NCBI GenBank assembly: GCA_963802195.1
Contig: CAWDHP010000003.1
Coordinates: forward strand, 19,456 to 43,455
DNA length: 24,000 nt
DNA from: an uncultured bacterium
Lineage (GTDB): Bacteria; Patescibacteriota; Minisyncoccia; Minisyncoccales; Minisyncoccaceae
Direction of reading: 5' to 3'
Shown: piece by piece, positions 1-24,000 of the stretch
Position numbering within the stretch: the stretch's first letter is position 1
Layout of the letters: each line of letters begins with the position of its first letter
Position numbers and translations under genes: made by a program
The notes under the pieces: generated by a model
What the model saw: only the letters and a program-made list of their open reading frames with translations
What the model was told of the DNA's origin: nothing
Database searches by the model: none

Positions 1-165
1 CTATTCCTTCAAGAGTTTAGGGGTAAGACAGCTCAAGAATTAAGGGACCAAGTTAGTAGGTTTGTTTCGGACATCGCCCATGGAATATATATAGGTGCTG
101 AACTTTACCGAGCTGAAACTGCTCTAAAAAACAAAACTGAGTTTATCCAAGATTCTGAAGCTTAA
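1..165 (+). CDS. C-terminal fragment of an unidentified protein (gene begins upstream of the window)
   Basis: Frame 1 is open from base 1 to TAA at 163-165 (54 codons, ending ...LYRAETALKNKTEFIQDSEA). It is too short for the ORF track and has no recognisable motif. Confidence 0.3.
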   Translation, partial: LFLQEFRGKTAQELRDQVSRFVSDIAHGIYIGAELYRAETALKNKTEFIQDSEA

Positions 166-692
166 ATTTTACCTCCGGCAAATATCTTTTGTTTGTTTTT
201 AATTTCAAACCTGTTAGCAAAGTGTATTGCTAGCTGAGCAACAGAGAAGAAAATAAATGTGTAAGTTAAATCACCAAGGAAGGTGTTTTTTAAAAATGGA
301 AGCCCTTCTGCATAACACATCATTAATCCAGCAACAGTGTGTGGATACCAATCAGCAAATAACCAAACTGCTCCATTGGTTATTAAAAAGAAAGAAATTG
401 TTCCGACTAAACTCATTGGCAAAGCCCAGAACCATTTTTTGTTTTTAATAGCTATTCCTAGTAAAACAACTAAAGCAAAGGCAAGGTAAACGCTTAATAA
501 TAATTGCCATTGGTAAAAGCCAATAAACCAGTCGCTTAAAAGCATGATAGCCATTGGGACGACAAAGGCAATTCTTTTGTCTTTAAAGTAATATCCGCTG
601 AATAAAGCAATGGCTCCAACAGCAGTAAAATTCATGGGGTGAGGCATGAATCTAGTTAGAAAGCCGATAATAATTAATAGGTAGTAAATCAT
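162..692 (-). CDS. integral membrane protein, DUF6580-like
   Basis: 176-aa ORF, hydrophobic throughout. The N-terminal RFMPHPMNFTAVGAIALFSG resembles the PHPxNF-x-P/A-xGA motif I recall for DUF6580 membrane proteins (recalled, not searched). Its ATG overlaps the upstream HEPN stop (ATGA at 689-692). Confidence 0.6.
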   Translation of the reverse strand: MIYYLLIIIGFLTRFMPHPMNFTAVGAIALFSGYYFKDKRIAFVVPMAIMLLSDWFIGFYQWQLLLSVYLAFALVVLLGIAIKNKKWFWALPMSLVGTISFFLITNGAVWLFADWYPHTVAGLMMCYAEGLPFLKNTFLGDLTYTFIFFSVAQLAIHFANRFEIKNKQKIFAGGKI

Positions 693-1147
693 ATTAGTTT
701 TTTCTGAGGATTTTTATCTTGGATATAATTATGAATTATATTGACAAATTCTTTAGCATTCTTAATGGCTTGATTGGCTTCGGTTTTTGAAACTAACAAT
801 TCTGGTTCATCATAAGTAAAACGATTACGCTTTTTTCTCATTCTATCAAAATATTTAATTATTTCCAAGTGGCTATTTCCTAAAGCCTTTTCGCAGAAAG
901 CAACCACTGTTTTGTGCTGCTCCCCGTCAATGGGTCGGTATTTTAACGAAAACATAAGGGCACGACCAGACCTTAGCATTGCTAAGTAGGCATAGCTATA
1001 TGATACCTCAGTATCTATTTCTAAACTAACCTCTGCGACACGTAAATCTTTTTTTGCTCTTTCTAGATGTTTGACTACTTGGTCAAAACCAATCTCTTCT
1101 TCTTTAATTAATCCTTTTTGTTTATATGATTCTATAAAATCTTTCAT
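689..1147 (-). CDS. HEPN-domain protein, partner of the adjacent nucleotidyltransferase
   Basis: 152-aa helical ORF, translationally coupled to the MNT gene (ATGA overlap at 1144-1147). Size and position are typical of HEPN partners. The expected Rx4-6H site reads RNRFTY (Tyr where His is expected). Confidence 0.6.
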   Translation of the reverse strand: MKDFIESYKQKGLIKEEEIGFDQVVKHLERAKKDLRVAEVSLEIDTEVSYSYAYLAMLRSGRALMFSLKYRPIDGEQHKTVVAFCEKALGNSHLEIIKYFDRMRKKRNRFTYDEPELLVSKTEANQAIKNAKEFVNIIHNYIQDKNPQKKLI

Positions 1148-1686
1148 ACTAATTCTATGATTTTATTGTTCAAAACGTTTTTGACGAAAGAATTAGACTT
1201 TTCTTTTTCTTTAAATTCTTCTTCTGTCATTAGAGTGTAATTTATCTCGCGACTTAATTTATCTTCTAGTTTAGAAATAGAATCTATTAGATTGTTTTCA
1301 TTAATTGTTCCAATGACGAATAAATCAACATCGCTGGTGGGGCGTTCCTTCCCTTGTGCATACGAACCATAGATAAAGGCCCTTTTGATGCCCTTTATCT
1401 TTTCAACTGCACTCCTCAAGCTCCCTTCAATGCCAGTAGTTTTAAAGAAGATGCTTTGTATCTCTTTATATAAAGGATGTTTTTTATTTAGTCTAAAGAA
1501 TCTTCTATTGCCATTATATGAACTTTCTAGGAGTTCCTTTTCATTTAAACTATAAATGTCACGTTGAAAAACTCCAGGCTTTTTATCCAATTTTTTAGCT
1601 AGCTCGCTTAAGTAATATTCTTTTTCTGGGTTATTAAAGAATATTTCTAGTATTAAGTTTTGGTTTTTATTGAAATTTAAATTCAT
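1144..1686 (-). CDS. minimal nucleotidyltransferase (MNT) with N-terminal winged-helix-like domain
   Basis: GSYAQGKERPTSDVDLFVIG matches the GSxxxG...DxD signature of pol-beta-superfamily minimal nucleotidyltransferases. It forms an operon with the HEPN gene. Confidence 0.75.
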   Translation of the reverse strand: MNLNFNKNQNLILEIFFNNPEKEYYLSELAKKLDKKPGVFQRDIYSLNEKELLESSYNGNRRFFRLNKKHPLYKEIQSIFFKTTGIEGSLRSAVEKIKGIKRAFIYGSYAQGKERPTSDVDLFVIGTINENNLIDSISKLEDKLSREINYTLMTEEEFKEKEKSNSFVKNVLNNKIIELV

Positions 1687-1727
1687 ATGCTATTTGCATA
1701 TAATCATATGCAATTTGCATAAGATTG

Positions 1728-2105
1728 TCAACCCTTTCTTTTCCTTGATTCAGCTTCCCTTACTTCTTTTTCATCCATGCCAAAGTGATGAGCAATTTCG
1801 TGCCAAACAGTTTCTTTGACTATCTTTTTTATCTCCCCTTCTGTTTGAGCTGATTGCTCAATAGGATTCTTAAATATTGTTATCTTGTCAGGCAAGACAT
1901 CAGCATAGCCCCACCTTTTTGTTTTAGGAATTCCTTCATACAAGCCAAAAAGAACATAGTTTTTCCTAATCTTTAATTTCTTTAATTGTTCAGGAGTAGG
2001 ATTATCTTCAATCACAATTCCAACATTATCTAACTTGTCTAAGAATTTTTGTGGAATATCTTTAATTCCTTCATTGACTAATTGTTCAAACTTTTCTATT
2101 TCCAT
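1728..2105 (-). CDS. small zincin-like metallopeptidase family protein
   Basis: 125 aa with HEIAHHFG (HExxH zinc-binding motif) near the C-terminus. Confidence 0.65.
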   Translation of the reverse strand: MEIEKFEQLVNEGIKDIPQKFLDKLDNVGIVIEDNPTPEQLKKLKIRKNYVLFGLYEGIPKTKRWGYADVLPDKITIFKNPIEQSAQTEGEIKKIVKETVWHEIAHHFGMDEKEVREAESRKRKG

Positions 2106-2149
2106 ATTATCATTGTATCAAAAAATCGCTGGAATAGCGATTTGTTGTA

Positions 2150-2686
2150 TTAGTGATAAACACAGAAGTTAAATATAATTGGACTTACAATTAAATAGAT
2201 TTGCCAGATAAAAAAGACAGTGAAAGCGATAAAGAAGATAATATTAAATAGTTTTTCTTTTGATTGGTGTTCTTTTCTAATTTCTACGTAACGTTCTCGC
2301 AGTTCTTTGTATAAAGAAAGTCCGAAATTAAAAGCTATATACAAAAGACCAAGAGCTAACAAGTTTTTTAATGCGATATCGCCAGTAATAGTACGATTAG
2401 AGACACTGCAGTATGCTTGGGATAAAAAGATTAATAAAGAAAGCTCGGCTGCAACAAAGAAAAGTGATTTCAATACTGCAAGGCCAGCTCTTAACATAAT
2501 AAATAAAAGTATGATTCCTAGTATTGTTATGCCAATAATCCATACTGTCTCGCCAAAATTATTTCCTAAAAAGAAATAACATCCGATTAAGAATATAATA
2601 ACGACTACAAAAATAATAAGAGAAAGAATATTCTTTTTTGTGGGAGTCATCTTTTCGTTTATCTTTTTGAGTTGTTCTTTTATCAT
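2150..2686 (-). CDS. multi-pass membrane protein, unknown function
   Basis: 178-aa ORF with several long hydrophobic segments. No recognisable motif. Confidence 0.5.
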   Translation of the reverse strand: MIKEQLKKINEKMTPTKKNILSLIIFVVVIIFLIGCYFFLGNNFGETVWIIGITILGIILLFIMLRAGLAVLKSLFFVAAELSLLIFLSQAYCSVSNRTITGDIALKNLLALGLLYIAFNFGLSLYKELRERYVEIRKEHQSKEKLFNIIFFIAFTVFFIWQIYLIVSPIIFNFCVYH

Positions 2687-2703
2687 TATTTTTTAATTAT
2701 TAA

Positions 2704-3186
2704 TTATGGTTCCCAATATTCCCCGCTTCTTAATATTTTTCCTACTCCTATCTTACCATCAAATACAATAATTTCCACTCTTGCCTCTCGAAGCATCGCA
2801 AAAGCAAAGTCTATATCCTCTTGCCAGTGTCCATTCCTATCTAAAGCTTGTTTGTGGATCACTAGCTTTTTAATGCCAGCTTGAATTATAGCTTGAGCAC
2901 AATCACTACATGTTGCCCAGGGACAAACCATAGTGAGTCCTTCTGTTTTTATTCCTAATCTAGCGGCAGAGTAAATAACATTCCTTTCGGCATGAACGCT
3001 GTATTTGTATCTTATGGCTTTATCGTTTTGCCTTTCTTCTGTTTCAGCTATCCCGTTAGGAAAATTATTAGTCTCTGAAAGAATAATATTTTGATTATCG
3101 TCAATTAAAATAGCCGCATTCTGCGTTGATATATTAGTGCTTTTTTGAGCTTTTTCGTATGCTATTTTAAGGAGTTGTTGCCACAT
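2704..3186 (-). CDS. CMP/dCMP deaminase (deoxycytidylate deaminase-like)
   Basis: HAERNVIY (H-A-E) and CPWATCSDCAQAI (PCxxC) zinc-ligand motifs of the cytidine/deoxycytidylate deaminase fold. Confidence 0.8.
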   Translation of the reverse strand: MWQQLLKIAYEKAQKSTNISTQNAAILIDDNQNIILSETNNFPNGIAETEERQNDKAIRYKYSVHAERNVIYSAARLGIKTEGLTMVCPWATCSDCAQAIIQAGIKKLVIHKQALDRNGHWQEDIDFAFAMLREARVEIIVFDGKIGVGKILRSGEYWEP

Positions 3187-3380
3187 GCTGTGATGGTCAG
3201 TCTGGAACCCCTAACCTTCAATCAGTGTAAGAGTTATTTGACTATTTAATATTGATTAATTTGAAGGGTCTCAGTCGGGATAAAATGAGACAAATGAGAC
3301 AGTATAAAAGGATATGTACCCTGTCTCGTGGACACTGTCTCGTTTTTTATAACTTACCATAATTTTTATCTTTGTGAAAG

Positions 3381-3418
3381 AATTGTAAGTAAAAAAAGAA
3401 GGAGATTTTTGATATCGA
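3381..3418 (-). terminator. intrinsic terminator after the radical SAM gene
   Basis: On the minus strand, AGGAGAT (3418-3412) pairs with ATCTCCT (3396-3390) and is followed by a TTCTTTTTTT tract. The same ATCTCCTTCTTTTTT tail recurs at 8769-8784. Confidence 0.6.
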
Positions 3419-3454
3419 AGTATCTCCTATGATTAACTTCGGAAGCTTAAAGCT

Positions 3455-4702
3455 TCAACCCTTAACTGTTTCCCACCCTTTTGGCAATGGCCAGAAAAGA
3501 TGGTTTTTCGCGTAAAATTTGAGATCGGCTAACGTGGGCGCGATGCGGTGGTTATTGAATAAGACCGATGTCTCAAATTCACAACCAACAGTTATTGCGA
3601 CATCTTCAGTCGCGACCTCATTTGGAGGTAACTCGACGAGGTACCCTTCCTCGGTCACGCGAATAGACAAAGGATGGTATCCCAACCATGTGAGGTATTT
3701 TTCAATCTCATCTGGATTAACTTTCCTCCACTGGCCGAGTTCTCCTGAGCGGGATAGGTTGTTGCGATTATATGCAATCGGCATACTGAACTCATCCCGA
3801 TACAATGTACCTGTATGCCGATGAACCCTAACATCGTACATGATTGAGGCACAGAGGACCGCCTTTTCAGCTTTTTCAGACAGCCAGTTTTTCATTTTGT
3901 AATACTGGTGTCCGCCCGGACTTGATTCTTCGTTTTGGTTGCCGTCGAGGAATCCTGTCTCGCGAAGCTTGTCGTTTTCGGGAGTAATGCCGAGATTTCC
4001 GATACTGCAACCACGATAGGTCAGAAATCTGATTCCCATCATTGCCAAATCGAAAATCGTTTCGACGCCCTTCATAACGTTATTATCGTTAAGTGGTCCA
4101 AGCATGACGGAAATCCGTCTTGGGGAAATTCCGGCATCGAGAAGCATCTGAAGACCCTCCAGTTGCTGTGGCGACTTAATCGGACTTCCCCTGAACTCTG
4201 GGCTGTCAGGCGTGATTGTAGTGCTAAACACTACACGAGGGTCATCCCCCCACGCTTCAAGCTGTTTTTGCCCGAATGGGGCACGGTGCAGAACGAAGAC
4301 TGGACTTTTGTGCGGAAATATCCGTAAAAATTCCGTAATTTCATTTACCTGCATGCTTCCGTCAGACCGAGCAGCCAGCATGATAATATCTCGGCCAGCC
4401 TTGAATAATTTGGACTGTTCAAGGAATCGTACCGCCTGTCTTGGCGTTGCAATCTTGCGGAGGCCTTTTCTGCCCTTCCCGATAGTATCAACAGAATTGT
4501 TGATCCATCGGTAATAACAGAAGTCGCACCCGATGGTGCATCCCATGATAAGGTCTCCATCCCAAGTGTACCGCCGTTTATAAAACGGAGCGGGGCAGAC
4601 TTGGCATTCTCCTTTCCATTCTGGCGGGGTGCCACCTAATAAAAGGTGTTCTCCGTTGACTATATCTGCCGCCCTTGCGGCTGAGAAATCTTCAAAAGAC
4701 AT
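3455..4702 (-). CDS. radical SAM enzyme, SplB/COG1533-like (spore-photoproduct-lyase-like family)
   Basis: MGCTIGCDFCYYRW contains CxxxCxxC in the GCxxGCxxCYxR context typical of SplB-like radical SAM proteins. AGGAGG lies 6 nt upstream of the ATG. The start abuts the upstream stop (TAAATG). Confidence 0.75.
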   Translation of the reverse strand: MSFEDFSAARAADIVNGEHLLLGGTPPEWKGECQVCPAPFYKRRYTWDGDLIMGCTIGCDFCYYRWINNSVDTIGKGRKGLRKIATPRQAVRFLEQSKLFKAGRDIIMLAARSDGSMQVNEITEFLRIFPHKSPVFVLHRAPFGQKQLEAWGDDPRVVFSTTITPDSPEFRGSPIKSPQQLEGLQMLLDAGISPRRISVMLGPLNDNNVMKGVETIFDLAMMGIRFLTYRGCSIGNLGITPENDKLRETGFLDGNQNEESSPGGHQYYKMKNWLSEKAEKAVLCASIMYDVRVHRHTGTLYRDEFSMPIAYNRNNLSRSGELGQWRKVNPDEIEKYLTWLGYHPLSIRVTEEGYLVELPPNEVATEDVAITVGCEFETSVLFNNHRIAPTLADLKFYAKNHLFWPLPKGWETVKG

Positions 4703-6457
4703 TTATACCTCCTGTCCCAAAATTGGGGCAATTTCTTTTTTCAATTTACGACCAAGACTAATGGTCTTCTTTGGAGTGATTCCGAACGTACGCATATAGG
4801 TCAAGCGACTAAGGCGTTCATCGGAATTATCCTTGCGGCCGTCTTTGCCGTAAAGAGCAGAAAGTCCATCATCAAGCATTTGGGCTGCGACACCATCCTG
4901 GTACGCAGCTTTGCAAATACTTTCAGAGCATCCTAATGCTTCAGCAATCATCAGCCGGAAAGAAGCCTCCTTCATCACTACCTTGCCCCAGAGTTCTGTC
5001 TGAGTCAGCTCGGTACTGAATTTAGGATTTTCTATTTCTACTTCAAGTCGAGCTGCGAGAATTACTTCACGAACGCGCTCCTCGAAAGTGGTTATACCGA
5101 GTTCGACGGCGATATTTCTTGCTCTTCCAAGGTCGTATGCCGCCTGCTCAATAGTTTGCCATACTCCGTTGATTACCCAGAACGCTGGCGCATAGTCACG
5201 GACTTCGTCCTCATCAATGAGGTCGTCCATGATTTTGAATGCCTTGCGCAGGTGTTCAACAAGCTGGCAGATTTCCTCAACATCCTTTTCGTTCCGTTTT
5301 CCAAGAACAGAGAGTTTTCTCACTTTCTTGGCGTAACTTCCGGAAGTCGGGACATCTATCCATGGCCGCGGGTTTTCAAGACTCTTTTGGTAGAAAGAGT
5401 CGATTGCCCCGACTTTTTCTAACCAATCCATTCTATTAACCTCCACTTTTGTAGCTCCGCGATTCTTTGCCACTTGCACTGCAGCTTGCTGCACAAGCTT
5501 CTTCGTGGCCTCGACTGATTTAGAGGCGAATATCCACGATAATACTTCGTGCATTCCGGAAATTAACCTGTCAGGAAGATTGATGTGGCAAGTATTACCT
5601 TCGTATTTTACCGAACACCCTGTGGTCTTGACGGTAAAGTCAGCAAAGCTCACCACATCAAGGGCGCCGATTTTGCGTAAGAGCTCCAGACGTTCCGAAT
5701 CAACAGAATCGTCAAAGTCCCCGCGCCTCTCAGCTTCCCTCTGTCGTTCATCTTCATCTCTCCTAACAGAGATAACGATTACTGGCCGTTGTAAAGCATA
5801 GCTCGCGTATATGATTTGTTCGCGAGACTTGATGCCATCAACAACCATGAACGGCGAATCGTCATTTACCGAAGAAACAAACCTGCGGGCGACAACAATT
5901 TTGTCTTTCGCCTCAACCTCTTCGGTGAAGCACTGGACATTGGTCCAATTCATTTCGCCATAACGGGATTCTATCTCCTGCTTTACATAGTCTCCCCATT
6001 TGTAGACGGAGAATCCGTCCATCTGGGAAAAAATGTTCCGCAGAAGTGTCTTCCCTGATGCGGGCAGTCCGACCAGTGCAATCATGTACTTATCAATGTG
6101 ATAAGTATCTTGCTCTGATACACTTTCTTTCGGCACAATCCCCTCTTTCTTCAAGAGGTAATTTTGATGTCGATACGCCAGCAATGTTTTTTCGTTGCCG
6201 ACATACTTTACCGGCCCCTTAATACCTAAACTCCTTAACGATTTCTCGACATGGAGCTGGGTTAAGGCCGTGGTCAAATTCCGGTCAAAGACAAGAATCT
6301 CTCCGTACTTCTTTTTTTGTGGAAAGTTCCACCAGGTTACTTCCCTCTGATCCATGCGAGAGAAGTCTGCAATTGCAACCTCCCATTCGGGAGAAAGAAT
6401 ATTGCAATTCAATAACTCCACGCCTGACTTGGCGATTAAAACCGCAAGGGTTTTCAT
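4703..6457 (-). CDS. fusion protein: unknown N-domain, P-loop nucleotide kinase (adenylate/dephospho-CoA-kinase-like) and a divergent polyprenyl-synthase-like C-domain
   Basis: Walker A in IALVGLPASGKT. The block VVDGIKSREQ...RRDEDERQREAERRGDFDD resembles small archaeal-type nucleotide kinases. The C-terminal MDDLIDEDEVRDYAPAFW (DDxxDxxxxR...P) and GVAAQMLDDGLSALYGKDGRKDNSDE resemble the two Asp-rich motifs of trans-prenyl synthases, with the second degenerate. I prefer the ATG at 6457 (GAGG 7 nt upstream) over the TTG at 6499 used by the ORF track. Confidence 0.6.
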   Translation of the reverse strand: MKTLAVLIAKSGVELLNCNILSPEWEVAIADFSRMDQREVTWWNFPQKKKYGEILVFDRNLTTALTQLHVEKSLRSLGIKGPVKYVGNEKTLLAYRHQNYLLKKEGIVPKESVSEQDTYHIDKYMIALVGLPASGKTLLRNIFSQMDGFSVYKWGDYVKQEIESRYGEMNWTNVQCFTEEVEAKDKIVVARRFVSSVNDDSPFMVVDGIKSREQIIYASYALQRPVIVISVRRDEDERQREAERRGDFDDSVDSERLELLRKIGALDVVSFADFTVKTTGCSVKYEGNTCHINLPDRLISGMHEVLSWIFASKSVEATKKLVQQAAVQVAKNRGATKVEVNRMDWLEKVGAIDSFYQKSLENPRPWIDVPTSGSYAKKVRKLSVLGKRNEKDVEEICQLVEHLRKAFKIMDDLIDEDEVRDYAPAFWVINGVWQTIEQAAYDLGRARNIAVELGITTFEERVREVILAARLEVEIENPKFSTELTQTELWGKVVMKEASFRLMIAEALGCSESICKAAYQDGVAAQMLDDGLSALYGKDGRKDNSDERLSRLTYMRTFGITPKKTISLGRKLKKEIAPILGQEV

Positions 6458-7148
6458 TCTAAACCTCGTAATCGTAAGTTGCCATGTTTCAGGCAACAAA
6501 CTAAAGATGTAAATCTCCAGATTGTTACCTGAAACTCTACCTATTTAATTTTCAAACAGCATCCTCCTGCTTCTCTCGGCTCCAATCTCTCCATTGGAAG
6601 CCGAGAGTATAGCAAGGAGGTTTCTGGAAACGAAGCGGGTTAAACTTCCTTTCCAGCCAATCTCCCTACTAGAAGACGGCAAACGATATTAGCCAGTTGA
6701 TAATCTTTTCATTTATACTCTCTCCAGTATGATGACGATTACCTAACATTCTTGCTAAAAGCTAATATCGGACAGGCAGTAATTGGTGTTTTACTGCTTT
6801 AGGACCTTAAGTCTATCACCATAATAGACTTTCGTTCCTTTGATTTTTAACAAAGAGCTATTCTTCTCGAAATTCTTCCGAGAAGATTTTTAAAGATTTT
6901 ATCTTTAACATATCTTTCCGCAAAAAAACGGCTGAGAAATCTCTTCAAAGGACAGACTCAAGATAGAATCCTTCCTTAAAAGAGATCTCCCAGCCGTTCG
7001 AATAAACAACTAGTATCTATTACTCCATTCGGAATGCAGACAGACCTCAGCCTGATTCCTTATCCCTTTCGGGAAAGAAGTAACGGGTCCATTATTTAAC
7101 CTCGCGGACGAGCGAAGAACTAACATCTAATTTAATGAACTCACTTAC
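6458..7148 (-). ncRNA. large structured leader RNA, copy A (paralogue of 10445-11180)
   Basis: About 690 nt between the promoter at 7155-7183 and the kinase-fusion ATG, with no conserved ORF. Hairpins are dense, including a long hairpin at 6929-6996 followed by U7. The core 6614-6846 aligns with 10575-10785 and shows compensatory stem changes. The 5' end is inferred from the promoter only. Confidence 0.5.
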
Positions 7149-7154
7149 ACGATA

Positions 7155-7183
7155 ACTATATACTACTATCTGCTTCTTGTCAA
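7155..7183 (-). promoter_or_regulatory. sigma70-type promoter driving leader A and the kinase-radical SAM operon
   Basis: Minus strand reads TTGACA (7183-7178), a 17-nt spacer, then TATAGT (7160-7155). Confidence 0.65.
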
Positions 7184-7190
7184 CCCCCAA

Positions 7191-7199
7191 TTATCCACA
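7191..7199 (+). promoter_or_regulatory. perfect DnaA-box 9-mer TTATCCACA, 7 nt upstream of the -35 element
   Basis: Exact match to the consensus TTATCCACA. The same 9-mer occurs at the same spacing at 11223-11231 and 11338-11346. Confidence 0.45.
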
Positions 7200-7200
7200 T

Positions 7201-7253
7201 CCTGCTTTCGTCCTTTTGGACTCATCAGCTCGGACACACATCCGAGGAGCAAG
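7201..7253 (-). ncRNA. type III hammerhead ribozyme (HHR-1)
   Basis: Minus strand reads CUUGC-UC/CUCGGA-UGUGUG-UCCGAG-CUGAUGA-GUCC-AAAA-GGAC-GAAA-GCAGG. The full CUGAUGA...GAAA core is present. Stems I and II are closed and stem III is open (CUUGC/GCAGG). Predicted cleavage is after C7247. Confidence 0.85.
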
Positions 7254-7317
7254 TGTAATTTATTTTTTTAAAAAATTACTAAAAAATTAACCCTACTATA
7301 CTGCCCAAGTAATTGGC

Positions 7318-8523
7318 TTAAACATTTTTTACTGTAAATCCAGCATTTTTGAATCCCTCAGCCAAGGACGTTGGTTCATCCTTAATCTGAATATCGTTAA
7401 GACCGAAGATCTTTTCAATCTCGACCTTGGATGGAGTAATGGGTGTGATTCCGTCCCATGGCTCCGTGCGAATGCCGTTGGCTACCCACCGTACATAGTG
7501 GTGGATTCCTCCGGCATTAGCGAGTACATAGGATGTTATTTCTCCATCCTTGTACTCTATCCACGCAGAGTGCCAATCGGGCGCTTCAACGATAGCTAGA
7601 ATACTCTCGCTGTTGAATGGTCTCTCGCAGGATTCCTTTATTCGGGTGATACCCGATTCAGAAATTTTCTCGAACCGGTAGCGCTTGCCACCACCCGGAC
7701 CGATGCAGAGAGATATTAATGCTTTCGTGCCAGGAATCAGTGTGCCAGCTTGCACACTGCTGACGCCACCGATCTTATCGCCCATGACGACGGGAATGGC
7801 AATGCCCCAGTTTTTTACGGTTTGCTCTATCGGTTGCCACTGTGTGAAGTGGTTAACCAGAACATTCATTTCGGGGCTGATTGCTTCCTCAAGTTCTTCT
7901 GCTAGTTTAATCGCGGACTGAACGTCCTCGTGAAGCTCTCCAGTAAACTGCTTTACAACTTCCGTTACCTCGGGATTATCATCAGTGGCGATTGTTTGGC
8001 AGAGTTCTTCGCGGGTCATTGCGACTGCGTTGAAACTCCTAGTCACAATGAGGTAGCGCTGACCGTAGCCTTTGTATGATCCCCCGCAGATGTTCACGAT
8101 GAACACCGATGGAGATTCAATATGCCACAGCTCATCAGTTCCGCCACCAATTCTACCGGCATCGCCGAAGGCATAAGAACCAGTGACTAACAGTTTAGCT
8201 TCGCCACCCTTGTGGACGACATTACCCTCTGTCCCACGGGTGTACGTTCCATACGTGTTTATTCGTATGAGTACACCGCGTTGGTTGGGGTTGCTTTTGG
8301 TCAATATGCAATGCTTCCTTTCCTCCCCAAAGAGGAAATATCCGACATCATCGGGTCCGGACGGTTGTTGTCCGGAACGATTAGAAATTCGGACTTCTTC
8401 AAGCCACCGGCCTCGGCCAGCCTCTCCCAAAGAGAACGGAATCTCCTGGGTCCTTCCGTGCATGTCAATTATTTTCATTCCTTTCACTCCATTCTTGCCC
8501 CTAAAGCGTATCTTCGTGGGCAT
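7318..8523 (-). CDS. hypothetical protein (386-401 aa), no recognisable family
   Basis: Long intact ORF in GC-rich cargo. The start is either ATG 8523 (no SD) or ATG 8478 (GGAGTGAAAGGA upstream). Gly-rich loops are present (GDAGRIGGGTD, CGGSYKGYG, GPGGGKRY). Confidence 0.6.
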   Translation of the reverse strand: MPTKIRFRGKNGVKGMKIIDMHGRTQEIPFSLGEAGRGRWLEEVRISNRSGQQPSGPDDVGYFLFGEERKHCILTKSNPNQRGVLIRINTYGTYTRGTEGNVVHKGGEAKLLVTGSYAFGDAGRIGGGTDELWHIESPSVFIVNICGGSYKGYGQRYLIVTRSFNAVAMTREELCQTIATDDNPEVTEVVKQFTGELHEDVQSAIKLAEELEEAISPEMNVLVNHFTQWQPIEQTVKNWGIAIPVVMGDKIGGVSSVQAGTLIPGTKALISLCIGPGGGKRYRFEKISESGITRIKESCERPFNSESILAIVEAPDWHSAWIEYKDGEITSYVLANAGGIHHYVRWVANGIRTEPWDGITPITPSKVEIEKIFGLNDIQIKDEPTSLAEGFKNAGFTVKNV

Positions 8524-8768
8524 GAATTATGTTTGCTCATTAAGAGCGTACAATTTTAAAATATTATTTAAGACTGTGCGCTCTCAACAAACTCTATTTA
8601 AAGAACTATTATCAATTAAATCAGCAGTGAACCGTAAAGCAATTAGCGAGGGGTTTGAATGTATTATATTCTGGAGAGAGATTAGAATATATCCAATACC
8701 TCTCCTGCTTTACGGATCGCTACTGATTGTTTCTCAATTCTGAATCCACTTTTATTAAAATGAACTCG

Positions 8769-8816
8769 GAAAAAAGAAGGAGATAATGTTTAAACATTTA
8801 ACGGGTCTCCATCTCC
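8769..8816 (-). terminator. intrinsic terminator after the P-loop NTPase gene
   Basis: On the minus strand, GGAGAT (8816-8811) pairs with ATCTCC (8784-8779). The inner palindrome AATGTTTAAACATT is followed by TTCTTTTTTC. The 5' arm overlaps the stop codon. Confidence 0.5.
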
Positions 8817-9403
8817 GTTATCAGCCAATCTGCAAACTGACTAATAATACCCTGATAGGGATCCTTTGGACCGTCTCGGTCCAAATTACAGATAATCCCT
8901 CGAATGGGTTCGGCAGAAAAATCCGCCGAAGATCCTACATTGTTATCAAGCGTCCCATCCGCCCGCTTGATAAGCCGAGACTCAAATAATGCGAGAGTCT
9001 CACACCCTTCTTCTTTGGCAAAATTCTGCCAAAGCTCATTCTCTTCTTCTTTCGAAGAAAGAAGAATAAGGTGCGTTGACCGCTTGAGAATCTCGGCATT
9101 CTCAGCAGTCCGTCTTCCCCCAAGATCTAGGAGGACCAAGGGAAACGATTTTCCCAAGTTCTCAATGGACTTCAGAGTGAAACCCATGAATTCTTGAGAA
9201 AATGCTCCTTTCCTCCGAATTTCAGAGACAAGGCGCGGGTCAGTCTCTGCTGACCACATACCTTCTCCATCGGGACATGCCCTTTGGAGAAAGACTCTCG
9301 TTGCCTTCCTTGCCAAAAGCTGACGATATAGCTCGGCAAGGAAGACTGACTTCCCTGAATGTGGAGGCCCTCCCACGGCCACCACCATTTTTTTAGTGGC
9401 CAT
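8798..9403 (-). CDS. P-loop NTPase of the type found fused to Csx3 (Csx3-associated AAA/kinase-like)
   Basis: Walker A in VAVGGPPHSGKS and Walker B in LVLLDLGG. AAGGAGG SD. The gene lies directly downstream of the Csx3 gene. The link to Csx3-AAA fusions is recalled from the literature, not searched. Confidence 0.65.
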   Translation of the reverse strand: MATKKMVVAVGGPPHSGKSVFLAELYRQLLARKATRVFLQRACPDGEGMWSAETDPRLVSEIRRKGAFSQEFMGFTLKSIENLGKSFPLVLLDLGGRRTAENAEILKRSTHLILLSSKEEENELWQNFAKEEGCETLALFESRLIKRADGTLDNNVGSSADFSAEPIRGIICNLDRDGPKDPYQGIISQFADWLITEMETR

Positions 9404-9462
9404 AGTAGCCTCCTTTAGTGCTTTTTATACTTTTGCACAAAAAGTTTTTTCATTCCCTGATT

Positions 9463-9765
9463 TTACTCAGGGAACGGTATTACATTTCCGACCTGCTGGT
9501 CGGGAGAGTGGGTGGCAACGACCACTGCGCCAAGGCGCGGATCGCGAACTGCCAACCACGGTGTGGCATGGGCAGCATGCACTAACATGCTGTATAGCCA
9601 TACCGGACCCCGTCCGTCAAGGACGATCGGGGTTTCTCCACCGAGCTCACCGAGCTCAGTGACCGCTTCCTGAGATTCCTGGGGAGTTGTTACTCCGCCC
9701 GGAATCTCGAATCCTACCACCCGGATGCCGTTAGCATCACGGGTGGAAAATACTGGTTTCGACAT
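9463..9765 (-). CDS. csx3: Csx3 (Crn3) family protein, distant-CARF ring-nuclease fold
   Basis: LDGRGPVWLYSMLVHAAHATPWLAVRDPRLGAVVVATHSP closely matches the block I recall from A. fulgidus Csx3 (SGRGPIWLHCFLAHKYHHTPFVAVYDPRLGAVVVQSHS). I prefer ATG 9765 (GGGAGG 9 nt upstream) over the TTG at 9792. Confidence 0.7.
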   Translation of the reverse strand: MSKPVFSTRDANGIRVVGFEIPGGVTTPQESQEAVTELGELGGETPIVLDGRGPVWLYSMLVHAAHATPWLAVRDPRLGAVVVATHSPDQQVGNVIPFPE

Positions 9766-9954
9766 TTTCCATACCTCCCGTTTCACCTTCAACGGGGACT
9801 TTGCTCTGCATCATCAAAAGGTGACTTTGATGATGACTCCCTTCATGGGAAGCGAGCTGACTACTTTTATAAATAATCAATTCGCTTTCCATAAAGCAAG
9901 AGTTAAATATTCAAACCTATTTTCCTTTTAATGAGCAACTTATATTTTACAATT

Positions 9955-10007
9955 CTGCTTTTCGTCCTTTTGGACTCATCAGCTCGGATACACATCCGAG
10001 AAAGCAA
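9955..10007 (-). ncRNA. type III hammerhead ribozyme (HHR-2)
   Basis: Minus strand reads UUGCU-UU/CUCGGA-UGUGUA-UCCGAG-CUGAUGA-GUCC-AAAA-GGAC-GAAA-AGCAG. The core is identical to HHR-1. Stem III is UUGCU/AGCAG. Predicted cleavage is after U10001. Confidence 0.85.
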
Positions 10008-10060
10008 TTTGAAGAGGAAGTTTTATATAGCGAGCCCTCTTCGTACCCGCTTTACCCTGG

Positions 10061-10444
10061 TTACCTTCCAGTCGGGAAAATAACCATTTTCCAGGGATCC
10101 TCCCTGTCTGAAACATAGACAGGACGGAATCCCTTCTCCTCTACGACCTTCTGAAAGGCCGGGAGGAGAAACCCTGCCTCTGGCGGGAAGTCCATTAGGA
10201 CCTCCCTCGTTGCCTCATCGGCAAAGAGGAAGGCCTCCTTCATGGCCCTTCCCAGCCAATCGCCGAAACGCTCTGCGCGCTCGACGATTTGTTGCCCTTC
10301 CACCACGTCCATGTGGCGGAAGAGAATCATTTCCTCCAGTTCCACCCGCAGGTGGACTGGAACTTCAGTCAGCGAAAATCGCTGGTGAAGTTTCTCCGCT
10401 CCCTCACGGGGGAGCGGGCTTACCCTTAAGATACTCTTCTGCAT
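10061..10444 (-). CDS. hypothetical protein (127 aa)
   Basis: GC-rich intact ORF. I prefer ATG 10444 (AAGGGGAG about 10 nt upstream) over the TTG at 10495. No recognisable motif. Confidence 0.5.
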   Translation of the reverse strand: MQKSILRVSPLPREGAEKLHQRFSLTEVPVHLRVELEEMILFRHMDVVEGQQIVERAERFGDWLGRAMKEAFLFADEATREVLMDFPPEAGFLLPAFQKVVEEKGFRPVYVSDREDPWKMVIFPTGR

Positions 10445-11180
10445 AATAATGACTCCCCTTCTTTTTCGGTAGAAGTAAACCGGTGCTTTTTCCAAGCAAC
10501 AATCTAGAGATATAAGTCTACAGATTGTTACTTAGAATGATTTTAAAATGAACCACTGACACTCCCTATCTCGTAAGGAGGTTTCTGGAAACGAAGTGGG
10601 TTAGGCCTCTTTTCCAGCCGATCTCCTTACTAGAAGAACGGTATACGATTTTTTAACCTTAGGCCATAACTCTCTCCAGACTTTCTTTGTCGCCTAAAAT
10701 TAATATATCGGACAGGCAAGCAATTGGTTTTTGCTGCTTTAGGACCTTGACCTATCACCATAATAGATCGCGTTCCTTTGATTTTGGTTTAAAGAACTAT
10801 ATCTTCTTTCTTGCGAAAGAAGGTGATGGATATGAGTCTTGTATTGTTTTAGCTCATTTCCATAACTTTCCTTCGTAATATATTGTAAAAGAGGGGGGAG
10901 ATTCAGAGTCCTAGGTGTAAACCCAAGGTTTAGGACGCTGTTCGGCAAGTCTCCCCGCTGCCGCTTCCGAATGGGTCTTCGGAAGAAAGTGGTAAAGATG
11001 ATACATATTCATCTCCACAACTTTCTTTCAAAAGAAAAAGGGGTAACAAATGTTGGGATACTGCATGAAAAGAGTACCTCAACACTTATTACCCCATAAC
11101 GGAATTAAAAGCGTTTATTGGCAATGCCTCTCTCCTTGCATTGACTTGGCTTATTTAATTTTTAATAACTTCATCCTAAC
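10445..11180 (-). ncRNA. large structured leader RNA, copy B (paralogue of 6458-7148)
   Basis: About 735 nt between the promoter at 11187-11215 and the ORF127 ATG. The core 10575-10785 is homologous to 6614-6846. Two long hairpins are followed by U-tracts (about 11036-11095 and 10895-10956). ORF-track ORFs in this region are not conserved in copy A. Confidence 0.5.
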
Positions 11181-11186
11181 AACTAT

Positions 11187-11215
11187 ACTATGACATACTA
11201 TCTATTTTCTGTCAA
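11187..11215 (-). promoter_or_regulatory. sigma70-type promoter P1 for leader B
   Basis: Minus strand reads TTGACA (11215-11210), a 17-nt spacer, then CATAGT (11192-11187). Confidence 0.55.
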
Positions 11216-11222
11216 GCTCCAG

Positions 11223-11231
11223 TTATCCACA
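11223..11231 (+). promoter_or_regulatory. perfect DnaA-box 9-mer TTATCCACA, 7 nt upstream of the P1 -35 element
   Basis: Exact 9-mer at the same spacing as at 7191-7199. Confidence 0.45.
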
Positions 11232-11301
11232 CCCTGATTTTTCTATGAATAACAAGGCTTTTCTTCTTTTCTGCCTCTCCTTTCTTTATCCTTACACCTA
11301 T

Positions 11302-11330
11302 ACCATAGCATAGTAGTATAATTATGTCAA
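11302..11330 (-). promoter_or_regulatory. sigma70-type promoter P2 (tandem with P1)
   Basis: Minus strand reads TTGACA (11330-11325), a 17-nt spacer, then TATGGT (11307-11302). Confidence 0.5.
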
Positions 11331-11337
11331 CACTCAG

Positions 11338-11346
11338 TTATCCACA
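11338..11346 (+). promoter_or_regulatory. perfect DnaA-box 9-mer TTATCCACA, 7 nt upstream of the P2 -35 element
   Basis: Exact 9-mer at the same spacing as the other two copies. Confidence 0.45.
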
Positions 11347-11451
11347 CCCTAGCTATCAAGTTTTTCAGTCTCCACTTTGTCTACATATGGGGTCTGGACT
11401 CCCTAGAGCTATTGCGTCATCCTTGTCCTTGAGATAATAAATAAAAACAAT

Positions 11452-12759
11452 ATGGAACGAATAATAAAAAGTATAAGTCAGTCCCCTATTCTTGATGCTC
11501 CAATCAAGTATTGTCTCTATGCTAGGAAATCGACTGAAGCGGAGGACAAGCAAGCTCTTTCAATAGAATCTCAAGTAAAGGAAATGTTATCTCTAGCCGA
11601 AAGAGACAACTTAGATATAGTTGAAATTAAAAGAGAATCGCATTCTTCAAAGGAAGTCGGACAAAGAGTAGTTTTCAACGAAATGATTAAAGAAATAAGA
11701 GAAGGAAAATATAATGGAATATTAACATGGGCGCCAGATAGGTTAAGCAGAAATGCTGGGGATCTAGGATCGATAGTAGATTTGATGGATCAGAAGCTTC
11801 TTATCGAAATAAGAACATACGGACAGAAGTTTACCAATAATCCAAATGAGAAGTTTCTTTTAATGATATTAGGCTCTCAAGCCAAACTAGAGAATGACAA
11901 TAAAGCAGTCAATGTTAAGCGAGGATTAAGGACTAGATGCGAAATGGGATTAAGACCAGGAGTTGCACCGACTGGCTATCTGAATGAAAAGCATGTTGAT
12001 AAGAAATGCCAATGCAGAATAGATTCTAAAAGAGCACCTATTATTAAACAGATGTTTGAAAAGGTGGCCAACGAGCAATGGAGCGGCAGGAAGATATTCC
12101 GATGGCTGATTGATATTGGATTCAAGACTAAAACCGGCAAGCCTTTAGTTCTTGCCAATATTTATCTCATCTTAAGAAATCCTTTTTATTATGGAGAATT
12201 TGAATACCCAATTAAAAGCGGTAATTGGTATATTGGTAAACATGTTCCGATTATAAATAAAGAGCTGTTTGATAAAGTGCAAATGACCCTCGGTGATAAT
12301 TTCATACCCAAAACAGAAAGCAAGGAATTCGCTTTTACCAAATTAATCAAATGCGGATATTGCGGATCAGGAATATCAGCTGATGAAAAGTTCAGAAAAT
12401 TAAAAAACGGCGGTACTAACCGTCATGTCTATTATTTTTGTACCAAGGCGAGAAATATTGATTGCAAAAATCAGCCGATAGATGAGGCAAACCTAATAAA
12501 CGAACTAGCAGAACTTGTAGACAAGATTGATTTAGATGAACTAGGGATAAGGGATAAAATTGAAAAAGAATTAATGAGATTTAATAAATTTAGAATCGGA
12601 GTGCTTGGGCATAAAAAAGAAGTAAGCAATTCAGATATTGATATCCGTAACTATGCTAAGTATTTATTAAAAGAAGGAACAATTACCGAAAAGCGAGAAC
12701 TCCTATCATTTTTAAAAAGTAAACTGGTATTAAAAGACAGAAAGATTATTCTTGGATAA
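11452..12759 (+). CDS. large serine recombinase (resolvase/invertase N-domain, recombinase domain and zinc ribbon)
   Basis: YCLYARKSTEAEDKQALSIESQ carries the catalytic Ser motif. Also present are GILTWAPDRLSRN and a C-terminal CGYCG...YYFC zinc-ribbon-like motif. The gene is AT-rich (line 12181-12240 has 17/60 G+C) and has no SD, so it is host-like, unlike the cargo. Confidence 0.85.
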   Translation: MERIIKSISQSPILDAPIKYCLYARKSTEAEDKQALSIESQVKEMLSLAERDNLDIVEIKRESHSSKEVGQRVVFNEMIKEIREGKYNGILTWAPDRLSRNAGDLGSIVDLMDQKLLIEIRTYGQKFTNNPNEKFLLMILGSQAKLENDNKAVNVKRGLRTRCEMGLRPGVAPTGYLNEKHVDKKCQCRIDSKRAPIIKQMFEKVANEQWSGRKIFRWLIDIGFKTKTGKPLVLANIYLILRNPFYYGEFEYPIKSGNWYIGKHVPIINKELFDKVQMTLGDNFIPKTESKEFAFTKLIKCGYCGSGISADEKFRKLKNGGTNRHVYYFCTKARNIDCKNQPIDEANLINELAELVDKIDLDELGIRDKIEKELMRFNKFRIGVLGHKKEVSNSDIDIRNYAKYLLKEGTITEKRELLSFLKSKLVLKDRKIILG

Positions 12760-12770
12760 GATTGCTAACT

Positions 12771-12799
12771 AAAAATCACTGGATAAACCAGTGATTTTC
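12771..12799 (+). terminator. intrinsic terminator after the recombinase gene
   Basis: AAATCACTGG (12773-12782) pairs with CCAGTGATTT (12788-12797) around the loop ATAAA. The stem is flanked by A and T runs. Confidence 0.6.
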
Positions 12800-12837
12800 A
12801 TGTATGCATCTCAGTCACCTGACTTAGCATAAGACGG

Positions 12838-12908
12838 CTGCGGGACTAGGATTCGGACCTAGATTGGGCGAGTCAAAGTCGCCAGTCCTACCGTTAGACG
12901 ATCCCGCA
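12838..12908 (-). tRNA. tRNA-Gln (anticodon UUG)
   Basis: Manual cloverleaf: acceptor UGCGGGA/UCCCGCA with the U1-A72 pair typical of bacterial tRNA-Gln; D arm GUCU-AACGGUA-GGAC; anticodon arm GGCGA-CUUUGAC-UCGCC; T arm CUAGG-UCCGAAU-CCUAG; discriminator G. CCA is not encoded. The T-loop reads UCC instead of the usual UUC. Confidence 0.8.
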
Positions 12909-12911
12909 ATA

Positions 12912-13592
12912 TTATAATGATTTTTCGCAAATACCTTCTATCCATCCAGTAATCATTCTATTAAGGTTAGTACTTTTATTAACCGTAACTCGTATTAATC
13001 CATAATAGTTGTTACCAGTATTTTTTCTTATAGTCTTTATTTTACTTTTCTTCAAGTAGGTCCTAATTTTTTTCGTTGATATTGAAAGAATATTAGACCA
13101 GTATACTTGAGCTCTTTTTATGTCAGCTGTTTCGTGAATATATAATTCGTAGACTAAGTCAGAACTATTTATCGAAAAGCTATTTTTTAACCATTTTATA
13201 AAAAGTAAAATCATTTTGGGATCAGAATTACTAAACTTAACTCCTGAATTTTTTCCATTTTCTTTTTCCTTTGATCCTTCAGCCCAATATAATGCTACTC
13301 CTATTAACCATAAATTTTCTTTATTAATACTTTTTACCTCCTTTCTTGCTTTTCTTTTTATCTCTTTTGTGATTTTTATTCTATTTCTTCTTCTAGCCGC
13401 TGCACCACGCAATCCACCTTCAATTCTTTTTTGGGTAGTTCTTTGGAATTGAGCTTTGGCTAATCCTACACTTCTTAACCATAAAGATAAGGTAGATCTA
13501 GCTATCGGTATTTTTTTCAAAATTTCTGAATAAGAAAAGCCTTCTTTTCTAAGTTTAATTGCTTTTTCTTTTTCTTCAATTTTAGGTATCAT
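12912..13592 (-). CDS. HTH-domain protein with possible LAGLIDADG-like homing-endonuclease domain
   Basis: The N-terminal EGFSYSEILKKIPIARSTLSLWLR is HTH-like. LWLIGVALYWAEGSK resembles a LAGLIDADG-type motif (weak, recalled). The stop codon is 3 nt from the tRNA-Gln 5' end. Confidence 0.45.
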   Translation of the reverse strand: MIPKIEEKEKAIKLRKEGFSYSEILKKIPIARSTLSLWLRSVGLAKAQFQRTTQKRIEGGLRGAAARRRNRIKITKEIKRKARKEVKSINKENLWLIGVALYWAEGSKEKENGKNSGVKFSNSDPKMILLFIKWLKNSFSINSSDLVYELYIHETADIKRAQVYWSNILSISTKKIRTYLKKSKIKTIRKNTGNNYYGLIRVTVNKSTNLNRMITGWIEGICEKSL

Positions 13593-13650
13593 ATGAACTA
13601 GGATTATTGTTTATTTAATAATATCATCCTAGTTTTAATATGTAAAGGTT

Positions 13651-14748
13651 CTACTCTATTCCAATTGATTCAATCAGGGCCAACTCTAAAGGCAATTGCT
13701 GTATTGAAGCGTATTTACTCTTGTTGTCCGCATCCAAAAGAAGATTAAGGGTTTTCTTTAAATTATCTTCTGCTAATCCTTCAGCTTGTTTTTTAGCCTT
13801 TTCCCCTACTTCCTTGGTTTCTCCAGGCATTACTGAATTGATTAAGCTTGAATCAATCTTAAGGATAAGCAATTTTCGTAAATAGTCAATAAGGGTTTTG
13901 GTAAATTCAGGAATATCTATTCCCTTCTCAATATTATCATTTAAGAATTTTAAAGCTCCTGCTTTATCTTTTTTAATTAAATAATCAGTTAGCTCAACAA
14001 CCAAATTAATATCTACCAATCCTAAAAGCAATTGAACATCTTCCGCTTTGATTTTAGTATCAGGTAAGAAATTCAAAACTTGGTTTAATGTTCCTTCTGC
14101 ATCACGCATTGATCCTTCAGAAGCAGAGGCAATCAAACCTAATGCTTCCTTTTCAATATCAATTCCCTCTTTCTTGCAAATGAAGGATAGTTTTTCAACA
14201 ACTTCGTCAAAAGAAAGTTTGTAGAAATCAAATCTCTGACATCGAGAAGCTATAGTTGGAATCATCTTGTGAGCCTCAGTAGTCGCTAATATGAAAACAG
14301 CATATGAAGGTGGCTCCTCTAATATTTTCAAAAGTGCATTGGCTGCATCTTTTGATAATTGATGAGCTTCATCTAATATTAGAACTTTGTATTTTAAAAA
14401 GTTAGGAGCAAATTTGATTCCCTCTCTAATGCTTCTAATTTCATCAATGCCTCTATTTGAAGCAGCATCAATTTCAATAATGTCTACTGCTTTGCCAGCA
14501 TTTATTTCCAAACAAGAAGAACATTTATTACAAGGTTCAGATCCTTTTAAGTTTTGGCAATTAATAGCTTTAGCAAATAGTCTAGCTAAAGTCGTCTTTC
14601 CTGTGCCGCGATGTCCTGAGAACATATAGGCATGGGAAATCATACCTGATGCAATCTCATTGGTAATAGTTTGAACAACATGTTTCTGACCAATAAAGTC
14701 TTTGAATGTTTGTGGTCTGTATTTACGGTATAGGACTAAGTTTGACAT
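13651..14748 (-). CDS. dnaX: DNA polymerase III subunit gamma/tau
   Basis: YRKYRPQTFKDFIGQ, the Walker A block FSGHRGTGKTTLARLFAKAINC, the Zn module CNKCSSC, ILDEAH and SRCQRF. Confidence 0.9.
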   Translation of the reverse strand: MSNLVLYRKYRPQTFKDFIGQKHVVQTITNEIASGMISHAYMFSGHRGTGKTTLARLFAKAINCQNLKGSEPCNKCSSCLEINAGKAVDIIEIDAASNRGIDEIRSIREGIKFAPNFLKYKVLILDEAHQLSKDAANALLKILEEPPSYAVFILATTEAHKMIPTIASRCQRFDFYKLSFDEVVEKLSFICKKEGIDIEKEALGLIASASEGSMRDAEGTLNQVLNFLPDTKIKAEDVQLLLGLVDINLVVELTDYLIKKDKAGALKFLNDNIEKGIDIPEFTKTLIDYLRKLLILKIDSSLINSVMPGETKEVGEKAKKQAEGLAEDNLKKTLNLLLDADNKSKYASIQQLPLELALIESIGIE

Positions 14749-14756
14749 ATATGAAT

Positions 14757-14785
14757 ATTCTATTATTTTTTCCCTTAAAAAGCAA
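14757..14785 (-). promoter_or_regulatory. dnaX promoter of leaderless type
   Basis: Minus strand reads TTGCTT (14785-14780), a 17-nt spacer, then TAGAAT (14762-14757), followed by only 8 nt before the ATG at 14748. No SD. Confidence 0.5.
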
Positions 14786-14810
14786 ATAAAAAAAGAGCAA
14801 TAGGCTCCGT

Positions 14811-14862
14811 ATAAAAAGAAAGAGAGAGCTACATTGTAAAGAAAAAATAATGTGTAGCTCTC
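14811..14862 (-). terminator. intrinsic terminator ending the first small transcription unit upstream of dnaX
   Basis: Perfect 10-bp stem GAGAGCTACA (14824-14833) / TGTAGCTCTC (14853-14862). On the minus strand it is followed by TCTTTCTTTTTAT. Confidence 0.55.
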
Positions 14863-15060
14863 ATGAATAATAGGATATATGAATATTTTATAGAGATAAA
14901 AATATTAAATATCTATTATTATATGAAATAGTTTCTCTTTTTATGTAAAAAAGATACTAAGAAGAGAAACTCATAAATTATGTGATATTTTATATTTTCT
15001 TGATTTTAAAAAATCAAGAGGAAAATATTATAATTTATTAATTGTTCGAGAACTACTTAT

Positions 15061-15088
15061 ATTATAAACCTATGATTTATAATGTCAA
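15061..15088 (-). promoter_or_regulatory. consensus promoter, unit U1
   Basis: Minus strand reads TTGACA (15088-15083), a 16-nt spacer, then TATAAT (15066-15061). It is preceded by TTATAAACA (15095-15103), a two-mismatch relative of the TTATCCACA boxes in the island. Confidence 0.6.
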
Positions 15089-15323
15089 CAGCAGTTATAA
15101 ACAAAAAAAGAGCCCAAGCTCGTAAAGTGTTCAGAAAGGTGGGGATGTTATGGATTTTTGTTCTTGCGGAAATCCCTTATTGTAGGAGAATCCCCACCAG
15201 TCTTAGATTGTAGCGTTTGTAACGCTTTTTATCACCTCCGTGATATTTGCATTCTTTTGTTGATGCCTCCTCTTCATTTAGAATTGTTTCTATCAGAGGT
15301 ATTTCAAAAGTACTGTAGTTATA

Positions 15324-15351
15324 TATTTATCTTTTTTAATCTTTTTGTCAA
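15324..15351 (-). promoter_or_regulatory. candidate promoter, unit U2
   Basis: Minus strand reads TTGACA (15351-15346), a 16-nt spacer, then TAAATA (15329-15324). The -10 element is weaker than in the other units. Confidence 0.4.
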
Positions 15352-15505
15352 ATAAAAACAAATTACGAACCTTGGTGGCTCGTAAAAAAATATATAGAGA
15401 GATGTATGATGTAGGAGGAACCAAATGGATTTGTAGTTTCAACAATTATTAAGGTGCCATAGCCGCATACTAAAACACCTTACTAGTTGCTGTCGCTACA
15501 CTTTA

Positions 15506-15533
15506 ATTTTAAAGTATTAAAATTATTTGTCAA
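15506..15533 (-). promoter_or_regulatory. consensus-like promoter, unit U3
   Basis: Minus strand reads TTGACA (15533-15528), a 16-nt spacer, then TAAAAT (15511-15506). Confidence 0.55.
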
Positions 15534-15535
15534 AT

Positions 15536-15556
15536 CAAAAGAACCCTTTCGGGTTC
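15536..15556 (-). terminator. intrinsic terminator of unit U4
   Basis: Minus strand reads GAACCC-GAAA-GGGTTC followed by TTTT. Confidence 0.6.
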
Positions 15557-15677
15557 AGCTTAAAGAAAAAGTGGGGGGATTCTGACTTGGTCGGTGGAAA
15601 GCGATAAAGAGTCAGATCCCCATAGTGGTGTCCAGTGTTTTGTAAGGTTCAGAGGGTTGGCACTGGGCAACAAAAGC

Positions 15678-15706
15678 ATAGTAAATCCATTTTCATTTTT
15701 TGTCAA
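15678..15706 (-). promoter_or_regulatory. consensus-like promoter, unit U4
   Basis: Minus strand reads TTGACA (15706-15701), a 17-nt spacer, then TACTAT (15683-15678). Confidence 0.55.
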
Positions 15707-15939
15707 ACAAAAAAAAGACCTCAGCAGTCTCCCCGAAACAAGGGAGAAGAGTTTTATGCGAACTCTTTAACCATATGGATTCACAAAACTCTTCTTCACG
15801 AGTTTTATATAAAAAGCGTGATCATCGCTGTTTTACTTAAAACTCTAATATTTTACCGTTATATTCAATAACTTAAAAAGACCTCATTGAGTCTCTATTT
15901 TATTAAGTTAATTAACGGCTTCTGGAAACGTTCTATATA

Positions 15940-15968
15940 AATAATAACTGCTGAATTAATTTTTGTCA
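15940..15968 (-). promoter_or_regulatory. consensus-like promoter, unit U5
   Basis: Minus strand reads TTGACA (15968-15963), a 17-nt spacer, then TATTAT (15945-15940). Confidence 0.55.
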
Positions 15969-15987
15969 ATCTGTTTTTACGTGAATT

Positions 15988-16015
15988 CTTGACAATATTT
16001 AATCCTTTGCTAGAA
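15988..16015 (+). promoter_or_regulatory. strong promoter upstream of the cysK-cysS leader
   Basis: TTGACA (15988-15993), a 16-nt spacer ending in TGC (extended -10 TGn), then TAGAAT (16010-16015). Confidence 0.65.
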
Positions 16016-16024
16016 TAGACACAT

Positions 16025-16138
16025 ATGAAAAATATAAACAAACAAATCTGTCTGTTGCTGTCCCCCGCTAGACTAAGAGATTGGTTTGTTTTTAATATAT
16101 CGAATGTAAAACTAATCTCTTCCCAGAGATTTTTTTAA
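16025..16138 (+). CDS. possible leaderless 37-codon leader peptide (MKNINKQICLLLSPARLRDWFVFNISNVKLISSQRFF)
   Basis: The ATG lies about 9 nt after the -10 element, the same geometry as at dnaX and dnaB. The ORF spans both leader hairpins and ends inside the terminator U-tract. There is no other support. Confidence 0.25.
   Translation: MKNINKQICLLLSPARLRDWFVFNISNVKLISSQRFF
16114..16138 (+). terminator. intrinsic terminator/attenuator 11 nt before the cysK ATG
   Basis: AATCTCT (16114-16120), loop TCCC, AGAGATT (16125-16131), followed by a T7 run. Confidence 0.6.
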
Positions 16139-16148
16139 TTAATAAAAC

Positions 16149-16994
16149 ATGAAAACAATTTTAGAACACATTGGCAATACGCCATTAGTAAAAATAGAAA
16201 ATAACATCTTTGCTAAAATGGAAGGATTTAATCCTGGCGGTTCGATTAAAGACAGGATTGCACTAAACATGATTAATGAGGCGGAAAAATCAGGACTCAT
16301 CAAACAAGGAGATACTTTGATTGAGCCAACTAGTGGCAACACTGGAGTTGGCTTAGCAATGGTTGCGGCGATGAAAGGATACAAAGTTAAAATGATAATG
16401 CCTGAGAGTACCAGTAAAGAAAAGATAAAGATGGTCAAGATATTTGGTGGAGAAGTAATTTTAATGGAAAACTTAAGATACAGGAAGTTCGCTATTAATG
16501 ATGTGAAAGATATGGCTAAGATTGGAGAGAGACAAGTCTTTTTAAATCAATATGAAAATTTAGCTAATCCTGAATCACACTATTATGGAACAGCTGAAGA
16601 GATATTAAAACAGATGGAAGGCAAACAGATTGACTATTTCATCGCTGGCATGGGAACTGGTGGAACAATTACAGGAATTGGAAGAAAGTTAAAAGAAAAA
16701 TATCCCAATATTAAAATTATCGGAGTCCAGCCAGTTCAAAATCAAACAATCGAAGGATTAAGATCTCTTAAGGATGGATTCGTTCCAACAATTATTGATT
16801 TTGATTTAATTGATGAGATTTATGATCTTGAAGCAGAGAAAGCTTTAACTACCAAAGATGAATTAGCGAGAAAAGGAGTATTAGTTGGCCCTAGTTCGGG
16901 AGCAGCCATGTATATCTGTCGGGAAATACAGAAAGAACATCCAGAAGCGAATATTATCACCATCTTCCCTGACCGTGGAGAGAGATATCTTTAA
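16149..16994 (+). CDS. cysK: cysteine synthase (O-acetylserine sulfhydrylase; CysK and CysM not distinguishable)
   Basis: GNTPLVKI, the PLP-lysine motif NPGGSIKDRIA, EPTSGNTGVGLA and GMGTGGTITG. Confidence 0.85.
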   Translation: MKTILEHIGNTPLVKIENNIFAKMEGFNPGGSIKDRIALNMINEAEKSGLIKQGDTLIEPTSGNTGVGLAMVAAMKGYKVKMIMPESTSKEKIKMVKIFGGEVILMENLRYRKFAINDVKDMAKIGERQVFLNQYENLANPESHYYGTAEEILKQMEGKQIDYFIAGMGTGGTITGIGRKLKEKYPNIKIIGVQPVQNQTIEGLRSLKDGFVPTIIDFDLIDEIYDLEAEKALTTKDELARKGVLVGPSSGAAMYICREIQKEHPEANIITIFPDRGERYL

Positions 16995-17024
16995 ATATCT
17001 AAAATATTAAGATATAATAGAAAT

Positions 17025-18480
17025 ATGAAAATATATAATACTTTAACTAAAAAGAAAGAAGAATTTAAATCAATTAAAGACAAAGAAGTCGGAATCTACA
17101 CTTGTGGACCGACTGTCTACTGGTTTGCTCATATCGGCAACATGAGAGCCTACCTTTTTGAAGACACTTTAAAGAGAGTTTTAATATACAATGGATACAA
17201 GGTTAAGCATGTGATGAACATTACTGACGTTGGACATTTAACTTCTGATTCTGATTCAGGAGAAGACAAATTAGAGAAAGGAGCTAGGAAAGAAAGAAAA
17301 TCAGTTTGGGAGATTGCCCAGTTCTATACAGACTTCTTCAAGAAAGATTTAAAATCTTTAAATATTATTGATCCAACTATTTGGGTAAAAGCAACTGACA
17401 CTATCCAAGAGCAGATAGATTTGATTAAAGAGATGGAAAAGAAAGGATTCACTTACATCACTAGCGATGGAGTATACTTTGATACTTCTAAATTAGAGAA
17501 ATATGGAAGACTTATGGGGAGAAAGTGAAAGAACAGAAATGAAAGGCAGGATTGAAGAAGTAAAAGAAAAAAGAAACAAAGCCGACTTCGCTCTATGGAA
17601 GTTCAGTCCTAAAGATGAAAAGAGACAAATGGAATGGGAATCTCCTTGGGGAGTTGGTTTCCCTGGCTGGCACACTGAGTGTGTGGTGATGAGTGTAAAC
17701 AATCTAGGGATACCTTTTGATATCCATTGTGGAGGAATTGATCATATCTTTATCCACCACACTAATGAAATCGCCCAGGCTGAAGCCGTATACAACAAGC
17801 CAATGGCTAATTATTGGATGCACGGAGAATTCCTTAATTTAAAAGATGGGAAGATGTCTAAATCAGCAGGAACAATCATTACTCTTGAAACATTAAAAGA
17901 AAAAGGAGTCAGTCCCCTTGCCTATCGCTATCTATGTTTGAATACTCACTACCGAACTAAATTGTTTTTTAGTGATGAGAGCCTTGAGTTCGCTGAAACA
18001 AGCCTAAGCAAGCTTTACGAAAAAACAGTTGAACTATCTAGAAGTGAAAAGACACCCCATTCAAAGAAATATGAGGAATACAAAAAGAATTTCCTTGAAT
18101 TCATTAATGATGATTTAAATATTCCTTCTGCCCTAGCCTTAACTTGGGATATGATTAAGGACAAGAATATTACTGATTCAGAGAAATATGATTTGTTAAT
18201 TGATTTTGATAATGTCTTTGGTTTGAAACTTGCTTCAATTAAATCAGAAGATAATCTAACTGATTCAAAGTATATTATCAAAACAGAAAAAGATGGCATT
18301 CCTGTTTGGACTAGCGATACTAGTATTGTTCCTGAAGACATAATGAAACTAGTTGAAGCAAGAAACGAAGCAAGGAAGAACAAGGAATGGGATAAATCAG
18401 ATGAGGCAAGAAAAGAGATAGAAGAGAAAGGATGGCAAGTAGAAGATTCAGGAGAGAAGACAGTCATTAAGAAGAAATAA
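17025..18480 (+). pseudogene. cysS: cysteinyl-tRNA synthetase, interrupted by a single-base frameshift at the GGGG run 17516-17519
   Basis: The N-part has [15 protein letters not shown] (HIGH-type motif). The C-part has RNKADFALWKF, PGWHTEC and KMSKS. Two ORFs (17025-17528 and 17503-18480) are in frames 0 and +1. Deleting one G restores ...[20 protein letters not shown]... Confidence 0.85.
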
Positions 18481-18519
18481 CAAACTTTCTAAATTAAATA
18501 AAATTACTCCGTGAATCCT

Positions 18520-19038
18520 TTAGGAACCACGGAGTTGTTCAAACTTTTCTGCAAAGCAAGTCTGGTAGGTTAACTGGATCCACCAGGTAAAAGGGTGTTT
18601 GCATTTTTTTTCAAATCGCAGGAGCTCTCTCTTGCTGGTTCCAAGCTCATTAAGCGAAAGTCCAGAATTAATGATTGCGTTCAATAGATCGTAGTAGCAA
18701 TCATATATGCCGATACTGCGGAATTTCTTTTTACGGATTTTTTCCAGCAGTTCTTTTGCATATGCTTTCTGTGAAATCAGTAGCAAGCTACTAATTTCTT
18801 CTTCGCTCGTTCCAAGGTTTTCCAGCGTCATACGGGCATCGCCCATATTTTTACGCAGGGTACCTATCAGGAACAGGCTTTTTTCTGGACATTTTCTCAT
18901 GTATGCAAGAGTTTCTTTTGCTGCCTGTCGACAAGATAACCATGCAACAGCCTCTAATACTTTTGTGTTCAATGTTTTCCCTCCTAATTGTGAAAAGCTT
19001 ATTTTCCAGATTATACAATTATAGTTGCTGTTTGTCAA
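18520..19038 (-). CDS. hypothetical protein
   Basis: 172-aa ORF that looks GC-richer than its neighbours by eye. The annotated start overlaps the GT4 gene 3' end by 20 nt, so the true start may be internal (for example ATG at 18900). No motif recognised. Confidence 0.4.
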   Translation of the reverse strand: MTNSNYNCIIWKISFSQLGGKTLNTKVLEAVAWLSCRQAAKETLAYMRKCPEKSLFLIGTLRKNMGDARMTLENLGTSEEEISSLLLISQKAYAKELLEKIRKKKFRSIGIYDCYYDLLNAIINSGLSLNELGTSKRELLRFEKKCKHPFTWWIQLTYQTCFAEKFEQLRGS

Positions 19039-20140
19039 TAGCTATACATTCCTTGTAAAACTCCAAAACTCTATCCGCCACCTTCTCCCAAGAGTATTGC
19101 TGTACTTCTTTAAGTCCCCACTCCCCCATTTCTTTTCTTAACTTTTCATCACTGATTAATTTGTCTAATTTTTCTGCTAATTCAATTTCATTTTTAGGTT
19201 CAGCTAAGAATTCTTCTCCTTTAGTATTTTGTAGTAATTCTTTGTATCCCATATTACTAAACCCACAAACTGGCTTTCCTAAAGCCATGGCTTCTAGTAA
19301 AACAATACCAAAGCTTTCTCCAAATGTTGCTGGACTACAGTAAATATCACAAGTAGCAAAATATTGAGGGACAATGTCTCCACTTTGCATTCCTTCCCAA
19401 TAGACCTCTTTAAGTTTGTTTGCCTTAGCGTAATCTTCGCATTCTTCTTTGAGCGGCCCATCTCCTACAATTATCAATCTTAAATTATCATGCTTTTTTT
19501 GCAGAATCTTGTAGGCCATTAATAAATAGATTAATCCTTTTCTTTCTTCGATTCTTCCCAAGAAAAGAATATTGATTTTACTATTATCAAATTTATCTAT
19601 TCTCTTAACTGTTGGATTAAATTCATTTAAATCAATTCCATTAGGGATTACTTTTTTTAATCCATTATATTTTTTAAAAGGTTCAAGGTTAAAAGAAGCT
19701 ACTCCAATCACTCCCTTAACTTTGTGATTAATCAATCCGCTTAGATTATTTATCATTACATCTATAAGTGGAATCGATTCAGTATTAGCATGAAAAGTAA
19801 TAATATTAGTTGTATCTGATCTCTCTAATATCTGCGAGGCTGAAGGAATGATAAAGTTATGGAAATGCAAAATATCAAACTTTTCCTTTTTGAGCATCTT
19901 TTTAATAGCCAAAGGATTAAAATTGCAGACCAAGTCCCCTTGTGTTCCTCCGACATTTAAGGGAATTGAAGTTCCTAGGAGAATTACATTACCTCCATAC
20001 TTCTCTTTTAGCTTCCTTCGAGGGACAATTATCTTAGTTTCTATGCCTCTTTTCTCGAATTCCTTGGATAATCCCATTATGTGATTTTTCACTCCCCCTG
20101 GATTACTGAAGGAATGGAAAGAAATAAAGCCTATTTTCAT
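19019..20140 (-). CDS. glycosyltransferase family 4 (GT-B fold)
   Basis: ESFGIVLLEAMALGKPV matches the E-x7-E region typical of Glycos_transf_1/GT4. The N-terminal part is a GT4-like domain. Confidence 0.8.
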   Translation of the reverse strand: MKIGFISFHSFSNPGGVKNHIMGLSKEFEKRGIETKIIVPRRKLKEKYGGNVILLGTSIPLNVGGTQGDLVCNFNPLAIKKMLKKEKFDILHFHNFIIPSASQILERSDTTNIITFHANTESIPLIDVMINNLSGLINHKVKGVIGVASFNLEPFKKYNGLKKVIPNGIDLNEFNPTVKRIDKFDNSKINILFLGRIEERKGLIYLLMAYKILQKKHDNLRLIIVGDGPLKEECEDYAKANKLKEVYWEGMQSGDIVPQYFATCDIYCSPATFGESFGIVLLEAMALGKPVCGFSNMGYKELLQNTKGEEFLAEPKNEIELAEKLDKLISDEKLRKEMGEWGLKEVQQYSWEKVADRVLEFYKECIAIDKQQL

Positions 20141-20142
20141 AA

Positions 20143-20171
20143 TTGACGTTTAATTTGTTGTTTGCTACATT
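20143..20171 (+). promoter_or_regulatory. dnaB promoter of leaderless type
   Basis: TTGACG (20143-20148), a 17-nt spacer, then TACATT (20166-20171), followed by 7 nt before the ATG at 20179. Confidence 0.5.
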
Positions 20172-20178
20172 ATACTTA

Positions 20179-21556
20179 ATGAGTAGTGAAAATACAAATC
20201 TAAAAGTGCCCCCACAGGATATAGAAGCGGAAAAAAGCCTTTTAGGCTCTTTAATGCTTGATAAGGAAGCAATTACTAAAGTTGCTGATATTTTGCATGC
20301 TGAAGACTTTTACAAGAGAAATCACCAATACATCTATCAGGTGGTTGAAGATTTGTTTTCTCGTGGAGAGCCAATTGATTTAATTTCAGTTTCATCAAAG
20401 CTTAAAGAAAGAAATCAATTAGAGAATATTGGAGGAACCGCTTACCTAACTGAACTAATTAATACTGTTCCAACTGCCAGCCACGTAATGACCTATGCCA
20501 AGATTGTCCAAAAGAAAAGAATCTTAAGAGATTTAATCTCTGCTGGAACAGAAATATCTTTAATGGGCTATGAAGAAGAAAATGAATCTGATGATCTTTT
20601 GGATTCAGCTGAAAGAAGAATCTTCAGTATCACTCAAAAGAATCTAACTCAATCATTCTTACCAATCAAACCTTTCCTAGAAGAAGCTTTTGAAAGAATA
20701 GAAAGAATATCTAAACAGAAAGGAGCTTTAAGAGGAACTTCAACTGGATTTAACGGATTAGATTCCCTTCTCTCTGGTTTGCAGAATTCTGATTTAATTA
20801 TTCTTAGCTGCTAGGCCTTCAATGGGAAAATCAAGTTTAGCACTAGATATTGCCAAGAATGTTGCTTTAAAAGAAAAGAAGCCAGTTGGTATCTTCTCAT
20901 TAGAGATGAGCAAGGACCAATTAATTGATAGATTAATTAGTTCTGAATCAAATATTGACTCATGGAAGTTAAGACAAGGAATGCTTTCAACTGAAGGAGA
21001 TCAGAATGACTTTGTTTGTATCCAGCACGCCTTAGGCACTCTTTCTGAGGCTCCCATCTTCATTGATGACGCTTCTAGCTGTAGTGTTTTACAAATGAGA
21101 GCCATGGCCAGAAGATTACAAGCTAGTCATGGATTAGGTTTGATTATCGTTGATTATTTACAATTGATTGAGCCAAGCAACAAGATAATCAATAGTGTTC
21201 AACAAATTACTGAAATATCAAGACAATTAAAAGGATTAGCTAGAGAATTGAATATTCCTGTTTTAGCTCTATCTCAATTATCAAGAGCAGTAGAACAAAG
21301 AACTCCCAAGATTCCTAGACTATCAGATTTGAGAGATTCTGGTTCAATTGAGCAAGACGCTGATGTTGTTCTATTCATTTACCGTGAAGATGTTTACCAA
21401 GAAGAAAGTCCTCGAAAAGGAGTTGCTGATATTATTATCGCTAAACACAGAAACGGTCCTATCGGCAGAGTAGAACTATTCTTTGATAAACAAAGAGCCT
21501 GCTTCAGAAATATTGAAACGGGTCGTGATGCTTTTGAGGGAGATATTGGATTCTAA
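20179..21556 (+). pseudogene. dnaB: replicative DNA helicase DnaB, interrupted by a single-base frameshift near 20806
   Basis: The N-part has PPQDIEAEKSLLGSLML. The reading ...SDLIILSC-stop switches to the +1 frame, giving AARPSMGKSSLALDIA (Walker A). Removing a20806 restores DLIILAARPSMGKS. The C-part has IIVDYLQL and SRQLKGLARELNIPVLALSQLSR. Confidence 0.85.
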
Positions 21557-21557
21557 A

Positions 21558-21592
21558 ACAAAAACCTGCTTCAGAGTGAAACAGGTTTTTAA
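21558..21592. terminator. bidirectional intrinsic terminator between convergent dnaB and rplU
   Basis: AAACCTG (21562-21568) pairs with CAGGTTT (21582-21588). An A-run lies upstream and a T-run downstream. Confidence 0.6.
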
Positions 21593-21600
21593 ATATTTAA

Positions 21601-21912
21601 TTAATTCTTAACGTCTAGGATTTCAACTTCGGTATAGCGTTGTCTGTGCCCTTTTTTGACTTTGTATCTTTTCTTTGATTTGTATTTGAAAGTCATTACC
21701 TTATCAGCTTTAGCTTGTTTTAAAACTTTAGCTGTTACTGTAGCTCCTTTAATCAAAGGTTCTCCAAGAGTTAAATCTTTTCCGTTTTCAACCAAAAGTA
21801 CGTTGTCGAATACTACTTCGGCACCTTCTGCTACTTCAAGCTTCTCAATCTTTAATTTGTCTTTCGGGGAAACTCTGTATTGTTTTCCGCCTGTTTTTAT
21901 TACTGCTAACAT
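21601..21912 (-). CDS. rplU: 50S ribosomal protein L21
   Basis: MLAVIKTGGKQYRVSPKDKLKIEKL and the C-terminal GHRQRYTEV are typical of L21. Confidence 0.9.
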   Translation of the reverse strand: MLAVIKTGGKQYRVSPKDKLKIEKLEVAEGAEVVFDNVLLVENGKDLTLGEPLIKGATVTAKVLKQAKADKVMTFKYKSKKRYKVKKGHRQRYTEVEILDVKN

Positions 21913-21976
21913 GTTTTTTTGCTTAATTAATACTTTTTGTTTATATCATTTTATTGTTAATAGTCAATAATCAATC

Positions 21977-22940
21977 CTATAGTCTTACAAAAACCTCAGT
22001 CATGATAAAGGCTATATATATAAATAGTAAGAATATTGCCTCTTTCTTGCTTATCTGGCTATCGTTTTTAATAAAGATAAAGAAGAAGATTATAGCAATA
22101 AATAAGAAGATTCTAGCTACTCCAAAGGGAGAAAAGTCAGTGATATAGATTGGATTAATCAAAGCTACAATTCCTAAAACAAGGGTGGCGGGAGCAACGA
22201 TTGTTCCCATTAAATCTCCTAAAATCATCCATTCCATTCTTTTCCTAGCTGAACTAATAGCAAAGAATATCTCAGGTGCACAGTTACCTAATCCAACGAT
22301 AAACAAACCAATCATGACTATGGGCCAATTAAATGTAGCAGCAAAATATTTGGCTGATCTAACTATTCCTTCTGAGGCGACAGCAAACATTGCTAAACTT
22401 AAAATGATTTTAAAGACTCCACTAAAAGAAGCCTTAAAGCTTTCAGTTGGGGTTGCTTCATCTTCACACTCCTTACTAAATCTTTCTTTTTTAGAGAAGA
22501 GCCAGCCAACATAGACAAAGAAGAAGGCAATCATGATAATACCATCGATTCTTGAAAGATTGCCATCCCAGACTAGAAGTATTGGTAAAATAGCAGCAAT
22601 AACAGTAAACAATAATGTTGTGTGTACGGTTTTGCTCTTGGCTGGTATTCCTCCTTTAGCGAAGAAGGCGGCCAAAGCAACAGCTAAAGTTAAATCAACA
22701 ACATTTCCTCCGATTACATCTCCAAAAGATAATTGTGGAATTCCATGCAAGAGCTGAAGATATACCAACAAAGAGGTTAGGTAAAGAACCAACAAAAGCC
22801 ATAATTAAAAAAGAAACTACGAATTCTTTCCAACCTAGAAACTTAGCAATCTTTATCAAACTCTTAACTATTAATTCACCCGAGAAGTAGAAAGCAAGAC
22901 AGGAAGCAAGGAACATCAGAACATAGATTAAAGTGGCCAT
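21977..22940 (-). pseudogene. Ca2+/Na+ antiporter family (CaCA/YrbG-like) membrane protein, interrupted by a single-base frameshift near 22748
   Basis: Two overlapping ORFs (22695-22940 and 21977-22795). GSLPNLFVGISSAL continues in the other frame as HGIPQLSFGDVIGGNVVDL (alpha-repeat motif). A second alpha-repeat GLGNCAPEIFFAISSA lies downstream. Confidence 0.75.
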
Positions 22941-23020
22941 TTCTTTATGTTAATTTTTATTGCTTCTATTATACTACATTTTGGATATAAAAAAAGAGTA
23001 GAAATGTAATTTTACATAAT

Positions 23021-23428
23021 CTACCCACCTCGATGGTCCCAGAATTCTCCGAATGATCCATCCTGTAAAAGAATCCATACATACCCCTTTATAAAAGACG
23101 AAAGGACAGATTCTAATTGTTTGCGGAGCATTCTTTTCCGATCTTTAATATTTTTCAATCTTTCTGGATAAGAATTAGCCCAGACAATAATCATTAGGTC
23201 GTGTTCGGTTTTGTCAAATGGACCAAAATCACTAACGATAATTTCGATATCATTGGCTGTAAGCTTTCCATCTTGATTATCGCACGTTAATGAGCTTGCA
23301 ACGAAATTTGGTAAGTTATCGATAATCCTACCTGTCAATATGTCATCCGTTATAACTTTGGGATTTCTCCTTACAAGAACAAGTGGCATTTTGATCATCT
23401 CCCTATCTCTTTGAGATAGTGTAAACAA
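23021..23428 (-). CDS. hypothetical protein
   Basis: 135-aa ORF from a TTG start. ATG codons at 23398 and 23389 are alternatives (GGGAG lies upstream of 23389). No motif recognised. Confidence 0.45.
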   Translation of the reverse strand: MFTLSQRDREMIKMPLVLVRRNPKVITDDILTGRIIDNLPNFVASSLTCDNQDGKLTANDIEIIVSDFGPFDKTEHDLMIIVWANSYPERLKNIKDRKRMLRKQLESVLSSFIKGYVWILLQDGSFGEFWDHRGG

Positions 23429-23461
23429 AAAATACCATAATTTGGTATTTCTGTAAATATG

Positions 23462-23534
23462 CGGTCCTAACCGGATTCGAACCGGTGTTCTTAGATTGAG
23501 AATCTAATGTCCTAGGCCTCTAGACGATAGGACC
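23462..23534 (-). tRNA. tRNA-Glu (anticodon CUC)
   Basis: Manual cloverleaf: acceptor GGUCCUA/UAGGACC; D arm GUCU-AGAGGCCUA-GGAC, typical of tRNA-Glu; anticodon arm UUAGA-UUCUCAA-UCUAA; T arm ACCGG-UUCGAAU-CCGGU; discriminator G. Confidence 0.85.
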
Positions 23535-23560
23535 AATACAATACTTAAATATCATATATA

Positions 23561-24000
23561 TCACTGTTTGTCCAAGGTTGTAGTTGTGGTAACTGTATCA
23601 TCATAGTCTGGTGGAATCTGCCAGTAATCAAAGATGTACTTAGCTAAGTCATGAAAAATAGGGACAGCTGAATATTCAGATGTTTTGGTAGCTGTCGGGT
23701 TGTTTAATTTTATAAGAATAATGAATTTAGGATCAAGGGCTGGAGCAAAACCCATAAATGTTTGCCAAGTTTGGTCTGAGTATCCTGATTTGCTTATCCC
23801 AATTGAAGTATATGGAACTTGAGATGTTCCTGTTTTGCCCCCAATCCAATAGCCTGAATTCTTAGCCAAGTGTCCGAATCCTTTTTCAACCACATTAATT
23901 AACATTGTTCTTAATTGACTACTCGTTTCAGCGGAAACAACATTATCTTTTACAATTATTGGTTGTATTTTCTTCACTTGTCCGGCAGTAGTTATGGTGT
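23561..24000 (-). CDS. penicillin-binding protein, transpeptidase domain C-terminal part (gene continues beyond the window)
   Basis: The KTG motif is present in IGGKTGTSQV. The frame stays open upstream of the track start (…TITTAGQVKKIQP…) to base 24000. Confidence 0.75.
   Translation of the reverse strand, partial: TITTAGQVKKIQPIIVKDNVVSAETSSQLRTMLINVVEKGFGHLAKNSGYWIGGKTGTSQVPYTSIGISKSGYSDQTWQTFMGFAPALDPKFIILIKLNNPTATKTSEYSAVPIFHDLAKYIFDYWQIPPDYDDTVTTTTTLDKQ

What the first reader, a model, noticed from the sequence alone, without database searches (positions are those of the whole stretch)
3381..12908. GC-rich, SD-using, RNA-dense cargo island with a serine recombinase next to tRNA-Gln: candidate undescribed system
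Seen in the sequence: (1) Composition jumps between flank and cargo. Spot counts give 33/60 G+C at 4201-4260, against 17/60 at 16501-16560 and 17/60 inside the recombinase gene at 12181-12240. (2) All six cargo ORFs have GGAGG-type SD sites, while the flanking genes have none. (3) All cargo is on the minus strand, in two operons. Each operon starts with the same promoter module and a paralogous leader RNA of about 0.7 kb. Two hammerhead ribozymes punctuate them. (4) The protein set is Csx3 plus a P-loop NTPase, two orphans, a nucleotide kinase/prenyl-synthase-like fusion and an SplB-like radical SAM. No CRISPR-Cas, phage structural or conjugation genes are visible. Inference: this is an integrated element carrying an accessory system that combines nucleotide chemistry with structured RNAs. 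I do not recognise this combination as any described defence or anti-defence system. A promoter architecture shared with the host region (15061-15103) argues against a chimeric assembly.
Basis: partly seen in the sequence, partly recalled or inferred. Interest (0 to 1): 0.75.

Follow-up and report, generated by a model that had tools for sequence, protein, structure and literature searches.

The report
Swappable gene island with RNA chassis
This is a real mobile gene island in an ultra-small (Patescibacteria) bacterium, and it matters because its foreign genes are expressed from a shared, previously undescribed set of RNA elements: a structured leader, hammerhead ribozymes and conserved junction hairpins.

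Summary
The interpretation needs reshaping.

**What is there**
- Window ~3187-12835 is a ~9.65 kb integrative island. It lies beside tRNA-Gln and carries a CcrB-like large serine recombinase.
- A related Minisyncoccales MAG (L015) has the island at the same site, flanked there by ~65-nt direct repeats.
- Cargo ORFs are 46-58% GC, and five of the six have Shine-Dalgarno sites.
- The recombinase, promoters, leaders and spacers are host-like (32-39% GC).

**RNA elements**
- Both hammerheads are genuine type III ribozymes. Across 11 copies, 13 of 17 pairs covary.
- The paralogous leaders contain a ~240-nt multi-helix RNA that is absent from Rfam. Pairing is 96.8%, and 14 pairs are compensatory.
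- These RNAs are not specific to the six proteins. In 12 metagenomic loci the same promoter, leader and hammerhead chassis precedes different conflict-type cargo.

**Proteins**
- Csx3 is an apparently active Crn3 ring nuclease, paired with its known AAA partner.
- The radical SAM protein and the PRTase-like/NMP-kinase/polyprenyl-synthase-like protein form a conserved, uncharacterised module. It also occurs on mobile elements of thermophiles.
- The radical SAM protein is not SplB-like.

**Verdict:** a new variant of a known kind, namely a modular genomic island. It contains a new RNA motif and an undescribed enzyme module, and its function is only inferred.

The parts
3187..3454 (.). Left end of the island. 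It is non-coding and begins TGATGGTCAGTC. It holds inverted GAGACAG/CTGTCTC repeats and the terminator of the last cassette (about 3391-3427, minus strand).
   Evidence: Homology with L015 starts at 3187. In L015 the direct repeat abuts this same sequence. In the window the dCMP deaminase ATG (3186) abuts GCTG|TGATGG, so the left repeat is missing.
3455..4702 (-). Radical SAM enzyme of an uncharacterised family (415 aa; CxxxCxxC at C55/C59/C62).
   Evidence: Weak Pfam Radical_SAM match. 88 homologues at 30-94% identity. AF2 pLDDT 95, with only distant structural matches (SkfB, NifB, SuiB, RlmN; TM <= 0.41).
4703..6457 (-). Three-part fusion protein (584 aa from ATG 6457): a PRTase-like N-terminus, an adenylate-kinase-like NMP kinase, and a polyprenyl-synthase-like C-terminus.
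   Evidence: Weak Pfam AAA_18 and polyprenyl_synt matches. Foldseek places the middle domain with adenylate-kinase-related proteins (TM 0.72). DDxxDE..R and G..Q..DD are invariant. The gene is split into two in most relatives and fused again in Pyrococcus and Moorellales.
6458..7154 (-). Leader A (~0.69 kb). It contains an attenuator-like 21-bp hairpin followed by U7 (about 6919-7000), the structured core (6610-6867) and the junction hairpin (6493-6529).
7155..7199 (-). Promoter P3: TGTGGATAA (identical to the DnaA-box consensus), then TTGACA, 17 nt, TATAGT.
   Evidence: 11 of 12 sigma-70 match. The module is conserved in eight loci.
7198..7254 (-). Type III hammerhead ribozyme A, lying between orf401 and promoter P3.
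   Evidence: Rfam RF00008, 34.1 bits, E 2.5e-4. Covariation in the 11-sequence alignment.
7318..8523 (-). orf401, a Patescibacteria-specific protein of unknown function. It is a swappable cassette and has no SD site.
   Evidence: 37 homologues, found in varied contexts. In L015 it is replaced by diverged 192-aa and 292-aa ORFs.
8524..8797 (-). Inter-cassette spacer. It holds the terminator of the Csx3-AAA unit with a conserved 55-nt element (8730-8784), and a ~110-nt long-hairpin element (8597-8730).
   Evidence: 92-99% identical in L007, L015, L016, L028, L029 and L031. Folding z-score -5.6. Inverted repeat I7.
8798..9403 (-). P-loop AAA partner of Csx3, the split form of the Csx3-AAA fusions.
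   Evidence: PADLOC Csx3-AAA and AAA-Csx3 models, E 1e-32 to 1e-38.
9463..9792 (-). Csx3/Crn3 ring nuclease. The likely start is ATG 9765, giving 100 aa.
   Evidence: Pfam 80.4 bits and TIGR02579 81.9 bits, both above cut-off. Matches AF1864 in the PDB at 5e-14. H57, H60, D69, R71 and H80 are conserved.
9952..10008 (-). Type III hammerhead ribozyme B, lying between orf144 and Csx3.
   Evidence: 41 nt are 98% identical to ribozyme A. Rfam 21.3 bits. Stem III differs by compensatory changes.
10061..10444 (-). orf144, the first small ORF after the leader (127 aa from ATG 10444). It is nearly an orphan.
   Evidence: Only two real homologues among 1.8 billion representatives. 69% identical in L015. 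The link to Csx20-like proteins is not significant.
10445..11186 (-). Leader B, with the structured core (10571-10807) and the junction hairpin (10495-10531).
11187..11346 (-). Tandem promoters P2 (11187-11231) and P1 (11302-11346). Each has TGTGGATAACTG, then TTGACA, 17 nt, and a -10 box.
   Evidence: The tandem pair is conserved in L015, L025 and L031.
11452..12759 (+). Large serine recombinase (Resolvase, Recombinase and Zn-ribbon domains). Its GC content is host-like.
   Evidence: Pfam. Best NCBIfam match is CcrB, below cut-off. PHROG integrase 3.5e-64. 94% identical in L015 and 80% in L033.
12767..12838 (.). Right attachment region. It comprises a terminator hairpin and then CATGTATGCATCTCAGTCACCTGACTTAGCATAAGACGGCTG, which abuts the 3' end of tRNA-Gln.
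   Evidence: The sequence is present at both ends of the island in L015.
12836..12908 (-). tRNA-Gln(UUG). This is the host gene beside the integration site and is not part of the island.
   Evidence: ARAGORN and Rfam.

Best explanation
**Identity.** The region is a ~9.65 kb integrative genomic island in a low-GC Patescibacteria (Minisyncoccales-like) chromosome. It was inserted at the 3' flank of tRNA-Gln by its own CcrB-like large serine recombinase. It belongs to a family of modular cassette islands.

**Chassis and cargo.** The AT-rich, host-adapted chassis carries GC-rich, SD-bearing foreign genes that are exchanged between islands. The chassis consists of:
- the recombinase;
- sigma-70 promoters preceded by TGTGGATAA;
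- a ~0.7 kb leader holding an attenuator hairpin and a ~240-nt multi-helix core;
- type III hammerheads;
- conserved terminator, spacer and hairpin junctions.

**Likely workings at the RNA level.** Transcription starts at the module promoters. The leader gates read-through and/or translation. Its 3' hairpin pairs UAAGGAG with CUCCUUA, which are SD-like and anti-SD-like sequences. The hammerheads cut the polycistronic RNA after the first small ORF and in front of the next unit. This uncouples the leader-bearing 5' part from downstream mRNAs, which would then begin with a 5'-OH.

**Likely workings at the protein level.** The cargo here has two modules and is most likely a conflict (defence or counter-defence) set.
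- A Crn3/Csx3 ring nuclease with its AAA partner, predicted to bind and cleave cyclic tetra-adenylate.
- A conserved radical SAM enzyme with a PRTase-like/NMP-kinase/polyprenyl-synthase-like enzyme, predicted to make or modify a small phosphorylated molecule derived from a nucleotide or a prenyl diphosphate.

**Shown:** island status, modularity, the RNA structures and the protein family assignments.

**Inferred:** ribozyme cleavage in vivo, the regulatory role of the leader, the chemistry of the enzyme module, and its role in conflict.
For: **Integration and mobility**
- L015 is syntenic with the window. It has ~65-nt direct repeats at both island ends, and the island is more conserved than the flanks.
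- The recombinase has the full large-serine-recombinase domain set.
- L007, L027 and L029 share one host flank (GreA and AspRS) but carry different cargo.

**Chassis against cargo**
- GC content and SD use split along this line.
- The promoter module recurs in eight loci.
- Junction elements are 92-99% identical between loci.

**Leader**
- 54 pairs in 7 helices, with 96.8% of cells paired against 38-50% in slid controls.
- 14 pairs have compensatory changes against 1-6 in slid controls, and 0 of 500 shuffles reach the observed values.
- No Rfam match.
- The leader precedes variable cargo in 12 metagenomic loci.
- The 5' part folds with z-score -6.6 and ends in a hairpin followed by U7.

**Hammerheads**
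- 11 distinct copies, 97.9% paired, 13 of 17 pairs compensatory, and an invariant core.

**Csx3**
- Scores above family cut-offs and keeps the catalytic residues.
- The AAA partner matches the Csx3-AAA models.

**Enzyme module**
- It co-occurs with Csx3 and AAA or SAVED proteins in six distinct locus types.
- The radical SAM plus fusion pair is conserved on Pyrococcus and Moorellales mobile regions.
- The kinase fold is supported, as are the polyprenyl-synthase-type motifs.
Against: - No excised form and no empty site was seen. In the window the left direct repeat is missing, so this copy may be fixed.
- Serine recombinases do not need long repeats, so the meaning of the repeats is uncertain.
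- Neither hammerhead reaches Rfam's gathering score, and cleavage is untested.
- No cyclase (Cas10 or CD-NTase) is visible that could make the Crn3 substrate.
- PADLOC recognises nothing in the island except Csx3 and AAA.
- The fusion model is of low confidence in its C-terminal domain.
- The radical SAM and polyprenyl Pfam matches are below gathering cut-offs.
- Only eight loci were found among 185,579 species genomes, several of them on short contigs binned with unrelated organisms.
Confidence: 0.55

Rival explanations
1. Counter-defence island. The element is a mobile parasite whose cargo disarms host immune signalling. Crn3 here, and the Csx20-like, SAVED-like and DHH/CYTH proteins in sister islands, would destroy or soak up cyclic-nucleotide alarm signals, as the viral ring nuclease AcrIII-1 does. 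The enzyme module would restore or alter nucleotide pools.
For: - The cargo is enriched in signal-degrading or signal-binding accessory families with no cyclase nearby.
- Csx3 keeps all its catalytic residues.
- The elements are mobile.
- The radical SAM family sits in plasmid- or virus-like regions of Pyrococcus and Moorellales.
Against: - Sister islands also carry typical defence-type cargo, namely MoxR-vWA and a DEAH helicase.
- No homologue was found in phage, plasmid or viral-contig collections.
- The copy in the window seems fixed in the chromosome.
Confidence: 0.2
2. A dedicated RNA-protein system. The leaders and hammerheads would be functional partners of exactly these six proteins, for example RNA substrates or scaffolds for Csx3, the kinase and the radical SAM enzyme.
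For: - Both operons carry the leader, and a hammerhead sits directly before Csx3 in the window, L015 and L028, and before the kinase gene in L010.
- Csx3 was first described as an RNA-binding deadenylase (PMC7371418).
- Hammerhead products carry 5'-OH and 2',3'-cyclic phosphate ends that kinases and phosphodiesterases could act on (general knowledge).
Against: - The leader and hammerheads precede unrelated cargo.
- The leader hairpin is absent from L011, L013 and L020, which carry the same proteins, and from the thermophile loci.
- orf401 and orf144 are variable.
Confidence: 0.1
3. An ordinary metabolic island. The kinase, polyprenyl-synthase-like and radical SAM proteins would form a small biosynthetic pathway (isoprenoid, cofactor or modified nucleoside) that benefits a metabolically poor host, with no role in conflict. 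Csx3 and AAA would be hitch-hikers.
For: - Polyprenyl-synthase signature motifs are conserved.
- The kinase fold also matches animal-type phosphomevalonate kinase.
- The radical SAM protein is very strongly conserved, at 58-94% identity.
- Patescibacteria gain functions through islands (PMC12455944).
Against: - The module is repeatedly linked with Csx3, AAA and SAVED proteins.
- It is rare and patchy, with 8 loci in 185,579 species genomes.
- It sits in mobile or variable regions.
- No other pathway genes are present.
Confidence: 0.12
4. Assembly chimera or contamination: a GC-rich fragment from another organism joined to a low-GC contig.
For: - The GC content jumps sharply.
- Identical genes assemble as short separate contigs in other runs.
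- Homologous contigs are binned with unrelated organisms.
Against: - An independent MAG from another study has the same junctions and the same host flanks.
- The AT-rich chassis elements are interleaved with the GC-rich ORFs throughout the island.
- The promoters and the recombinase are host-like in composition.
Confidence: 0.02

Closest known systems
Genomic islands moved by large serine recombinases, such as the SCC elements of staphylococci, which also carry anti-phage cargo (PMC11470126)
   Same: Both have a CcrB-like large serine recombinase at one end and insert next to a conserved host gene. Both are flanked by direct repeats (seen here in L015) and carry modular, exchangeable cargo.
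   Different: The host phylum differs, and the target is the 3' flank of tRNA-Gln. The recombinase scores far below the CcrB cut-off (134.7 against 900 bits). The cargo is expressed from a conserved RNA chassis that SCC elements lack.
Crn3/Csx3 ring nuclease and the Csx3-AAA accessory proteins of type III CRISPR-Cas (PMC7371418, PMC6546367, PMC12409355)
   Same: The Csx3 domain scores above family cut-offs, and H57, H60, D69, R71 and H80 are conserved. The neighbouring P-loop protein matches the AAA half of the Csx3-AAA fusions.
   Different: The two are separate genes rather than a fusion. No cas genes or CRISPR array lie within 24 kb. The pair sits on a mobile island in a phylum that mostly lacks CRISPR-Cas.
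Type III hammerhead ribozymes (Rfam RF00008)
   Same: The CUGAUGA...GAAA core is complete. Stems I and II are closed and stem III is open. The cleavage site follows the NUH rule (UC or UU). All three stems covary.
   Different: The scores fall below Rfam's gathering cut-off. The ribozymes sit at fixed positions between cistrons of island operons, where they appear to punctuate the mRNA.
Integron cassette arrays
   Same: Both are arrays of swappable, mostly single-gene cassettes separated by conserved palindromic junction elements and sitting next to a site-specific recombinase. The platform is host-adapted and the cargo is foreign.
   Different: There is no IntI tyrosine recombinase and no recognisable attC or attI. 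The junctions include terminators and RNA hairpins. Cassette exchange could simply be homologous recombination at the 92-99% identical spacers.
Prokaryotic viperins with adjacent nucleotide kinases (recalled from general knowledge, not tested here)
   Same: Both pair a radical SAM enzyme with an NMP-kinase-type enzyme on variable or defence-type islands. This suggests production of a modified nucleotide.
   Different: There is no sequence or close structural match to viperin. The best PDB matches are SkfB, NifB, SuiB and RlmN at TM <= 0.41. The partner also carries PRTase-like and polyprenyl-synthase-like domains.
Large structured non-coding RNAs and cis-regulatory leaders associated with mobile elements (for example riboswitch-attenuator leaders, ROOL, GOLLD, HEARO)
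   Same: All are long, multi-helix RNAs supported by covariation and found on mobile DNA. This one sits upstream of operons and is preceded by an attenuator-like terminator.
   Different: It matches none of the 4227 Rfam families at E <= 5. It has its own invariant features: UGGU and ACCA loops, a CUAACCC loop, and a UAAGGAG/CUCCUUA helix.

Membership tests
Hammerhead ribozyme, type III (RF00008) | Score at or above Rfam's gathering cut-off (48.5 bits) | tested here: not met
   34.1 bits (7200-7254) and 21.3 bits (9954-9994). No related copy passes the cut-off either.
Hammerhead ribozyme, type III (RF00008) | Conserved catalytic core (CUGAUGA ... GAAA), an NUH cleavage site, and three helices with stem III open | tested here: met
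   The core is invariant in 11 copies. The cleavage nucleotide (H) is C, U or A. 97.9% of cells are paired and 13 of 17 pairs have compensatory changes.
Hammerhead ribozyme, type III (RF00008) | Self-cleavage | not testable with these tools
   Needs in vitro transcription or mapping of RNA ends.
Crn3/Csx3 ring nuclease | Csx3 domain above the curated cut-offs | tested here: met
   PF09620, 80.4 bits against a cut-off of 21. TIGR02579, 81.9 bits against 55.4. AF1864 in the PDB at E 5e-14.
Crn3/Csx3 ring nuclease | Catalytic and binding residues H57, H60, D69, R71 and H80 (A. fulgidus numbering) | tested here: met
   All five align to identical residues. Their roles are taken from PMC7371418.
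Crn3/Csx3 ring nuclease | Association with a type III CRISPR-Cas locus | tested here: not met
   No cas gene or CRISPR array in the 24 kb window or in the related loci.
Csx3-AAA accessory protein (clusters 35 and 67 of PMC6546367) | Csx3 domain and AAA ATPase in a single polypeptide | tested here: not met
   Both halves match the fusion models (E 1e-19 and 1e-32), but they are adjacent separate genes at 9463-9792 and 8798-9403.
Large serine recombinase | Resolvase catalytic domain plus Recombinase domain plus zinc ribbon | tested here: met
   PF00239 1.3e-19, PF07508 1e-15, PF13408 2e-07, all above cut-offs. PHROG integrase 3.5e-64.
SCC-type element (CcrB) | Recombinase reaches the CcrB equivalog cut-off | tested here: not met
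   134.7 bits against a cut-off of 900. CcrB is only the closest named relative.
Integrative genomic island | Flanking direct repeats, plus variable presence or an occupied site compared with an empty one | tested here: inconclusive
   Repeats of ~65 nt flank the island in L015, but the left one is missing in the window. Cargo differs at a shared site in L007, L027 and L029. No empty tRNA-Gln site could be searched for.
Radical SAM superfamily | CxxxCxxC cluster motif and the partial TIM-barrel fold | tested here: met
   C55, C59 and C62 are invariant in 62 sequences. The AF2 model (pLDDT 95) matches radical SAM enzymes at probability 1.0. The Pfam score of 20 is below the cut-off of 29.5.
SplB-like radical SAM (spore photoproduct lyase / DNA repair photolyase) | Sequence or structural match to SplB-type enzymes | tested here: not met
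   No SplB family appears in Pfam, NCBIfam or the PDB sequence search. The top structural matches are SkfB, NifB, SuiB and RlmN.
Polyprenyl synthetase (PF00348) | Pfam gathering score | tested here: not met
   19.4 bits against a cut-off of 27. Weak matches recur in the separate 240-aa homologues.
Polyprenyl synthetase (PF00348) | Two aspartate-rich motifs: DDxxD..R, and GxxxQxxDD | tested here: met
   D66, D67, D70, E71, R75 and G177, Q181, D184, D185 are invariant across bacterial and archaeal members. The comparison with the PROSITE signatures is from memory.
Known anti-phage systems (PADLOC-DB 2.0) | Model matches for the components | tested here: not met
   Only Csx3 and its AAA partner match. 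The radical SAM protein, the fusion, orf401, orf144 and the recombinase have no match at E <= 0.1.
Any described RNA family (Rfam 15) | Covariance-model match to the leader | tested here: not met
   No match at the gathering threshold, and nothing relevant at E <= 5 over 3000-13000.
Integron | IntI tyrosine recombinase and attC sites | tested here: not met
   The only recombinase is a serine recombinase. attC models were not available.

The most novel reading that the evidence does not exclude
The ~240-nt leader core, with its upstream attenuator, may be a new class of sensing RNA. It could be a riboswitch or a protein- or signal-responsive switch, responding for example to a cyclic oligoadenylate, to replication stress through the DnaA-box promoter, or to the product of the enzyme module. 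Together with the hammerheads and junction hairpins it would form an RNA-level expression platform for capturing and switching on foreign conflict genes in Patescibacteria. That would be an RNA counterpart of the integron. In the same reading, the radical SAM plus PRTase/kinase/prenyl-synthase module makes a previously unknown antiviral or signalling small molecule.
Probability: 0.25. Interest if true: 0.85.

Novelty: new variant of a known kind. Interest (0 to 1): 0.62.

Why it matters
Patescibacteria are abundant, ultra-small, mostly uncultured bacteria that largely lack CRISPR-Cas. How they handle phages and mobile DNA is poorly understood.

This island family shows three things:
- They keep a host-adapted platform that expresses foreign, GC-rich genes with a different mode of translation initiation.
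- That platform is built from structured RNAs, including a new RNA motif and self-cleaving ribozymes at fixed operon positions.
- Proteins of cyclic-oligoadenylate signalling circulate on these islands without any visible cyclase.

The finding also highlights a conserved radical SAM and kinase/prenyl-synthase enzyme pair, shared between Patescibacteria and mobile elements of thermophilic archaea and Firmicutes, whose chemistry is unknown.

Each of these points can be tested directly with standard biochemistry.

Tried and rejected
**Searches that found nothing**
- Viral-contig scans with orf401, the radical SAM protein and the leader pattern.
- tblastn of the radical SAM protein against phage and plasmid collections.
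- Rfam at gathering and E-value thresholds. It found only tRNAs and the sub-threshold hammerheads. Nothing matched the leader or the 1.4 kb non-coding stretch at 14.7-16.2 kb.
- PADLOC, NCBIfam and PHROGs gave nothing specific for the radical SAM protein, the fusion, orf401 or orf144.

**Ideas rejected or left open**
- 'SplB-like' is rejected.
- orf144 as a Csx20-like ring nuclease is inconclusive. BLASTP gives E 0.43, only two true homologues exist, and the third hit is a spurious eukaryotic CENP-I.
- An integron reading is rejected because there is no IntI.
- Treating the leader as specific to the enzyme system is rejected. The covariance model of its 3' hairpin finds no copy in L011, L013, L020 or L022-L024.
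- The promoter similarity to host region 15061-15103 is judged too weak to carry an argument.
- A chimeric assembly is rejected on the synteny with L015.

**Tools and data that were unavailable**
- DNA for the Logan contigs that carry identical proteins.

Full report
**1. The observation**

The composition jump is real. The block 3455-10495 is 46.4% GC, against 32.7% and 33.8% in the flanks.

The rise is confined to the cargo ORFs:

| Segment | GC |
|---|---|
| rSAM | 48% |
| kinase fusion | 46% |
| orf401 | 49% |
| AAA | 48% |
| Csx3 | 58% |
| orf144 | 56% |
| leaders | 39% |
| spacer 8524-8797 | 32% |
| promoter region | 37% |
| recombinase | 35% |

So the non-coding elements and the recombinase are host-like in composition.

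Five of the six cargo ORFs have an SD-like site once the likely ATG starts are used. orf401 has none. Only 1 of 19 flank genes shows even a weak match, and the recombinase has none.

All cargo is on the minus strand. The promoter module occurs three times, and these are the three best sigma-70 matches in the region. The two leaders share a ~260-nt core at 73% identity plus a short hairpin just upstream of the ORF.

Rfam reports two type III hammerheads below its gathering score, at 34.1 and 21.3 bits against 48.5. No CRISPR array is present.

**2. The hammerheads are genuine**

Eleven distinct copies were collected from the window and related loci. All keep CUGAUGA...GAAA and the U16.1-A15.1 pair. 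All three stems vary by compensatory changes. For example, stem II is GUCC/GGAC, GGAC/GUCC, GCCC/GGGC or GGCC/GGCC.

On the alignment, 97.9% of cells pair, against 29-47% when partners are slid. Thirteen of 17 pairs show changes on both sides, against 1-5 in the slid controls.

In the window, one ribozyme lies between orf144 and Csx3. The other lies between orf401 and the next promoter. In L010 a copy lies directly before the kinase gene. In L028, L030 and L033 a copy follows the first small ORF after the leader.

**3. The leader contains a new structured RNA**

Ten diverged copies support a fold of seven helices and 54 pairs.
- 96.8% of cells are paired, against 38-50% in slid controls.
- 14 pairs have compensatory changes, against 1-6 in slid controls.
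- None of 500 shuffles reaches any of the five observed measures.

Invariant features are:
- loop sequences UGGU and ACCA, which could pair with each other (no covariation is possible, so this is untested);
- a CUAACCC loop;
- a terminal helix pairing UAAGGAG with CUCCUUA, which resemble an SD site and the 16S anti-SD sequence.

Upstream of the core, the leader folds strongly (z-score -6.6) and contains a 21-bp hairpin followed by U7. That is an attenuator-like terminator. Nothing in Rfam 15 matches the leader.

**4. It is an integrated island, not a chimera**

The only genome-collection locus with near-identical genes is L015, a Minisyncoccales MAG from another study. It is syntenic with the window on both sides, with dnaX and tRNA-Gln on one side and dCMP deaminase on the other.
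- Host flanks are 75-81% identical.
- The island is 85-88% identical.

In L015 a ~65-nt sequence occurs at both ends of the island. It comprises a terminator hairpin followed by CATGT..CACCTGACTTAG.ATAAGACGGCTG. One copy abuts the 3' end of tRNA-Gln. The other abuts TGATGGTCAGTC, which is the island's left end and corresponds to window 3190.

In the window the left copy, and a 283-aa ORF present in L015, are missing. The dCMP deaminase start codon abuts GCTG|TGATGG. This copy may therefore no longer be able to excise.

The recombinase has the full large-serine-recombinase domain set. Its closest named family is CcrB, far below that family's cut-off.

Identical proteins occur on separate Logan assemblies and on a 75 kb NCBI/ENA contig.

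**5. The proteins**

*Csx3.* It scores above the Pfam and NCBIfam cut-offs and matches A. fulgidus Csx3 structures. H57, H60, D69, R71 and H80 all align to identical residues. Those residues are needed for cA4 cleavage (PMC7371418).

*AAA partner.* The 201-aa P-loop protein matches the AAA half of the catalogued Csx3-AAA and AAA-Csx3 fusions, at E 1e-32 to 1e-38. The function of these fusions is unknown (PMC6546367, PMC12409355).

*Radical SAM protein.* It has an invariant CxxxCxxC motif. Its AF2 model is excellent (pLDDT 95), yet it resembles solved radical SAM enzymes only distantly (TM <= 0.41). It has no SplB match.

*Fusion protein.* It has three parts.
- An N-terminal domain whose ILVFDRNLTT / VILVDSTVVSGVT motif resembles the PRPP loop of phosphoribosyltransferases. 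This rests on my reading of the sequence, not on a tool result.
- An adenylate-kinase-like NMP kinase (TM 0.72 to 3lw7/3h0k).
- A C-terminal helical domain with invariant DDxxDE..R and G..Q..DD motifs, as in polyprenyl synthases.

*orf401.* It has 37 homologues, all in Patescibacteria.

*orf144.* It has two real homologues among 1.8 billion representatives.

**6. What belongs together**

The kinase-like, prenyl-synthase-like and radical SAM genes always travel together, either as three genes or as two when the first two are fused. In Patescibacteria they lie next to Csx3 with AAA, or next to a Csx3 fusion with a SAVED-like protein, in six distinct locus types.

The radical SAM family has 88 members and reaches Thermus, Fervidicola, Hydrogenobacter, Pyrobaculum, Pyrococcus and Moorellales. 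In the two thermophile loci examined (Pyrococcus and Moorellales), the radical SAM gene is followed by a fused kinase/prenyl-like protein inside plasmid- or virus-like regions, with no Csx3 recorded nearby.

orf401 is independent of this set.
- It occurs alone among housekeeping genes in other contigs. In one low-GC genome it is again GC-elevated there.
- It is replaced by two diverged ORFs in L015.

**7. The RNAs belong to the island chassis, not to these proteins**

An exact pattern for the leader's 3' hairpin found 12 metagenomic loci and no viral contig. Downstream cargo differs from locus to locus:
- Csx3 with AAA, a MoxR-like ATPase and a DEAH helicase (L028);
- MoxR with vWA (L033);
- an APH-like protein, an AAA_33 kinase, a DHH protein and a CYTH protein (L027);
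- a class-V aminotransferase with radical SAM-like proteins (L031);
- a radical SAM activase-like protein with an AAA ATPase (L032);
- first small ORFs that are Csx20-like (L025, L031) or that match 'Unk_01', a small protein sometimes fused to CARF (L030).

L007, L027 and L029 share the same host flank (GreA and AspRS) but carry different cargo.

A covariance model of the hairpin finds 19 copies at 65-88 bits. It finds none in L011, L013 or L020, which carry the same enzyme module, and none in the thermophile loci.

The promoter module GGG-TGTGGATAA-(6-7 nt)-TTGACA-(17 nt)-TAtaGT is conserved in eight loci. Where a leader core lies downstream it sits 527-737 nt away (15 of 17 copies). TGTGGATAA is the reverse complement of the DnaA-box consensus TTATCCACA (general knowledge). 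Whether DnaA binds it is unknown.

The inter-cassette elements are 92-99% identical between loci, which is more conserved than the genes they separate. They are:
- a terminator followed by a 55-nt element;
- a ~110-nt long hairpin;
- a junction hairpin.

Such conserved spacers would allow cassettes to be exchanged by homologous recombination.

**8. How it most likely works**

*Shown:*
- an integrative island;
- a host-like chassis carrying foreign cargo;
- real RNA structures;
- the protein family assignments.

*Inferred:*
- Transcription from the module promoters passes an attenuator and the structured core. These would set how much RNA and translation reaches the cargo.
- The hammerheads cut the polycistronic RNA at fixed points. 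Downstream messages would then lose the leader and begin with a 5'-OH.
- Crn3 with its AAA partner handles cyclic tetra-adenylate.
- The radical SAM and kinase/prenyl-synthase pair makes or alters a small phosphorylated molecule.

The company these genes keep points to a role in conflict with phages or other mobile DNA. That company includes Csx3, Csx20-like, SAVED, MoxR-vWA and helicase proteins, all in variable islands.

Whether the role is defence or counter-defence cannot be decided here. No cyclase is visible, which fits a signal-destroying (counter-defence) reading as well as a defence one.

**9. Comparison with what is known, and novelty**

Several components are known kinds: the island type, the recombinase, Csx3 with AAA, and the hammerhead class.

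Four things appear to be new:
- the leader RNA motif;
- the conserved RNA chassis shared by islands with different cargo;
- the fixed operon positions of the hammerheads;
- the uncharacterised radical SAM and kinase/prenyl-synthase module.

Literature searches found no description of hammerheads in Patescibacteria or of this gene combination. General island surveys of Patescibacteria do exist (PMC12455944).

I rate the finding a new variant of a known kind, with moderately high interest. Its function remains inferred.

Noticed in passing
window 14749-16148: A 1.4 kb stretch without ORFs lies between dnaX and the next gene. It holds three copies of TTTTTGTCAAA-type 20-mers spaced 182 and 173 nt apart (15342, 15524, 15697), each followed by GC-richer, hairpin-prone sequence. 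These may be small RNA genes or repeated promoters. No Rfam match at E <= 1.
   Followed up: partly
window ~11000-15000: Gene orientation switches here, from minus-strand genes on the left to plus-strand genes on the right. The cumulative GC skew reaches its minimum near 14.5 kb. This may be a replication origin or terminus region. The only perfect DnaA-box 9-mers in the window are the three in the island promoters.
   Followed up: no
window 1-3186 and 12909-24000: Host genes essentially lack Shine-Dalgarno sites (1 weak match in 19 genes). The host probably starts translation in an SD-independent way, whereas five of the six island cargo genes keep SD sites.
   Followed up: partly
window 12912-13592 (minus strand): A 226-aa ORF lies next to tRNA-Gln. 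It has weak HTH matches at the N-terminus and a faint LAGLIDADG_3 match, so it may be a homing-endonuclease-like or regulatory protein.
   Followed up: no
L015 11582-12757: The sister genome has an extra AT-rich 283-aa ORF between the left direct repeat and dCMP deaminase. The window lacks both the ORF and the repeat. The deletion endpoint lies within 4 nt of the repeat/island junction.
   Followed up: partly
L007 1-2424: A sister island carries other cassettes behind the same junction elements. They are a cysteine-rich 68-aa peptide, a 140-aa protein, and a 297-aa protein with an N-terminal cold-shock-like domain (weak matches to PADLOC CSD_V and to the retron Se72 effector).
   Followed up: partly
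L010 14518-14575: A further type III hammerhead, with different stems, lies about 400 nt beyond an IS66-family transposase gene and outside the conserved gene set.
   Followed up: no
L006 (62 kb Logan contig, ~65% GC): An orf401 homologue sits in a phage-like run of small same-strand ORFs that also includes a methyltransferase, Vsr, dCMP deaminase, NT5C and a 2'-5' RNA ligase. The family is therefore not restricted to low-GC hosts or to these islands.
   Followed up: no
L016, L017, L018, L020 (genome collection): Contigs carrying the enzyme module are binned as Smithella, Pacearchaeota, Thermoplasmata and Deltaproteobacteria. Two of them (L016, L018) are only 4-7 kb long. Their deviant GC content probably causes mis-binning, so taxonomic labels for this family should be treated with caution.
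   Followed up: no
window 7318-7380 and L015 7340-7403: The C-terminus of orf401 (..SLAEGFKNAGFTVKNV) is conserved in the otherwise diverged 292-aa ORF that replaces it in L015. This suggests a shared C-terminal module, or recombination inside the gene.
   Followed up: no

Follow-up and report, generated by a model that had tools for sequence, protein, structure and literature searches.

A rare mobile gene cassette pairs a PRTase-like, NMP-kinase-like and isoprenyl-diphosphate-synthase-like fusion protein with a radical SAM enzyme

A stretch of 24,000 nucleotides from an uncultured bacterium (GCA_963802195.1, CAWDHP010000003.1:19456-43455), analysed here as a whole and referred to as the window, contains a gene for a multidomain fusion protein directly followed by a gene for a radical SAM enzyme (rSAM). 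A preliminary description read the fusion as a nucleotide kinase joined to a prenyl-synthase-like domain and suggested that the pair could make or modify a nucleotide-derived, possibly prenylated or pyrophosphate-linked, small molecule. Is the pairing more than an accident of this contig, and what might the two proteins make together?

The two genes share the minus strand and are translationally abutted, as described before: CATTTA on the plus strand at 4700-4705 is the minus-strand junction TAAATG, and a GGAGG is located 5-9 nt ahead of the second ATG, that of the rSAM gene. The fusion ORF can be extended upstream to a TTG at 6499. The earlier reading as an operon of two genes was supported, and the elements around them complete a single operon consisting of promoter, long leader, fusion gene, rSAM gene and terminator (Table 1). 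The promoter-like site is repeated at 11169-11235 and 11284-11350. The leader has a mean column identity of 90% in four loci, compared with 79% over the whole aligned stretch, which is mostly coding DNA; its proximal 320 nt recur ahead of a 144-aa gene, and a comparison with Rfam gave no match. The terminator-like hairpin was not called by a terminator scan because its loop is 15 nt long. A dCMP deaminase gene downstream (2704-3186) was considered as a further operon member and rejected. Its GC content is that of the host, and L016, the closest relative, also has a 78%-identical copy immediately beyond the island, so that we treat it as host flank.

Table 1. Features of the operon and of the island that carries it, in window coordinates.
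Feature	Position	Strand	Details
Fusion gene, 584 aa	4703-6457	-	ATG start; PRTase-like, NMP-kinase-like, small alpha/beta insert, IPPS-like; ORF, translation
PRTase-like N-terminal domain, aa 1-110	6128-6457	-	LIAKSG and PRPP-loop-like ILVFDRNLTTALT; family alignment
AdkA/UPF0200-like NMP-kinase domain, aa 123-270	5648-6091	-	P-loop GLPASGKT aa 130-137 (6047-6070); VVDGIKSREQ; lid RRGDFDD aa 244-250
Small alpha/beta insert, aa 271-341	5435-5647	-	Between kinase and IPPS-like domain; AF2 secondary structure
Compact trans-isoprenyl-diphosphate-synthase-like (IPPS-like) domain, aa 342-584	4706-5434	-	DDLIDEDEVR aa 411-420 (5198-5227); QMLDDGLS aa 526-533 (4859-4882)
Radical SAM gene, 415 aa	3455-4702	-	CxxxCxxC aa 55-62 (4517-4540); core ~aa 40-265; family-specific C-terminal domain aa 266-415; translation
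Terminator-like hairpin, then T-run	3391-3428	-	AGGAGAT...ATCTCCT, 3' of rSAM stop codon; read from sequence
Non-coding leader, ~700 nt	6458-7154	-	Promoter-like site to fusion start codon
Promoter-like site	7155-7183	-	TTGACA-17-TATAGT; 11/12 consensus matches; kept in L006, L016, L017
Type III hammerhead ribozyme	7200-7254	-	Just upstream of the promoter-like site; Rfam RF00008, full model, 34.1 bits, below the gathering threshold of 48.5
P-loop 'AAA' protein, Csx3-AAA type (split form)	8798-9403	-	PADLOC Csx3/Csx3-AAA models, 2.6e-38 to 3.7e-32
Csx3 (Crn3-family) gene	9463-9792	-	PF09620, 8.7e-23
GC-rich (~47-50%) integrative island with cassette	3391-12759	.	Composition profile
Large serine recombinase, island end	11452-12759	+	Pfam
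tRNA-Gln beside recombinase	12836-12908		

Every motif quoted in the preliminary description was found in the translations. Local HMMs of all three domains match the fusion ORF, the AF2 model of which has a mean pLDDT of 91, and each presumed catalytic domain appears to retain its signature residues throughout the family. The N-terminal part had been called an unknown domain of about 130 residues. A domain is indeed present; according to the AF2 model and the alignment, it comprises only some 95-110 residues and leads into a linker modelled with low confidence (pLDDT 59, aa 111-120), and it is not featureless, as it carries a PRPP-loop-like motif. The PRPP loop of type I PRTases consists of four hydrophobic and two acidic residues followed by xx(T/S)(T/S)GxT; the motif found here has one acidic residue, not two (VFDRNLTTALT; VDRNVTTGRT in Fervidicola). 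All 15 PDB matches of the profile are PRPP-binding proteins of the PRTase fold aligned on this loop, at weak E-values (0.026-1.1), and distant members give weak Pfam matches to PRTase_2, Pribosyltran and UPRTase. The full core and hood of type I PRTases (about 170 residues or more) are missing. The domain, which is fused to the kinase in all family loci, may be a minimal phosphoribosyltransferase-like domain, although it may also merely be a binding or regulatory module.

The small P-loop nucleotide kinase proposed for the middle of the fusion was supported by profile comparison with the PDB, in which the AdkA-like structures 3LW7 and 3H0K were matched end to end (E 1.7e-8); Pfam gives AAA_18 (5e-5). 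A Walker A P-loop, a DG.(K/P).R..Q-type NMP-site segment and an Arg/Asp lid are present, and the alignment has as invariant residues G and K of the P-loop, D-G-K, R, D-D and R. The domain resembles the AdkA-like UPF0200 proteins (S. solfataricus SSO1041; 3H0K, 3LW7) by a whole-protein profile match and in P-loop, DG.K...Q segment and R.DD lid. Those proteins stand alone at about 180 residues, whereas the kinase described here is placed between two other enzymatic domains. The alpha/beta insert that follows is shorter in distant fused homologues.

The likening of the helical C-terminal domain to trans-prenyl synthases held when profiles and structures were compared: the domain has the all-alpha isoprenoid synthase fold. 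Its profile matches 131 trans-prenyl synthases in the PDB (best E 1.7e-7). The best Foldseek matches of the AF2 model are GGPPS (E 5e-6; TM 0.55-0.59), and 49 of the 50 matches listed are GGPPS or other trans-prenyltransferases (target-normalised TM 0.5-0.59). As with the Pfam scores of the window core proteins in general, that of PF00348 is below the gathering threshold (6e-4; 19.5 bits versus 27); PF00348 is a precomputed domain in most stand-alone homologues among the matches listed. In the first Asp-rich motif and at the Arg after it, D411, D412, D415 and R420 do not vary over 30 sequences, archaeal ones among them. The second Asp-rich motif is degenerate, as had been noticed: Q526, D529 and D530 are invariant and the third Asp is replaced by Ser, Ala or Gly. 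Downstream of it, GKDGRKDNSDE (aa 537-547) belongs to a block (GKDGR..D....R in the window protein) that the family alignment conserves as K..GR..D....R. The domain shares with PF00348 enzymes (GGPPS, FPPS, OPPS) the all-helical fold, DDxxD..R and QxxDD, and its GK.GR..D....R block is equivalent to their GK....D....K. It differs from them by its length of about 243 residues (~60-100 fewer than typical), by the missing Asp, and by being fused or operonic with nucleotide-handling domains. The usual substrates of IPPS-fold enzymes are isoprenoid diphosphates, not nucleotides.

The partner protein combines the expected CxxxCxxC cluster (CTIGCDFC) with the partial TIM-barrel fold of the radical SAM superfamily. 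Over 50 sequences, C55, C59 and C62 are the sole Cys residues that never vary, which indicates that a SPASM or twitch auxiliary cluster is absent. With the AF2 model (pLDDT 95), all Foldseek PDB matches with E below 0.03 have a radical SAM or rSAM-like Fe-S fold (probability 0.89-1.0; TM 0.3-0.4), the best being the RiPP maturases SkfB and SuiB. PF04055 reaches 20.0 bits, below the cut-off of 29.5; a few relatives are above it. The protein and its C-terminal domain have a neutral pI (6.6-6.9), which fits a small-molecule substrate.

An assignment as viperin or pVip was rejected, in agreement with the preliminary description: there was no match to the PADLOC pVip models (E up to 0.1), the 50 best Foldseek PDB matches included no viperin, and there was no hit when the family profile was compared by sequence with the PDB. 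The SplB/COG1533 context proposed earlier fared less well. The Foldseek top 50 contain no SPL structure, and the window protein has no Pfam SPL or NCBIfam match. Among 1.84 billion representatives, one remote SPL/PA0069-like match (P0228, E 2.5e-4) covers the core only (~170 aa), and a second, SPL-like rSAM at the Pyrobaculum locus matches the family profile weakly. By remote profile matching, no named rSAM family is nearer than SPL/COG1533 (PA0069, Rv2578c, rSAM mobile pair B), but the similarity is confined to the core. The enzyme, as yet unclassified, is a member of a tiny, isolated family with a faint SplB/COG1533 likeness. This is not a housekeeping family; its members are scattered over 11-12 of 185,579 species genomes (CPR, DPANN, Deltaproteobacteria, Firmicutes, Atribacteria and Crenarchaeota).

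The survey of homologues covered 108 loci in 49 clusters, 25 of which were informative, having sufficient flanking DNA. Kinase and IPPS-like domains directly adjoin the rSAM gene in all 25; the seven partner-less clusters all stop at a contig edge. Homologues are thus always co-located, the opposite of the outcome that would have refuted the preliminary description; the partnership is obligatory, and the partners are linked by gene fusion in several ways. It is this conservation, and not the abutting of the genes, that places the pairing beyond chance. Five architectures were found, with each bracket denoting one gene: [PRT-KIN][IPPS][rSAM], [PRT-KIN-IPPS][rSAM], [rSAM][PRT-KIN-IPPS], [Fic-rSAM][PRT-KIN-IPPS] and [Fic-PRT-KIN][IPPS][rSAM]. 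Core genes overlap or abut in most loci; in L014 and L015 an ORF of 48 aa separates the two genes. The fusion seen in the window is specific to its sublineage. In L016, with a 94%-identical rSAM partner, a frame shifted by 2 nt keeps these genes apart; in L006 they are fused, with Leu replacing the internal Met. The family is rare (45-70 clusters among 5.8 billion proteins; 57 matches among 1.84 billion representatives). IMG/VR, INPHARED and PLSDB do not contain the cassette, and no PADLOC-DB v2 model matches either core protein at E-values up to 0.1. The author of the preliminary description knew of no such kinase-prenyl-synthase fusion, and a literature search found none either.

The cassette is carried by islands and plasmid-like elements whose bacterial and archaeal hosts are unrelated. 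A Minisyncoccales MAG (L016) has the same island as the window, its recombinase being 94% identical. Neighbours of the cassette elsewhere include RepA/DnaB, TnpB and an orphan methyltransferase; SSB, ParM and a methyltransferase; and a viral PHROG, Cas4 and dCTP deaminase. Many carriers are ~9-kb islands without replication genes. Among 28 well-flanked clusters, Csx3 is near the cassette in eight and the AAA protein in nine; over all 49 clusters, 14 have one or both within 9 kb, in both gene orders. The recurrent neighbours (Csx3, AAA, Fic, HD/DHH; 11 of the 28) are all nucleotide-centred, and none is a terpene cyclase, a UbiA-type transferase or an MEP/MVA gene. About 60% of the well-flanked loci have no accessory gene. 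The island of the window also holds hammerhead ribozymes, with three stems, an NUH cleavage site and an invariant core (CUGAUGA, GAAA). The 11 copies compared, obtained with a search in which pairing was a requirement, form 15 of the 15 pairs, and 12 pairs show covariation by double changes.

Conservation of the pairing across bacteria and archaea suggests that the cassette makes a modified nucleotide for element/host/virus conflicts. We propose that the two proteins are the core of a hitherto undescribed enzyme cassette, mobile by horizontal transfer and centred on nucleotides, with this role, with a probability of roughly 0.45. The domain assignments, the obligatory pairing, the patchy and mobile distribution, the nucleotide-centred neighbours and the precedents of pVip and Ophion speak for it. 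Against it stand the short PRTase-like domain with its weak matches, the isoprenoid substrates usual for the IPPS fold, the sub-threshold Pfam scores, the lack of a PADLOC match and of matches in the virus and plasmid collections, and the many loci that have no accessory gene. Taken by itself, a role in conflict, be it defence or counter-defence, is probable. The odds of a nucleotide-derived product are slightly better than even, an inference strengthened by the PRTase-like N-domain and the nucleotide-centred neighbours. Prenylation of the product we consider unlikely.

In the proposed pathway the PRTase-like domain would bind a 5-phosphoribosyl group or install one from PRPP, and the AdkA-like kinase would convert the resulting 5'-monophosphate to the diphosphate using ATP. 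The IPPS-like domain would carry out diphosphate chemistry at its Mg2+/Asp-rich site (DDxxD..R and QxxDD), either moving a short prenyl group onto the nucleotide or ionising a nucleotide-derived diphosphate. The rSAM, with a single predicted [4Fe-4S] cluster, no auxiliary cluster and a C-terminal domain rich in Arg, Lys, Asn and Tyr, would then act on this phosphorylated small molecule with a 5'-deoxyadenosyl radical, by H-abstraction or by addition. The modified nucleotide could act as antimetabolite, chain terminator or signal, while the optional Csx3 ring nuclease, AAA kinase/transferase, Fic and HD/DHH phosphohydrolases might sense, degrade or deploy nucleotide signals. More speculatively, and with odds well short of even, Mg2+-dependent IPPS-fold diphosphate chemistry (prenylation, or ionisation of an allylic or ribosyl diphosphate made with help of the rSAM) would yield a new class of nucleotide derivative, which would serve as currency in a novel pathway of nucleotide-based immunity or counter-immunity. 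If true, such a pathway would exist on mobile elements of CPR bacteria, DPANN archaea, thermophilic Firmicutes and Crenarchaeota, tuned by Csx3, AAA, HD/DHH and Fic.

Phage thymidine hypermodification relies on a P-loop kinase and an enzyme that displaces pyrophosphate, in some cases together with a radical SAM enzyme. The cassette could similarly modify DNA or RNA bases of its element, the IPPS-like domain displacing pyrophosphate on the base. DNA methyltransferases adjoin it in L010, L014 and L110, a dCTP deaminase/dUTPase occurs in L014, the rSAM profile is faintly related to a family acting on DNA (SPL/COG1533), and PMC8989533 describes pathways of thymidine hypermodification. However, no DNA-binding domain was detected, the pI of the rSAM and its C-terminal domain is neutral, and the kinase is NMP-like and not a 5-hmdU DNA kinase, with no Pfam match to aGPT-Pplase or HMUDK. 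Phage collections gave no matches, and since carriers are often small islands without replication genes, modification at the pool level would strike the host too. We regard this as improbable, though as the foremost of the alternatives. Plain isoprenoid metabolism would dispense with a nucleotide: the kinase would make a prenyl diphosphate from the monophosphate, the IPPS-like domain would elongate it, and the rSAM would tailor a terpenoid or quinone-type product. Enzymes of the NMP-kinase fold can phosphorylate non-nucleotide monophosphates, as in animal phosphomevalonate kinase, the IPPS-like domain retains both Asp-rich motifs and a KxGR..D..R block, and PF00348 is annotated in most of the stand-alone homologues listed. 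Against this stand the constant fusion of the kinase to a PRTase-like domain, the kind of recurrent neighbours, and the truncation and lost Asp of the IPPS-like domain; the idea is improbable and ranks behind the one that follows.

An explanation that overlaps with ours places Csx3 at the centre, the cassette being an output of, or counter-measure to, type III CRISPR-like signalling by cyclic oligoadenylates via Csx3 and AAA. Csx3 acts as a ring nuclease on cA4, Csx3-AAA is known as an accessory of type III systems whose function is not known (PMC7371418, PMC6546367), and the association with the cassette recurs as described. Yet most loci lack Csx3, no annotated 20-kb neighbourhood contains cas genes, and sensor domains such as CARF or SAVED are missing from the core proteins, which makes this improbable as well. 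RiPP maturation, with prenylation of a peptide by the IPPS-like domain (as by ComQ) and cross-linking by the rSAM, would agree with SkfB and SuiB heading the Foldseek list and with the 48-aa ORF of two loci. The low TM values, the three invariant Cys without SPASM/twitch cluster, the absence of a conserved short ORF between genes that mostly overlap or abut, and the lack of a role for PRTase-like and NMP-kinase domains make it very improbable indeed.

A cassette proposed to produce a modified nucleotide for use in conflicts can be compared with known systems. With the Csx3-AAA/AAA-Csx3 type III CRISPR accessories (Crn3 family), the island shares Csx3 and the matching P-loop protein, and at other loci, too, the cassette has this pair, separate or fused, beside it. 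Here the genes are separate, no cas genes are nearby, and the carrier is a mobile island whose host is probably a CPR bacterium; a link to an rSAM/IPPS-like cassette does not appear in Shah et al. (PMC6546367), a text search of which gave no mention of 'radical SAM'. The pVip loci with adjacent nucleotide kinases are likewise rare, patchy and mobile, combine an rSAM with an NMP-type kinase, and have a modified nucleotide as presumed product. They lack the PRTase-like and IPPS-like domains that are fused to the kinase here, and the rSAM of the cassette is not viperin-like and has its own C-terminal domain. Ophion (OpnA rSAM, OpnB PHP, OpnC PRTase; bioRxiv 10.1101/2025.09.30.679545), from Gammaproteobacteria, has a viperin-related rSAM, a full-size, separate PRTase of the retron/ShosTA clade and a PHP phosphatase, but no kinase or IPPS-like domain. 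Compared by description, not by sequence, this validated anti-phage system, for which modified nucleotides are proposed, shares with the cassette the combination of a radical SAM enzyme and a phosphoribosyltransferase-type protein.

The fusion gene and the radical SAM gene form one operon, as the preliminary description had proposed. The plus strand reads CATTTA at 4700-4705, so that the stop codon TAA of the fusion gene abuts the ATG of the radical SAM gene, and a GGAGG ahead of the latter is located within the 3' end of the fusion gene. A near-consensus promoter-like site before the pair and a terminator-like hairpin with a T-run after it bracket the two genes as a single transcription unit, whose leader is about 700 nt long. 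The fusion ORF is extendable upstream to a TTG at 6499. All motifs quoted in the preliminary description were found again in the two translations.

Positions of features in the window, in homologous cassette loci (L numbers) and in the encoded proteins (aa, residues)
Feature	Sequence	Position	Strand	Remark
Fusion ORF	window	4703-6457	-	start ATG, GAGG ahead of ATG
Radical SAM (rSAM) ORF	window	3455-4702	-	from translation
Promoter-like TTGACA-17-TATAGT	window	7183-7155	-	near-consensus
Promoter blocks, TTGACA-17-TATAGT	window	7137-7203, 11169-11235, 11284-11350		three in island
Untranslated leader, about 700 nt	window	6458-7154	-	before fusion gene
Repeat of leader's proximal 320 nt	window	10490-10750		before 144-aa gene
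7-bp hairpin and T-run	window	about 3391-3428		3' of rSAM gene, read from sequence
GLPASGKT	fusion	aa 130-137
RRGDFDD	fusion	aa 244-250
DDLIDEDEVR	fusion	aa 411-420
QMLDDGLS	fusion	aa 526-533
GKDGRKDNSDE	fusion	aa 537-547
CTIGCDFC	rSAM partner	aa 55-62
Island	window	about 3391-12759		GC-atypical, ends at serine recombinase
Large serine recombinase	window	11452-12759		36% GC, beside tRNA-Gln
tRNA-Gln	window	12836-12908
Csx3	window	9463-9792	-	PF09620, 8.7e-23
P-loop 'AAA' partner of Csx3-AAA proteins	window	8798-9403	-	PADLOC 2.6e-38
401-aa protein	window	7318-8523	-
144-aa protein	window	10061-10495	-
Type III hammerhead ribozymes	window	7200-7254, 9954-10006	-	CUGAUGA/GAAA core intact
Hammerhead copies	L006	2457-2507
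Hammerhead copies	L016	4606-4656, 7447-7497
Hammerhead copies	L017	2618-2668
Hammerhead copies	L018	7080-7130, 14460-14510
Hammerhead copies	L034	2917-2967, 7747-7797
Hammerhead copies	L040	9961-10011
Divergent Fic, Fic-rSAM	L028, L070-L081	617-2503 (L028)
Divergent Fic, Fic-PRT-kinase	protein P0045
Divergent Fic, separate gene	L001	1-473
dCMP/cytidine deaminase, 160 aa	window	2704-3186	-	directly downstream of cassette
HEPN and MNT genes	window	689-1147, 1144-1686	-	host flank
Cysteinyl-tRNA synthetase ORFs	window	17025-17528, 17503-18480	+
DnaB helicase ORF	window	20143-20814	+
ORF after DnaB ORF	window	20822-21556	+

The partnership of the proteins is obligatory. The family is very sparsely represented: homologue clusters among 5.8 billion proteins numbered 45 for the fusion, 69 for the rSAM protein and 70 for the C-domain, and an exhaustive profile search of 1.84 billion representatives gave 57 matches. 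Our survey covered 108 loci from genomes and metagenomes, which fall into 49 clusters at 90% rSAM identity. Kinase and IPPS-like domains directly adjoin the rSAM gene in all 25 clusters having at least 2.2 kb on both sides, which upholds the co-location of the homologues; each of the seven clusters lacking a visible partner stops at a contig edge. The majority layout among the relatives consists of three overlapping genes, for a PRT-kinase protein of about 350 residues (PRT denoting the PRTase-like domain), an IPPS-like protein of about 244 residues and the rSAM protein. The first two genes are fused in the window and in four close clusters. Their frames overlap in the homologous loci L016 and L017 and are joined in frame in the window and in L006; as L006 has Leu at the former internal Met, the fusion is genuine and evolves as such. 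The reversed order, with the rSAM gene ahead of a PRT-kinase-IPPS fusion, occurs in distant lineages (Fervidicola ferrireducens, a Moorellales MAG, Caldatribacterium, Pyrobaculum oguniense and Sulfolobales-like elements). Taken with the two gene orders and the several fusions that arose independently, the obligatory adjacency is strong evidence that the proteins serve one pathway.

Some loci have a Fic domain in addition, fused in different lineages either to the rSAM protein (as in P0184) or to the PRT-kinase protein (as in P0045). Its motif diverges, reading HPFADGCGRTAK in place of HxFx[DE]GNGRxxR. These fusions hint that a protein-modifying step, or a step acting on a diphosphate substrate, is part of some versions of the cassette.

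Because single-sequence Pfam matches were all below threshold (AAA_18, 5e-5; polyprenyl_synt, 6e-4; Radical_SAM, 8e-4), we built family alignments and structure models. The alignment of the IPPS-like domain comprises 30 sequences, Firmicute and archaeal members among them. Invariant throughout are D411, D412, D415 and R420 of the first motif (DDxxD..R), E472 and E476, E497, F500 and R501 of the KEASFR segment (K496 nearly so), Q526, D529 and D530 of the QxxDD pattern, and K538, G540, R541, D546 and R551 of the block downstream of it. The profile matched 131 PDB chains at E up to 1 (best E 1.7e-7), and nearly all of the best 60 of these 131 are trans-prenyl or terpene synthases. With an AlphaFold2 model of the complete fusion protein (mean pLDDT 91), Foldseek gave yeast and human GGPPS as best matches (E 5e-6, target-normalised TM 0.55-0.59). 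The prenyl-synthase-like nature of the C-domain is thereby upheld, and the domain has an isoprenoid-synthase fold; it is compact (about 243 residues), and its second motif lacks the third Asp. In the kinase domain, the Gly and Lys of the P-loop, a D-G-x-K segment (VVDGIKSREQ) and an R..DD....R lid are invariant, and its profile matches, over their entire length, 3LW7 and 3H0K, the AdkA-like/UPF0200 structures from Sulfolobus solfataricus (E 1.7e-8).

The amino-terminal domain, left as unknown in the preliminary description, can now be given a PRPP-loop-like motif; its assignment as a PRTase is weak. The window protein contains the motifs LIAKSG and ILVFDRNLTTALT, the second of which reads VMLVDRNVTTGRT, VVLIDSNIVTGKT or VVLVDSTSASGIT in distant homologues and follows the pattern of a PRPP-binding loop. 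All 15 PDB matches of the profile have the PRTase fold (PRPP synthetase, purine PRT, UMPS, PurF, UPRT and PyrR) and are aligned on the PRPP-like loop, at E values of merely 0.026-1.1. Distant members show weak Pfam matches to PRTase_2, Pribosyltran and UPRTase. The domain measures about 110 residues, has one acidic residue in the loop instead of two, and has no hood. Judged from these features, it is PRTase-like rather than a proven PRTase.

For the rSAM partner, the structure model (pLDDT 95) retrieved only radical SAM enzymes by Foldseek (SkfB, NifB, SuiB, LipA and RlmN), with high probability and low TM (0.3-0.4). The three cluster cysteines are its only invariant Cys residues, indicating that an auxiliary cluster is absent. 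A domain peculiar to the family, with many invariant Arg, Lys, Asn, Tyr and Thr residues, takes up the final 150 positions. The pI of the protein is neutral. As suspected from the start, the protein is not viperin-like by the PADLOC scan and Foldseek. The SplB/COG1533 label originally attached to it is faint at best: among 1.84 billion representatives, the profile found one remote PA0069/SPL-like match (E 2.5e-4), the other remote matches mostly lacking any Pfam family. PDB sequence searches with the single sequence and with a 50-sequence profile gave no real match, and Foldseek of the BFVD viral structures gave generic radical SAM matches only. Scanning the two core proteins with PADLOC, NCBIfam and PHROGs yielded nothing useful, no PADLOC system being matched; all that came up was a generic PHROG 'kinase' and, at the cluster motif, 17 residues matching rSAM_mob_pairA. 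A housekeeping role as tRNA or rRNA modifier was considered and rejected on account of rarity, as the family occurs in just 11-12 of 185,579 species representatives. Its carriers are Minisyncoccales, Saccharibacteria and Doudnabacteria, Pacearchaeota and Thermoplasmata, Smithella and one more Deltaproteobacterium, and Fervidicola, Caldatribacterium and Pyrobaculum. In terms of membership, the two core proteins fall within the superfamilies of the radical SAM enzymes and of the trans-IPPS fold, and within the NMP-kinase fold.

The cassette is carried by mobile elements. The composition profile of the window puts the GC content at about 47-50% from about 3.45 to 11 kb and at about 30-36% around this GC-rich stretch, of which the cassette is the final unit. 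A Minisyncoccales MAG (L016) has the same island, with recombinase and rSAM protein 94% identical and the same flanking deaminase, which makes the island an integrative element of CPR bacteria and a related CPR bacterium the probable source of the window. The deaminase gene itself was rejected as a third operon gene, having host GC content and lying outside the island in L016; it matches in part the deaminase portion of models for anti-phage dCTP deaminases and is probably an ordinary ComEB-like housekeeping gene. Other cassette loci have plasmid- or virus-like surroundings (RepA, DnaB, TnpB and N6/N4 methyltransferase; SSB, ParM and methyltransferase; a viral-PHROG protein (4e-169), Cas4, C5 methyltransferase and dCTP deaminase). 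The cassette was not found in IMG/VR with the rSAM and IPPS-like profiles, nor among INPHARED phages and PLSDB plasmids by tblastn with the rSAM protein as query. The cassette proteins are 75-94% identical across the window, L016, L017 and L018 (and L032), in bins assigned to Minisyncoccales (CPR), Smithella (Deltaproteobacteria) and Pacearchaeota (DPANN archaea); either the cassette crossed domains very recently, or a mobile element common to these organisms was mis-binned.

The transcription units of the island family are separated by hammerheads on the coding strand. In 11 copies from seven related islands, all 15 positions of the three stems are paired and 12 of the 15 pairs show compensatory double changes, the copies having been chosen by a search in which pairing was a condition. 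At 34.1 bits, the Rfam score stays under the gathering score of 48.5. In the window, the hammerheads flank the block of Csx3, AAA and 401-aa genes, so that the predicted self-cleavage would yield three separate mRNA segments. Every cassette-proximal hammerhead lies directly upstream of the conserved promoter. The leader is 90% identical among four loci, compared with 79% for the aligned locus, which is mostly coding. A search for a riboswitch in the leader with Rfam gave nothing besides the hammerhead, which leaves the leader as a candidate structured regulatory RNA.

Some further genes of the window deserve mention. The 401-aa and 144-aa proteins have no Pfam, PADLOC, PHROG or PDB match, and the L016 island, otherwise identical, lacks the 401-aa gene. 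PDB searches with the AAA protein and the 401-aa protein gave no match. The genes for a HEPN protein and a minimal nucleotidyltransferase (MNT) overlap, a pair which we take to be a typical toxin-antitoxin module. Cysteinyl-tRNA synthetase is encoded in two overlapping ORFs covering positions 2-145 and 150-299 of the Pfam tRNA-synt_1e profile, which could mean that the gene is truly split or could stem from a frameshift or a sequencing error. The DnaB ORF stops just past the N-terminal domain and reaches no further than position 25 of the C-domain profile; the gene may be split or interrupted.

Taken together, we read the cassette as a nucleotide-modifying conflict cassette whose product is a modified nucleotide, with a probability of roughly 0.45. 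By their conserved motifs the four catalytic modules are intact, with the reservation made for the PRTase-like one. The PRTase-like domain would bind or install a 5-phosphoribosyl group, and the NMP-kinase domain would make the corresponding diphosphate. The IPPS-like domain could then perform Mg2+-dependent diphosphate chemistry, either short-chain prenyl transfer onto the nucleotide as a non-canonical acceptor, or ionisation of a nucleotide-derived diphosphate. Prenyl transfer to a non-canonical acceptor is known from ComQ. Finally, the single-cluster radical SAM enzyme may abstract a hydrogen or carry out a radical addition, and the modified nucleotide would serve as antimetabolite, terminator or signal; the products of viperin are chain terminators.

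The recurring neighbours of the cassette are all nucleotide-centred: Csx3, AAA, Fic and HD/DHH proteins, the last including a 588-aa DHH plus HD-CE phosphohydrolase and HD_4-type proteins. Of the 28 clusters that have a flank of at least 8 kb, 11 contain one or more of them; among further genes sought, only those of host flanks (e.g. AspRS) recur. Csx3 is a cA4 ring nuclease, and its fusion with AAA is an accessory known from type III CRISPR, of undescribed function (PMC7371418, PMC6546367). The Csx3 and AAA proteins of the window are split halves of such a protein, and the pair or its fused form accompanies the cassette in many other loci; neither the window nor the annotated neighbourhoods of the cassette contain cas genes nearby. 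An ancillary module of cOA signalling centred on Csx3 is an improbable reading, ranking behind DNA or RNA hypermodification, itself doubtful, for which one may point to the methyltransferases of several loci and against which the neutral pI of the rSAM protein speaks. Plain isoprenoid metabolism would agree with the Asp-rich motifs of the C-domain; we place it lower still. RiPP maturation, which would use the radical SAM enzyme on a peptide, appears very improbable. Within the preferred reading of a modified nucleotide, the ring nuclease, the phosphodiesterase-like proteins and the orphan methyltransferases beside the cassette make us lean towards counter-defence by the element, and the precedents of pVip and Ophion, by analogy, towards a role in defence.

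Nucleotide-modifying radical SAM enzymes are a productive source of new antiviral chemistry. The cassette adds a different and very isolated rSAM family, strictly coupled to a unique PRTase-like/NMP-kinase/prenyl-synthase-like enzyme. Should the product be a modified nucleotide, an isoprenoid-synthase fold would act in nucleotide chemistry, apparently for the first time, as we know of no earlier case of such recruitment, and a new antimetabolite or signalling molecule would be possible. For the Csx3-AAA accessory proteins, long without an explanation, the cassette also provides a lead to their function. Such cassettes, together with putative hammerhead-processed transcription units, are present on mobile elements of CPR and DPANN organisms, about whose defence biology almost nothing is known to our knowledge.

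By composition, the closest known systems are pVip-plus-kinase loci and Ophion, a recently validated defence system of rSAM, PHP and PRTase (bioRxiv 10.1101/2025.09.30.679545); both lack the IPPS-like domain and the rSAM family of the cassette. Literature searches returned no description of the PRTase-like/kinase/IPPS-like/rSAM combination, in line with the initial impression that no fusion of this kind had been described. That the chemistry is categorically new we regard as rather unlikely. Radical-SAM nucleotide-modifying conflict cassettes are known as a kind; new is the union of an IPPS-like domain and an isolated rSAM family in what we read as one of them.

Follow-up and report, generated by a model that had tools for sequence, protein, structure and literature searches.

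Evidence for a conserved, previously undescribed structured RNA in two long leaders of a mobile island from a CPR/Patescibacteria bacterium

What is the function of the leader that separates a consensus promoter from the first gene of an operon in this uncultured bacterium, and why does part of it recur ahead of a second operon? The window, meaning the whole 24,000-nt stretch of DNA analysed, contains two such leaders, A and B. A sequence-only reading had proposed that they carry paralogous copies of a large structured non-coding RNA. Comparison of the window with itself by blastn bore this out, aligning 6614-6867 with 10575-10807 at 72.7% identity over 260 columns (E 3.2e-31); the best-matching block, 6614-6676 against 10575-10637, is 89% identical. 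Both copies lie on the minus strand in non-coding sequence, each preceded by a sigma-70-type promoter and followed by the first ORF of its operon. The length given for leader A, ~690 nt from consensus promoter to operon, also holds, except that a frame check places the start codon at 6457-6455 and not at 6458.

The core RNA and its homologues

The shared part of the leaders, the core, is ~235 nt long, has at least 6 helices and folds with z = -6.7. Its parts are as follows.

6610-6843, minus strand: core copy A, defined by paralogy with copy B, 12 homologues, pair covariation and folding z
10571-10781, minus strand: core copy B, found by blastn and by nhmmer (E 2.4e-79), with covariance model scores of 104 and 89 bits
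6834-6838 / 6802-6806, minus strand: P2 of core A, enclosing P3
6811-6829, minus strand: P3 of core A, loop UAUGGUG
6776-6797, minus strand: P4 of core A, loop AACACCA
6684-6770, minus strand: P5 arm of core A, apex GGAGAGAG at 6719-6726
6610-6671, minus strand: 3' domain P7-P8-P9 of core A, loop UUUAACCCG at 6637-6645

The search for homologues yielded 12 distinct core copies, 66-99% identical, in about 8 metagenomic genomes of related bacteria of Minisyncoccales type, and the compensatory changes originally noted between two sequences are firmer with this set. Across the 12 copies, all of which belong to one narrow clade whose shared ancestry inflates shuffle statistics, 91.7% of cells were paired in P2-P4, with 8 pairs changed on both sides, and 96.4% in the 3' domain, with 7 such pairs; slid controls gave 33-55% paired. 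The four stems proposed earlier were each found. The first corresponds to P4, where 3 of 7 pairs are changed on both sides, and the second to P3, where 5 of 6 pairs are double-changed, 98.6% of cells are paired and the UAUGGUG loop is invariant. The third (6863-6869/6879-6885) is 98.2% paired with 2 pairs changed on both sides, and the fourth, the covarying hairpin hp2, folds at -29.2 kcal/mol (z -8.2). The minus-strand reading of the stems also held, because G-U cells outnumber A-C cells in the core helices by 35 to 7. Even in L020, the relative that has diverged furthest, compensatory changes in P8 and P9 preserve the 3' domain.

Within P7 an SD-like strand pairs with an anti-SD-like strand, and the two vary with compensation, for example as GGGAAG/CUUCUU in L025. 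Mimicry of the 16S 3' end was dropped as an explanation since these sequences change together. The loops and junctions UAUGGUG, CCUAAAGC, CCUGUCCGAU and UAACC are invariant, as is typical of a ligand- or protein-binding RNA. Every copy of the core lies 120-300 nt 5' of a start codon with a promoter upstream and the ORF on the same strand. The core is a real, conserved and previously undescribed RNA structure in two long untranslated leaders, and its function would most likely be the control of the cargo genes of the island in which it lies. As a separate observation, two pairs of complementary invariant motifs, UAUGG/CCUAAAG (11-nt receptor) and the L3-L4 kissing UGGU:ACCA, are both without variation.

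The distribution of the core was examined further. A 19-mer scan of a genome collection returned 8 loci; two of them, L004 and L008, are real and the other six match the 19-mer alone, and a metagenome scan gave one genome only, the 656-kb genome already found. No match to the leader was obtained by blastn in phage and plasmid collections or by exact-pattern scans of viral contigs, and no description of the leader RNA was found in the full-text literature searched.

The sequence-only reading could place the RNA in no known class, and a search of Rfam 15 agreed. At gathering score only two tRNAs were found in the window and no family over the leaders; at E<=10 over 6400-7350 and 10400-11460 the core was matched by chance-level miRNA and sRNA only. 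Six related loci gave no match in their leaders. The core was matched by none of the models of OLE, GOLLD, ROOL, HEARO, raiA, LOOT, T-box, riboswitch and ribozyme classes, nor by those of twister, twister-sister, pistol, hatchet, HDV, glmS and Varkud. A T-box leader was rejected as RF00230 did not match and the first downstream genes are not aminoacyl-tRNA synthetases; the UGGU:ACCA loop complementarity is internal to the core RNA. A PyrR site, suggested by a resemblance to AGAGAGGC, was dropped as no model matched. A group I or group II intron, or a precise mobile insertion, was rejected given boundaries that are not clean and leaders without an intron model match: leaders with and without the core differ in segments that have been replaced, with no terminal G or 5' U rule. 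In the 23S rRNA gene of one related genome the same scan did detect a group I intron (38 bits).

Translation of the region was also rejected. The longest leader ORFs encode 45 and 69 aa and are mutually unrelated, no ORF is common to both leaders as a coding sequence or leader peptide, and indels between copies are not multiples of three. This agrees with the earlier view of the region as non-coding.

Promoters, terminator-like hairpins and a two-state element

The core is one of several structured modules between promoter and gene. Those preceding it are listed in order of transcription.

7191-7199, plus strand: perfect DnaA-box-like 9-mer TTATCCACA, 8 nt upstream of the promoter A -35
7155-7183 (running 7183 to 7155), minus strand: promoter A, TTGACA-17-TATAGT, 11 of 12 consensus positions, inferred transcription start near 7148
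11187-11330, minus strand: two tandem B promoters (11215 to 11187 and 11330 to 11302), each 10 of 12 consensus positions with an extended -10 TG
7000-7148, minus strand: 5' domain of leader A, with several conserved helices, one of them a CCC-GAAA-GGG tetraloop hairpin
6922-6996, minus strand: T, intrinsic-terminator-like hairpin of ~33 bp (6929-6996) with U7 (6922-6928), -48.5 kcal/mol, z -8.7
11029-11095, minus strand: T1, leader B hairpin (11040-11095) with a U5CU4 run (11029-11039), -31.4 kcal/mol, z -7.9
6862-6921, minus strand: two-state element A, with segments a, b, c and d, from a covariance model and pairing counts
6912-6921, minus strand: segment a, GCGGAAAGAU
6890-6908, minus strand: segment b hairpin
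6878-6887, minus strand: segment c, AUCUUCUCGG
6862-6869, minus strand: segment d, CGAGAAGA
10794-10876, minus strand: two-state element B, a' CGAAGGAAAG, b' hairpin, c' CCUUCUUUCG and d' GAAAGAAG, from 6 aligned B-type leaders

The promoter module of A recurs at 11169-11235 and 11284-11350. Exact matches to TTATCCACA number three in the window, all at promoters (7191-7199, 11223-11231 and 11338-11346), and L008, L009 and L010 also have the motif at their homologous promoters. A replication origin is unlikely, as each of the three boxes stands alone and goes with a promoter.

The long hairpin at 6929-6996 and its U7, noted earlier, are real as judged from the folding energy and from the retention of the hairpin with a U7-U13 run in 7 leaders. 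RNAalifold gave 66 pairs over the 5' domain and the T hairpin of these 7 leaders, 14 of them double-changed. T1 is retained in the core-less leader of L010. Both T and T1 provide the stable GC-based hairpin and U-run between promoter and ORF that characterise an attenuator, and the earlier suggestion of an attenuator or separate 5' sRNA would be consistent with a conserved hairpin and U-run ~225 nt past the inferred start. No clear antiterminator competing with T was found: RNAalifold pairs CCCGU in the 5' domain with GCGGG just past the U-run and this pairing cannot block T formation. An internal promoter for the core was rejected, the sole candidate between T and the core having a 3/6 match to the -35 and not being conserved.

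Between T and the core lies the two-state element, whose c segment can pair with a or with d. Leaders of types A, B and C conserve both of the mutually exclusive pairings a:c and c:d, the B-type a'/c'/d' pairings being read from the sequences. The a:c pairing is 88.6% and the c:d pairing 98.2% paired; the latter is the third stem of the sequence-only reading, which is therefore one arm of the element. In a single lineage, L030, c carries a G to A change for which both of its partners compensate. The a:c pairing with b is a truncated paralogue of the core 3' domain placed after the terminator hairpin, the 3' domain covariance model scoring 25.7 bits on this stretch and 33-37 bits in homologues (E 2e-7 to 3e-4), and the P7/P8 motif occurs twice per leader.

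Downstream of the core two further hairpins precede the translation start.

6573-6607, minus strand: hp1 hairpin with invariant loop (U/G)GGAGAGA, -23.4 kcal/mol, z -6.4
6486-6535, minus strand: hp2, conserved hairpin of ~22 bp, 30-45 nt upstream of the start codon
10486-10545, minus strand: hp2 of leader B, -23.2 kcal/mol, z -7.2
6455-6467, minus strand: SD GAGG (6464-6467) and start ATG (6455-6457) of the first gene of operon A (584 aa), frame checked by translation

Hairpin hp1 is specific to A- and C-type leaders, its lower stem covarying among loci with the loop fixed. A 5-codon mini-ORF (MLFEN) after hp1 is conserved and is without usable SD spacing. In hp2 three pairs are changed on both sides and copies A and B (6487-6528 and 10490-10531) are 83% identical; hp2 alone also stands before other ORFs of related islands (L013 12044-12108; L017 275-331 and 717-778). 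Full-length homologues of the 584-aa protein have 580-601 aa at 84-85% identity. A terminator scan found none downstream of the core, hp1 and hp2 having no U-run after them.

The island, its cargo and the hammerhead-like elements

The leaders and core are part of a foreign-looking, horizontally mobile, GC-rich island in an ultra-small CPR/Patescibacteria bacterium. Promoters with DnaA-box-like sites, leaders, hairpins and type III hammerheads make up its conserved non-coding portion, and the cargo genes vary, the leaders being 79-91% identical between genomes with unrelated cargo. The core itself is optional, since homologous leaders lack it in L010 and in leader C of L013 and L016. Chimeric leaders were seen in L025 and L026, deletions in L010 and leader C, and in L016 a junction that falls within a hammerhead. 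Direct repeats of 250-800 bp flank the variable cargo, and a large serine recombinase gene adjoins leader B; the island of the 656-kb genome has no adjacent recombinase. A conserved terminator at 3393-3444 forms the island end.

Genes following the core include a trio (P-loop kinase-like, polyprenyl-synthase-like and radical-SAM-like), MJ1673-like with Csx3, Cys-rich ORFs and others. In relatives the trio adjoins SAVED. These downstream genes (Csx3, AAA-Csx3 and the trio) are of defence type and would plausibly need tight control.

Two hammerhead-like elements occur in the window.

7200-7254, minus strand: HH-A, type III hammerhead-like, directly upstream of promoter A, Rfam Hammerhead_3 34.1 bits, E 2.3e-5
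9950-10005, minus strand: HH-B, second copy, between ORF B and the Csx3 gene, 94% identical to HH-A

HH-A has a complete CUGAUGAG...CGAAA core yet falls below the Rfam gathering score of 48.5, as do the hammerheads generally (34.1, 36.7 and 31.2 bits). In an alignment of 10 copies, HH-B included, pairing holds in 98.1% of cells and double changes occur at 9 of 16 pairs; nine of these copies have CUGAUGAG and CGAAA unaltered, with L004 carrying CCGAUGAG. The catalytic core and three helices closed as in type III are present and would place these elements in that class. Each core has a hammerhead at a distance of 400 nt to 3 kb. The core of L016 directly adjoins what is left of a hammerhead without the 5' strand and cleavage site, and this remnant is read as a recombination scar and not as a processing site.

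Possible functions and known systems

The preferred reading is that of a lineage-specific, cis-acting, multi-domain regulatory leader in which an attenuator-like 5' domain with its terminator is followed by a switch and by the core as an accessory sensor or effector domain. This may be correct, though considerable doubt attaches to it. The sequences demonstrate the position and strand within the transcription unit, the secondary structure, the modularity and the two exclusive pairings. To these the model would add that T terminates transcription, that the switch and the core are coupled, and that a ligand and an output exist. Transcription would start at the sigma-70-type promoter, with the DnaA-box-like site just upstream, and most transcripts would stop where the structured 5' domain ends in the T or T1 hairpin and U-run, giving an attenuator or a short 5' RNA. 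Beyond this, c of the bistable element would pair with a or d, and with a:c formed, d would be free to pair with e and the core would close. The conserved loops of the core (P2/P3, P4, P5 and P7-P9, with invariant loops and junctions) would then be bound by a protein or small molecule acting in trans, and the binding would set the fate of the read-through transcript, namely how the cargo mRNA is processed, how stable it is or how it is translated, with the long hairpins hp1 and hp2 ahead of the SD and start codon. The d:e pairing could couple the switch to the core; it has no covariation and is weakened in L017, and this long-range P1 was not accepted as a proven helix. The core cannot control T because it lies after this terminator, and it should not act via intrinsic termination because no terminator follows it. 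No expression platform leading from the core to the SD was found, the distance and the intervening modules varying between loci. As in riboswitches, a covarying aptamer-like domain is found in the 5' UTR (12 of 12 copies are in leaders, with 15 double-changed pairs); a single downstream pathway or ligand is not apparent, and the varied genes after the core argue against a metabolite riboswitch tied to one pathway.

Other roles were considered. The core might act in cis on RNA polymerase by processive antitermination, causing it to read through terminators or Rho-dependent sites of the GC-rich operon. By analogy with putL/putR and nutL/nutR, paralogous copies start successive units of one mobile island, and the module fits many downstream contexts and is exchanged between leaders. 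Terminators on which it might act are the one closing the island and a site identified by eye after the AAA-Csx3 gene of operon B (~8765-8815), though the latter is weak (-11.7 kcal/mol, z -1.1). However, the strongest terminators, T and T1, are upstream of the core and beyond suppression by it, core-less units have similar cargo and there is no similarity to any Rfam family; antitermination is considered unlikely. An equally improbable role is that of a stand-alone RNA acting in trans, cut from the leader at T and hp2 by an RNase III-type activity or by ribozymes and serving as a protein sponge or partner via GGAGAG loops and the P7/P8 motif. Near-perfect hairpins of 22-33 bp do flank the core, GGAGAGA occurs 10 times in the window compared with 3.5 expected, 4 of these being in the apical parts of leader hairpins, the P7/P8 motif is present twice per leader and core function would be independent of a fixed downstream partner. 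Against this, the core lacks its own promoter or terminator and is always in sense orientation just upstream of ORFs, and the hammerhead that it abuts in L016 lacks the 5' strand and cleavage site.

Self-cleaving ribozymes are often found clustered in regions of this kind, and the core could be a new self-cleaving class or other catalytic RNA in an island where hammerheads would already process transcripts. The covarying hammerheads close to every core and the invariant junction and loop nucleotides would fit this, as would the variable gene context, which Weinberg and colleagues reportedly described for many bacterial ribozymes in 2015. Nevertheless, ~235 nt exceeds most self-cleaving classes, the known ribozyme models from twister to Varkud do not match and no candidate cleavage site was identified in the core; catalysis is considered very unlikely. 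Selection at the level of DNA is also very improbable, if anything more so. Here the repeats would be recombination substrates or folded single-stranded sites for shuffling cargo cassettes and RNA structure would be secondary, as the direct repeats around variable cargo, the chimeras, deletions and hammerhead junction, and the recombinase gene beside leader B might suggest. But the helices are kept by compensatory changes with a strand-specific G-U bias, the repeats lie downstream of strong promoters in gene orientation, and the island of the 656-kb genome is without an adjacent recombinase; recombination between repeats is an expected side effect that needs no selection. A more speculative and decidedly doubtful proposal takes the whole island as a new mobile cassette system, in which an RNA-level backbone (promoter/operator, attenuator, switch, core, RNase III-type hairpins and hammerheads) is shuffled around defence cargo. 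The core would then be a new ligand-sensing or catalytic class, responding for example to an infection-related nucleotide signal tied to the Csx3/SAVED/viperin-like cargo and turning immune genes on.

Returning to the cis-acting leader, the core is a new and well-supported structured RNA family from CPR/Patescibacteria, organisms that have very few protein regulators and in which RNA-based regulation is, to our knowledge, almost unexplored. The island is unusual in that conservation is higher among its non-coding RNA modules than among its genes, and it combines hammerheads, terminator hairpins, the two-state element and the large structured core ahead of defence-type genes. Should the core prove to sense a signal or to be catalytic, it would illustrate how immune cargo gained by horizontal transfer stays silent and is then switched on. 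If not, the 12-sequence alignment and two covariance models are still a useful start for Infernal searches and probing.

Among known systems, riboswitch and attenuator leaders, including tandem and multi-domain ones such as T-boxes, share with the present leaders the long 5' UTR, the covarying stems with invariant junctions, the terminator-like hairpin after a structured 5' domain, the exclusive pairings (a:c versus c:d) and, in P7, the SD-like/anti-SD-like pairing. In contrast to them, the core here follows the terminator instead of preceding it, has no fixed expression platform to the SD, is optional in homologous leaders, stands before varied genes and belongs to no Rfam family. The put elements of HK022, the nut elements of lambda and EAR are likewise modular, context-independent and paralogous, and lie near the start of a mobile element's units. 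The put RNA of HK022 is ~70 nt with two hairpins, whereas the core, at ~235 nt, has six helices or more and is preceded by strong terminators; the likeness is one of arrangement only. The neighbouring elements resemble type III hammerheads in their CUGAUGA...GAAA core, three covarying stems, open stem III and C at the cleavage site; they differ in their scores of 31-37 bits and minimal stems (stem II of 4 bp). Finally, unlike OLE, GOLLD, ROOL, HEARO, raiA and the CPR-associated LOOT, the core sits in an mRNA leader and not in a free-standing gene, and it comes from a handful of closely related genomes, but it shares with these RNAs a large and intricate structure and a mobile, prophage-like or CPR context.

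Position and fold of the two leaders

All genes from 162 to 10495 lie on the minus strand. The features that define the two leaders, which stand in front of gene clusters A and B, are as follows.

7183->7155, minus: promoter A, near-consensus (TTGACA-17-TATAGT)
11215->11187 and 11330->11302, minus: the two promoters of leader B, similar to promoter A
6457-6455, minus: start codon ATG, first gene of operon A
6610-6843, minus: core copy A
10571-10781, minus: core copy B
6586-6592, 6719-6725, 10671-10677 and 11129-11135, minus: apical GGAGAGA in leader hairpins (four of 10)

The position of the ATG gives leader A a length of ~690 nt, as the sequence-only reading had proposed for the interval between a consensus promoter and the operon start; leader B is ~730 nt long. 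Comparing the window with itself (blastn) aligned 6614-6867 with 10575-10807 (72.7% identity over 260 columns, E 3.2e-31) and 6487-6528 with 10490-10531 (83% identity), which recovers both the paralogous copies and the shared hairpin before the SD that had been seen by eye. No coding content was found in the leaders: the longest ORFs, of 45 and 69 aa, are unrelated between the two copies, and the indels separating copies A and B are not multiples of three in length.

The leader is a transcribed, strand-specific RNA with several helices and conserved loops, and the compensatory changes noticed earlier between the two copies extend to the wider alignment. In a tool-made alignment of the 5' half of the core, helices P2, P3 and P4 have standard pairs in 91.7% of cells, with eight pairs changed on both sides (three of them in P4; in P3, five of six pairs, around an invariant UAUGGUG loop). 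The covariation score was reached by 0/500 shuffles, a statistic that overstates independence because the sequences all belong to one narrow clade. More trust can be placed in the count of distinct pair types and in slid controls; moving the 3' partners by 1-3 columns reduced pairing to 33-46%. The 3' domain (P7, P8 and P9, with the diverged locus L020 included) is 96.4% paired with seven double-change pairs, against 41-55% in slid controls. Between A- and B-type copies the P5 arm varies in both length and sequence; it folds in either type and keeps the apex GGAGAG. Cells with G-U outnumber those with A-C by 35 to 7, thus the folded strand is the one transcribed with the genes. The most conserved nucleotides are unpaired: UAUGGUG, CCUAAAGC, AAC(A)CCAA, CCUGUCCGAU and UAACC. 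Two invariant loops are mutually complementary (UGGU:ACCA); neither varies, hence they provide no covariation evidence. The window has 10 occurrences of GGAGAGA where 3.5 are expected, and one L020 leader has four GAGGAGAGAGUA-like copies. The motif may be a repeated protein-binding site.

Modules around the core and their distribution

The 5' domain of leader A (7000-7148) and the hairpin T that follows it are kept in seven leaders, with 66 pairs predicted by RNAalifold and 14 changed on both sides. The long hairpin with a U-run described in the sequence-only reading is T (6929-6996, -48.5 kcal/mol, z -8.7, then U7-U13); its equivalent in leader B, T1, has -31.4 kcal/mol and is followed by U5CU4. 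T and T1 look like efficient intrinsic terminators, and most transcripts probably end there, as had been suspected. Directly 3' of T in A- and C-type leaders, the covariance model of the 3' domain matches a mini-domain (25-37 bits, E 2e-7 to 3e-4), indicating that the 3'-domain unit has been duplicated within the leader.

In the upstream copy of this duplicated unit, segment c (6878-6887) can pair with a (6912-6921) or with d (6862-6869). The third stem proposed earlier is c:d, which is paired in 98.2% of cells; a:c is kept at 88.6%. In L030, where c has a single G-to-A substitution, a and d both show the matching C-to-U, and B-type leaders have the same switch logic in other sequence. The element is thus a two-state one, and it is conserved. 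With a:c formed, d would be free to pair with UCUUCU (segment e, 6671-6676), closing the core, a pairing that is unproven because it is invariant. On the 3' side of the core, leader A has hp1 (invariant GGAGAGA loop), an AU-rich spacer, hp2 (~22 bp) and the SD. Neither hairpin has a U-run behind it and a terminator scan finds none there. A five-codon mini-ORF kept in A-type leaders (AUG-YUG-UUU-GAA-AAU-UAA, MLFEN; 6545-6562, minus) lies between hp1 and hp2 and abuts AGGAGG; with no gap between SD and AUG, its translation is doubtful.

This RNA family is uncommon. When one genome per GTDB species was scanned with an exact 19-mer, true relatives appeared in only two records: L008, a Minisyncoccales MAG with 82-88% identity to the window, and L004, a 655-kb chromosome under the label Saccharibacteria; a metagenome scan returned the same 656-kb genome, and no relatives were found in viral contigs, phage records or plasmids. 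Using neighbouring proteins as anchors in ENA, JGI and Logan assemblies brought the total to 12 distinct cores (66-99% identity), and in L020 the 3' domain alone is still recognisable (nhmmer E 1.4e-8; 75 bits with the covariance model built here). The genomes encode MreC, a PBP transpeptidase and a Mur ligase, and have rRNA introns with LAGLIDADG, indicating that the hosts are CPR bacteria, against one depositor's archaeal label. L004, L009, L013 and L014 are one 656-kb genome, identical or near-identical under three labels (Saccharibacteria, Candidatus Pacearchaeota archaeon and unnamed metagenome contigs), with bacterial gene content (MreC, PBP, Mur ligase).

The core is an optional module of the leader. 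L010 lacks ~470 nt including the core but still has promoter B, the 5' domain, T1 and hp2 in front of the same first gene. A third leader, C, in the 656-kb genome and L016, is 80% identical to 7183-6844 of the window (promoter through d) and then passes straight to hp1 and the SD, without core or hp2. A B-type front end precedes an A-type core in both L025 and L026. At L016 5155-5204 a core runs at its 3' end into a 5'-truncated hammerhead lacking the 5' strand of stem III and the cleavage site, a recombination scar which shows shuffling of the modules.

The island and its cargo

Both leaders lie in an island (~3390-11350) with 41-48% GC, whereas the genome has 30-36%. Its other elements are listed here.

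3393-3444: conserved terminator at the island end
7200-7254, minus: predicted type III hammerhead
9950-10005, minus: predicted type III hammerhead
7191-7199, 11223-11231 and 11338-11346, plus: perfect DnaA-box consensus TTATCCACA, 8 nt upstream of each -35
8595-8784, minus: conserved intergenic element 'X', 92% identical to L004 6694-6880

The other boundary is the promoter region adjoining a large serine recombinase gene (11452-12759) and tRNA-Gln (12836-12908). From genome to genome the non-coding modules keep 79-91% identity and the intervening ORFs are unrelated; in related genomes this non-coding backbone, with different cargo, occupies another chromosomal site (upstream of greA, lysS and serS). 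TTATCCACA stands at all three island promoters, is kept in related loci and may be an operator for DnaA or another factor.

The hammerheads score 31-37 bits against an Rfam gathering score of 48.5. Despite these sub-threshold scores these minimal type III elements are strongly supported: among 10 copies 98.1% of cells are paired, double changes affect 9/16 pairs, and nine have the invariant catalytic core. They also occur in L004, L008, L010, L017, L020, L024 and L030, either where a transcription unit ends or immediately 5' of an ORF. The two in the window are 2754 nt apart, with Csx3, AAA-Csx3 and 401-aa genes between them. Element 'X', present also in L017, L030 and L010, folds as a long hairpin with a GGAGAGG...CUCUCUCC stem inside it; before the element a terminator-like GGAGAU...AUCUCC with a U-run can be seen by eye, the fold being weak (z -1.1).

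Among the cargo are Csx3, AAA-Csx3 and an MJ1673-like protein, together with a trio comprising a P-loop kinase-like protein (~350 aa), a polyprenyl-synthase-like protein (~240 aa) and a weak radical-SAM match (~415 aa). The trio is a conserved module, found at 3455-6457 (minus), where the first two are fused as one 584-aa protein, and in L017, L020, L021, L024 and L025. Its family has 45 members, with Csx3 and SAVED genes as neighbours in L020 and L024, and it may be an uncharacterised defence system. Elsewhere in the window, cysteinyl-tRNA synthetase is split over two overlapping ORFs (17025-17528 and 17503-18480, plus) and the DnaB C-terminal domain has its own ORF (20822-21556, plus) right behind ORF 20143-20814; each could be a real split gene or the product of a frameshift or assembly error.

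Possible function and relation to known RNAs

The terminator-like hairpin upstream, the two-state element and the presence or absence of the core suggest, tentatively, a layered control region. The 5' domain with T would act as an attenuator or generate a short RNA; for transcripts that read through, the fate of the cargo mRNA would be set by the core together with the a:c / c:d element, and the conserved core loops would bind a protein or small ligand. Since the core is 3' of the terminators and none lies behind it, its output would more likely be processing, stability or translation than termination. The arrangement resembles putL/putR, so the core might instead act by processive antitermination, but the strong terminators lie upstream of it and we regard this as unlikely. 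That the core is processed to a trans-acting RNA is similarly doubtful, and a new ribozyme seems very improbable. Recombination between the repeats clearly occurs; strand-specific covariation contradicts a role as a DNA-level recombination substrate, which we hold to be the least probable.

We rate the leader RNA as a structured cis-leader belonging to no described family. At gathering threshold Rfam 15 finds two tRNAs only in the whole window, and at E<=10 both cores give chance-level matches only, every model failing on the core; literature searches found no description of it either, which bears out the earlier failure to match it to a known class. An intron, a T-box and coding sequence were each ruled out. 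The structure is firmly supported and the phylum it comes from little explored; the RNA's distribution is narrow and its function unproven. It is unusual in having an optional core 3' of a terminator, an internal duplication and a bistable element that is conserved, and in belonging to an island with a non-coding conserved backbone that includes hammerheads. Unlike in riboswitch leaders, the gene association is not coherent and no fixed expression platform was identified that extends to the SD. Multi-domain riboswitch or attenuator leaders are nevertheless the closest in working to the function predicted here.

Follow-up and report, generated by a model that had tools for sequence, protein, structure and literature searches.

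The 24,000-nt stretch of DNA analysed here (the window) carries, on its minus strand, a short element with the features of a hammerhead ribozyme, placed between the end of a 401-aa ORF and the next promoter, which raises the question of what a self-cleaving RNA could be doing in such a position. The biological function of hammerheads in bacteria and phages has, to our knowledge, been an open question from their discovery in 2010-2011 onwards. Type III hammerheads as such are already known, as are multiple hammerheads that flank the genes of mobile elements.

The element lies in an island whose GC content is 45-48% over approximately positions 3200-11400, against approximately 32% in the rest of the window. 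Every ORF of this island is encoded on the minus strand, as are both of the ribozymes described below, and a scan of the island found no convincing terminator between its genes. Searches against Pfam, PADLOC and NCBIfam identified a Csx3/Crn3 ring nuclease and a Csx3-associated AAA protein, followed by the 401-aa protein, which has no assigned function (Table 1). Other ORFs of the island encode a 144-aa protein without a match, an AAA-kinase-like protein of 598 aa and a protein of 415 aa with a weak radical-SAM match, and the edge of the island is marked by a gene for a large serine recombinase together with tRNA-Gln. The family of the 401-aa protein has 37 members, all of them hypothetical, found in varying genomic neighbourhoods; those with a named source come from Patescibacteria. 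The GC shift, the gene content of the island, its recombinase/tRNA edge and the Patescibacteria relatives of the 401-aa protein indicate that the host is a CPR bacterium and that the ribozymes reside on acquired DNA.

Table 1. Coordinates of the two hammerheads, their neighbouring signals and the bracketed genes in the window
Feature	Position	Strand	Basis or remark
HHR-1, type III hammerhead ribozyme	7201..7253	-	sequence, Rfam Hammerhead_3, MFE fold, model R2
HHR-1 stem III	7253-7248 / 7206-7201 (A15.1 = 7206); 3' strand past GAAA 7205-7201	-	sequence
HHR-1 C17	7247; predicted cleavage between 7247 and 7246	-	sequence
HHR-1 stem I	7246-7241 / 7234-7229, 6 bp; hexaloop 1 UGUGUG 7240-7235	-	sequence
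HHR-1 core CUGAUGA	7228-7222	-	sequence
HHR-1 stem II GUCC-AAAA-GGAC	7221-7218 / 7213-7210, 4 bp, loop 2 AAAA	-	sequence
HHR-1 GAAA	7209-7206	-	sequence
Promoter-like module after HHR-1	7155..7199	-	best promoter-like site in 3000-11600, 11/12 consensus positions
DnaA-box sequence TGTGGATAA (perfect)	7199..7191	-	sequence
-35 TTGACA	7183..7178	-	TTGACA-17-TATAGT site
-10 TATAGT	7160..7155	-	TTGACA-17-TATAGT site
boxA-like GUUCAUUAAA	7131..7140	-	~15 nt past -10 box, start of putative promoter-derived transcript
HHR-2, second hammerhead copy	9955..10007	-	23-nt core + stem II recurrence, 41-nt repeat 98% identical, R2 75.3 bits
HHR-2 stem III	10007-10002 / 9960-9955	-	sequence
HHR-2 U17	10001; predicted cleavage between 10001 and 10000	-	sequence
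HHR-2 stem I	10000-9983, hexaloop UGUGUA	-	sequence
HHR-2 core	9982-9976	-	sequence
HHR-2 stem II	9975-9964; GAAA 9963-9960	-	sequence
Hairpin GAAGAGGG...CCUCUUC	10011..10042	-	between 144-aa ORF stop (10061) and HHR-2; weak
boxA-like motif UUGCUCAUUAAA	9927..9938	-	begins 17 nt past HHR-2 stem III; conserved in L131
Long hairpin after boxA-like motif, Csx3 block leader	9838..9899 (approximate)	-	folding
Csx3/Crn3 ring nuclease, 109 aa	9792..9463	-	ORFs; Pfam, PADLOC, NCBIfam
Csx3-associated AAA protein, 201 aa	9403..8798	-	ORFs; Pfam, PADLOC, NCBIfam
401-aa protein without assigned function	8523..7318	-	ORFs; Pfam, PADLOC, NCBIfam
Gene block between HHR-2 and HHR-1	7318..9792	-	ORFs; same bracket in L043

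Read 5' to 3' on the minus strand, the element (HHR-1) has the sequence 5'-CUUGCU C^ CUCGGA UGUGUG UCCGAG CUGAUGA GUCC AAAA GGAC GAAA GCAGG-3', in which the caret marks the predicted cleavage site. By inspection, the catalytic core (C3 U4 G5 A6 N7 G8 A9 plus G12 A13 A14) is complete and the pairs flanking it (C1.1-G2.1, G10.1-C11.1 and A15.1-U16.1) are all intact; stem III is open and comprises five pairs, one of them G-U, plus A15.1-U16.1. Position C17 lies 71 nt past the stop codon of the 401-aa ORF, which ends at 7318. The MFE fold (-19.6 kcal/mol, z = -2.4) reproduces the secondary structure of a hammerhead without deviation. A covariance model, R2, built from 72 members of the family with the window copies and any sequence sharing the window's stem I left out, scores HHR-1 at 74.2 bits (E ~6e-22), and the best non-hammerhead match in the window reaches 15.5 bits. 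The first-pass annotation had described a canonical type III hammerhead at this site, with the same anatomy, predicted cleavage site and distance to the stop codon, and inspection, fold and model bear it out. That the flagged element is a hammerhead is, in our view, virtually certain, and self-cleavage by HHR-1 is a prediction that we hold with good confidence.

HHR-1 had been treated as a solitary element but is one half of a pair. Its 23-nt core and stem II are found again at 9982..9960 on the same strand, in a second hammerhead, HHR-2, located upstream, and the two bracket the genes from Csx3 to the 401-aa protein. The copies have 41 nt in common at 98% identity, and their catalytic cores are identical. 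Relative to HHR-1, stem III of HHR-2 has an extra U in the 5' strand and an extra A in the 3' strand, which amounts to a compensated A-U insertion. Position 17 is C in HHR-1 and U in HHR-2, and both cleavage triplets (CUC and UUU, respectively) conform to the NUH rule, by which this position is not G. The predicted cleavage sites are 2754 nt apart. In the lowest-energy fold of HHR-2, stem III is slipped by one register and U17 is paired; because of this fold and the UUU triplet, the activity of HHR-2 could be lower. The hairpin on the 5' side of HHR-2 is weak (-9.4 kcal/mol vs -7.5 for shuffles), and folding of the sequence upstream of HHR-1 gave no hairpin better than shuffles. Neither Rfam nor R2 detected a third hammerhead in the window, and a search with all Rfam families at E up to 1 revealed no other ribozyme class there.

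The Rfam Hammerhead_3 model (RF00008), which the first-pass annotation had named as a check, matches HHR-1 end to end (model positions 1-54) at 34.1 bits, with E = 7.4e-6 in a 300-nt search and 5.9e-4 when the whole window was compared with all families. The check thus succeeds as an alignment with a low E-value but falls short of the gathering score of 48.5 bits, an annotation criterion and not a biochemical one, which is why a default Rfam scan does not report HHR-1. HHR-2, which the model misaligns (21.3 bits), does not reach this score either; R2 assigns it 75.3 bits. The Hammerhead_3 model owes its shape to other members, plant viroid and satellite sequences among them, and the low scores of the window copies are due to the lengths of their loops and the sequence of their stem III, not to the core. 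Some relatives from the same subfamily do pass the RF00008 cut-off (loci L127, L170 and L087, with 54.0, 50.3 and 49.7 bits, respectively).

The family was collected with an exact 23-mer from the window that covers the core and stem II. Identity in these two parts is consequently a product of the query, and the independent information resides in position 17, loop 1 and the two other stems, I and III. IMG/VR has the 23-mer in 36 viral contigs, and species-representative genomes contain it at no fewer than 119 loci, which among those listed comprise 97 from CPR bacteria, 11 from other phyla and 11 without a name. As raw counts, not set against the phylum make-up of the collection, these figures suggest that the subfamily is concentrated in CPR among the matches listed. 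A 29-mer that includes the stem I strand of the window was found in 8 metagenome contigs. Nearly all matches are of type III, with a 6-bp stem I of free sequence, a U-G-N-G-U-R hexaloop and a stem III of 4-6 bp. The subfamily, which among the matches listed is widespread both in CPR genomes and in phages, is one with a stem I of 6 bp, hexaloop UGNGUR, stem II GUCC-AAAA-GGAC and an open stem III of 4-6 bp.

In the 72 independent copies, pairing amounts to 99.5% in stem I and 85.9% in stem III, and 6/6 and 5/6 of their pairs, respectively, covary, compared with only 33-43% pairing in controls whose register was slid by 1-3 columns; a 34-sequence set presents a similar covariation picture. Position 17 is C in 101, U in 22, A in 13 and G in 0 of the 136 copies among the matches listed, and position 16.1 is U in 135 of these 136. 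The invariant core, the strict NUH site and the covariation demonstrate selection on the RNA fold and its cleavage site and not only on a DNA repeat. UGUGUA (29/99) and UGUGUG (24/99) are the commonest forms of loop 1 in the CPR copies listed, and phage copies favour GUC together with UGAGUG. The conservation of loop 1 suggests that it may form a tertiary contact with loop 2, which is itself fixed by the search; in type III hammerheads such a contact allows rapid cleavage at physiological Mg.

These preferences bear on the suspicion that the window copies are decayed or inactive and that transcript ends are set in some other way. Both copies are under the Rfam cut-off, neither CUC nor UUU is the GUC triplet, and HHR-2 has an alternative fold. 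However, neither core deviates, both triplets (CUC in 25/99 and UUU in 9/99 of the CPR copies listed) and both loops (UGUGUG and UGUGUA) are usual there, stem III has been kept through a two-sided insertion, and loci L043 and L173 retain near-identical ribozyme copies, all of which makes decay improbable.

The closest relative is L043 (82% identity), a 2703-nt contig that starts in one hammerhead and ends in another, with the gene content AAA-Csx3-387aa between the two copies. The two-ribozyme bracket is conserved in this relative. Its start carries a 3' strand of the HHR-2 type (GAAA-AGCAG) and its end a different 5' strand (CCUACUC) that cannot pair with it, as A15.2 faces C16.2. With both ends in a hammerhead, L043 was considered as a circular molecule; this was rejected, because the stem III strands at its ends belong to two different copies, and L043 is a linear block.

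At the RNA level, the bracket could in principle lead to excision of a 2754-nt Csx3-AAA-401aa RNA and its circularisation by the reverse reaction or by an RtcB-type ligase, in the manner of a retrozyme or viroid. Two copies in the same orientation bracket the block, the arrangement is kept in L043, and RtcB joins 5'-OH and 2',3'-cyclic phosphate ends, which are those that cleavage would leave. Yet the stem III strands of the excised RNA would not match, being unpaired in L043 (CCUACUC/AGCAG) and requiring a bulged A in the core in the window; Pfam, PADLOC and NCBIfam searches identified neither a reverse transcriptase nor a replicase among the genes of the island; and phage copies of the ribozyme are mostly single. 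Perreault et al., who raised the possibility of circular RNA for their own hammerheads, sought circular or spliced products and found none (PMC3088659). We regard such a circle as highly unlikely.

The association with the 401-aa ORF, to which the first-pass annotation had tied the ribozyme, does not extend to its more distant relatives. A tight link between ribozyme and gene was rejected, as the ribozyme is present at only 1 of 13 homolog loci, that of the 82% relative; three methods found no hammerhead at the loci with 401-aa homologs of 49-75% identity, and the 75% relatives diverge from the window right past the stop codon. At another locus, L131, 145 nt are 82% identical to the region downstream of HHR-2, starting with the 3' strand of stem III, and stem I, the 5' strand and all upstream sequence are unrelated to those of the window. 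Because homology breaks inside the ribozyme, the latter lies where modules that assort independently of one another meet. In L043, L066, L170 and L136, a homolog of the AAA gene is located close to a copy of the ribozyme, and four loci have serine recombinases.

Such observations might also be expected of a cassette boundary or selfish repeat, that is, of a ribozyme mobile at exchange junctions whose cleavage is incidental to host genes. There are many copies per genome (on four contigs of one Saccharibacteria MAG, and three copies in 1 kb in L087), the break in L131 falls inside the ribozyme, some relatives of the 401-aa gene are accompanied by it and others are not, and serine recombinases lie near several copies. 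Selection on core, NUH site and covarying stems as RNA speaks against this explanation, as does the ordered arrangement of its neighbours (start codon, promoter, boxA-like motif), which favours a role in expression. We consider it unlikely; it is, in any case, compatible with a role of the ribozymes in transcript punctuation and does not exclude it.

One of these neighbours is the promoter-like module after HHR-1, which the ribozyme directly abuts, as had been noted at first pass: the DnaA-box sequence comes first, and the TTGACA-17-TATAGT site (7183..7155) begins 18 nt past stem III. Two further copies of the promoter/DnaA-box module are found at 11344..11187. Among the CPR genome copies listed, 11 of 99 have a TTGAC(A/T) box no more than 45 nt 3' of the ribozyme, vs approximately 2 expected, and several of those with a -35-like box also have a -10 box at 17 nt; such a box is found within 45 nt of 0 of 30 viral copies. 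Since the promoter sits between HHR-1 and the next genes, most of the downstream mRNA may never contain HHR-1.

HHR-2 is followed by a different signal, a boxA-like motif with a long hairpin behind it (Table 1). The pattern T[GT][CT]TC[TA]TT[TGA]A occurs 3' of the ribozyme in 14 of 127 genome copies listed, at a fixed offset of 5-8 nt, with 0.004 occurrences expected per 60-nt window, and after 0 of 35 viral ribozyme copies. The 90 nt past the motif fold with a mean energy of -25.1 kcal/mol vs -13.2 for shuffles (-30.5 vs -14.2 in the window), and motif and long hairpin are arranged in this way in approximately 12 of 16 motif-bearing CPR copies among the matches listed. In locus L050, five successive intergenic units have the motif and hairpin, preceded by the ribozyme in two and by a different 45-nt element in three, an alternation that fits the ribozyme being one of two ways to the same 5' leader.

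Of the 13 positions of the E. coli rrn boxA, TGCTCTTTAACAA, 10 are matched by the commonest form of the motif, TGTTCTTTGAAAA; we confirmed that the E. coli genome has this boxA sequence 7 times, in each case approximately 100 nt before 16S. The sequence of a boxA is expected to resemble UGCUCUUUA, with G2, C5 and U6/C6 kept. Many CPR copies (UGUUCUUUG/A) fit this rule; the window motif, UGCUCAUUA, has A at position 6, and in lambda the function of boxA is lost upon transversions at position 6 (PMC3177189). Given this A, and given that the loci include no rRNA operon, we call the window motif only boxA-like. A role of ribozyme and motif as the leader of an rRNA operon was rejected, as rRNA was found neither in the 18 loci with this arrangement nor in any other locus retrieved. 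The relaxed pattern GYTCWTTDAA has four sites in the window (10797, 9936, 8606 and 7140), all on the minus strand and in non-coding DNA of the island; their number is not significant (4 vs 2.2 expected), and their placement, with site 7140 just past the promoter by HHR-1, is suggestive.

In phages, the ribozyme lies between co-directional ORFs, approximately 20-35 nt past the stop codon of one and approximately 20 nt before the start of the next. Phage copies have a GC-rich hairpin on the 5' side (-14.6 kcal/mol vs -7.3 for shuffles and -2.2 downstream). A protective upstream hairpin as a general trait of the subfamily was rejected, since the corresponding value for CPR copies is -10.1 kcal/mol, vs -9.3 at 60 nt further upstream. 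Location of the phage copies after the major capsid gene was likewise rejected; their neighbours are an unannotated family of approximately 300 aa, ArdC-like, GGCT and DUF932 proteins. The last three are of early or host-takeover types. The neighbours of CPR copies are mixed and include ordinary metabolic genes whose start lies 0-30 nt from the ribozyme, namely UPRTase-CMP kinase, adenylosuccinate synthetase and an SHMT-like gene.

The overall best explanation for the window locus, and one that we consider probable, is that HHR-1 and HHR-2 are functional members of this subfamily that cut the transcripts of the island. We infer that both sites are transcribed and cleaved in vivo, with effects on RNA stability and expression. 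Long minus-strand RNAs would originate from the repeated promoter modules, and each ribozyme would fold on leaving RNA polymerase and cut itself 3' of position 17. The products would be a piece with a leader and the 144-aa ORF, a second piece with the Csx3, AAA and 401-aa genes, and a third with the promoter, a leader and the 598-aa and 415-aa ORFs. Upstream pieces would have their 3' end, a 2',3'-cyclic phosphate, a few nucleotides past a stop codon, and downstream pieces would start with a 5'-OH and the compact body of the ribozyme. The cut in HHR-2, together with the boxA-like motif and the hairpin, would provide a standard leader for the Csx3 block in a promoter-like manner. HHR-1 would cut read-through RNA just 5' of the next promoter and would thus decouple the downstream unit from upstream transcription.

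As to the purpose of such cutting, we lean, with slightly better than even confidence, towards punctuation and insulation of transcripts at module boundaries through co-transcriptional cleavage. The earlier proposal that HHR-1 defines an mRNA 3' end and insulates the downstream operon fits the coding of the island on one strand, its scan for convincing terminators, which yielded none, the 11 -35 boxes found near CPR copies where about 2 were expected, and the processing suggested for prophage hammerheads by Perreault et al. 2011. A broader reading would make the CPR subfamily a general punctuation mark, which stands in for promoters, provides for antitermination loading and serves as a point of cassette swapping; by cutting nascent RNA directly 5' of a boxA-like motif with its hairpin, or of a true promoter, it would give all cassettes one common leader regardless of their upstream sequence. 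This extension is tentative and rather doubtful.

Several known systems share parts of this arrangement. With the type III hammerheads of RF00008 (clan CL00010), the window copies have in common the core, the G10.1-C11.1 and A15.1-U16.1 pairs, the NUH site and a three-way junction whose stem III is open and whose stems I and II end in loops, and they differ in the hexaloop on a 6-bp stem I and in the 4-nt AAAA loop 2. RiboJ, which Lou et al. are said to have introduced in 2012, is reportedly an engineered insulator that combines the sTRSV hammerhead with a hairpin between promoter and gene. The likeness is one of mechanism only, in that a hammerhead located 5' of a gene removes upstream RNA and leaves a constant, structured 5'-OH end; RiboJ is engineered and placed after a promoter, whereas the window element is natural and lies between cistrons or before a promoter, sometimes with a boxA-like motif after it. 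The order of boxA-like motif and hairpin resembles lambda nut. We know of no ribozyme that precedes a known boxA site.

The nearest natural parallel is provided by the prophage hammerheads of Perreault et al. 2011, for which in vitro cleavage was shown and whose abstract presents them as the first natural type II hammerheads; for multiple copies flanking prophage gene blocks, the authors proposed a role in transcript processing (PMC3088659). As in the window, those ribozymes reside on a mobile element with a recombinase nearby, and copies on the same strand flank variable genes, some of them anti-restriction genes (PMC3088659). The window differs in the type of hammerhead (III, not II), the CPR host, the bracket around Csx3 and the coupling to a promoter and to a boxA-like motif with a hairpin. 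Concentration in CPR, fixed downstream partners and the Csx3 bracket were not found described in the searchable literature, the coverage of which is incomplete.

Should the ribozymes be inactive or without effect, the locus would merely add one more annotated hammerhead. As it stands, the window locus is a compact case, in which two ribozymes enclose a Csx3 block, one by a promoter and one before a boxA-like leader. If the proposed role is true, the reduced genomes of CPR bacteria would gain a means of building and insulating expression units at the RNA level, and synthetic biology would gain natural insulator parts.

Roughly from position 3200 to 11400, the window carries about 8 kb of foreign DNA, an island with a GC content of 45-48% in a genome of 32% GC; one of its edges carries genes for a large serine recombinase and tRNA-Gln (see the table). 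In each of the three predicted promoter modules, a DnaA-box sequence without mismatches (plus strand, TTATCCACA) lies about 8 nt upstream of TTGACA, which is followed, after a 17-nt spacer, by TATAGT, CATAGT or TATGGT as the -10 element. Every copy has a leader of about 650 nt on its 3' side. Both long leaders contain a conserved stem-loop, in which CUCCUU is paired with the Shine-Dalgarno-like AAGGAG; a third copy is found in another ribozyme-bearing locus (L175:2990-3059), and two compensatory changes are seen across the three copies.

Features of the island and its edge in the window
Feature	Position	Strand	Remark
Large serine recombinase gene	11452-12759	+	at one island edge
tRNA-Gln	12836-12908	-	at the same edge
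Promoter module (predicted), three copies	7155-7199; 11187-11231; 11302-11346	-	
Conserved leader stem-loop, ~65 nt	6671..6610; 10632..10571	-	in both long leaders
boxA-like pattern GYTCWTTDAA	10797..10788; 9936..9927; 8606..8597; 7140..7131	-	
Hairpin CAUCAUCAAA-GUCACC-UUUUGAUGAUG	9835..9809	-	directly 5' of the likely Csx3 start codon
Csx3/Crn3 ring nuclease	9792..9463	-	TIGR02579, 81.9 bits
Csx3-associated AAA protein	9403..8798	-	
401-aa protein	8523..7318	-	
598-aa protein	6499..4703	-	weak AAA_18 and polyprenyl-synthase matches
415-aa protein	4702..3455	-	weak radical-SAM match

All four matches to the boxA-like pattern in the window lie on the coding strand in non-coding island DNA, one ahead of each gene block; their number by itself is not significant (four against 2.2 expected). 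In the Saccharibacteria locus L050 (2100-7300), five intergenic units follow one another, each consisting of TGTTCTTTGAAAA and a hairpin of 20-25 bp; two of the units have a hammerhead in front of the motif, and the other three have there a conserved element of 45 nt that ends in GGTTCTGTAGAAA. Both forms are also present in L067.

Three type III hammerheads (Rfam scores of 38.5, 49.7 and 38.8 bits) lie within about 1 kb of a Paceibacteria MAG (L087:4637-5690) and would excise two stretches of RNA, about 440 and 560 nt long. A phage protein that recurs at these ribozymes, about 290-345 aa in length, with the motifs FTIGFEVEK, CGYEAVTHVLPL and SPS..CGGH and no match in PHROGs or Pfam, is encoded directly 5' of the ribozyme in eight loci (L002, L003, L013-L016, L018 and L024), its ORF stopping some 25-35 nt before the ribozyme. 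The order is reversed in L006, where this ORF begins 26 nt 3' of the ribozyme. Ribozymes of a Saccharibacteria subgroup (L056, L079, L089, L093, L105, L107, L116, L122, L128, L130, L140, L151, L162 and L167) share the motif (T)CTGCTTGTCA about 10 nt upstream of stem III, which is UUCGCU/GCGAA; because its reverse complement begins with ATGACAAGCAGA, this motif may overlap a divergent gene start.

The 401-aa protein yields a confident AlphaFold model (pLDDT 88.5), in which a helical segment links two beta-rich domains, and a Foldseek search of PDB with this model returned no match (best E = 0.019, TM ~0.1). Its family comprises 37 members, those named being from Patescibacteria. In the downstream unit, the stop codon of the 598-aa gene adjoins the start codon of the 415-aa gene, and the two genes occur together with the 401-aa gene again on a second contig.

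The hairpin preceding the Csx3 gene is conserved in L131 (~4280-4250), there with a U-run on its 3' side, and may be an attenuator or terminator. Homologs of the Csx3-associated AAA protein are again encoded near ribozyme copies in L043, L066, L170 and L136. Neither a CRISPR array nor other cas genes were found beside Csx3 in the window; as a ring nuclease borne on a mobile island, it could serve to counter type III CRISPR signalling.

Follow-up and report, generated by a model that had tools for sequence, protein, structure and literature searches.

A split Csx3-NTPase pair on a mobile island of a Minisyncoccales-related bacterium, and its neighbours outside CRISPR-Cas loci

Csx3 is a small enzyme that normally turns off a CRISPR alarm molecule, and the activity of Crn3/Csx3 is the Mn2+-dependent cleavage of cyclic tetra-adenylate (cA4) by stacked dimers. 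What, then, might such an enzyme be doing on a mobile island in a 24,000-nt stretch of DNA (the window) whose host is related to a Minisyncoccales (CPR) genome, and across all 24 kb of which we found neither a CRISPR array nor a cas gene, as a preliminary description of the locus had remarked? The gene in question lies at 9463..9765 on the minus strand and encodes 100 aa, beginning at an ATG with a GGGAGG Shine-Dalgarno sequence 8 nt upstream in the window sequence; an alternative upstream start, a TTG at 9792, would give 109 aa. The protein passed the profile test named beforehand for its proposed identity, scoring above the cut-offs of both Pfam PF09620 (E 8.7e-23, 80.4 bits; curated cut-off 21) and the equivalog model TIGR02579, 'ring nuclease Crn3/Csx3' (82.2 bits; cut-off 55.4), and by phmmer it matched the Archaeoglobus fulgidus Csx3 structures 3WZI/6YUD (E 5e-14). 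Upon alignment to 3WZI, all seven of G45, R46, H57, H60, D69, R71 and H80 of the A. fulgidus protein were found to be kept (for the roles of its catalytic and cA4-ligand residues, see PMC7371418), and the resulting pattern, GRHHDRH, is common to the window and eight CPR loci and identical to that of CRISPR-linked copies. Additionally, dN/dS values of 0.11-0.16 against two diverged relatives indicate purifying selection. The window protein is thus a Crn3/Csx3 ring nuclease with, judged from its residues, a complete active site, and is predicted to be catalytically competent. It has the core and all cA4 binding and cleavage residues in common with A. fulgidus Crn3/Csx3 (AF1864; 3WZI, 6YUD), which is however a stand-alone type III-B accessory with no NTPase partner, whereas the window Csx3 has one.

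This partner, a P-loop NTPase of 201 aa, is encoded immediately downstream on the same strand (8798..9403), with AAGGAGG 5 nt before its ATG. The coordinates and the adjacency that had been proposed for the pair were borne out, and the gap between the genes, given earlier as 60 nt, measures 59 nt. The protein carries Walker A (GGPPHSGKS) and Walker B (VLLDLGG) motifs, and GGPPHSGKS, CPDGEGMW and LDLGG are invariant motifs. In PADLOC it matched PDLC01515 (E 2.6e-38), an existing separate model for the stand-alone NTPase, as well as PDLC01045 'Csx3-AAA' (E 3.7e-32; aligned to positions 107-251 of 286) and PDLC01059 'AAA-Csx3' (E 9.6e-33), and it is ∼53 % identical to fused relatives. As such, the earlier caution that it might belong to a housekeeping family can be set aside, as it is the usual fusion partner of Csx3, the 'AAA' half of Csx3-AAA. 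The same two domains, in the same N-to-C order, make up the described Csx3-AAA proteins (Shah et al. 2018/2019 cluster 35; CYB_0599, Synechocystis Slr7080), with the window Csx3 matching the N-terminal half of the cluster 35 profile and the NTPase its C-terminal half, and the same two domains are also found in AAA-Csx3 (cluster 67, Caur_2269). Unlike these fusions, which occur in a cyanobacterium or Chloroflexota with Csm/Cmr genes as partners, the window pair belongs to a CPR bacterium, has no type III cassette near it and is accompanied by a triad of radical SAM, kinase-like and prenyl-synthase-like proteins; nor do the domains form a single polypeptide here, being separated by a stop codon, the spacer and a separate ribosome-binding site.

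The NTPase gene likewise shows purifying selection (dN/dS 0.09-0.12 against two diverged relatives), and with both genes so constrained the split is no frameshift artefact. Moreover, it had been put forward as an arrangement not previously described, but it proved to predominate in the closest relatives, type III-linked cyanobacterial ones among them: ∼110 of the best 120 NTPase homologue clusters are stand-alone proteins of ∼200 aa, the split is found in 18 of the 25 closest species loci, and a ribosome-binding site for the NTPase alone recurs in many genomes. In other lineages the two domains are fused, in both orders, and otherwise the genes are always adjacent. The two genes therefore represent the split form of the known Csx3-AAA module, with the NTPase as a dedicated partner; the split itself is not new, and the notable part is its genomic context. 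The NTPase fused to Crn3/Csx3 is still referred to as 'of unknown function' in the 2025 ring-nuclease literature. In its AF2 model (pLDDT 88.9) the best Foldseek matches were to SRP54/FtsY, HypB, MinD and GPN-loop NTPases (TM 0.4-0.6), which are SIMIBI-class, whilst every Pfam AAA match fell far under its cut-off and a search of PDB sequences with the NTPase profile returned nothing significant. Given this SIMIBI-like prediction, 'AAA' appears to be a misnomer; on the basis of the model, the protein looks like a dimerising SIMIBI switch and not an AAA+ motor.

The pair is co-transcribed from a GC-rich integrative island of ∼9.6 kb (3195..12835), with a GC content of 0.40-0.51 compared with ∼0.33 in the host. 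The island is 86-88 % identical to that of a related locus, L002 (loci are numbered with the prefix L throughout), against only 75-81 % for the host flanks, and its end, ...GACTGACCATCACAG, is common to both. At one end it carries a large serine recombinase (11452..12759, plus strand) with Resolvase, Recombinase and Zn_ribbon_recom domains and a match to PHROG 95 'integrase' (E 3.5e-64). The island adjoins the 3' end of a chromosomal tRNA-Gln(UUG) gene (12836..12908, minus strand; ARAGORN, Rfam), a probable attachment site; the island of L002 is bordered by a 70-nt repeat of the tRNA-distal sequence, which the window has lost. No empty site was found in a look-up by the exact deaminase protein, which returned no record. 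Composition, recombinase and the end shared with L002 together uphold the initial view of the island as mobile.

Several further island features, all on the minus strand, surround the pair. Operon 1 is preceded by two tandem promoter modules (11169..11350), each consisting of TGTGGATAA and then TTGACA-17-TATGGT or CATAGT, and its first cistron is a 127-aa gene (10061..10444) with its ATG at 10444 after AAGGGGAG. This gene was also called in L001 and L002; as it is deleted in L004 it is dispensable, and was rejected as a system component, and its product has no family match in Pfam, NCBIfam, PADLOC or PHROG. Operon 2 has a promoter module (7137..7203; TTGACA-17-TATAGT, with TGTGGATAA at 7191-7199) that matches the consensus at 11 of 12 positions, the best in the region, and starts beside the second of two hammerhead ribozymes, HH2. 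Between the NTPase gene and HH2 is a 401-aa ORF (7318..8478), the true start of which is probably M16 (386 aa), judging from homologue matches that begin at residue 16. It had been described as an orphan associated with the pair; its homologues, however, fall into 151 representative clusters, and because its slot is variable (a 213-aa gene in L004; 174- and 233-aa genes in L002) it is not tied to Csx3 and the NTPase. Outside the window the homologues are solitary CPR genes with no hammerhead or leader hairpin alongside, and none was present in the 174 other related loci fetched, so that this ORF, too, was rejected as a component. No Pfam, NCBIfam, PADLOC or PHROG family matched it, and a Pfam search of ten multidomain relatives returned nothing.

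To place the pair in a wider setting, we compared its neighbours across lineages. At 14 non-CPR loci the type III Csm3/Cas7 families were the top neighbours, whereas at 11 CPR loci neither scan placed a Cas effector within the 25 most frequent neighbour families; the type III association of Csx3 is thus seen in the former and in neither the latter families nor the window. In the CPR loci bpMoxR/AAA_5 and vWA genes were instead found in five to six, TrmB in three and a serine recombinase in three. This comparison shows that the split pair is a type III CRISPR-Cas accessory in non-CPR lineages, and that in loci from CPR bacteria and from hot-spring and other environmental metagenomes it is attached to MoxR-vWA ternary conflict systems or to the triad. 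Csx3 has been listed as an effector domain in MoxR-vWA systems (Kaur, Burroughs, Iyer, Aravind 2020, eLife), and the pair directly precedes bpMoxR and vWA in the five to six CPR loci above; the window differs from these systems in having no MoxR or vWA gene, with the triad in that place.

The first two triad genes, encoding a P-loop kinase-like and a polyprenyl-synthase-like protein, are fused in the window (4703..6457, minus strand) and separate in L002, L004, L092 and L093 (352 and 242 aa). Pfam matches of the fused protein were weak (AAA_18, E 5.6e-5; polyprenyl_synt, E 6.4e-4), both falling under the curated cut-offs, and it contains a Walker A sequence, GLPASGKT, and a DDLID motif. The third gene (3455..4702, minus strand) encodes a radical SAM enzyme with a CxxxCxxC motif (GCTIGCDFCY), from a small uncharacterised family of 69 clusters, all unnamed or 'hypothetical' except two with generic labels; its dN/dS is ∼0.06. 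Its AF2 model (pLDDT 95.6) retrieved only generic cores in Foldseek (SkfB, NifB, SuiB, LipA and RlmN, TM ∼0.4) and viperin was absent among the 50 matches listed, such that a viperin-like identity was rejected. The arrangement bears a loose likeness to prokaryotic viperin and nucleotide kinase pairs, in that genes for a radical SAM enzyme and a P-loop kinase-like protein adjoin each other in surroundings reminiscent of defence, but the radical SAM model is unlike viperin, no PADLOC match was obtained and there is an extra prenyl-synthase-like protein.

The link between triad and pair recurs. The Csx3-triad cassette is conserved at two chromosomal sites; profile searches placed Csx3, the NTPase or both at distances of 0.2-4 kb from the triad at L092, L093, L096, L098, L103, L104, L135, L137 and L143, and a member of the pair near the triad in five of the eight closer triad loci that have 3 kb or more on each side. 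Furthermore, when the neighbours of 22 triad loci (150 in all) were tallied by Pfam family, Cas_csx3 came out as the commonest, in both domain orders. As Csx3 or the NTPase is present in only about one-third to one-half of the triad loci, the pair is accessory to the triad and not obligatory. In several triad-linked C-terminal Csx3 domains the catalytic residues have apparently been lost, and it may be binding, not cleavage, that is the function in common.

Our preferred reading, in which we have about even confidence, is that the pair acts as an NTPase-gated ring nuclease and regulates a conflict (defence-type) cassette, independent of CRISPR, of which the triad would be the enzymatic arm. 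Csx3 dimers would bind and cleave cA4 or a closely related oligoadenylate, their catalysis requiring head-to-tail dimer stacking, and the NTPase, by nucleotide-dependent dimerisation, would gate or reset this stacking, making the pair an adjustable device that senses a nucleotide signal or turns it off. The gating role is suggested only by the predicted fold class of the NTPase and by its fusions. Expression would be controlled by the structured leaders and DnaA-box-like promoters, and the hammerheads would divide the long transcript into parts of independent stability, namely the 127-aa cistron, the segment containing Csx3, the NTPase and the variable gene, and the next unit. The position of the pair beside the triad points tentatively to an alarm or defence circuit not described so far. 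A stronger version, which we offer tentatively and regard as doubtful, is that triad, Csx3 and NTPase constitute an undescribed CRISPR-independent nucleotide-signalling conflict system of CPR and hot-spring or environmental metagenome organisms, with the triad making, or being switched by, a small adenylate derivative which Csx3 would detect and degrade, and with the whole wired through hammerheads and a new leader that is possibly a riboswitch for the same signal. No cyclic-oligoadenylate-making enzyme was found in the window, the CPR loci or the triad loci, and inspection by eye of the 127-aa and 401-aa proteins revealed no GGDD-type motif of a hidden cyclase. Three leads emerge: in CPR bacteria, said to be mostly free of CRISPR-Cas, the pair retains an intact ring-nuclease active site and is under purifying selection; its recurrent partners are non-Cas (MoxR-vWA systems and the triad); and its NTPase resembles a dimerising SIMIBI switch more than an AAA+ motor. 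Together they provide testable routes to the role of this Csx3 partner, and they bear on the existence of cyclic-oligoadenylate-type signalling outside type III CRISPR in CPR bacteria.

A different role follows from the mobility of the island, and had been suggested at the outset: the pair could be anti-defence cargo, a ring nuclease and NTPase helper that destroy the cA4 produced by the type III CRISPR, or a similar system, of a recipient and so aid establishment of the element. This would make it a possible functional analogue of the viral ring nucleases AcrIII-1/Crn2 (DUF1874), which are of unrelated fold and family, as a cA4-degrading enzyme on a mobile element. Consistent with it are the compositionally foreign, recombinase-bearing location, the serine recombinases near the pair in three of the 11 CPR loci, and the degradation of cA4 by Csx3 in vitro at rates comparable to AcrIII-1 (review PMC8284326). 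Unlike AcrIII-1/Crn2, however, which is common in viruses, the NTPase had no relatives in a scan of 2.9 million viral contigs (IMG/VR), and although the window copy is on an island, the cassette or pair is also found at chromosomal sites that are not mobile and lack a recombinase (L004, L007, L013/L090 and L091), beside conflict systems; in other phyla, moreover, it is a host accessory inside type III loci. CPR bacteria reportedly carry CRISPR-Cas only rarely, and there would therefore be little selective pressure in such hosts for counteracting type III systems. These observations weaken the anti-defence proposal, and we consider it unlikely. Also improbable, in our estimation, is an ordinary role at a distance, with the pair serving as ring-nuclease accessory to a type III CRISPR-Cas or other cyclic-oligoadenylate system elsewhere in the genome. 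Its catalytic residues are indeed identical to those of CRISPR-linked copies, and known examples of Csx3 genes lie outside cas cassettes and also close to type I loci (PMC6546367), but the Cas effectors that dominate the 14 non-CPR neighbourhoods are missing from the top families of the CPR ones, and here the pair has recurrent non-Cas partners of its own.

The RNA elements of the island raise one further alternative. HH1 (9955..10007, minus strand), located downstream of the 127-aa gene and ahead of Csx3, has a predicted cleavage site after U10001, and HH2 (7200..7254, minus strand) lies 3' of the 401-aa gene. Both are predicted type III hammerheads with the core CUGAUGAG...CGAAA and three stems, of which I and II are closed and III is open. 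The stems of HH1, assigned by hand, are CUCGGAU/AUCCGAG (I), GUCC/GGAC (II) and UUGCUU/AAGCAG (III); in Rfam it scored only 21.3 bits, in a shifted register, and HH2 matched RF00008 with 34.1 bits (E 2.3e-5, local search), both under the gathering score of 48.5 bits. HH1 is kept in L002 and degenerate in L004, and stem III of HH2 shows a compensatory change in L004 (CUUGC/GCAGG to CCUAC/GUGGG). A circular RNA, excised between the two ribozymes and ligated, was rejected, as the 5' stem III strand of HH2 and the 3' strand of HH1 cannot be paired by hand. Csx3 was first described as a Mn-dependent deadenylase, and the hammerheads bracket the segment of Csx3, NTPase and variable gene here and directly follow the fused gene in L015 and L098; Csx3 and the NTPase could accordingly be envisaged to act on the 2',3'-cyclic-phosphate and 5'-OH ends that hammerheads leave. 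Against such RNA-end processing, the same type of hammerhead also follows the triad, MoxR-vWA and unrelated genes, ending modules in many CPR loci, including loci that lack Csx3 or carry it at a distance of kilobases (L023, L043, L052, L095 and L104), so that the special association with Csx3 that had been proposed does not hold; most Csx3-NTPase loci, including all cyanobacterial and other non-CPR ones, have no hammerhead, and L004 combines a degenerate HH1 with an intact pair. We judge this explanation very unlikely. That the pair is the functionless, decaying remnant of a type III locus since lost is suggested solely by the lack of cas genes nearby and is highly improbable given the dN/dS of ∼0.1 in both genes, which contradicts it, the intact active site, the strong ribosome-binding sites and promoters for both genes, and the conservation of the pair over many CPR lineages.

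As a separate observation, these operons are interspersed with type III hammerheads and with a structured leader that is conserved. Leader A (10480..10830, ∼350 nt) includes a hairpin, R1, at 10558-10642, and leader B (6480..6870), upstream of the triad operon, includes R1 at 6597-6681; both are on the minus strand and they are ∼73 % identical. An Rfam search with the ∼350-nt leaders gave no family match. The R1 hairpin shows compensatory changes in 12 of 21 pairs, and its covariance model found further matches upstream of Csx3 or the triad in L017, L023, L054, L091, L095, L096 and L100. A side result is thus a family of hammerhead-punctuated CPR operons with an unclassified structured leader.

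The 100-aa protein encoded at 9463–9765 on the minus strand, most likely from the ATG at 9765 (with GGGAGG 8 nt upstream), is a Csx3, as had been proposed from the sequence: it scored above the cut-off against both Pfam PF09620 (E-value 8.7e-23; 80.4 bits, cut-off 21) and NCBIfam TIGR02579, 'ring nuclease Crn3/Csx3' (82.2 bits, cut-off 55.4), and five Csx3 models of PADLOC matched at E-values of 1e-19 to 1e-25, with two fusion models matching more weakly. We regard this assignment as solid. A phmmer alignment to the A. fulgidus Csx3 structures (E-value 5e-14) made it possible to map the residues involved in cyclic tetra-adenylate binding and cleavage (G45, R46, H57, H60, D69, R71 and H80; Athukoralage et al., PMC7371418), and all seven are kept in the window protein (DGRGPVWLYSMLVHAAHATPWLAVRDPRLGAVVVATHS). 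The 201-aa P-loop NTPase (8798–9403, minus strand; AAGGAGG 5 nt before the ATG) gave only sub-threshold P-loop matches in general profile libraries. It did match the PADLOC models PDLC01515, a stand-alone model labelled Csx3 (E-value 2.6e-38), PDLC01059, 'AAA-Csx3' (E-value 9.6e-33), and the C-terminal half of PDLC01045, 'Csx3-AAA' (positions 107–251 of 286; E-value 3.7e-32). As 'Csx3-AAA' and 'AAA-Csx3' are clusters 35 and 67, respectively, of type III accessory genes (Shah et al., PMC6546367), the NTPase is, on its profile matches, the usual partner of Csx3 and not a member of an unrelated housekeeping family, an outcome for which the preliminary description had allowed. Its AlphaFold model, built from an alignment of 108 homologues, was confident (pLDDT 88.9), and the closest PDB folds were of the SIMIBI class (SRP54/FtsY, HypB, MinD, GPN-loop, NifH and MobB), although these matches were moderate (E-value about 2e-4, TM 0.4–0.6) and a profile search of PDB sequences returned none. 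With such structural neighbours, the 'AAA' label used in the literature looks loose, and the modelled fold class points to a possible nucleotide-dependent dimerization switch. The motifs GGPPHSGKS, CPDGEGMW and LDLGG are invariant across the family.

The pair lies within a GC-rich block (0.40–0.51 versus about 0.33 outside), in which all genes are transcribed from the minus strand in the order promoter modules, leader A, 127-aa gene, hammerhead HH1, Csx3, NTPase, 401-aa gene, hammerhead HH2 and, directly thereafter, a third promoter module, an internal terminator, leader B, the gene for a 598-aa protein and a radical SAM gene (415 aa; CxxxCxxC motif). A large serine recombinase (11452–12759, plus strand) and tRNA-Gln (12836–12908) close the block. 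An identical-site counterpart was found in the Minisyncoccales MAG GCA_049302695.1 (L002/L010), to which the element is 86–88 % identical and the host flanks 75–81 %; both share the element end ...GACTGACCATCACAG, and in L002 the element is flanked by a 70-nt direct repeat of sequence beyond tRNA-Gln (copies at 6586–6656 and 16304–16372). The same cargo, likewise GC-rich relative to its flanks, lies between PBP2 and greA in another genome (L004–L006, L011), with no recombinase and no 127-aa gene. Base composition, the difference between element and flank identity and this second site support the mobile island suggested earlier. Its proposed consequence, that the pair is anti-defence cargo, draws on that mobility, but is weakened by the existence of non-mobile copies of the pair and by a scan of 2.9 million viral contigs in which no NTPase relatives were found, so that we consider it rather unlikely. 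In the window, the 70-nt repeat copy is kept only next to the tRNA (~3195 and 12767–12840 compared), and the Bro-N gene located after the L002 island has been lost. The host genes cysS (17025–18480, plus strand) and dnaB (20143–21556, plus strand) are each split into two ORFs, the latter inside the Walker A region; these breaks are frameshifts or assembly errors and call for caution with single-base features of the window. The 401-aa protein, first described as an orphan associated with the pair, is no orphan, as it has 151 representative clusters; its gene occupies a variable slot and elsewhere is a solitary CPR gene. A nucleotidyltransferase (Polbeta/NTP_transf_2) and HEPN pair, resembling a toxin–antitoxin module, lies in the host flank (689–1686, minus strand), and a similar pair adjoins a 401-aa homologue in L174.

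Neither a CRISPR array nor a cas gene was found in the 24-kb window, as already noted from the sequence. We compared neighbours of the pair in 14 non-CPR loci (cyanobacteria, Myxococcota, Desulfobacterota and Gammaproteobacteria) and 11 CPR loci, statistics drawn from tens of loci, not hundreds, with contamination probable in several bins, among them the short contigs labelled 'Smithella' (L011) and 'Pseudomonadales' (L012), which resemble CPR sequence. In the former, the top neighbours were type III families, e.g. Csm3, Cas7 of III-D and Cmr4, and WYL regulators, whilst in the latter no Cas effector was among the 25 most frequent neighbour families in either scan. This, together with retention of the full catalytic pattern GRHHDRH in CPR Csx3 copies, indicates that the CPR lineage of the pair departed from type III CRISPR-Cas with its active site kept. 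Given the CPR neighbourhoods, we consider it unlikely that the pair simply serves a type III locus elsewhere in the host genome, of which the analysis covered 24 kb. Recurrent CPR neighbours were bpMoxR/AAA_5 and vWA (5–6 members), a divergent TrmB regulator (3), serine recombinase (3) and GNAT (3). bpMoxR and vWA are hallmarks of ternary conflict systems, in which Csx3 is listed as an effector domain (Kaur et al. 2020), and they stand beside the pair in 5–6 of the 11 CPR loci. Downstream of the pair in L007, L013/L090, L015, L023 and L091 come bpMoxR, vWA and a protein of 530–770 aa, apparently a second CRISPR-less arrangement of Csx3-NTPase that recurs. Ahead of the pair lie a divergent TrmB regulator and 0.6–0.9 kb of non-coding sequence in L013/L090 and L091; in L007 the non-coding stretch measures 1.4 kb.

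The radical SAM family is small (69 clusters, unnamed or 'hypothetical' save two generic labels), and its contexts, with a metagenome scan (79 loci), define a tight triad of kinase-like, prenyl-synthase-like and radical SAM genes in either order. In the window, the P-loop kinase-like and polyprenyl-synthase-like parts form the 598-aa ORF (4703–6499, minus strand), by genuine fusion or through an indel; L002, L004, L092 and L093 encode them as two genes, overlapping or adjacent, of about 350 and 242 aa. Profile searches placed Csx3 and/or the NTPase 0.2–4 kb from the triad in L092, L093 (= L107/L108), L096, L098, L103, L104, L135, L137 and L143, mostly as NTPase then Csx3, fused or split. Of the eight closer triad loci that extend 3 kb or more on each side, five had the pair. 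In an unbiased Pfam scan of 150 neighbours of 22 triad loci, Cas_csx3 ranked first (five members; other families three or fewer) and no Cas effectors appeared. The association, although not obligatory, thus recurs across diverged lineages and two domain orders, a pattern not easily accounted for unless the two are functionally linked. The radical SAM model was very confident (pLDDT 95.6) and resembled generic radical SAM cores, SkfB, NifB, SuiB, LipA and RlmN (TM ~0.4), with no viperin among the 50 structural matches listed. In the AAA-Csx3 fusions of L093, L098, L104, L137, L143 and many Chloroflexota (L036–L089), the C-terminal Csx3 appears to be without the H57/H60/D69 pattern (e.g. GKLRQQR, GRMAQGH), the alignment of such divergent domains being uncertain. 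Such domains may bind ligand without cleaving it and, as some are triad-linked, this suggests ligand binding as the shared property.

The identity and genomic context of the pair being established, we infer its function by analogy: elsewhere Csx3 accompanies type III systems that produce a signal, and here it accompanies the triad and MoxR-vWA systems in the same accessory capacity. The pair would act on cyclic tetra-adenylate or a related oligoadenylate as a ring nuclease or sensor gated by the NTPase, and would form the regulatory arm of a conflict cassette independent of CRISPR, with the triad as its enzymatic arm, a reading to which we give an even chance. Since catalysis by Csx3 requires dimers stacked head to tail (PMC7371418), a dimerizing NTPase would be a natural gate for this stacking. 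The chief gap in this reading is that no cyclic-oligoadenylate synthase turned up near the pair and triad loci examined. Our literature search found no description of a CRISPR-less CPR setting for Csx3-NTPase, of a recurrent Csx3 link to such a triad, or of Csx3-NTPase inside hammerhead-punctuated operons with an unclassified leader.

In both HH1 (10007–9955, minus strand), between the 127-aa gene and Csx3, and HH2 (7254–7200, minus strand), after the 401-aa gene, the type III core is complete and three stems are present, stem III showing compensatory changes from one locus to another; their Rfam scores, 21.3 bits for HH1 and 34.1 bits for HH2, fall below the gathering threshold of 48.5. Similar hammerheads with GUGU-type stem I loops lie at module 3′ ends in other CPR and metagenome loci, with two each in L015 (10426, 13833) and L098 (2941, 7771). 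They follow the fused Csx3-NTPase gene in L015 and L098, a position that would suit processing of hammerhead-made RNA ends by the pair. They also follow MoxR-vWA (L015) and the triad (L098 and L104, the latter at 9985), and occur where Csx3 is far off or absent (L023, 19452; L043, 13329; L052, 13336; L095, 2481). The preliminary description had tied them to the pair; this distribution indicates instead a feature of CPR operons of this kind, not a Csx3-specific partner, and we hold the processing role to be very unlikely. Type III hammerheads of this type, including those of L096 (7158, 14538), were frequent at gene-module boundaries, roughly one per 30 kb of CPR sequence examined, and our literature search found no paper tying them to Patescibacteria.

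The split between Csx3 and NTPase (spacer of 59 nt), initially thought undescribed, proved common. About 110 of the best 120 clusters of NTPase homologues are stand-alone (181–244 aa), the other 10 being 313–321-aa fusions with PF09620 (about 53 % identity). Among the 25 closest loci of species-representative genomes, a separate Csx3 gene lies just upstream in 18 and is fused in three; in four, a contig end cuts the locus or Csx3 is undetectable. The reverse fusion (AAA-Csx3) prevails in Chloroflexota, and cyanobacterial Csx3-NTPase adjoining type III CRISPR-Cas is likewise split. Both proteins are further members of a known family and their split is ordinary. Given this frequency and the purifying selection on both window genes (dN/dS 0.09–0.16), the split is an established arrangement and neither artefact nor decay; a decaying remnant, contradicted by the same signal, is extremely improbable.

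Rfam holds no family for the conserved ~350-nt leaders A (10480–10830) and B (6480–6870), both on the minus strand. Their hairpin, UAAGGAGAU...CUGGAAA–(stem, loop YUAACC)–UUUCCAG...CUCCUUA, at 10558–10642 and 6597–6681 (minus strand), shows compensatory changes in 12 of 21 pairs and could be a new cis-regulatory RNA. A covariance model found it upstream of Csx3 or the triad in seven more loci (L017, L023, L054, L091, L095, L096 and L100) and in no cyanobacterial or Chloroflexota locus. Its 5′ strand (UAAGGAGAU) resembles a Shine–Dalgarno sequence and its 3′ strand (ACCUCCUUA) the anti-Shine–Dalgarno end of 16S rRNA. The promoter module occurs three times on the minus strand, in tandem at the start of the block (11350–11169; copies at 11284–11350 and 11169–11235) and right after HH2 (7137–7203). 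Each copy carries TGTGGATAA, which matches the reverse complement of the DnaA box TTATCCACA exactly (three copies versus 0.14 expected), and, 8 nt further downstream, a near-consensus promoter of the TTGACA-17-TATAGT type; in L004 and L095, too, the hammerhead is followed by this GTGGAT... sequence. Between promoter module and leader, strong intrinsic-terminator-like hairpins with T-runs were identified by eye at ~11040 and ~6925–7000 (minus strand), of which an automatic scan lists one nearby (11018–10992) and not the other; they may act as attenuators or mark where separate small RNAs of ~130–220 nt end.

Follow-up and report, generated by a model that had tools for sequence, protein, structure and literature searches.

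A predicted type III hammerhead ribozyme between ORF127 and csx3 in a genomic island of a Minisyncoccales-like bacterium

The window (the whole stretch of DNA that we analysed, 24,000 nucleotides) contains a genomic island that stands out by its GC content, which is 0.41-0.48 between about 3.4 and 11 kb and 0.30-0.36 in the background. The surrounding low-GC chromosomal genes are dnaX, a cysK-like gene, cysS, a glycosyltransferase gene, and dnaB. The cysS of the window resembles the cysS of a Patescibacteria genome, and the closest island lies in Minisyncoccales, so the host is most probably a member of the Patescibacteria (CPR). The high-GC stretch is bounded by a large serine recombinase beside a tRNA-Gln gene, which marks the island as a mobile element. 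As for an integration repeat, a second copy of the tRNA-side sequence is present at the far end of the related island L356 (described below), and none was found in the window. The minus strand carries, in this order, two promoter modules, leader B, ORF127, the hammerhead HHR-2, an untranslated region (UTR), csx3, a gene for a Csx3-type ATPase, ORF401, and a second hammerhead, HHR-1 (Table 1). The two hammerheads are thus co-oriented and 2.75 kb apart, with three genes (csx3, the ATPase gene, and ORF401) between them. HHR-1 starts 64 nt past the stop of ORF401 and directly abuts the next promoter. Past HHR-1, the same strand continues with a third promoter module, leader A, ORF598 (kinase-like/polyprenyl-synthase-like), a radical-SAM-like protein (a weak Pfam match that is below Pfam's cut-off), and a dCMP-deaminase-like protein that sits outside the high-GC stretch.

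Table 1. Features of the island around HHR-2, with their identity to the related island L356.
Feature	Coordinates	Strand	Basis	Identity to L356
Large serine recombinase, beside tRNA-Gln (12836..12908)	11452..12759	+	Resolvase, Recombinase, and Zn_ribbon_recom domains	
Two sigma-70-like promoters, each preceded by TGTGGATAA	11330..11302, 11215..11187	-	10/12 positions each, plus extended -10 TG; repeat family D1	
Leaders				90-98%
ORF127, upstream gene	10061..10444	-	ORF list; no family match	71%
Hairpin GAAGAGGG...UCCUCUUC	10011..10042	-	In the fold of the 316-nt context; ends ten nt before the cleavage site	
HHR-2, complete type III hammerhead	9955..10007	-	Sequence, three-way-junction fold, R1 score	92.5%
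HHR-2 stem III 5' strand UUGCUU (16.6 to 16.1) and H17 = U	10001..10007	-	Pairs with AAGCAG at 9960..9955	
HHR-2 stem I hairpin CUCGGAU-GUGU-AUCCGAG	9983..10000	-	7 bp, 4-nt loop	
HHR-2 core strand C3 U4 G5 A6 U7 G8 A9 (CUGAUGA)	9976..9982	-	Exact consensus	
HHR-2 stem II hairpin GUCC-AAAA-GGAC	9964..9975	-	Sequence and fold; 4 bp, G10.1-C11.1 pair	
HHR-2 core G12 A13 A14 and A15.1 (GAAA, 9963..9960), then stem III 3' strand AGCAG	9955..9963	-	Sequence	
UTR between HHR-2 and csx3, 189 nt, conserved and structured	9766..9954	-	Conservation, fold	92%
csx3 (Crn3/Csx3 ring nuclease family)	9463..9765	-	PF09620, E 8.7e-23; TIGR02579, 82.2 bits (cut-off 55.4)	81%
ATPase-like protein, Csx3-AAA type	8798..9403	-	PADLOC Csx3/Csx3-AAA models, E 2.6e-38 to 3.7e-32	
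ORF401, last gene of the hammerhead-bracketed block	7318..8523	-	No family or PDB match	
HHR-1, sister copy	7201..7253	-	RF00008 34.1 bits, R1 65.8 bits	98%
Third copy of the promoter module, immediately 3' of HHR-1	7183..7155	-	11/12 positions; repeat family D1	
ORF598				76%

The two promoters ahead of leader B are the likely source of a transcript through ORF127 and HHR-2. Between ORF127 and csx3, our scan found no strong promoter or terminator; the consensus used was that of sigma-70, and CPR promoters may differ, so that csx3 may have a promoter of its own inside the conserved UTR. ORF127 and ORF401 had no match in Pfam, NCBIfam, PADLOC, PHROG, or PDB, and ORF127 showed no similarity to the ORF that precedes a hammerhead at another locus (L240). 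A first-pass annotation of this DNA had placed HHR-2 upstream of csx3 and 60 nt after the stop of ORF127, with a 10-bp hairpin in the csx3 UTR at about 9809-9838. The csx3 call holds up against both PF09620 and TIGR02579, with a gap of 189 nt between HHR-2 and the gene, and we located the hairpin at 9835..9809. The distances hold up as well: the stop of ORF127 ends at 10061, with the start of the ribozyme 53 nt and the cleavage site (10001/10000) 60 nt beyond it.

Read from the window, HHR-2 is UUGCUU-U^CUCGGAU-GUGU-AUCCGAG-CUGAUGA-GUCC-AAAA-GGAC-GAAA-AGCAG on the minus strand at 10007..9955, the same letters and coordinates as in the first-pass annotation. It has every base of the type III core (C3 U4 G5 A6 N7 G8 A9, G12 A13 A14, and an H17 other than G, here U10001), and its cleavage site is predicted to lie between U10001 and C10000. 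The topology is also that of type III: loops close stems I and II, and stem III is the open one. Stem III has 6 bp, one of which is a G-U pair (U10007-G9955), and stem I has 7 bp (6 bp when its closing U-A is assigned to the loop). All of the pairs next to the core are standard: A9960-U10002 (A15.1-U16.1), G9975-C9964 (10.1-11.1), and C10000-G9983 (1.1-2.1). Mispairing at these core-adjacent positions was a rule for rejecting hammerheads in Perreault et al. 2011 (PMC3088659). For a 59-nt RNA containing HHR-2, the minimum-energy fold is exactly the three-way junction. Hammerheads need a tertiary contact between loops I and II for fast cleavage at low Mg2+. By inspection, there is no complementarity for a pseudoknot between loop I (GUGU) and loop II (AAAA) of HHR-2. 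At the level of sequence, the subfamily keeps NAAA in loop II and a U-R closing pair in loop I.

Two sites in the window fit a rule-based type III descriptor, and 2000 dinucleotide shuffles of the window gave no fit. When we scanned the whole window with Rfam at the gathering threshold, we obtained two tRNAs and no hammerhead, and scans by E-value gave sub-threshold matches to Hammerhead_3 but no family for the leaders or the UTR. Against the Hammerhead_3 model (RF00008; gathering score 48.5), HHR-2 scored 21.3 bits in a misregistered alignment and HHR-1 scored 34.1 bits in a correct one. A covariance-model score below threshold had been named beforehand as a reason to reject HHR-2, and its RF00008 score does fall below (21.3 versus 48.5 bits). 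We put the low score down to the Rfam model rather than to the RNA, given that HHR-2 reaches 64 bits with a subfamily model built without window sequences. For this model (R1), we scanned IMG/VR for the hammerhead core with free stems and extracted the type III candidates; 44 hammerheads from uncultivated-phage contigs with a 7/4/4/4 architecture, none of them from the window, made up the alignment (A1) from which R1 was built. The R1 scores are 64.1 bits for HHR-2 (E 1.1e-16) and 65.8 bits for HHR-1, or E values of about 1e-16 to 1e-17, and the next-best site in the window, which is not a hammerhead, reaches 12.7 bits.

The helices of this subfamily covary. In A1, both sides vary in 14 of the 17 pairs, and 94.9% of cells are paired versus 68% in shuffles; since A1 was pre-filtered for pairing, this percentage is partly built in, but the variety of pair types is not. 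A second alignment, of R1 matches fitted to the model (A4), likewise has 14 of the 17 pairs with changes in both partners. Over the two alignments, the share of paired cells is about 95%, versus 66-68% in shuffles. In both, the helices covary freely around unpaired core bases that do not vary.

The sister copy, HHR-1, is predicted to be cleaved between C7247 and C7246. The 41 nt that run from stem I to GAAA differ in a single base between HHR-1 and HHR-2. This is the A or G that closes loop I, as U-A in HHR-2 and as U-G in HHR-1, both of which pair. These comparisons bear out two earlier claims: that the core, stem I, and stem II are identical except for one loop base, and that H17 is C in HHR-1 (7247 by our numbering) and U in HHR-2 (10001). 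A further claim, of a compensatory change in stem III, needs amending. Pair 16.2-15.2 is indeed C-G in HHR-1 and U-A in HHR-2, but the difference is a one-bp insertion with a register shift rather than a mere swap: HHR-2 has one more U-A pair than HHR-1, and its outer pairs are shifted by one register and are all still paired. A UUGC/GCAG block that both copies share makes an extra U-A pair in HHR-2 the best reading of how their stems III differ.

At E <= 0.001, ORF127 has three relatives: an identical sequence, a 69%-identical protein from Minisyncoccales, and a 99-aa fragment. The Minisyncoccales genome that encodes the 69%-identical homolog has an island (L356) with synteny to the window and a nucleotide identity of 86-88%. 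With R1, we found hammerheads at the two corresponding positions in L356 and also 3' of the ORF127 homologs in two other loci (L357 and L358). The orthologs have C at H17 where HHR-2 has U. Relative to HHR-2, the loop-closing U-A is changed to U-G and loop II from AAAA to GAAA; one G-C pair of stem I is G-U in L356; and stem III pair 16.4-15.4 is changed from G-C to A-U in L358. All of these substitutions fit the hammerhead structure. Two independent assemblies of the strain also carry the U at position 17 of HHR-2, which is thus a real and derived base and not an assembly error. (Looking up proteins identical to Csx3 gave contigs of the same strain only, hence no covariation information.) Compared with L356, the non-coding parts of the island (ribozymes, UTR, and leaders) are more conserved than the genes (Table 1).

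The 189-nt UTR after HHR-2 is also 82% identical to its counterpart in L276/L359, where the gene that follows is a different one. The 316-nt context of HHR-2 has a fold z-score of -5.4, and the sequence of the 10042..10011 hairpin, on the other side of the ribozyme, is conserved in L356, L357, and L358. A scan of metagenomes with the sequence of the UTR hairpin gave two further contigs of the L276 organism and four chance matches. We set aside a 10-codon ORF in the UTR (MKGVIIKVTF), which is kept in L276, because it lacks a ribosome-binding site and hairpins that tolerate G-U pairs explain the same substitutions.

These relatives are mosaics. The match between the window and L276 (whose organism also contributes L359 and L360) begins within the ribozyme core; it covers about 170 nt with 82% identity and takes in the 10-bp hairpin. 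L276 differs from the window in stem I, in the 5' strand of stem III, in the upstream region, and in the gene downstream. L358 shares the upstream region and the ribozyme, but similarity ends directly after stem III and is followed by the ATPase gene and then csx3. Relative to L356, the cassette from 8597 to 7294, which contains ORF401, is swapped for two unrelated genes, and similarity resumes about 40 nt before HHR-1. These breakpoints place hammerheads at or beside several points of module exchange, although the left end of the cassette that is replaced in L356, near 8597, is not at a hammerhead.

We also scanned genomes for the pattern GTGT-N7-CTGATGAGTCCAAAAGGACGAAA, which places no constraint on stem III or on the 5' strand of stem I. 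At least 119 loci match. Among the matches listed, at least 93 loci are named as Patescibacteria lineages (mostly Saccharibacteria), and a rule-based finder recognized a complete type III hammerhead at 113 or more. There are 131 hammerheads with 95 different stem I hairpins among the matches listed, and 120 of these 131 have the 7/4 stem I architecture of HHR-2. A search of 100 of the sources with R1 gave 126 matches at E <= 1e-5 (likewise among the matches listed). Both window copies are typical of this set, given that pair 16.2-15.2 is U-A in 47, C-G in 41, and G-C in 37 of the genome hammerheads and that H17 is U in 29 of 131 (both counts among the matches listed). The UUU cleavage triplet is a minority form, with 7 of 112 in the genome set (among the matches listed). 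By comparison, just 12 IMG/VR contigs contain the pattern, and the variant is absent from cultured phage records (blastn of HHR-2 against 50,697 of them gave no match).

Most of these hammerheads follow a co-oriented ORF: 74 versus 18 in genomes (74/92, among the matches listed) and 46 versus 1 in viral contigs (46/47). The median distance from ORF to hammerhead is 81 nt in genomes (among the matches listed) and 34 nt in viral contigs. At least 16 genome loci among the matches listed have two or more copies, some of them spaced by just 400-1000 nt. The ORFs upstream of the genome hammerheads seldom match Pfam, and they include two Csx3-like proteins (L277 and L282) and one STIV B116-like protein; the downstream ORFs are mixed and include housekeeping genes (all among the matches listed). 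The variant appears to be very common in Patescibacteria genomes, but we treat its skew towards this group among the matches listed as a lead and not as a measured enrichment. In the literature that we searched, we found no paper that links hammerheads with Patescibacteria or Saccharibacteria. It is conceivable, and we offer it tentatively as something short of probable, that HHR-2 belongs to a multi-copy, Patescibacteria-wide type III family that sits just 3' of accessory genes of mostly unknown function, repeatedly Csx3-type or B116-type ring nucleases and often in gene-plus-ribozyme arrays. Self-cleavage would then serve these ultrasmall bacteria as a general means to end and separate the messages of horizontally acquired cassettes, and the homology between ribozymes would serve cassette shuffling.

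For the locus itself, we consider it likely that HHR-2 is a functional type III hammerhead within a multi-gene minus-strand RNA and that, together with HHR-1, it punctuates the island's transcript at cassette boundaries. The transcript would begin at the promoters near 11215/11330 and run through leader B and ORF127 into HHR-2. Once stems I, II, and III had formed, the RNA would cut itself after U10001. The upstream product would consist of leader B and ORF127 and would have a 2',3'-cyclic phosphate end ten nt past a hairpin, so that the 10042..10011 hairpin would become its 3'-terminal hairpin. The downstream product would carry csx3, the Csx3-type ATPase gene, and ORF401, and its 5'-OH would be flush against the 7-bp stem I hairpin. 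HHR-1 would likewise cut after ORF401, just ahead of the next promoter. In this way, neighbouring cassettes would gain separate RNA ends, stabilities, and translation. In bacterial mRNA decay, nucleases that depend on the 5' end are hindered when that end is base-paired, and 3' exonucleases are hindered by a 3' hairpin, so both products of HHR-2 cleavage could be stabilised and could be independent of each other. In minimal hammerheads, U17 cleaves more slowly than C17; cutting by HHR-2 of this strain may thus be less complete than that by HHR-1 or by the orthologs.

The best reading of the position of HHR-2 is that cleavage would separate the ORF127 message from the csx3 message, because the motif has all of the type III features, its subfamily covaries, its position is conserved in orthologs, it lies on the coding strand, and the scan found no strong promoter or terminator between the two genes. 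We infer that transcription runs through the site, that cleavage occurs in vivo, and that it affects the fate of the mRNA. The link between HHR-2 and csx3 is not specific, because the ribozyme with its downstream UTR precedes an unrelated gene in another genome. Across the relatives, a co-oriented gene whose 3' end precedes the ribozyme is a more consistent neighbour. Several points run against the functional reading: the fold of the 316-nt context replaces stem III, the UUU triplet is a minority form with a slower U17 where the orthologs have C, both copies score below the gathering threshold of RF00008, and csx3 may have its own promoter in the UTR.

The first of these points raises the idea that cleavage is conditional. 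A helix between UUGCUUU, at the 5' strand of stem III, and an upstream AAAGCGG (about 10049..10043) would form first during transcription and would delay or gate cleavage, and would thereby regulate whether ORF127/csx3 RNA is joined or separated. The minimum-energy fold of the 316-nt context does pair the 5' strand of stem III with this upstream sequence, while stems I and II still form, and a compatible AAGCGG is kept in L356 and L357. A slower U17 would widen the time window for gating. Furthermore, regulated cleavage was raised for slow phage variants by Perreault et al. 2011 (PMC3088659). But energy-model folds of long RNAs are unreliable, and the centroid structure of the same context has neither stem III nor the alternative helix. 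L358 lacks the upstream complement and yet has kept the ribozyme, and no ligand- or protein-binding element is evident at HHR-2. Overall, we think that gated cleavage is unlikely.

Another explanation is that the element acts as DNA: the conserved palindrome would mark a hot spot of recombination or the boundary of a cassette, like the attC sites of integrons, and RNA cleavage would be incidental or lost. The adjoining serine recombinase and the homology breakpoints (inside the core relative to L276/L359, directly after stem III relative to L358, and about 40 nt upstream of HHR-1 at the end of the cassette replaced in L356) are as this explanation would predict. However, ordinary homologous recombination is already expected to break at a conserved 50-nt sequence, and the left end of the replaced cassette, near 8597, has no hammerhead. 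An invariant unpaired core with freely covarying helices, as well as a strong strand bias relative to the upstream gene, also speak against it. So do the G-U pairs (U10007-G9955, the U-G closing pair of HHR-1, and the G-U pair in stem I of L356), which work only in RNA and only on this strand. A role at the level of DNA therefore seems quite improbable to us.

We have still less confidence in the possibility that the two hammerheads excise the 2.75-kb csx3-ATPase-ORF401 RNA and that its ends are joined into a circle, as in viroids and eukaryotic retrozymes. Cleavage by two hammerheads leaves ends that can be ligated chemically. The two copies in the window are both type III and in direct orientation, have the same stems I and II, and share UUGC/GCAG in their stem III strands. 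What is missing is the interchangeability of halves that re-pair across the excised RNA in viroids and retrozymes, as stem III of HHR-1 and stem III of HHR-2 are one pair out of step. A chimeric stem III, with its 5' strand from HHR-1 and its 3' strand from HHR-2, would be out of register by the extra A-U pair and would need a bulge next to the core. The same one-pair offset is found in L356. Also, the excised fragment would be long and protein-coding, and a search by Perreault et al. 2011 (PMC3088659) for spliced or circular products of bacterial multi-hammerhead transcripts gave none. A circular product is thus a highly improbable outcome.

Finally, despite the low Rfam score of HHR-2 and its unusual U17 and UUU triplet, we find it most unlikely that HHR-2 is a decayed, inactive relic or a look-alike with no present function, and chance or decay can be excluded for practical purposes as its origin, given the R1 E value of about 1e-16, the 0 descriptor matches in 2000 shuffles, a core without mutation, better conservation than the flanking genes, a compensatory change among the orthologs, and U17 in 29 of 131 relatives (among the matches listed).

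Self-cleavage of the transcript at cassette boundaries is therefore our preferred reading, and it has precedents. Compared with the type III hammerheads of Rfam (RF00008, clan CL00010), HHR-2 has an identical catalytic core, an open stem III, closed stems I and II, the A15.1-U16.1 and G10.1-C11.1 pairs, and an H17 that is not G. The window copies differ from the RF00008 model in having U-A or C-G at 16.2-15.2 instead of G-C (GAAAC) and in their lengths (a stem I of 7 bp with a GUGU loop and a stem II of 4 bp with an AAAA loop). The host is also different: HHR-2 lies in a bacterial genome island and not in a viroid, a satellite, or a eukaryotic repeat. The phage type III hammerheads from IMG/VR (A1, n=44) are closer, with the same element lengths and the loop II pattern NAAA. 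The phage copies nearly always have a GUC cleavage site and G-C at 16.2-15.2, while the copies in the window and in CPR genomes have CUC, UUC, UUU, and others.

Perreault et al. 2011 (PMC3088659) described several hammerheads near integrases, on the flanks of genes or of short blocks whose gene content varies; native multi-hammerhead transcripts of about 2 kb were cleaved in vitro, and Agrobacterium tumefaciens has a triple hammerhead arrangement around ardA. The HHR-2/HHR-1 locus has the same elements: a co-oriented pair of ribozymes brackets a block of three genes near a recombinase, and the bracketed genes vary among relatives. The likely counter-defence gene in the block is a ring nuclease here and the anti-restriction gene ardA in A. 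tumefaciens, and the role proposed for both, here and for the 2011 prophage hammerheads, is the processing of long transcripts. In contrast to the 2011 arrangement, the host is an ultrasmall, Minisyncoccales-like member of the Patescibacteria, both copies are type III, and cleavage and transcript processing are predicted. Because self-cleavage of transcripts at cassette boundaries has already been described for prophage hammerheads, HHR-2 is unsurprising to a specialist. The host group, the recurring ring-nuclease neighbourhood, and the apparent abundance of the variant in Patescibacteria are modestly new.

Bacterial twister ribozymes lie between or after accessory and phage-related genes and have been suggested to affect 3' UTRs or to process multi-gene RNAs (PMC6765202). 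Their gene neighbourhoods and suggested roles are similar to those of HHR-2, but their fold and catalytic core are unrelated. The glmS ribozyme is, like HHR-2, a self-cleaving element of bacterial mRNA. It is ligand-dependent and lies in the 5' UTR of one conserved gene, and the 5'-OH that it generates decides the fate of the downstream message. Unlike glmS, HHR-2 has no visible ligand-sensing part, and its 5'-OH abuts a hairpin that should hinder, rather than invite, attack by a 5' exonuclease.

Reviews list the function of bacterial hammerheads, which were discovered in 2011, as unsettled (PMC6765202). Since the type III model in Rfam misses the HHR-1/HHR-2 subfamily at its gathering score, ribozymes of this subfamily are probably under-annotated in Patescibacteria. 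The locus is a natural series, with a pair of ribozymes around a ring-nuclease block, orthologs whose cleavage-site base is U or C, and relatives with an exchanged flank on one side or the other, and this makes it easy to design tests of the ribozyme as cassette punctuation.

The exact hammerhead variant found in the window (loop I GUGU, stem II GUCC-AAAA-GGAC) is present in at least 119 genome loci. Among the genome matches listed (loci L237–L355), 93 of 119 are in named Patescibacteria, and just 12 contigs in IMG/VR contain it. In several genomes, hammerheads occur in arrays with a spacing of 400–1000 nt (L255, L303, L314, and L321). No paper in the literature searched connects hammerheads with Patescibacteria. 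In genomes of Gracilibacteria, Saccharibacteria, and Parcubacteria, a type III hammerhead directly adjoins a Csx3-like gene or a Csx3-type ATPase (see the table for three examples), and one further gene upstream of a hammerhead is similar to STIV B116, which belongs to a viral ring-nuclease family.

The two long leaders in the window share about 300 nt at 73–89% identity. Within this common part lies a nested-helix motif, GUAAGGAG..CUGGAAA..GGCCUAACCCACUU..UUUCCAG..CUCCUUAC, and a third copy, in an unrelated metagenome-assembled genome (L240), differs from the window's copies by compensatory changes. The order there is the same as in the window: the motif, then an ORF, and then a hammerhead. 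Between the window and L356 (a Minisyncoccales genome with a syntenic island), the leaders are 90–98% identical, and the genes downstream of them are 71–76% identical. No family in Rfam matched the window's leaders. The leaders with the nested-helix motif may be an undescribed cis-regulatory RNA.

All three of the strong promoter modules in the window include TGTGGATAA, a perfect DnaA-box-like 9-mer, which lies a few bases upstream of the TTGACA -35 element in each case. One of these copies (7197..7189) begins 4 nt downstream of HHR-1, the predicted hammerhead downstream of ORF401. About 150–220 nt downstream of the promoter, each leader has a long hairpin that, with the U run after it, resembles a terminator. 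This arrangement suggests that an attenuator, a riboswitch-like switch, or a small RNA precedes the operon.

The untranslated region that follows HHR-2 (the predicted hammerhead upstream of csx3) is conserved and strongly structured. Another Patescibacteria genome carries a counterpart with 82% identity, upstream of an unrelated gene. From three sequences (the window's and those from L276 and L359, which represent one organism), RNAalifold predicts a long hairpin and the 10-bp hairpin of the csx3 5' UTR, with only two compensatory pairs.

Positions of the features in the window and at related loci (a dash in the strand column indicates the minus strand)
Feature	Locus	Positions	Strand	Remarks
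TGTGGATAA copies	window	7189-7197, about 11221-11229, about 11336-11344	-	
Terminator-like hairpins with U run	window	6925-6995, about 11035-11095	-	one per leader
Long leaders	window	10445-11170, 6500-7150	-	
Nested-helix motif core	window	about 10640-10571, 6680-6610	-	
Nested-helix motif, third copy	L240	7085-7015	-	
UTR after HHR-2	window	9766-9954	-	
Counterpart of UTR	L276	4260-4410	-	
Counterpart of UTR	L359	4584-4735	-	
Csx3-like gene	L277	2526-2828	+	
Hammerhead	L277	2889-2946		
Csx3-like gene	L282	3311-2943	-	
Hammerhead	L282	2903-2846		
Hammerhead	L241	7379-7436		
Csx3-type ATPase	L241	7617-7988		
Exchanged segment	window	7294-8597		
Exchanged segment	L356	11840-13234		
tRNA-side 74-nt sequence/repeat	window	12767-12840		
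tRNA-side 74-nt sequence/repeat	L356	17343-17411		
Gene cluster	window	2704-6499	-	kinase-like plus polyprenyl-synthase-like, radical-SAM-like, and dCMP-deaminase-like proteins
Nucleotidyltransferase	window	1144-1686	-	
HEPN-domain protein	window	689-1147	-	adjacent
cysS	window	17025-18480	+	two overlapping ORFs

The island in L356 is otherwise syntenic and has two unrelated genes (encoding 174 and 233 amino acids) in place of ORF401. This replacement is a cassette swap, with its end about 40 nt upstream of HHR-1. At the far end of its island, L356 has a second copy of the 74-nt sequence that flanks the tRNA, and these repeats are consistent with the attachment sites of the serine-recombinase element. 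The window has no second copy of this sequence, and the Bro-N gene, which is next after the second copy in L356, is missing from the window as well.

The gene cluster at 2704-6499 could make or modify a nucleotide. The kinase-like plus polyprenyl-synthase-like protein (598 amino acids) corresponds to two separate genes in L356; its matches to Pfam, and those of the radical-SAM-like protein (415 amino acids), are weak and under the cut-offs. Except for the deaminase domain, no defense-system model matched the cluster. The nucleotidyltransferase and HEPN-domain genes have the layout of a putative MNT-HEPN toxin-antitoxin pair. Finally, one cysS ORF covers profile positions 2–145 and the other covers 150–299 and the C-terminal domain. 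In L356, cysS is intact (481 amino acids), and a frameshift or else a mistake in the assembly accounts for the split in the window.

Follow-up and report, generated by a model that had tools for sequence, protein, structure and literature searches.

The RNA elements closest in arrangement to those described here are putL and putR of HK022 and the Bacillus EAR element, structured RNAs that lie close to a promoter and upstream of terminators in their own operon, with one copy heading each of two operons and with the downstream gene content being irrelevant. One copy per transcription unit is also the arrangement of the lambda nutL/nutR antitermination RNAs, as it is of HK022 putL/putR. Bacteria have few structured non-coding RNAs of more than 600 nt, and new classes have tended to reveal unexpected biology. 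For the CPR bacteria, we are aware of almost nothing that is known about gene regulation or mobile elements.

The DNA analysed here (the window) is 24,000 nt from an uncultured member of the Minisyncoccaceae (contig CAWDHP010000003.1), and it includes two leader regions, copy A and copy B, that share the features of put and EAR listed above. However, put is about 70 nt long with two stem-loops and EAR about 120 nt, whereas these leaders are 650-750 nt with about 18 helices, have no sequence or Rfam similarity to either, and carry strong terminators inside the leader, ahead of its most conserved part. Coordinates for copy B, copy A and the neighbouring features refer to the minus strand. The parts of copy B are as follows.

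11302-11346, minus strand: promoter P1 and its upstream element; TTGACA-17-TATGGT at 11330-11302, extended TG, with the upstream sequence GGGTGTGGATAAC containing the 9-mer TGTGGATAA at 11346-11338
11187-11231, minus strand: promoter P2 and its upstream element; TTGACA-17-CATAGT at 11215-11187, extended TG, with the same 9-mer as P1 at 11231-11223
11122-11143, minus strand: hairpin H1; CAAUGC, invariant loop AAGGAGAGAG, GCAUUG
11030-11095, minus strand: T1; a 56-nt hairpin (GGGGUAAUAAGUGUUG...CAACAUUUGUUACCCC) at 11095-11040, then the U-tract UUUUUCUUUU at 11039-11030
11027-10983, minus strand: hairpin H3, sharing two bases with H4
10985-10964, minus strand: hairpin H4; CUUCCGAA/UUCGGAAG
10887-10958, minus strand: T2/H5; a branched hairpin GGGGAGA...UCUCCCC (10956-10895) and the weak U-tract CCUCUUUU
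10863-10826, minus strand: hairpin H6, with three compensatory pairs
10822-10803, minus strand: hairpin H7; CCUUCUUUC GCAA GAAAGAAG
10573-10779, minus strand: core common to copy A, helices P1-P6 including P5'
10641-10618, minus strand: core helix P5'
10630-10623 with 10580-10573, minus strand: core helix P5; GUAAGGAG with CUCCUUAC
10553-10541, minus strand: GUUCAUUUUAAAA motif
10537-10490, minus strand: 20-bp pre-SD hairpin, a candidate RNase III-type processing site
10442-10461, minus strand: SD GAAGGGGAG and the ATG of ORF127
10061-10444, minus strand: ORF127, the first gene behind the leader

The untranslated leader is about 736 nt long, from a predicted start at about 11180, behind promoter P2, to the ORF127 ATG at 10444-10442. 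Promoters P1 and P2 are of sigma-70 type and stand in tandem with a spacing of 115 nt. Together with the copy A promoter (7183-7155) they are the three best promoter-like sites in 6300-11700, and the scan of that region found none between the core and the ORF127 ATG. The arrangement of P1 with its 9-mer is kept in the homologous loci L002, L003 and L008, and P2 is kept in L002, L003, L005, L006, L008, L012 and L016. The 9-mer is a perfect DnaA box, one of which lies directly upstream of the -35 of each of the three promoters; the window holds three copies, against 0.14 expected. These 9-mers are absent from the initial annotation, which had been made from the letters of this stretch.

The minimum free energy of the leader is -237 kcal/mol, compared with -174±9 kcal/mol in dinucleotide shuffles (z = -7.0; 0 of 20 shuffles as stable), and this fits the earlier proposal that the gene strand encodes a long structured RNA, non-coding and driven by tandem promoters. 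Covariation was assessed by placing a curated structure of 160 pairs on eight type-B leaders, with 500 shuffles and slid versions of the structure as controls. The structure is 97.7 % paired over these leaders, and 26 pairs carry compensatory changes where the shuffles give 10.6±2.1 (none of the 500 reach 26) and the slid controls 1-8. Invariant G-U pairs fit the gene strand only. Across the 160 pairs, the compensatory changes together with G-U pairing specific to one strand indicate that it is the gene strand, as a single-stranded transcript, that is under selection, and the existence of the RNA family, its secondary structure and its strand are established. Two pairings offered by RNAalifold were rejected: a helix closing the 5' and 3' ends (UAGGAUGAA/UUCAUUUUA), for which hand checking found the changes in the L003 type-B leader to be non-compensatory, and a pairing of the H1 loop with a distant CUCCUU, dropped in favour of local helices, which covary.

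Every feature listed in the initial annotation was found where it had been placed or a few bases off. In the 5' half these are the two promoter modules 115 nt apart (11330-11302 and 11215-11187), the CAATGC/GCATTG hairpin (11143-11122), GGGGTAA...TTACCCC (11095-11040) followed by UUUUUCUUUU (11039-11030), the CTTCCGAA/TTCGGAAG pair (10985-10964) and GGGGAGA...TCTCCCC (10956-10895) followed by CCUCUUUU. Its view of the 5' half as a variable module was wrong, as this half falls into two paralogous types, B and A, and is conserved in each. In the type-B alignment, H1 is 100 % paired with a compensatory change in two pairs, its version in the L005 type-B leader being CGGUGG/CCAUCG. The T1 hairpin (-29.8 kcal/mol) has 16 outer pairs that are 100 % paired, and hairpin and U-tract are retained in all eight type-B leaders, even those from which later modules are deleted; the H3/H4 module (10964-11027), for instance, is absent from the type-B leaders of L005 and L012. 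T1 is terminator-like in the intrinsic sense, a G+C-closed hairpin leading directly into a U-rich tract and conserved within the leader. T2/H5 (-22.7 kcal/mol) is alignable with the strong terminator of copy A.

The core, proposed earlier as common to copies A and B, was recovered both by repeat families (D2, D3, D8 and D10) and by alignment, with 10490-10785 of copy B matching approximately 6487-6830 of copy A. Helices P1 and P2 form a hairpin with the invariant loop UUAUGGUGA, P3 has a loop ..ACCAAUU, P4 is a 12-bp helix enclosing GGAGAGAG, and P6 is CUGGAAA...UUUCCAG with a loop ..UAACCC.; the core also includes the invariant GCCUGUCCGAUA. Compensatory pairs number four in P3, four in P2 and three in P4. 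P5' is 100 % paired, its outer pair being CG in 7/14 sequences, AU in 4/14 and UA in 3/14, and P5 is 98 % paired with two compensatory pairs, such that both are supported and yet their inner parts are mutually exclusive. Among the many loops that are invariant in 14/14 copies are UUAUGGUGA, ACCAAUU and UAACCC. H1, P4 and two hairpins of type A carry GGAGAG loops that are likewise invariant. The pre-SD hairpin, confirmed at 10537-10490, is 100 % paired with five compensatory pairs and strand-specific G-U pairs; it is an independent module, found alone ahead of other cassettes.

By sequence comparison, copy B belongs to type B of a leader RNA family that had not been described before, and copy A is its paralogue. 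The RNAs of this family are 0.65-0.75 kb in size, highly structured and non-coding. Homologues occur in two CPR lineages, the Saccharibacteria and the Minisyncoccales, on no fewer than 10 independent contigs, and the known distribution is confined to CPR bacteria. Full cores are present in L001 and L006 (Saccharibacteria), L002 (Minisyncoccales), L003, L004, L005, L007, L008, L009, L012 and L016. The leader region shares 71-88 % nucleotide identity with that on other contigs, also between Saccharibacteria and Minisyncoccales. The similarity had been open to the objection that it might be confined to one genome, and conservation of the structure elsewhere, with covariation, removes this. Both types are conserved over their full length and have a strong hairpin and U-tract upstream of the core; the type-A terminator with its U7-8 is invariant in 6/6 type-A copies. 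In the type-A copy of L008, core helices P1-P4 are lost while the 5' domain, terminator and hairpin are retained, so either the core is dispensable there or that copy is decaying.

At neither gathering nor permissive thresholds did the leader match Rfam 15 (4227 models, among them GOLLD, ROOL, T-box, riboswitches, 6S, tmRNA, RNase P and rRNA): nothing was found in 10445-11346, even at E <= 5, nor in eight homologous loci at E <= 0.5. The leader is a new RNA class. The permissive search returned chance-level miRNA and snoRNA matches only. Sensitive blastn searches of 50,697 phage records and 72,556 plasmid records revealed no phage or plasmid source, and viral contigs were also without a match in pattern scans of IMG/VR. 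The more distant loci with MJ1673 homologues (L017-L026, one of them a phage) are without the leader.

Further along the same strand, the following features were identified.

9952-10007, minus strand: type III hammerhead motif after ORF127, predicted to cleave between 10001 and 10000
6500-7254, minus strand: copy A, comprising the hammerhead, promoter with 9-mer (7199-7155), 5' domain, terminator, core and pre-SD hairpin
7254-7200, minus strand: type III hammerhead motif before copy A, predicted to cleave between 7247 and 7246
6996-6929 plus U7, minus strand: copy A terminator, -44 kcal/mol

The two hammerhead motifs, which were missed in the initial annotation, are 98 % identical (repeat D6; second copy 7206-7246). 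They have a CUGAUGA and GAAA core with an open helix III, helices I, II and III being 6-7 bp, GUCC/GGAC and 5 bp, respectively, and the cleavage triplet ends UC in the 7254-7200 copy and UU in the 10007-9952 copy. As read from sequence they are type III hammerheads and predicted ribozymes, although the RF00008 scores of 34.1 bits (E = 1.3e-4) and 21.3 bits in the window, like those of 33-36.5 bits in L002, L005 and L009, lie below the gathering score of 48.5.

The genes carried behind the leaders vary by locus and include MJ1673-like genes, kinases, radical SAM enzymes, DHH, CYTH and unknowns. Junctions consisting of a conserved hairpin and U-tract lie between the cassettes, for example 8816-8779 followed by UUCUUUUUU, with no good promoter behind. 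Cassette boundaries coincide with junction or hairpin modules, as seen between the window and L002 at 7294 and 8597, in a chimeric junction in L001 and in an insertion in L012. Across the loci compared, the constant backbone is made up of predicted non-coding modules, namely the DnaA-box promoters, the leaders, the type III hammerheads and the 20-bp pre-SD hairpins. At this locus, selection and horizontal transfer preserve non-coding RNA modules and not proteins, and the genes behind them are swapped freely.

The reading that we favour, though at somewhat less than an even chance, is that copy B is a cis-acting RNA at the entry to the operon that controls terminator read-through and is later cut from the mRNA. 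Transcription would begin at the strong sigma-70 promoters (a tandem pair in B), each with its DnaA-box-like 9-mer before the -35. The nascent RNA would fold into the type-specific 5' domain, and its strong hairpins with U-tracts, of which B has two, T1 and T2, and A a single one, would stop many polymerases. The 5' domain and the shared core would then set read-through of the leader terminators and of the later terminator-like cassette junctions, by attenuation or by processive antitermination. In the core, the SD-like GUAAGGAG would pair with either the upstream UCUUCU or the downstream anti-SD-like CUCCUUAC, which may add a conformational or translational gate. An RNase III-type cut at the 20-bp pre-SD hairpin would separate the leader from the coding RNA, and two further cuts, downstream of ORF127 and ahead of copy A, would be made by the hammerheads. 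Transcription itself, control of termination and read-through, processing, and the identity of the acting signal or factor are the parts of this scheme that we infer.

The presence of one leader at the head of each of the two transcription units in the element counts in favour of the operon-entry scheme. The conservation of hairpins and U-tracts inside the leader makes attenuation a live hypothesis, and as the cassettes are split by hairpin and U-tract junctions without a good promoter, read-through would be needed further along. Counting against it are the poor U-tract of T2 and a core of 200-300 nt with many invariant loops, which is more elaborate than any known antitermination RNA. The core also lies downstream of the terminators that it should influence, hence the activity would have to reside in the 5' domain, or the core does something else. 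A brief search for a conserved antiterminator competing with T1 or the type-A terminator, in which the aligned 5' part was folded both with the 3' strand of T1 and in its absence, turned up no convincing candidate.

Attenuating riboswitches and the T-box likewise have a structured 5' domain that leads into an intrinsic terminator, hairpin and U-tract, and P5/P5' are possible alternative pairings, but the leader is 3-5 times larger, has no Rfam match and yielded no antiterminator alternative in the brief search. Because the downstream genes differ between loci and are unrelated, a riboswitch for a gene-specific ligand is argued against and an operon-specific metabolite is unlikely; with the cargo differing while the leader remains 71-88 % identical, its role looks generic. 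Leaders of rRNA operons and lambda nut regions (boxB-boxA-boxC, Nus factors, RNase III stems) resemble it in their tandem strong promoters about 115 nt apart, in a long untranslated structured leader, in a hairpin followed by a boxA-like run (GUUCUUUAAAC at 10797-10787; UGYUGUUUGAAAA in type A), and, in the case of the lambda N leader, in a long perfect stem directly before the SD or functional RNA; unlike an rrn leader, there is no rRNA homology. The run at 10797-10787 matches the boxA consensus GYTCTTTAANA (PMC5725501) at 10/11 positions. However, most homologues read GCACAUU or GCUCAUU there, and matches with at most one mismatch occur across the window at chance level (10 found, 9.06 expected). 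On these grounds of frequency and poor conservation, the match is kept only as a lead towards a boxA/Nus site. If control of terminator read-through or of processing is the true function, the leader would far exceed all other elements of its kind in size and elaborateness, and it would give hard-to-manipulate organisms a portable front end for expression.

That the leader is a functional RNA in its own right, acting in trans as a protein-binding scaffold, sponge or decoy and only happening to be transcribed along with the genes, is less probable but is to be taken seriously. A short form would end at T1 (about 150 nt from promoter P2) or at the type-A terminator (about 220-245 nt) and a long form of about 0.65 kb would be freed at the pre-SD hairpin, with the GGAGAG and SD-like loops titrating a GGA-binding protein or 30S subunits. 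Separate small RNAs might just as well end in the long hairpins and U-tracts. Strong conserved terminators close behind strong promoters would suit such an RNA, and so would a 20-bp hairpin placed exactly between the RNA and the SD, hammerheads at unit boundaries, the many loops invariant in all 14 copies, which are typical of tertiary structure or protein partners, and a size and complexity beyond known cis regulators. In exceeding 600 nt, in its many conserved helices and invariant loops, in its place on a horizontally moving element beside a tRNA gene and in a function not obvious from context, the leader resembles large RNAs of mobile elements and prophages such as GOLLD and ROOL, as well as OLE and HEARO/omega RNA. 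It differs from RNAs of the GOLLD/ROOL type in having no Rfam match, in always being the 5' leader of protein genes, in containing terminators and in a known distribution limited to CPR bacteria. The leader's position also speaks against a role in trans, being constant between the conserved promoter and the first gene, directly upstream of the genes and in the same orientation, and never alone. A hand count gave about 15 GGA motifs for about 12 expected, which is no clear enrichment, and no partner protein is conserved across the loci.

It is improbable that the core is a translational gate or ribosome-loading platform. Here an anti-SD mimic, ACCUCCUUA, which equals the 3' end of 16S rRNA in sequence, would sequester the purine-rich SD of the following cassette and be freed of it when captured by the decoy SD GUAAGGAG in P5, with P5' (UCUUCU with AGGAGA) deciding the state. 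The conservation of both P5 and P5' despite their exclusive inner parts is as expected for such a gate, which would work with any SD-bearing cargo and so fit the variable genes. The part of P5' that covaries (NCG with CGN) is, however, free of overlap with P5, and a static H-type pseudoknot fits equally well. In addition, the mimic is 110-150 nt from the real SD with the 20-bp hairpin between them, there is no covariation between mimic and SD, and the 5' domain and terminators are left unexplained.

A broader and similarly speculative reading takes the backbone of leaders, hammerheads, junction RNAs and pre-SD hairpins as an RNA-punctuated array of exchangeable cassettes, a functional analogue of the integron that would spread between CPR lineages with genes linked to type III CRISPR accessory functions and to nucleotide signalling. 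The 0.7-kb leader would then be more than a simple attenuator, a new large sensor or scaffold RNA that might respond to, for example, infection or a cyclic nucleotide and switch on the whole array. As in integrons, a promoter facing into exchangeable promoterless cassettes has a recombinase gene on its other side, in divergent orientation, and conserved imperfect palindromes separate the cassettes. The recombinase adjoining promoter P1 is, however, a large serine recombinase (Resolvase, Recombinase and Zn_ribbon_recom domains) and not a tyrosine recombinase, and the Saccharibacteria arrays have leaders but no recombinase beside them. The palindromes are 5' of each gene and show RNA-type G-U covariation, whereas attC is 3' of the cassettes, and neither the leader nor the hammerheads have an integron counterpart. 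Identity with integrons, which have a tyrosine recombinase IntI with attI, was rejected on the type of recombinase and on the 5' position of the palindromes. No att-type direct repeats were found at the island ends.

Selection at the level of the DNA is very unlikely. The region would in this case be a replication origin or primer-RNA region, or would contain sites at which cassettes are exchanged by recombination, the palindromic pre-SD hairpin being the target of the recombinase. The excess of perfect DnaA-box 9-mers, the divergent serine recombinase gene and the coincidence of cassette boundaries with junction and hairpin modules would all be in keeping with this, and extrachromosomal prophages whose replication is primed by RNA offer a precedent (PMC7157519). 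Neither the compensatory changes nor the strand-specific G-U pairing over 160 pairs is explained in this way, nor are the Saccharibacteria loci that lack the adjacent recombinase, and the fixed distance of the 9-mers from the -35 resembles promoter regulation rather than an origin cluster.

That the region is coding, through a recoded genetic code or as a decayed gene, can be set aside almost entirely, since the short sense-strand ORFs of 43-69 codons that might suggest it have different ends even where they start at one alignment column, each frame holds 9-13 stop codons, no ORF is conserved among the homologues as indels that are not multiples of three shift every frame, and substitutions in the helices are compensatory. 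A CUG-initiated leader peptide over P6, 'LEKRPNPLRF', was considered and rejected, as it varies at loop positions only and is shortened in the type-B leader of L006.

Csx3 and the MJ1673-family genes suggest a tie to cyclic-oligoadenylate conflict systems. ORF127 gave no significant BLASTP match to the MJ1673 family (PF27247), but profile comparison is suggestive (hhalign probability 64 %, E = 6.5e-5) and a PVYxxSxRE motif is shared, and ORF127 is possibly a divergent member of that family.

The leader represented by copy B, an untranslated region of ~0.74 kb on the minus strand 5′ of ORF127, and by its paralogue copy A, 5′ of the 598-aa gene, almost certainly belongs to a genuine, conserved family of structured RNAs. 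As the initial annotation had proposed, copies A and B have a core in common, found here to be ~300 nt long, and a hairpin before the Shine–Dalgarno (SD) sequence (pre-SD hairpin). A 22-mer from the core was found in two GTDB genomes, a Saccharibacteria chromosome (L001), which is identical to metagenome contig L006, and a Minisyncoccales contig (L002) bearing a close relative of the window island. A degenerate 22-mer retrieved seven metagenome contigs, and L012 and L016 were added via homologues of the gene behind the Saccharibacteria leader. Full cores were identified with nhmmer in 14 distinct copies, and the leaders share 71–88 % nucleotide identity with the window over 700–890 nt; the genes on either side are unrelated. 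Searches of phage, plasmid and IMG/VR sequences for the leader gave no match, no family in Rfam 15 matched it at any threshold, and no description of this RNA was found in the literature.

The 741-nt RNA from ~11185 to 10445 folds at −237 kcal/mol, compared to −174±9 kcal/mol for dinucleotide shuffles (z = −7.0), bearing out the structured RNA initially placed downstream of the promoters, and every hairpin named there was recovered, in place or displaced by a few bases. RNAalifold with hand curation gave about 18 helices for type B, one of the two leader types. When eight type-B leaders were aligned, 160 pairs were 97.7 % paired and both-sided changes were seen at 26 pairs compared to 10.6±2.1 after shuffling, with 26 reached in 0 of 500 shuffles; sliding the partners by 1–3 columns as a control reduced the count to 1–8. 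Compensatory pairs are present in the P2 hairpin (invariant loop UUAUGGUGA), in helices P3 and P5 and in the pre-SD hairpin across the 14 copies of both types and, thus, structural conservation extends beyond the window genome. Invariant G-U pairs are possible on the minus strand only, indicating that the RNA is read in the gene direction. The loops UUAUGGUGA, ACCAAUU, UAACCC and several GGAGAG are invariant across all copies, which suggests tertiary contacts or bound factors, and the P2 and P3 loops appear complementary (UGGUG–CACCA), without covariation.

The leaders fall into type B (window B, L2B, L3B, L5B, L6B, L8B, L12B and L16B, numbered by locus) and type A (window A, L2A, L6A, L4, L9 and the core-deleted L8A). 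The core is common to both types, whose 5′ domains differ, each being conserved within its own type. Hence, the 5′ half is not a freely variable module, and the earlier claim of variable 5′ modules is refuted. Wherever both types are present (window, L002, L006 and L008), the order is B then A. The type-A leader of L008 (9420–9990) retains its hammerhead and promoter, the 5′ domain and terminator, and the pre-SD hairpin, whereas core helices P1–P4 have been lost; this copy is either decaying or a natural test of deleting the core. Contigs L010 and L011 end ~600 nt 5′ of the MJ1673-like gene, within the leader region, and contig breaks or runs of N fall in this region in L010, L011 and L016, the last being chimeric there (1034–1046). 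These breaks fit assembler collapse of repeated A/B leaders and hairpins, and the family may therefore be under-represented in assemblies.

In the window, both leaders lie in a segment of ~9.3 kb (roughly 3200–12830) with 47–52 % G+C in a low-GC genome (~33 %). A search for direct repeats flanking this segment found none. All island genes other than the recombinase are on the minus strand, where copy B before ORF127 and copy A before the 598-aa gene form two long gene-free stretches. The 598-aa and 415-aa proteins had no above-threshold match to any named family.

Genes of the island and its border
12836–12908: tRNA-Gln, adjoining the serine recombinase gene
11452–12759, plus strand: large serine recombinase gene (Resolvase, Recombinase and Zn_ribbon_recom domains), at one end of the segment
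10061–10444, minus strand: ORF127, no annotation
9463–9792, minus strand: 109-aa gene, Csx3 ring-nuclease homologue
8798–9403, minus strand: 201-aa gene, AAA partner of the Csx3 homologue, matching Csx3-AAA models
7318–8523, minus strand: 401-aa gene, no annotation
4703–6499, minus strand: 598-aa gene, P-loop kinase-like with a weak polyprenyl-synthase-like region, in the operon behind copy A
3455–4702, minus strand: 415-aa gene, weak radical SAM match and CxxxCxxC motif, in the operon behind copy A

A promoter scan of 6300–11700 placed the two promoters originally annotated for copy B (11330–11302 and 11215–11187) among its three top sigma-70-like sites, the third being 7183–7155, and found no promoter-like site between the core and the ORF127 ATG. 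Each of these three island promoters is preceded by GGGTGTGGATAAC, containing the 9-mer TGTGGATAA, which is complementary to the DnaA-box consensus TTATCCACA. Against an expectation of 0.14, the window has three copies of the 9-mer, at the island promoters only, and the 9-mer is kept at the promoters of L002, L003, L005, L006 and L008, suggesting that DnaA or a factor of the same specificity may regulate them.

Promoter-associated, terminator-like and hammerhead elements
11338–11346, 11223–11231 and 7191–7199, minus strand: perfect DnaA-box 9-mers TGTGGATAA, all at the same spacing from the downstream −35 element
11095–11040: T1, hairpin (−29.8 kcal/mol) with tail UUUUUCUUUU, in all eight type-B copies
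10956–10895: T2, hairpin (−22.7 kcal/mol) with weak tail CCUCUUUU, alignable with the type-A terminator
6996–6929: type-A terminator (−44 kcal/mol, tail U7-8), invariant in six copies
9952–10007, minus strand: type III hammerhead motif, after ORF127
7200–7254, minus strand: type III hammerhead motif, immediately before the copy A promoter

T1 persists in L12B and L5B despite deletion of later hairpins. Distal cassettes are set apart by conserved junctions of a hairpin and U-tract, e.g. 8816–8779 followed by UUCUUUUUU, with no convincing promoter behind them and, thus, expression of distal genes should depend on read-through. That junction is part of a third conserved non-coding module (8524–8816, minus strand) between the AAA and 401-aa genes, which also includes a GAGUUCAUUUUAAUAAAAGUGGAUUC hairpin as well as inverted repeats of 23 nt (8619–8641 and 8706–8728). 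Stretches of L001 and L008 match this module at 92–98 % identity.

The Rfam Hammerhead_3 model matched 7200–7254 (34.1 bits, E = 1.3e-4) and 9954–9994, both under the gathering score. By eye, both have a full core (CUGAUGAG, helix II UCC-AAAA-GGA, CGAAA, a 6–7-bp helix I and a 5-bp helix III) and are 98 % identical in it; the cleavage-site triplet ends in UC in the 7200–7254 copy and UU in the ORF127-proximal copy. The motif was also found in L002, L005 and L009, with the two-motif arrangement of the window in L002 and L009. The paired motifs would excise a Csx3-AAA-401aa mRNA of ~2.75 kb, whose 5′-OH and 2′,3′-cyclic phosphate ends would make it a substrate for circularisation.

Across the loci, RNA modules are constant and genes variable. 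Type-B leaders precede MJ1673-family genes (PF27247) in L003, L006, L008, L012, L014, L015 and L016, ORF127 in the window and L002, and a membrane protein gene in L005. ORF127 is possibly a divergent MJ1673-family member (profile comparison probability 64 %, E = 6.5e-5; not significant by BLASTP), and the leader is absent at the loci of more distant MJ1673 homologues, one of them in phage. Type-A cargo comprises the 598-aa kinase-like gene, a Cys-rich 227-aa gene, or a set of APH-like, AAA_33 kinase, DHH and CYTH genes, and cassettes further along encode a class-V aminotransferase, radical SAM proteins, a MoxR-like ATPase and a DEAH helicase. Homology between loci stops exactly at module borders: the 401-aa gene is swapped between 7294 and 8597 in the window relative to L002, a junction RNA is fused directly to a B-type pre-SD hairpin in L001, and L012 carries an inserted 44-codon Cys-rich mini-ORF directly behind the core, ahead of the junction modules (1930–2090). 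The pre-SD hairpin also stands alone before other cassettes. In Saccharibacteria-like contigs the array precedes greA-lysS and no recombinase is encoded close by. In L012, an IS30-like transposase gene (HTH_38 and rve; 240–1193) has inserted immediately 5′ of the leader promoters.

The position of the leader and its conserved built-in terminators, the predicted dependence of distal genes on read-through, the indifference to which genes follow and the single copy per transcription unit lead us to favour, tentatively, a cis-acting operon-entry RNA that would control read-through and then be detached. The promoters would fire and the leader's own terminators halt most transcripts, the conserved RNA would set polymerase read-through of these terminators and of the inter-cassette junctions, and the leader would be detached at the 20-bp pre-SD hairpin while the hammerheads cut the polycistron. 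This reading is weakened by the location of the core downstream of the terminators and its loss in L8A; moreover, a brief search found no conserved antiterminator pairing for T1 or the type-A terminator, and boxA matches in the window are at chance level (consensus from PMC5725501). Alternatively, though less likely, the transcript might release an RNA, small or large, that functions on its own. Helix P5 pairs an SD-like GUAAGGAG (10630–10623) with an anti-SD-like CUCCUUAC (10580–10573), is 98 % paired and has two compensatory pairs, and such an SD with its anti-SD mimic could form a translational gate, an improbable role but one compatible with an operon-entry RNA. The AGGAGA of P5 can alternatively pair with upstream UCUUCU in P5′ (10641–10618), a hairpin closed by NCG and CGN that is 100 % paired, its outer pair being CG in seven sequences, AU in four and UA in three. 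As the covarying part of P5′ lies outside P5, the data accommodate a single H-type pseudoknot as well as two alternative folds, and P5/P5′ is a possible switch. A function at the DNA level, as an origin or recombination sites, is highly improbable, and a coding role can be dismissed as no reading frame is conserved among the leader homologues.

Terminator-containing leaders are of a known kind. The window RNA stands apart from them by its size, by existing as two paralogous types, by being coupled to hammerheads and candidate processing hairpins, and by forming the conserved backbone of an array of exchangeable genes. It is conceivable, though we consider it doubtful, that the cassette system is organised by RNA, with a large RNA acting as sensor or scaffold.

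MJ_1673 and Csx3 have been described as accessory genes of type III CRISPR systems (PMC3973734). The island, in a CPR genome, carries Csx3 and a possible MJ1673-family gene, and the window includes no CRISPR-Cas genes. The Csx3-AAA and MJ1673-like genes could be anti-CRISPR or cyclic-oligoadenylate-related cargo. The Csx3 ring nuclease is split from its AAA ATPase (8798–9792, minus strand), beside the possible divergent MJ1673-family gene (10061–10444, minus strand).
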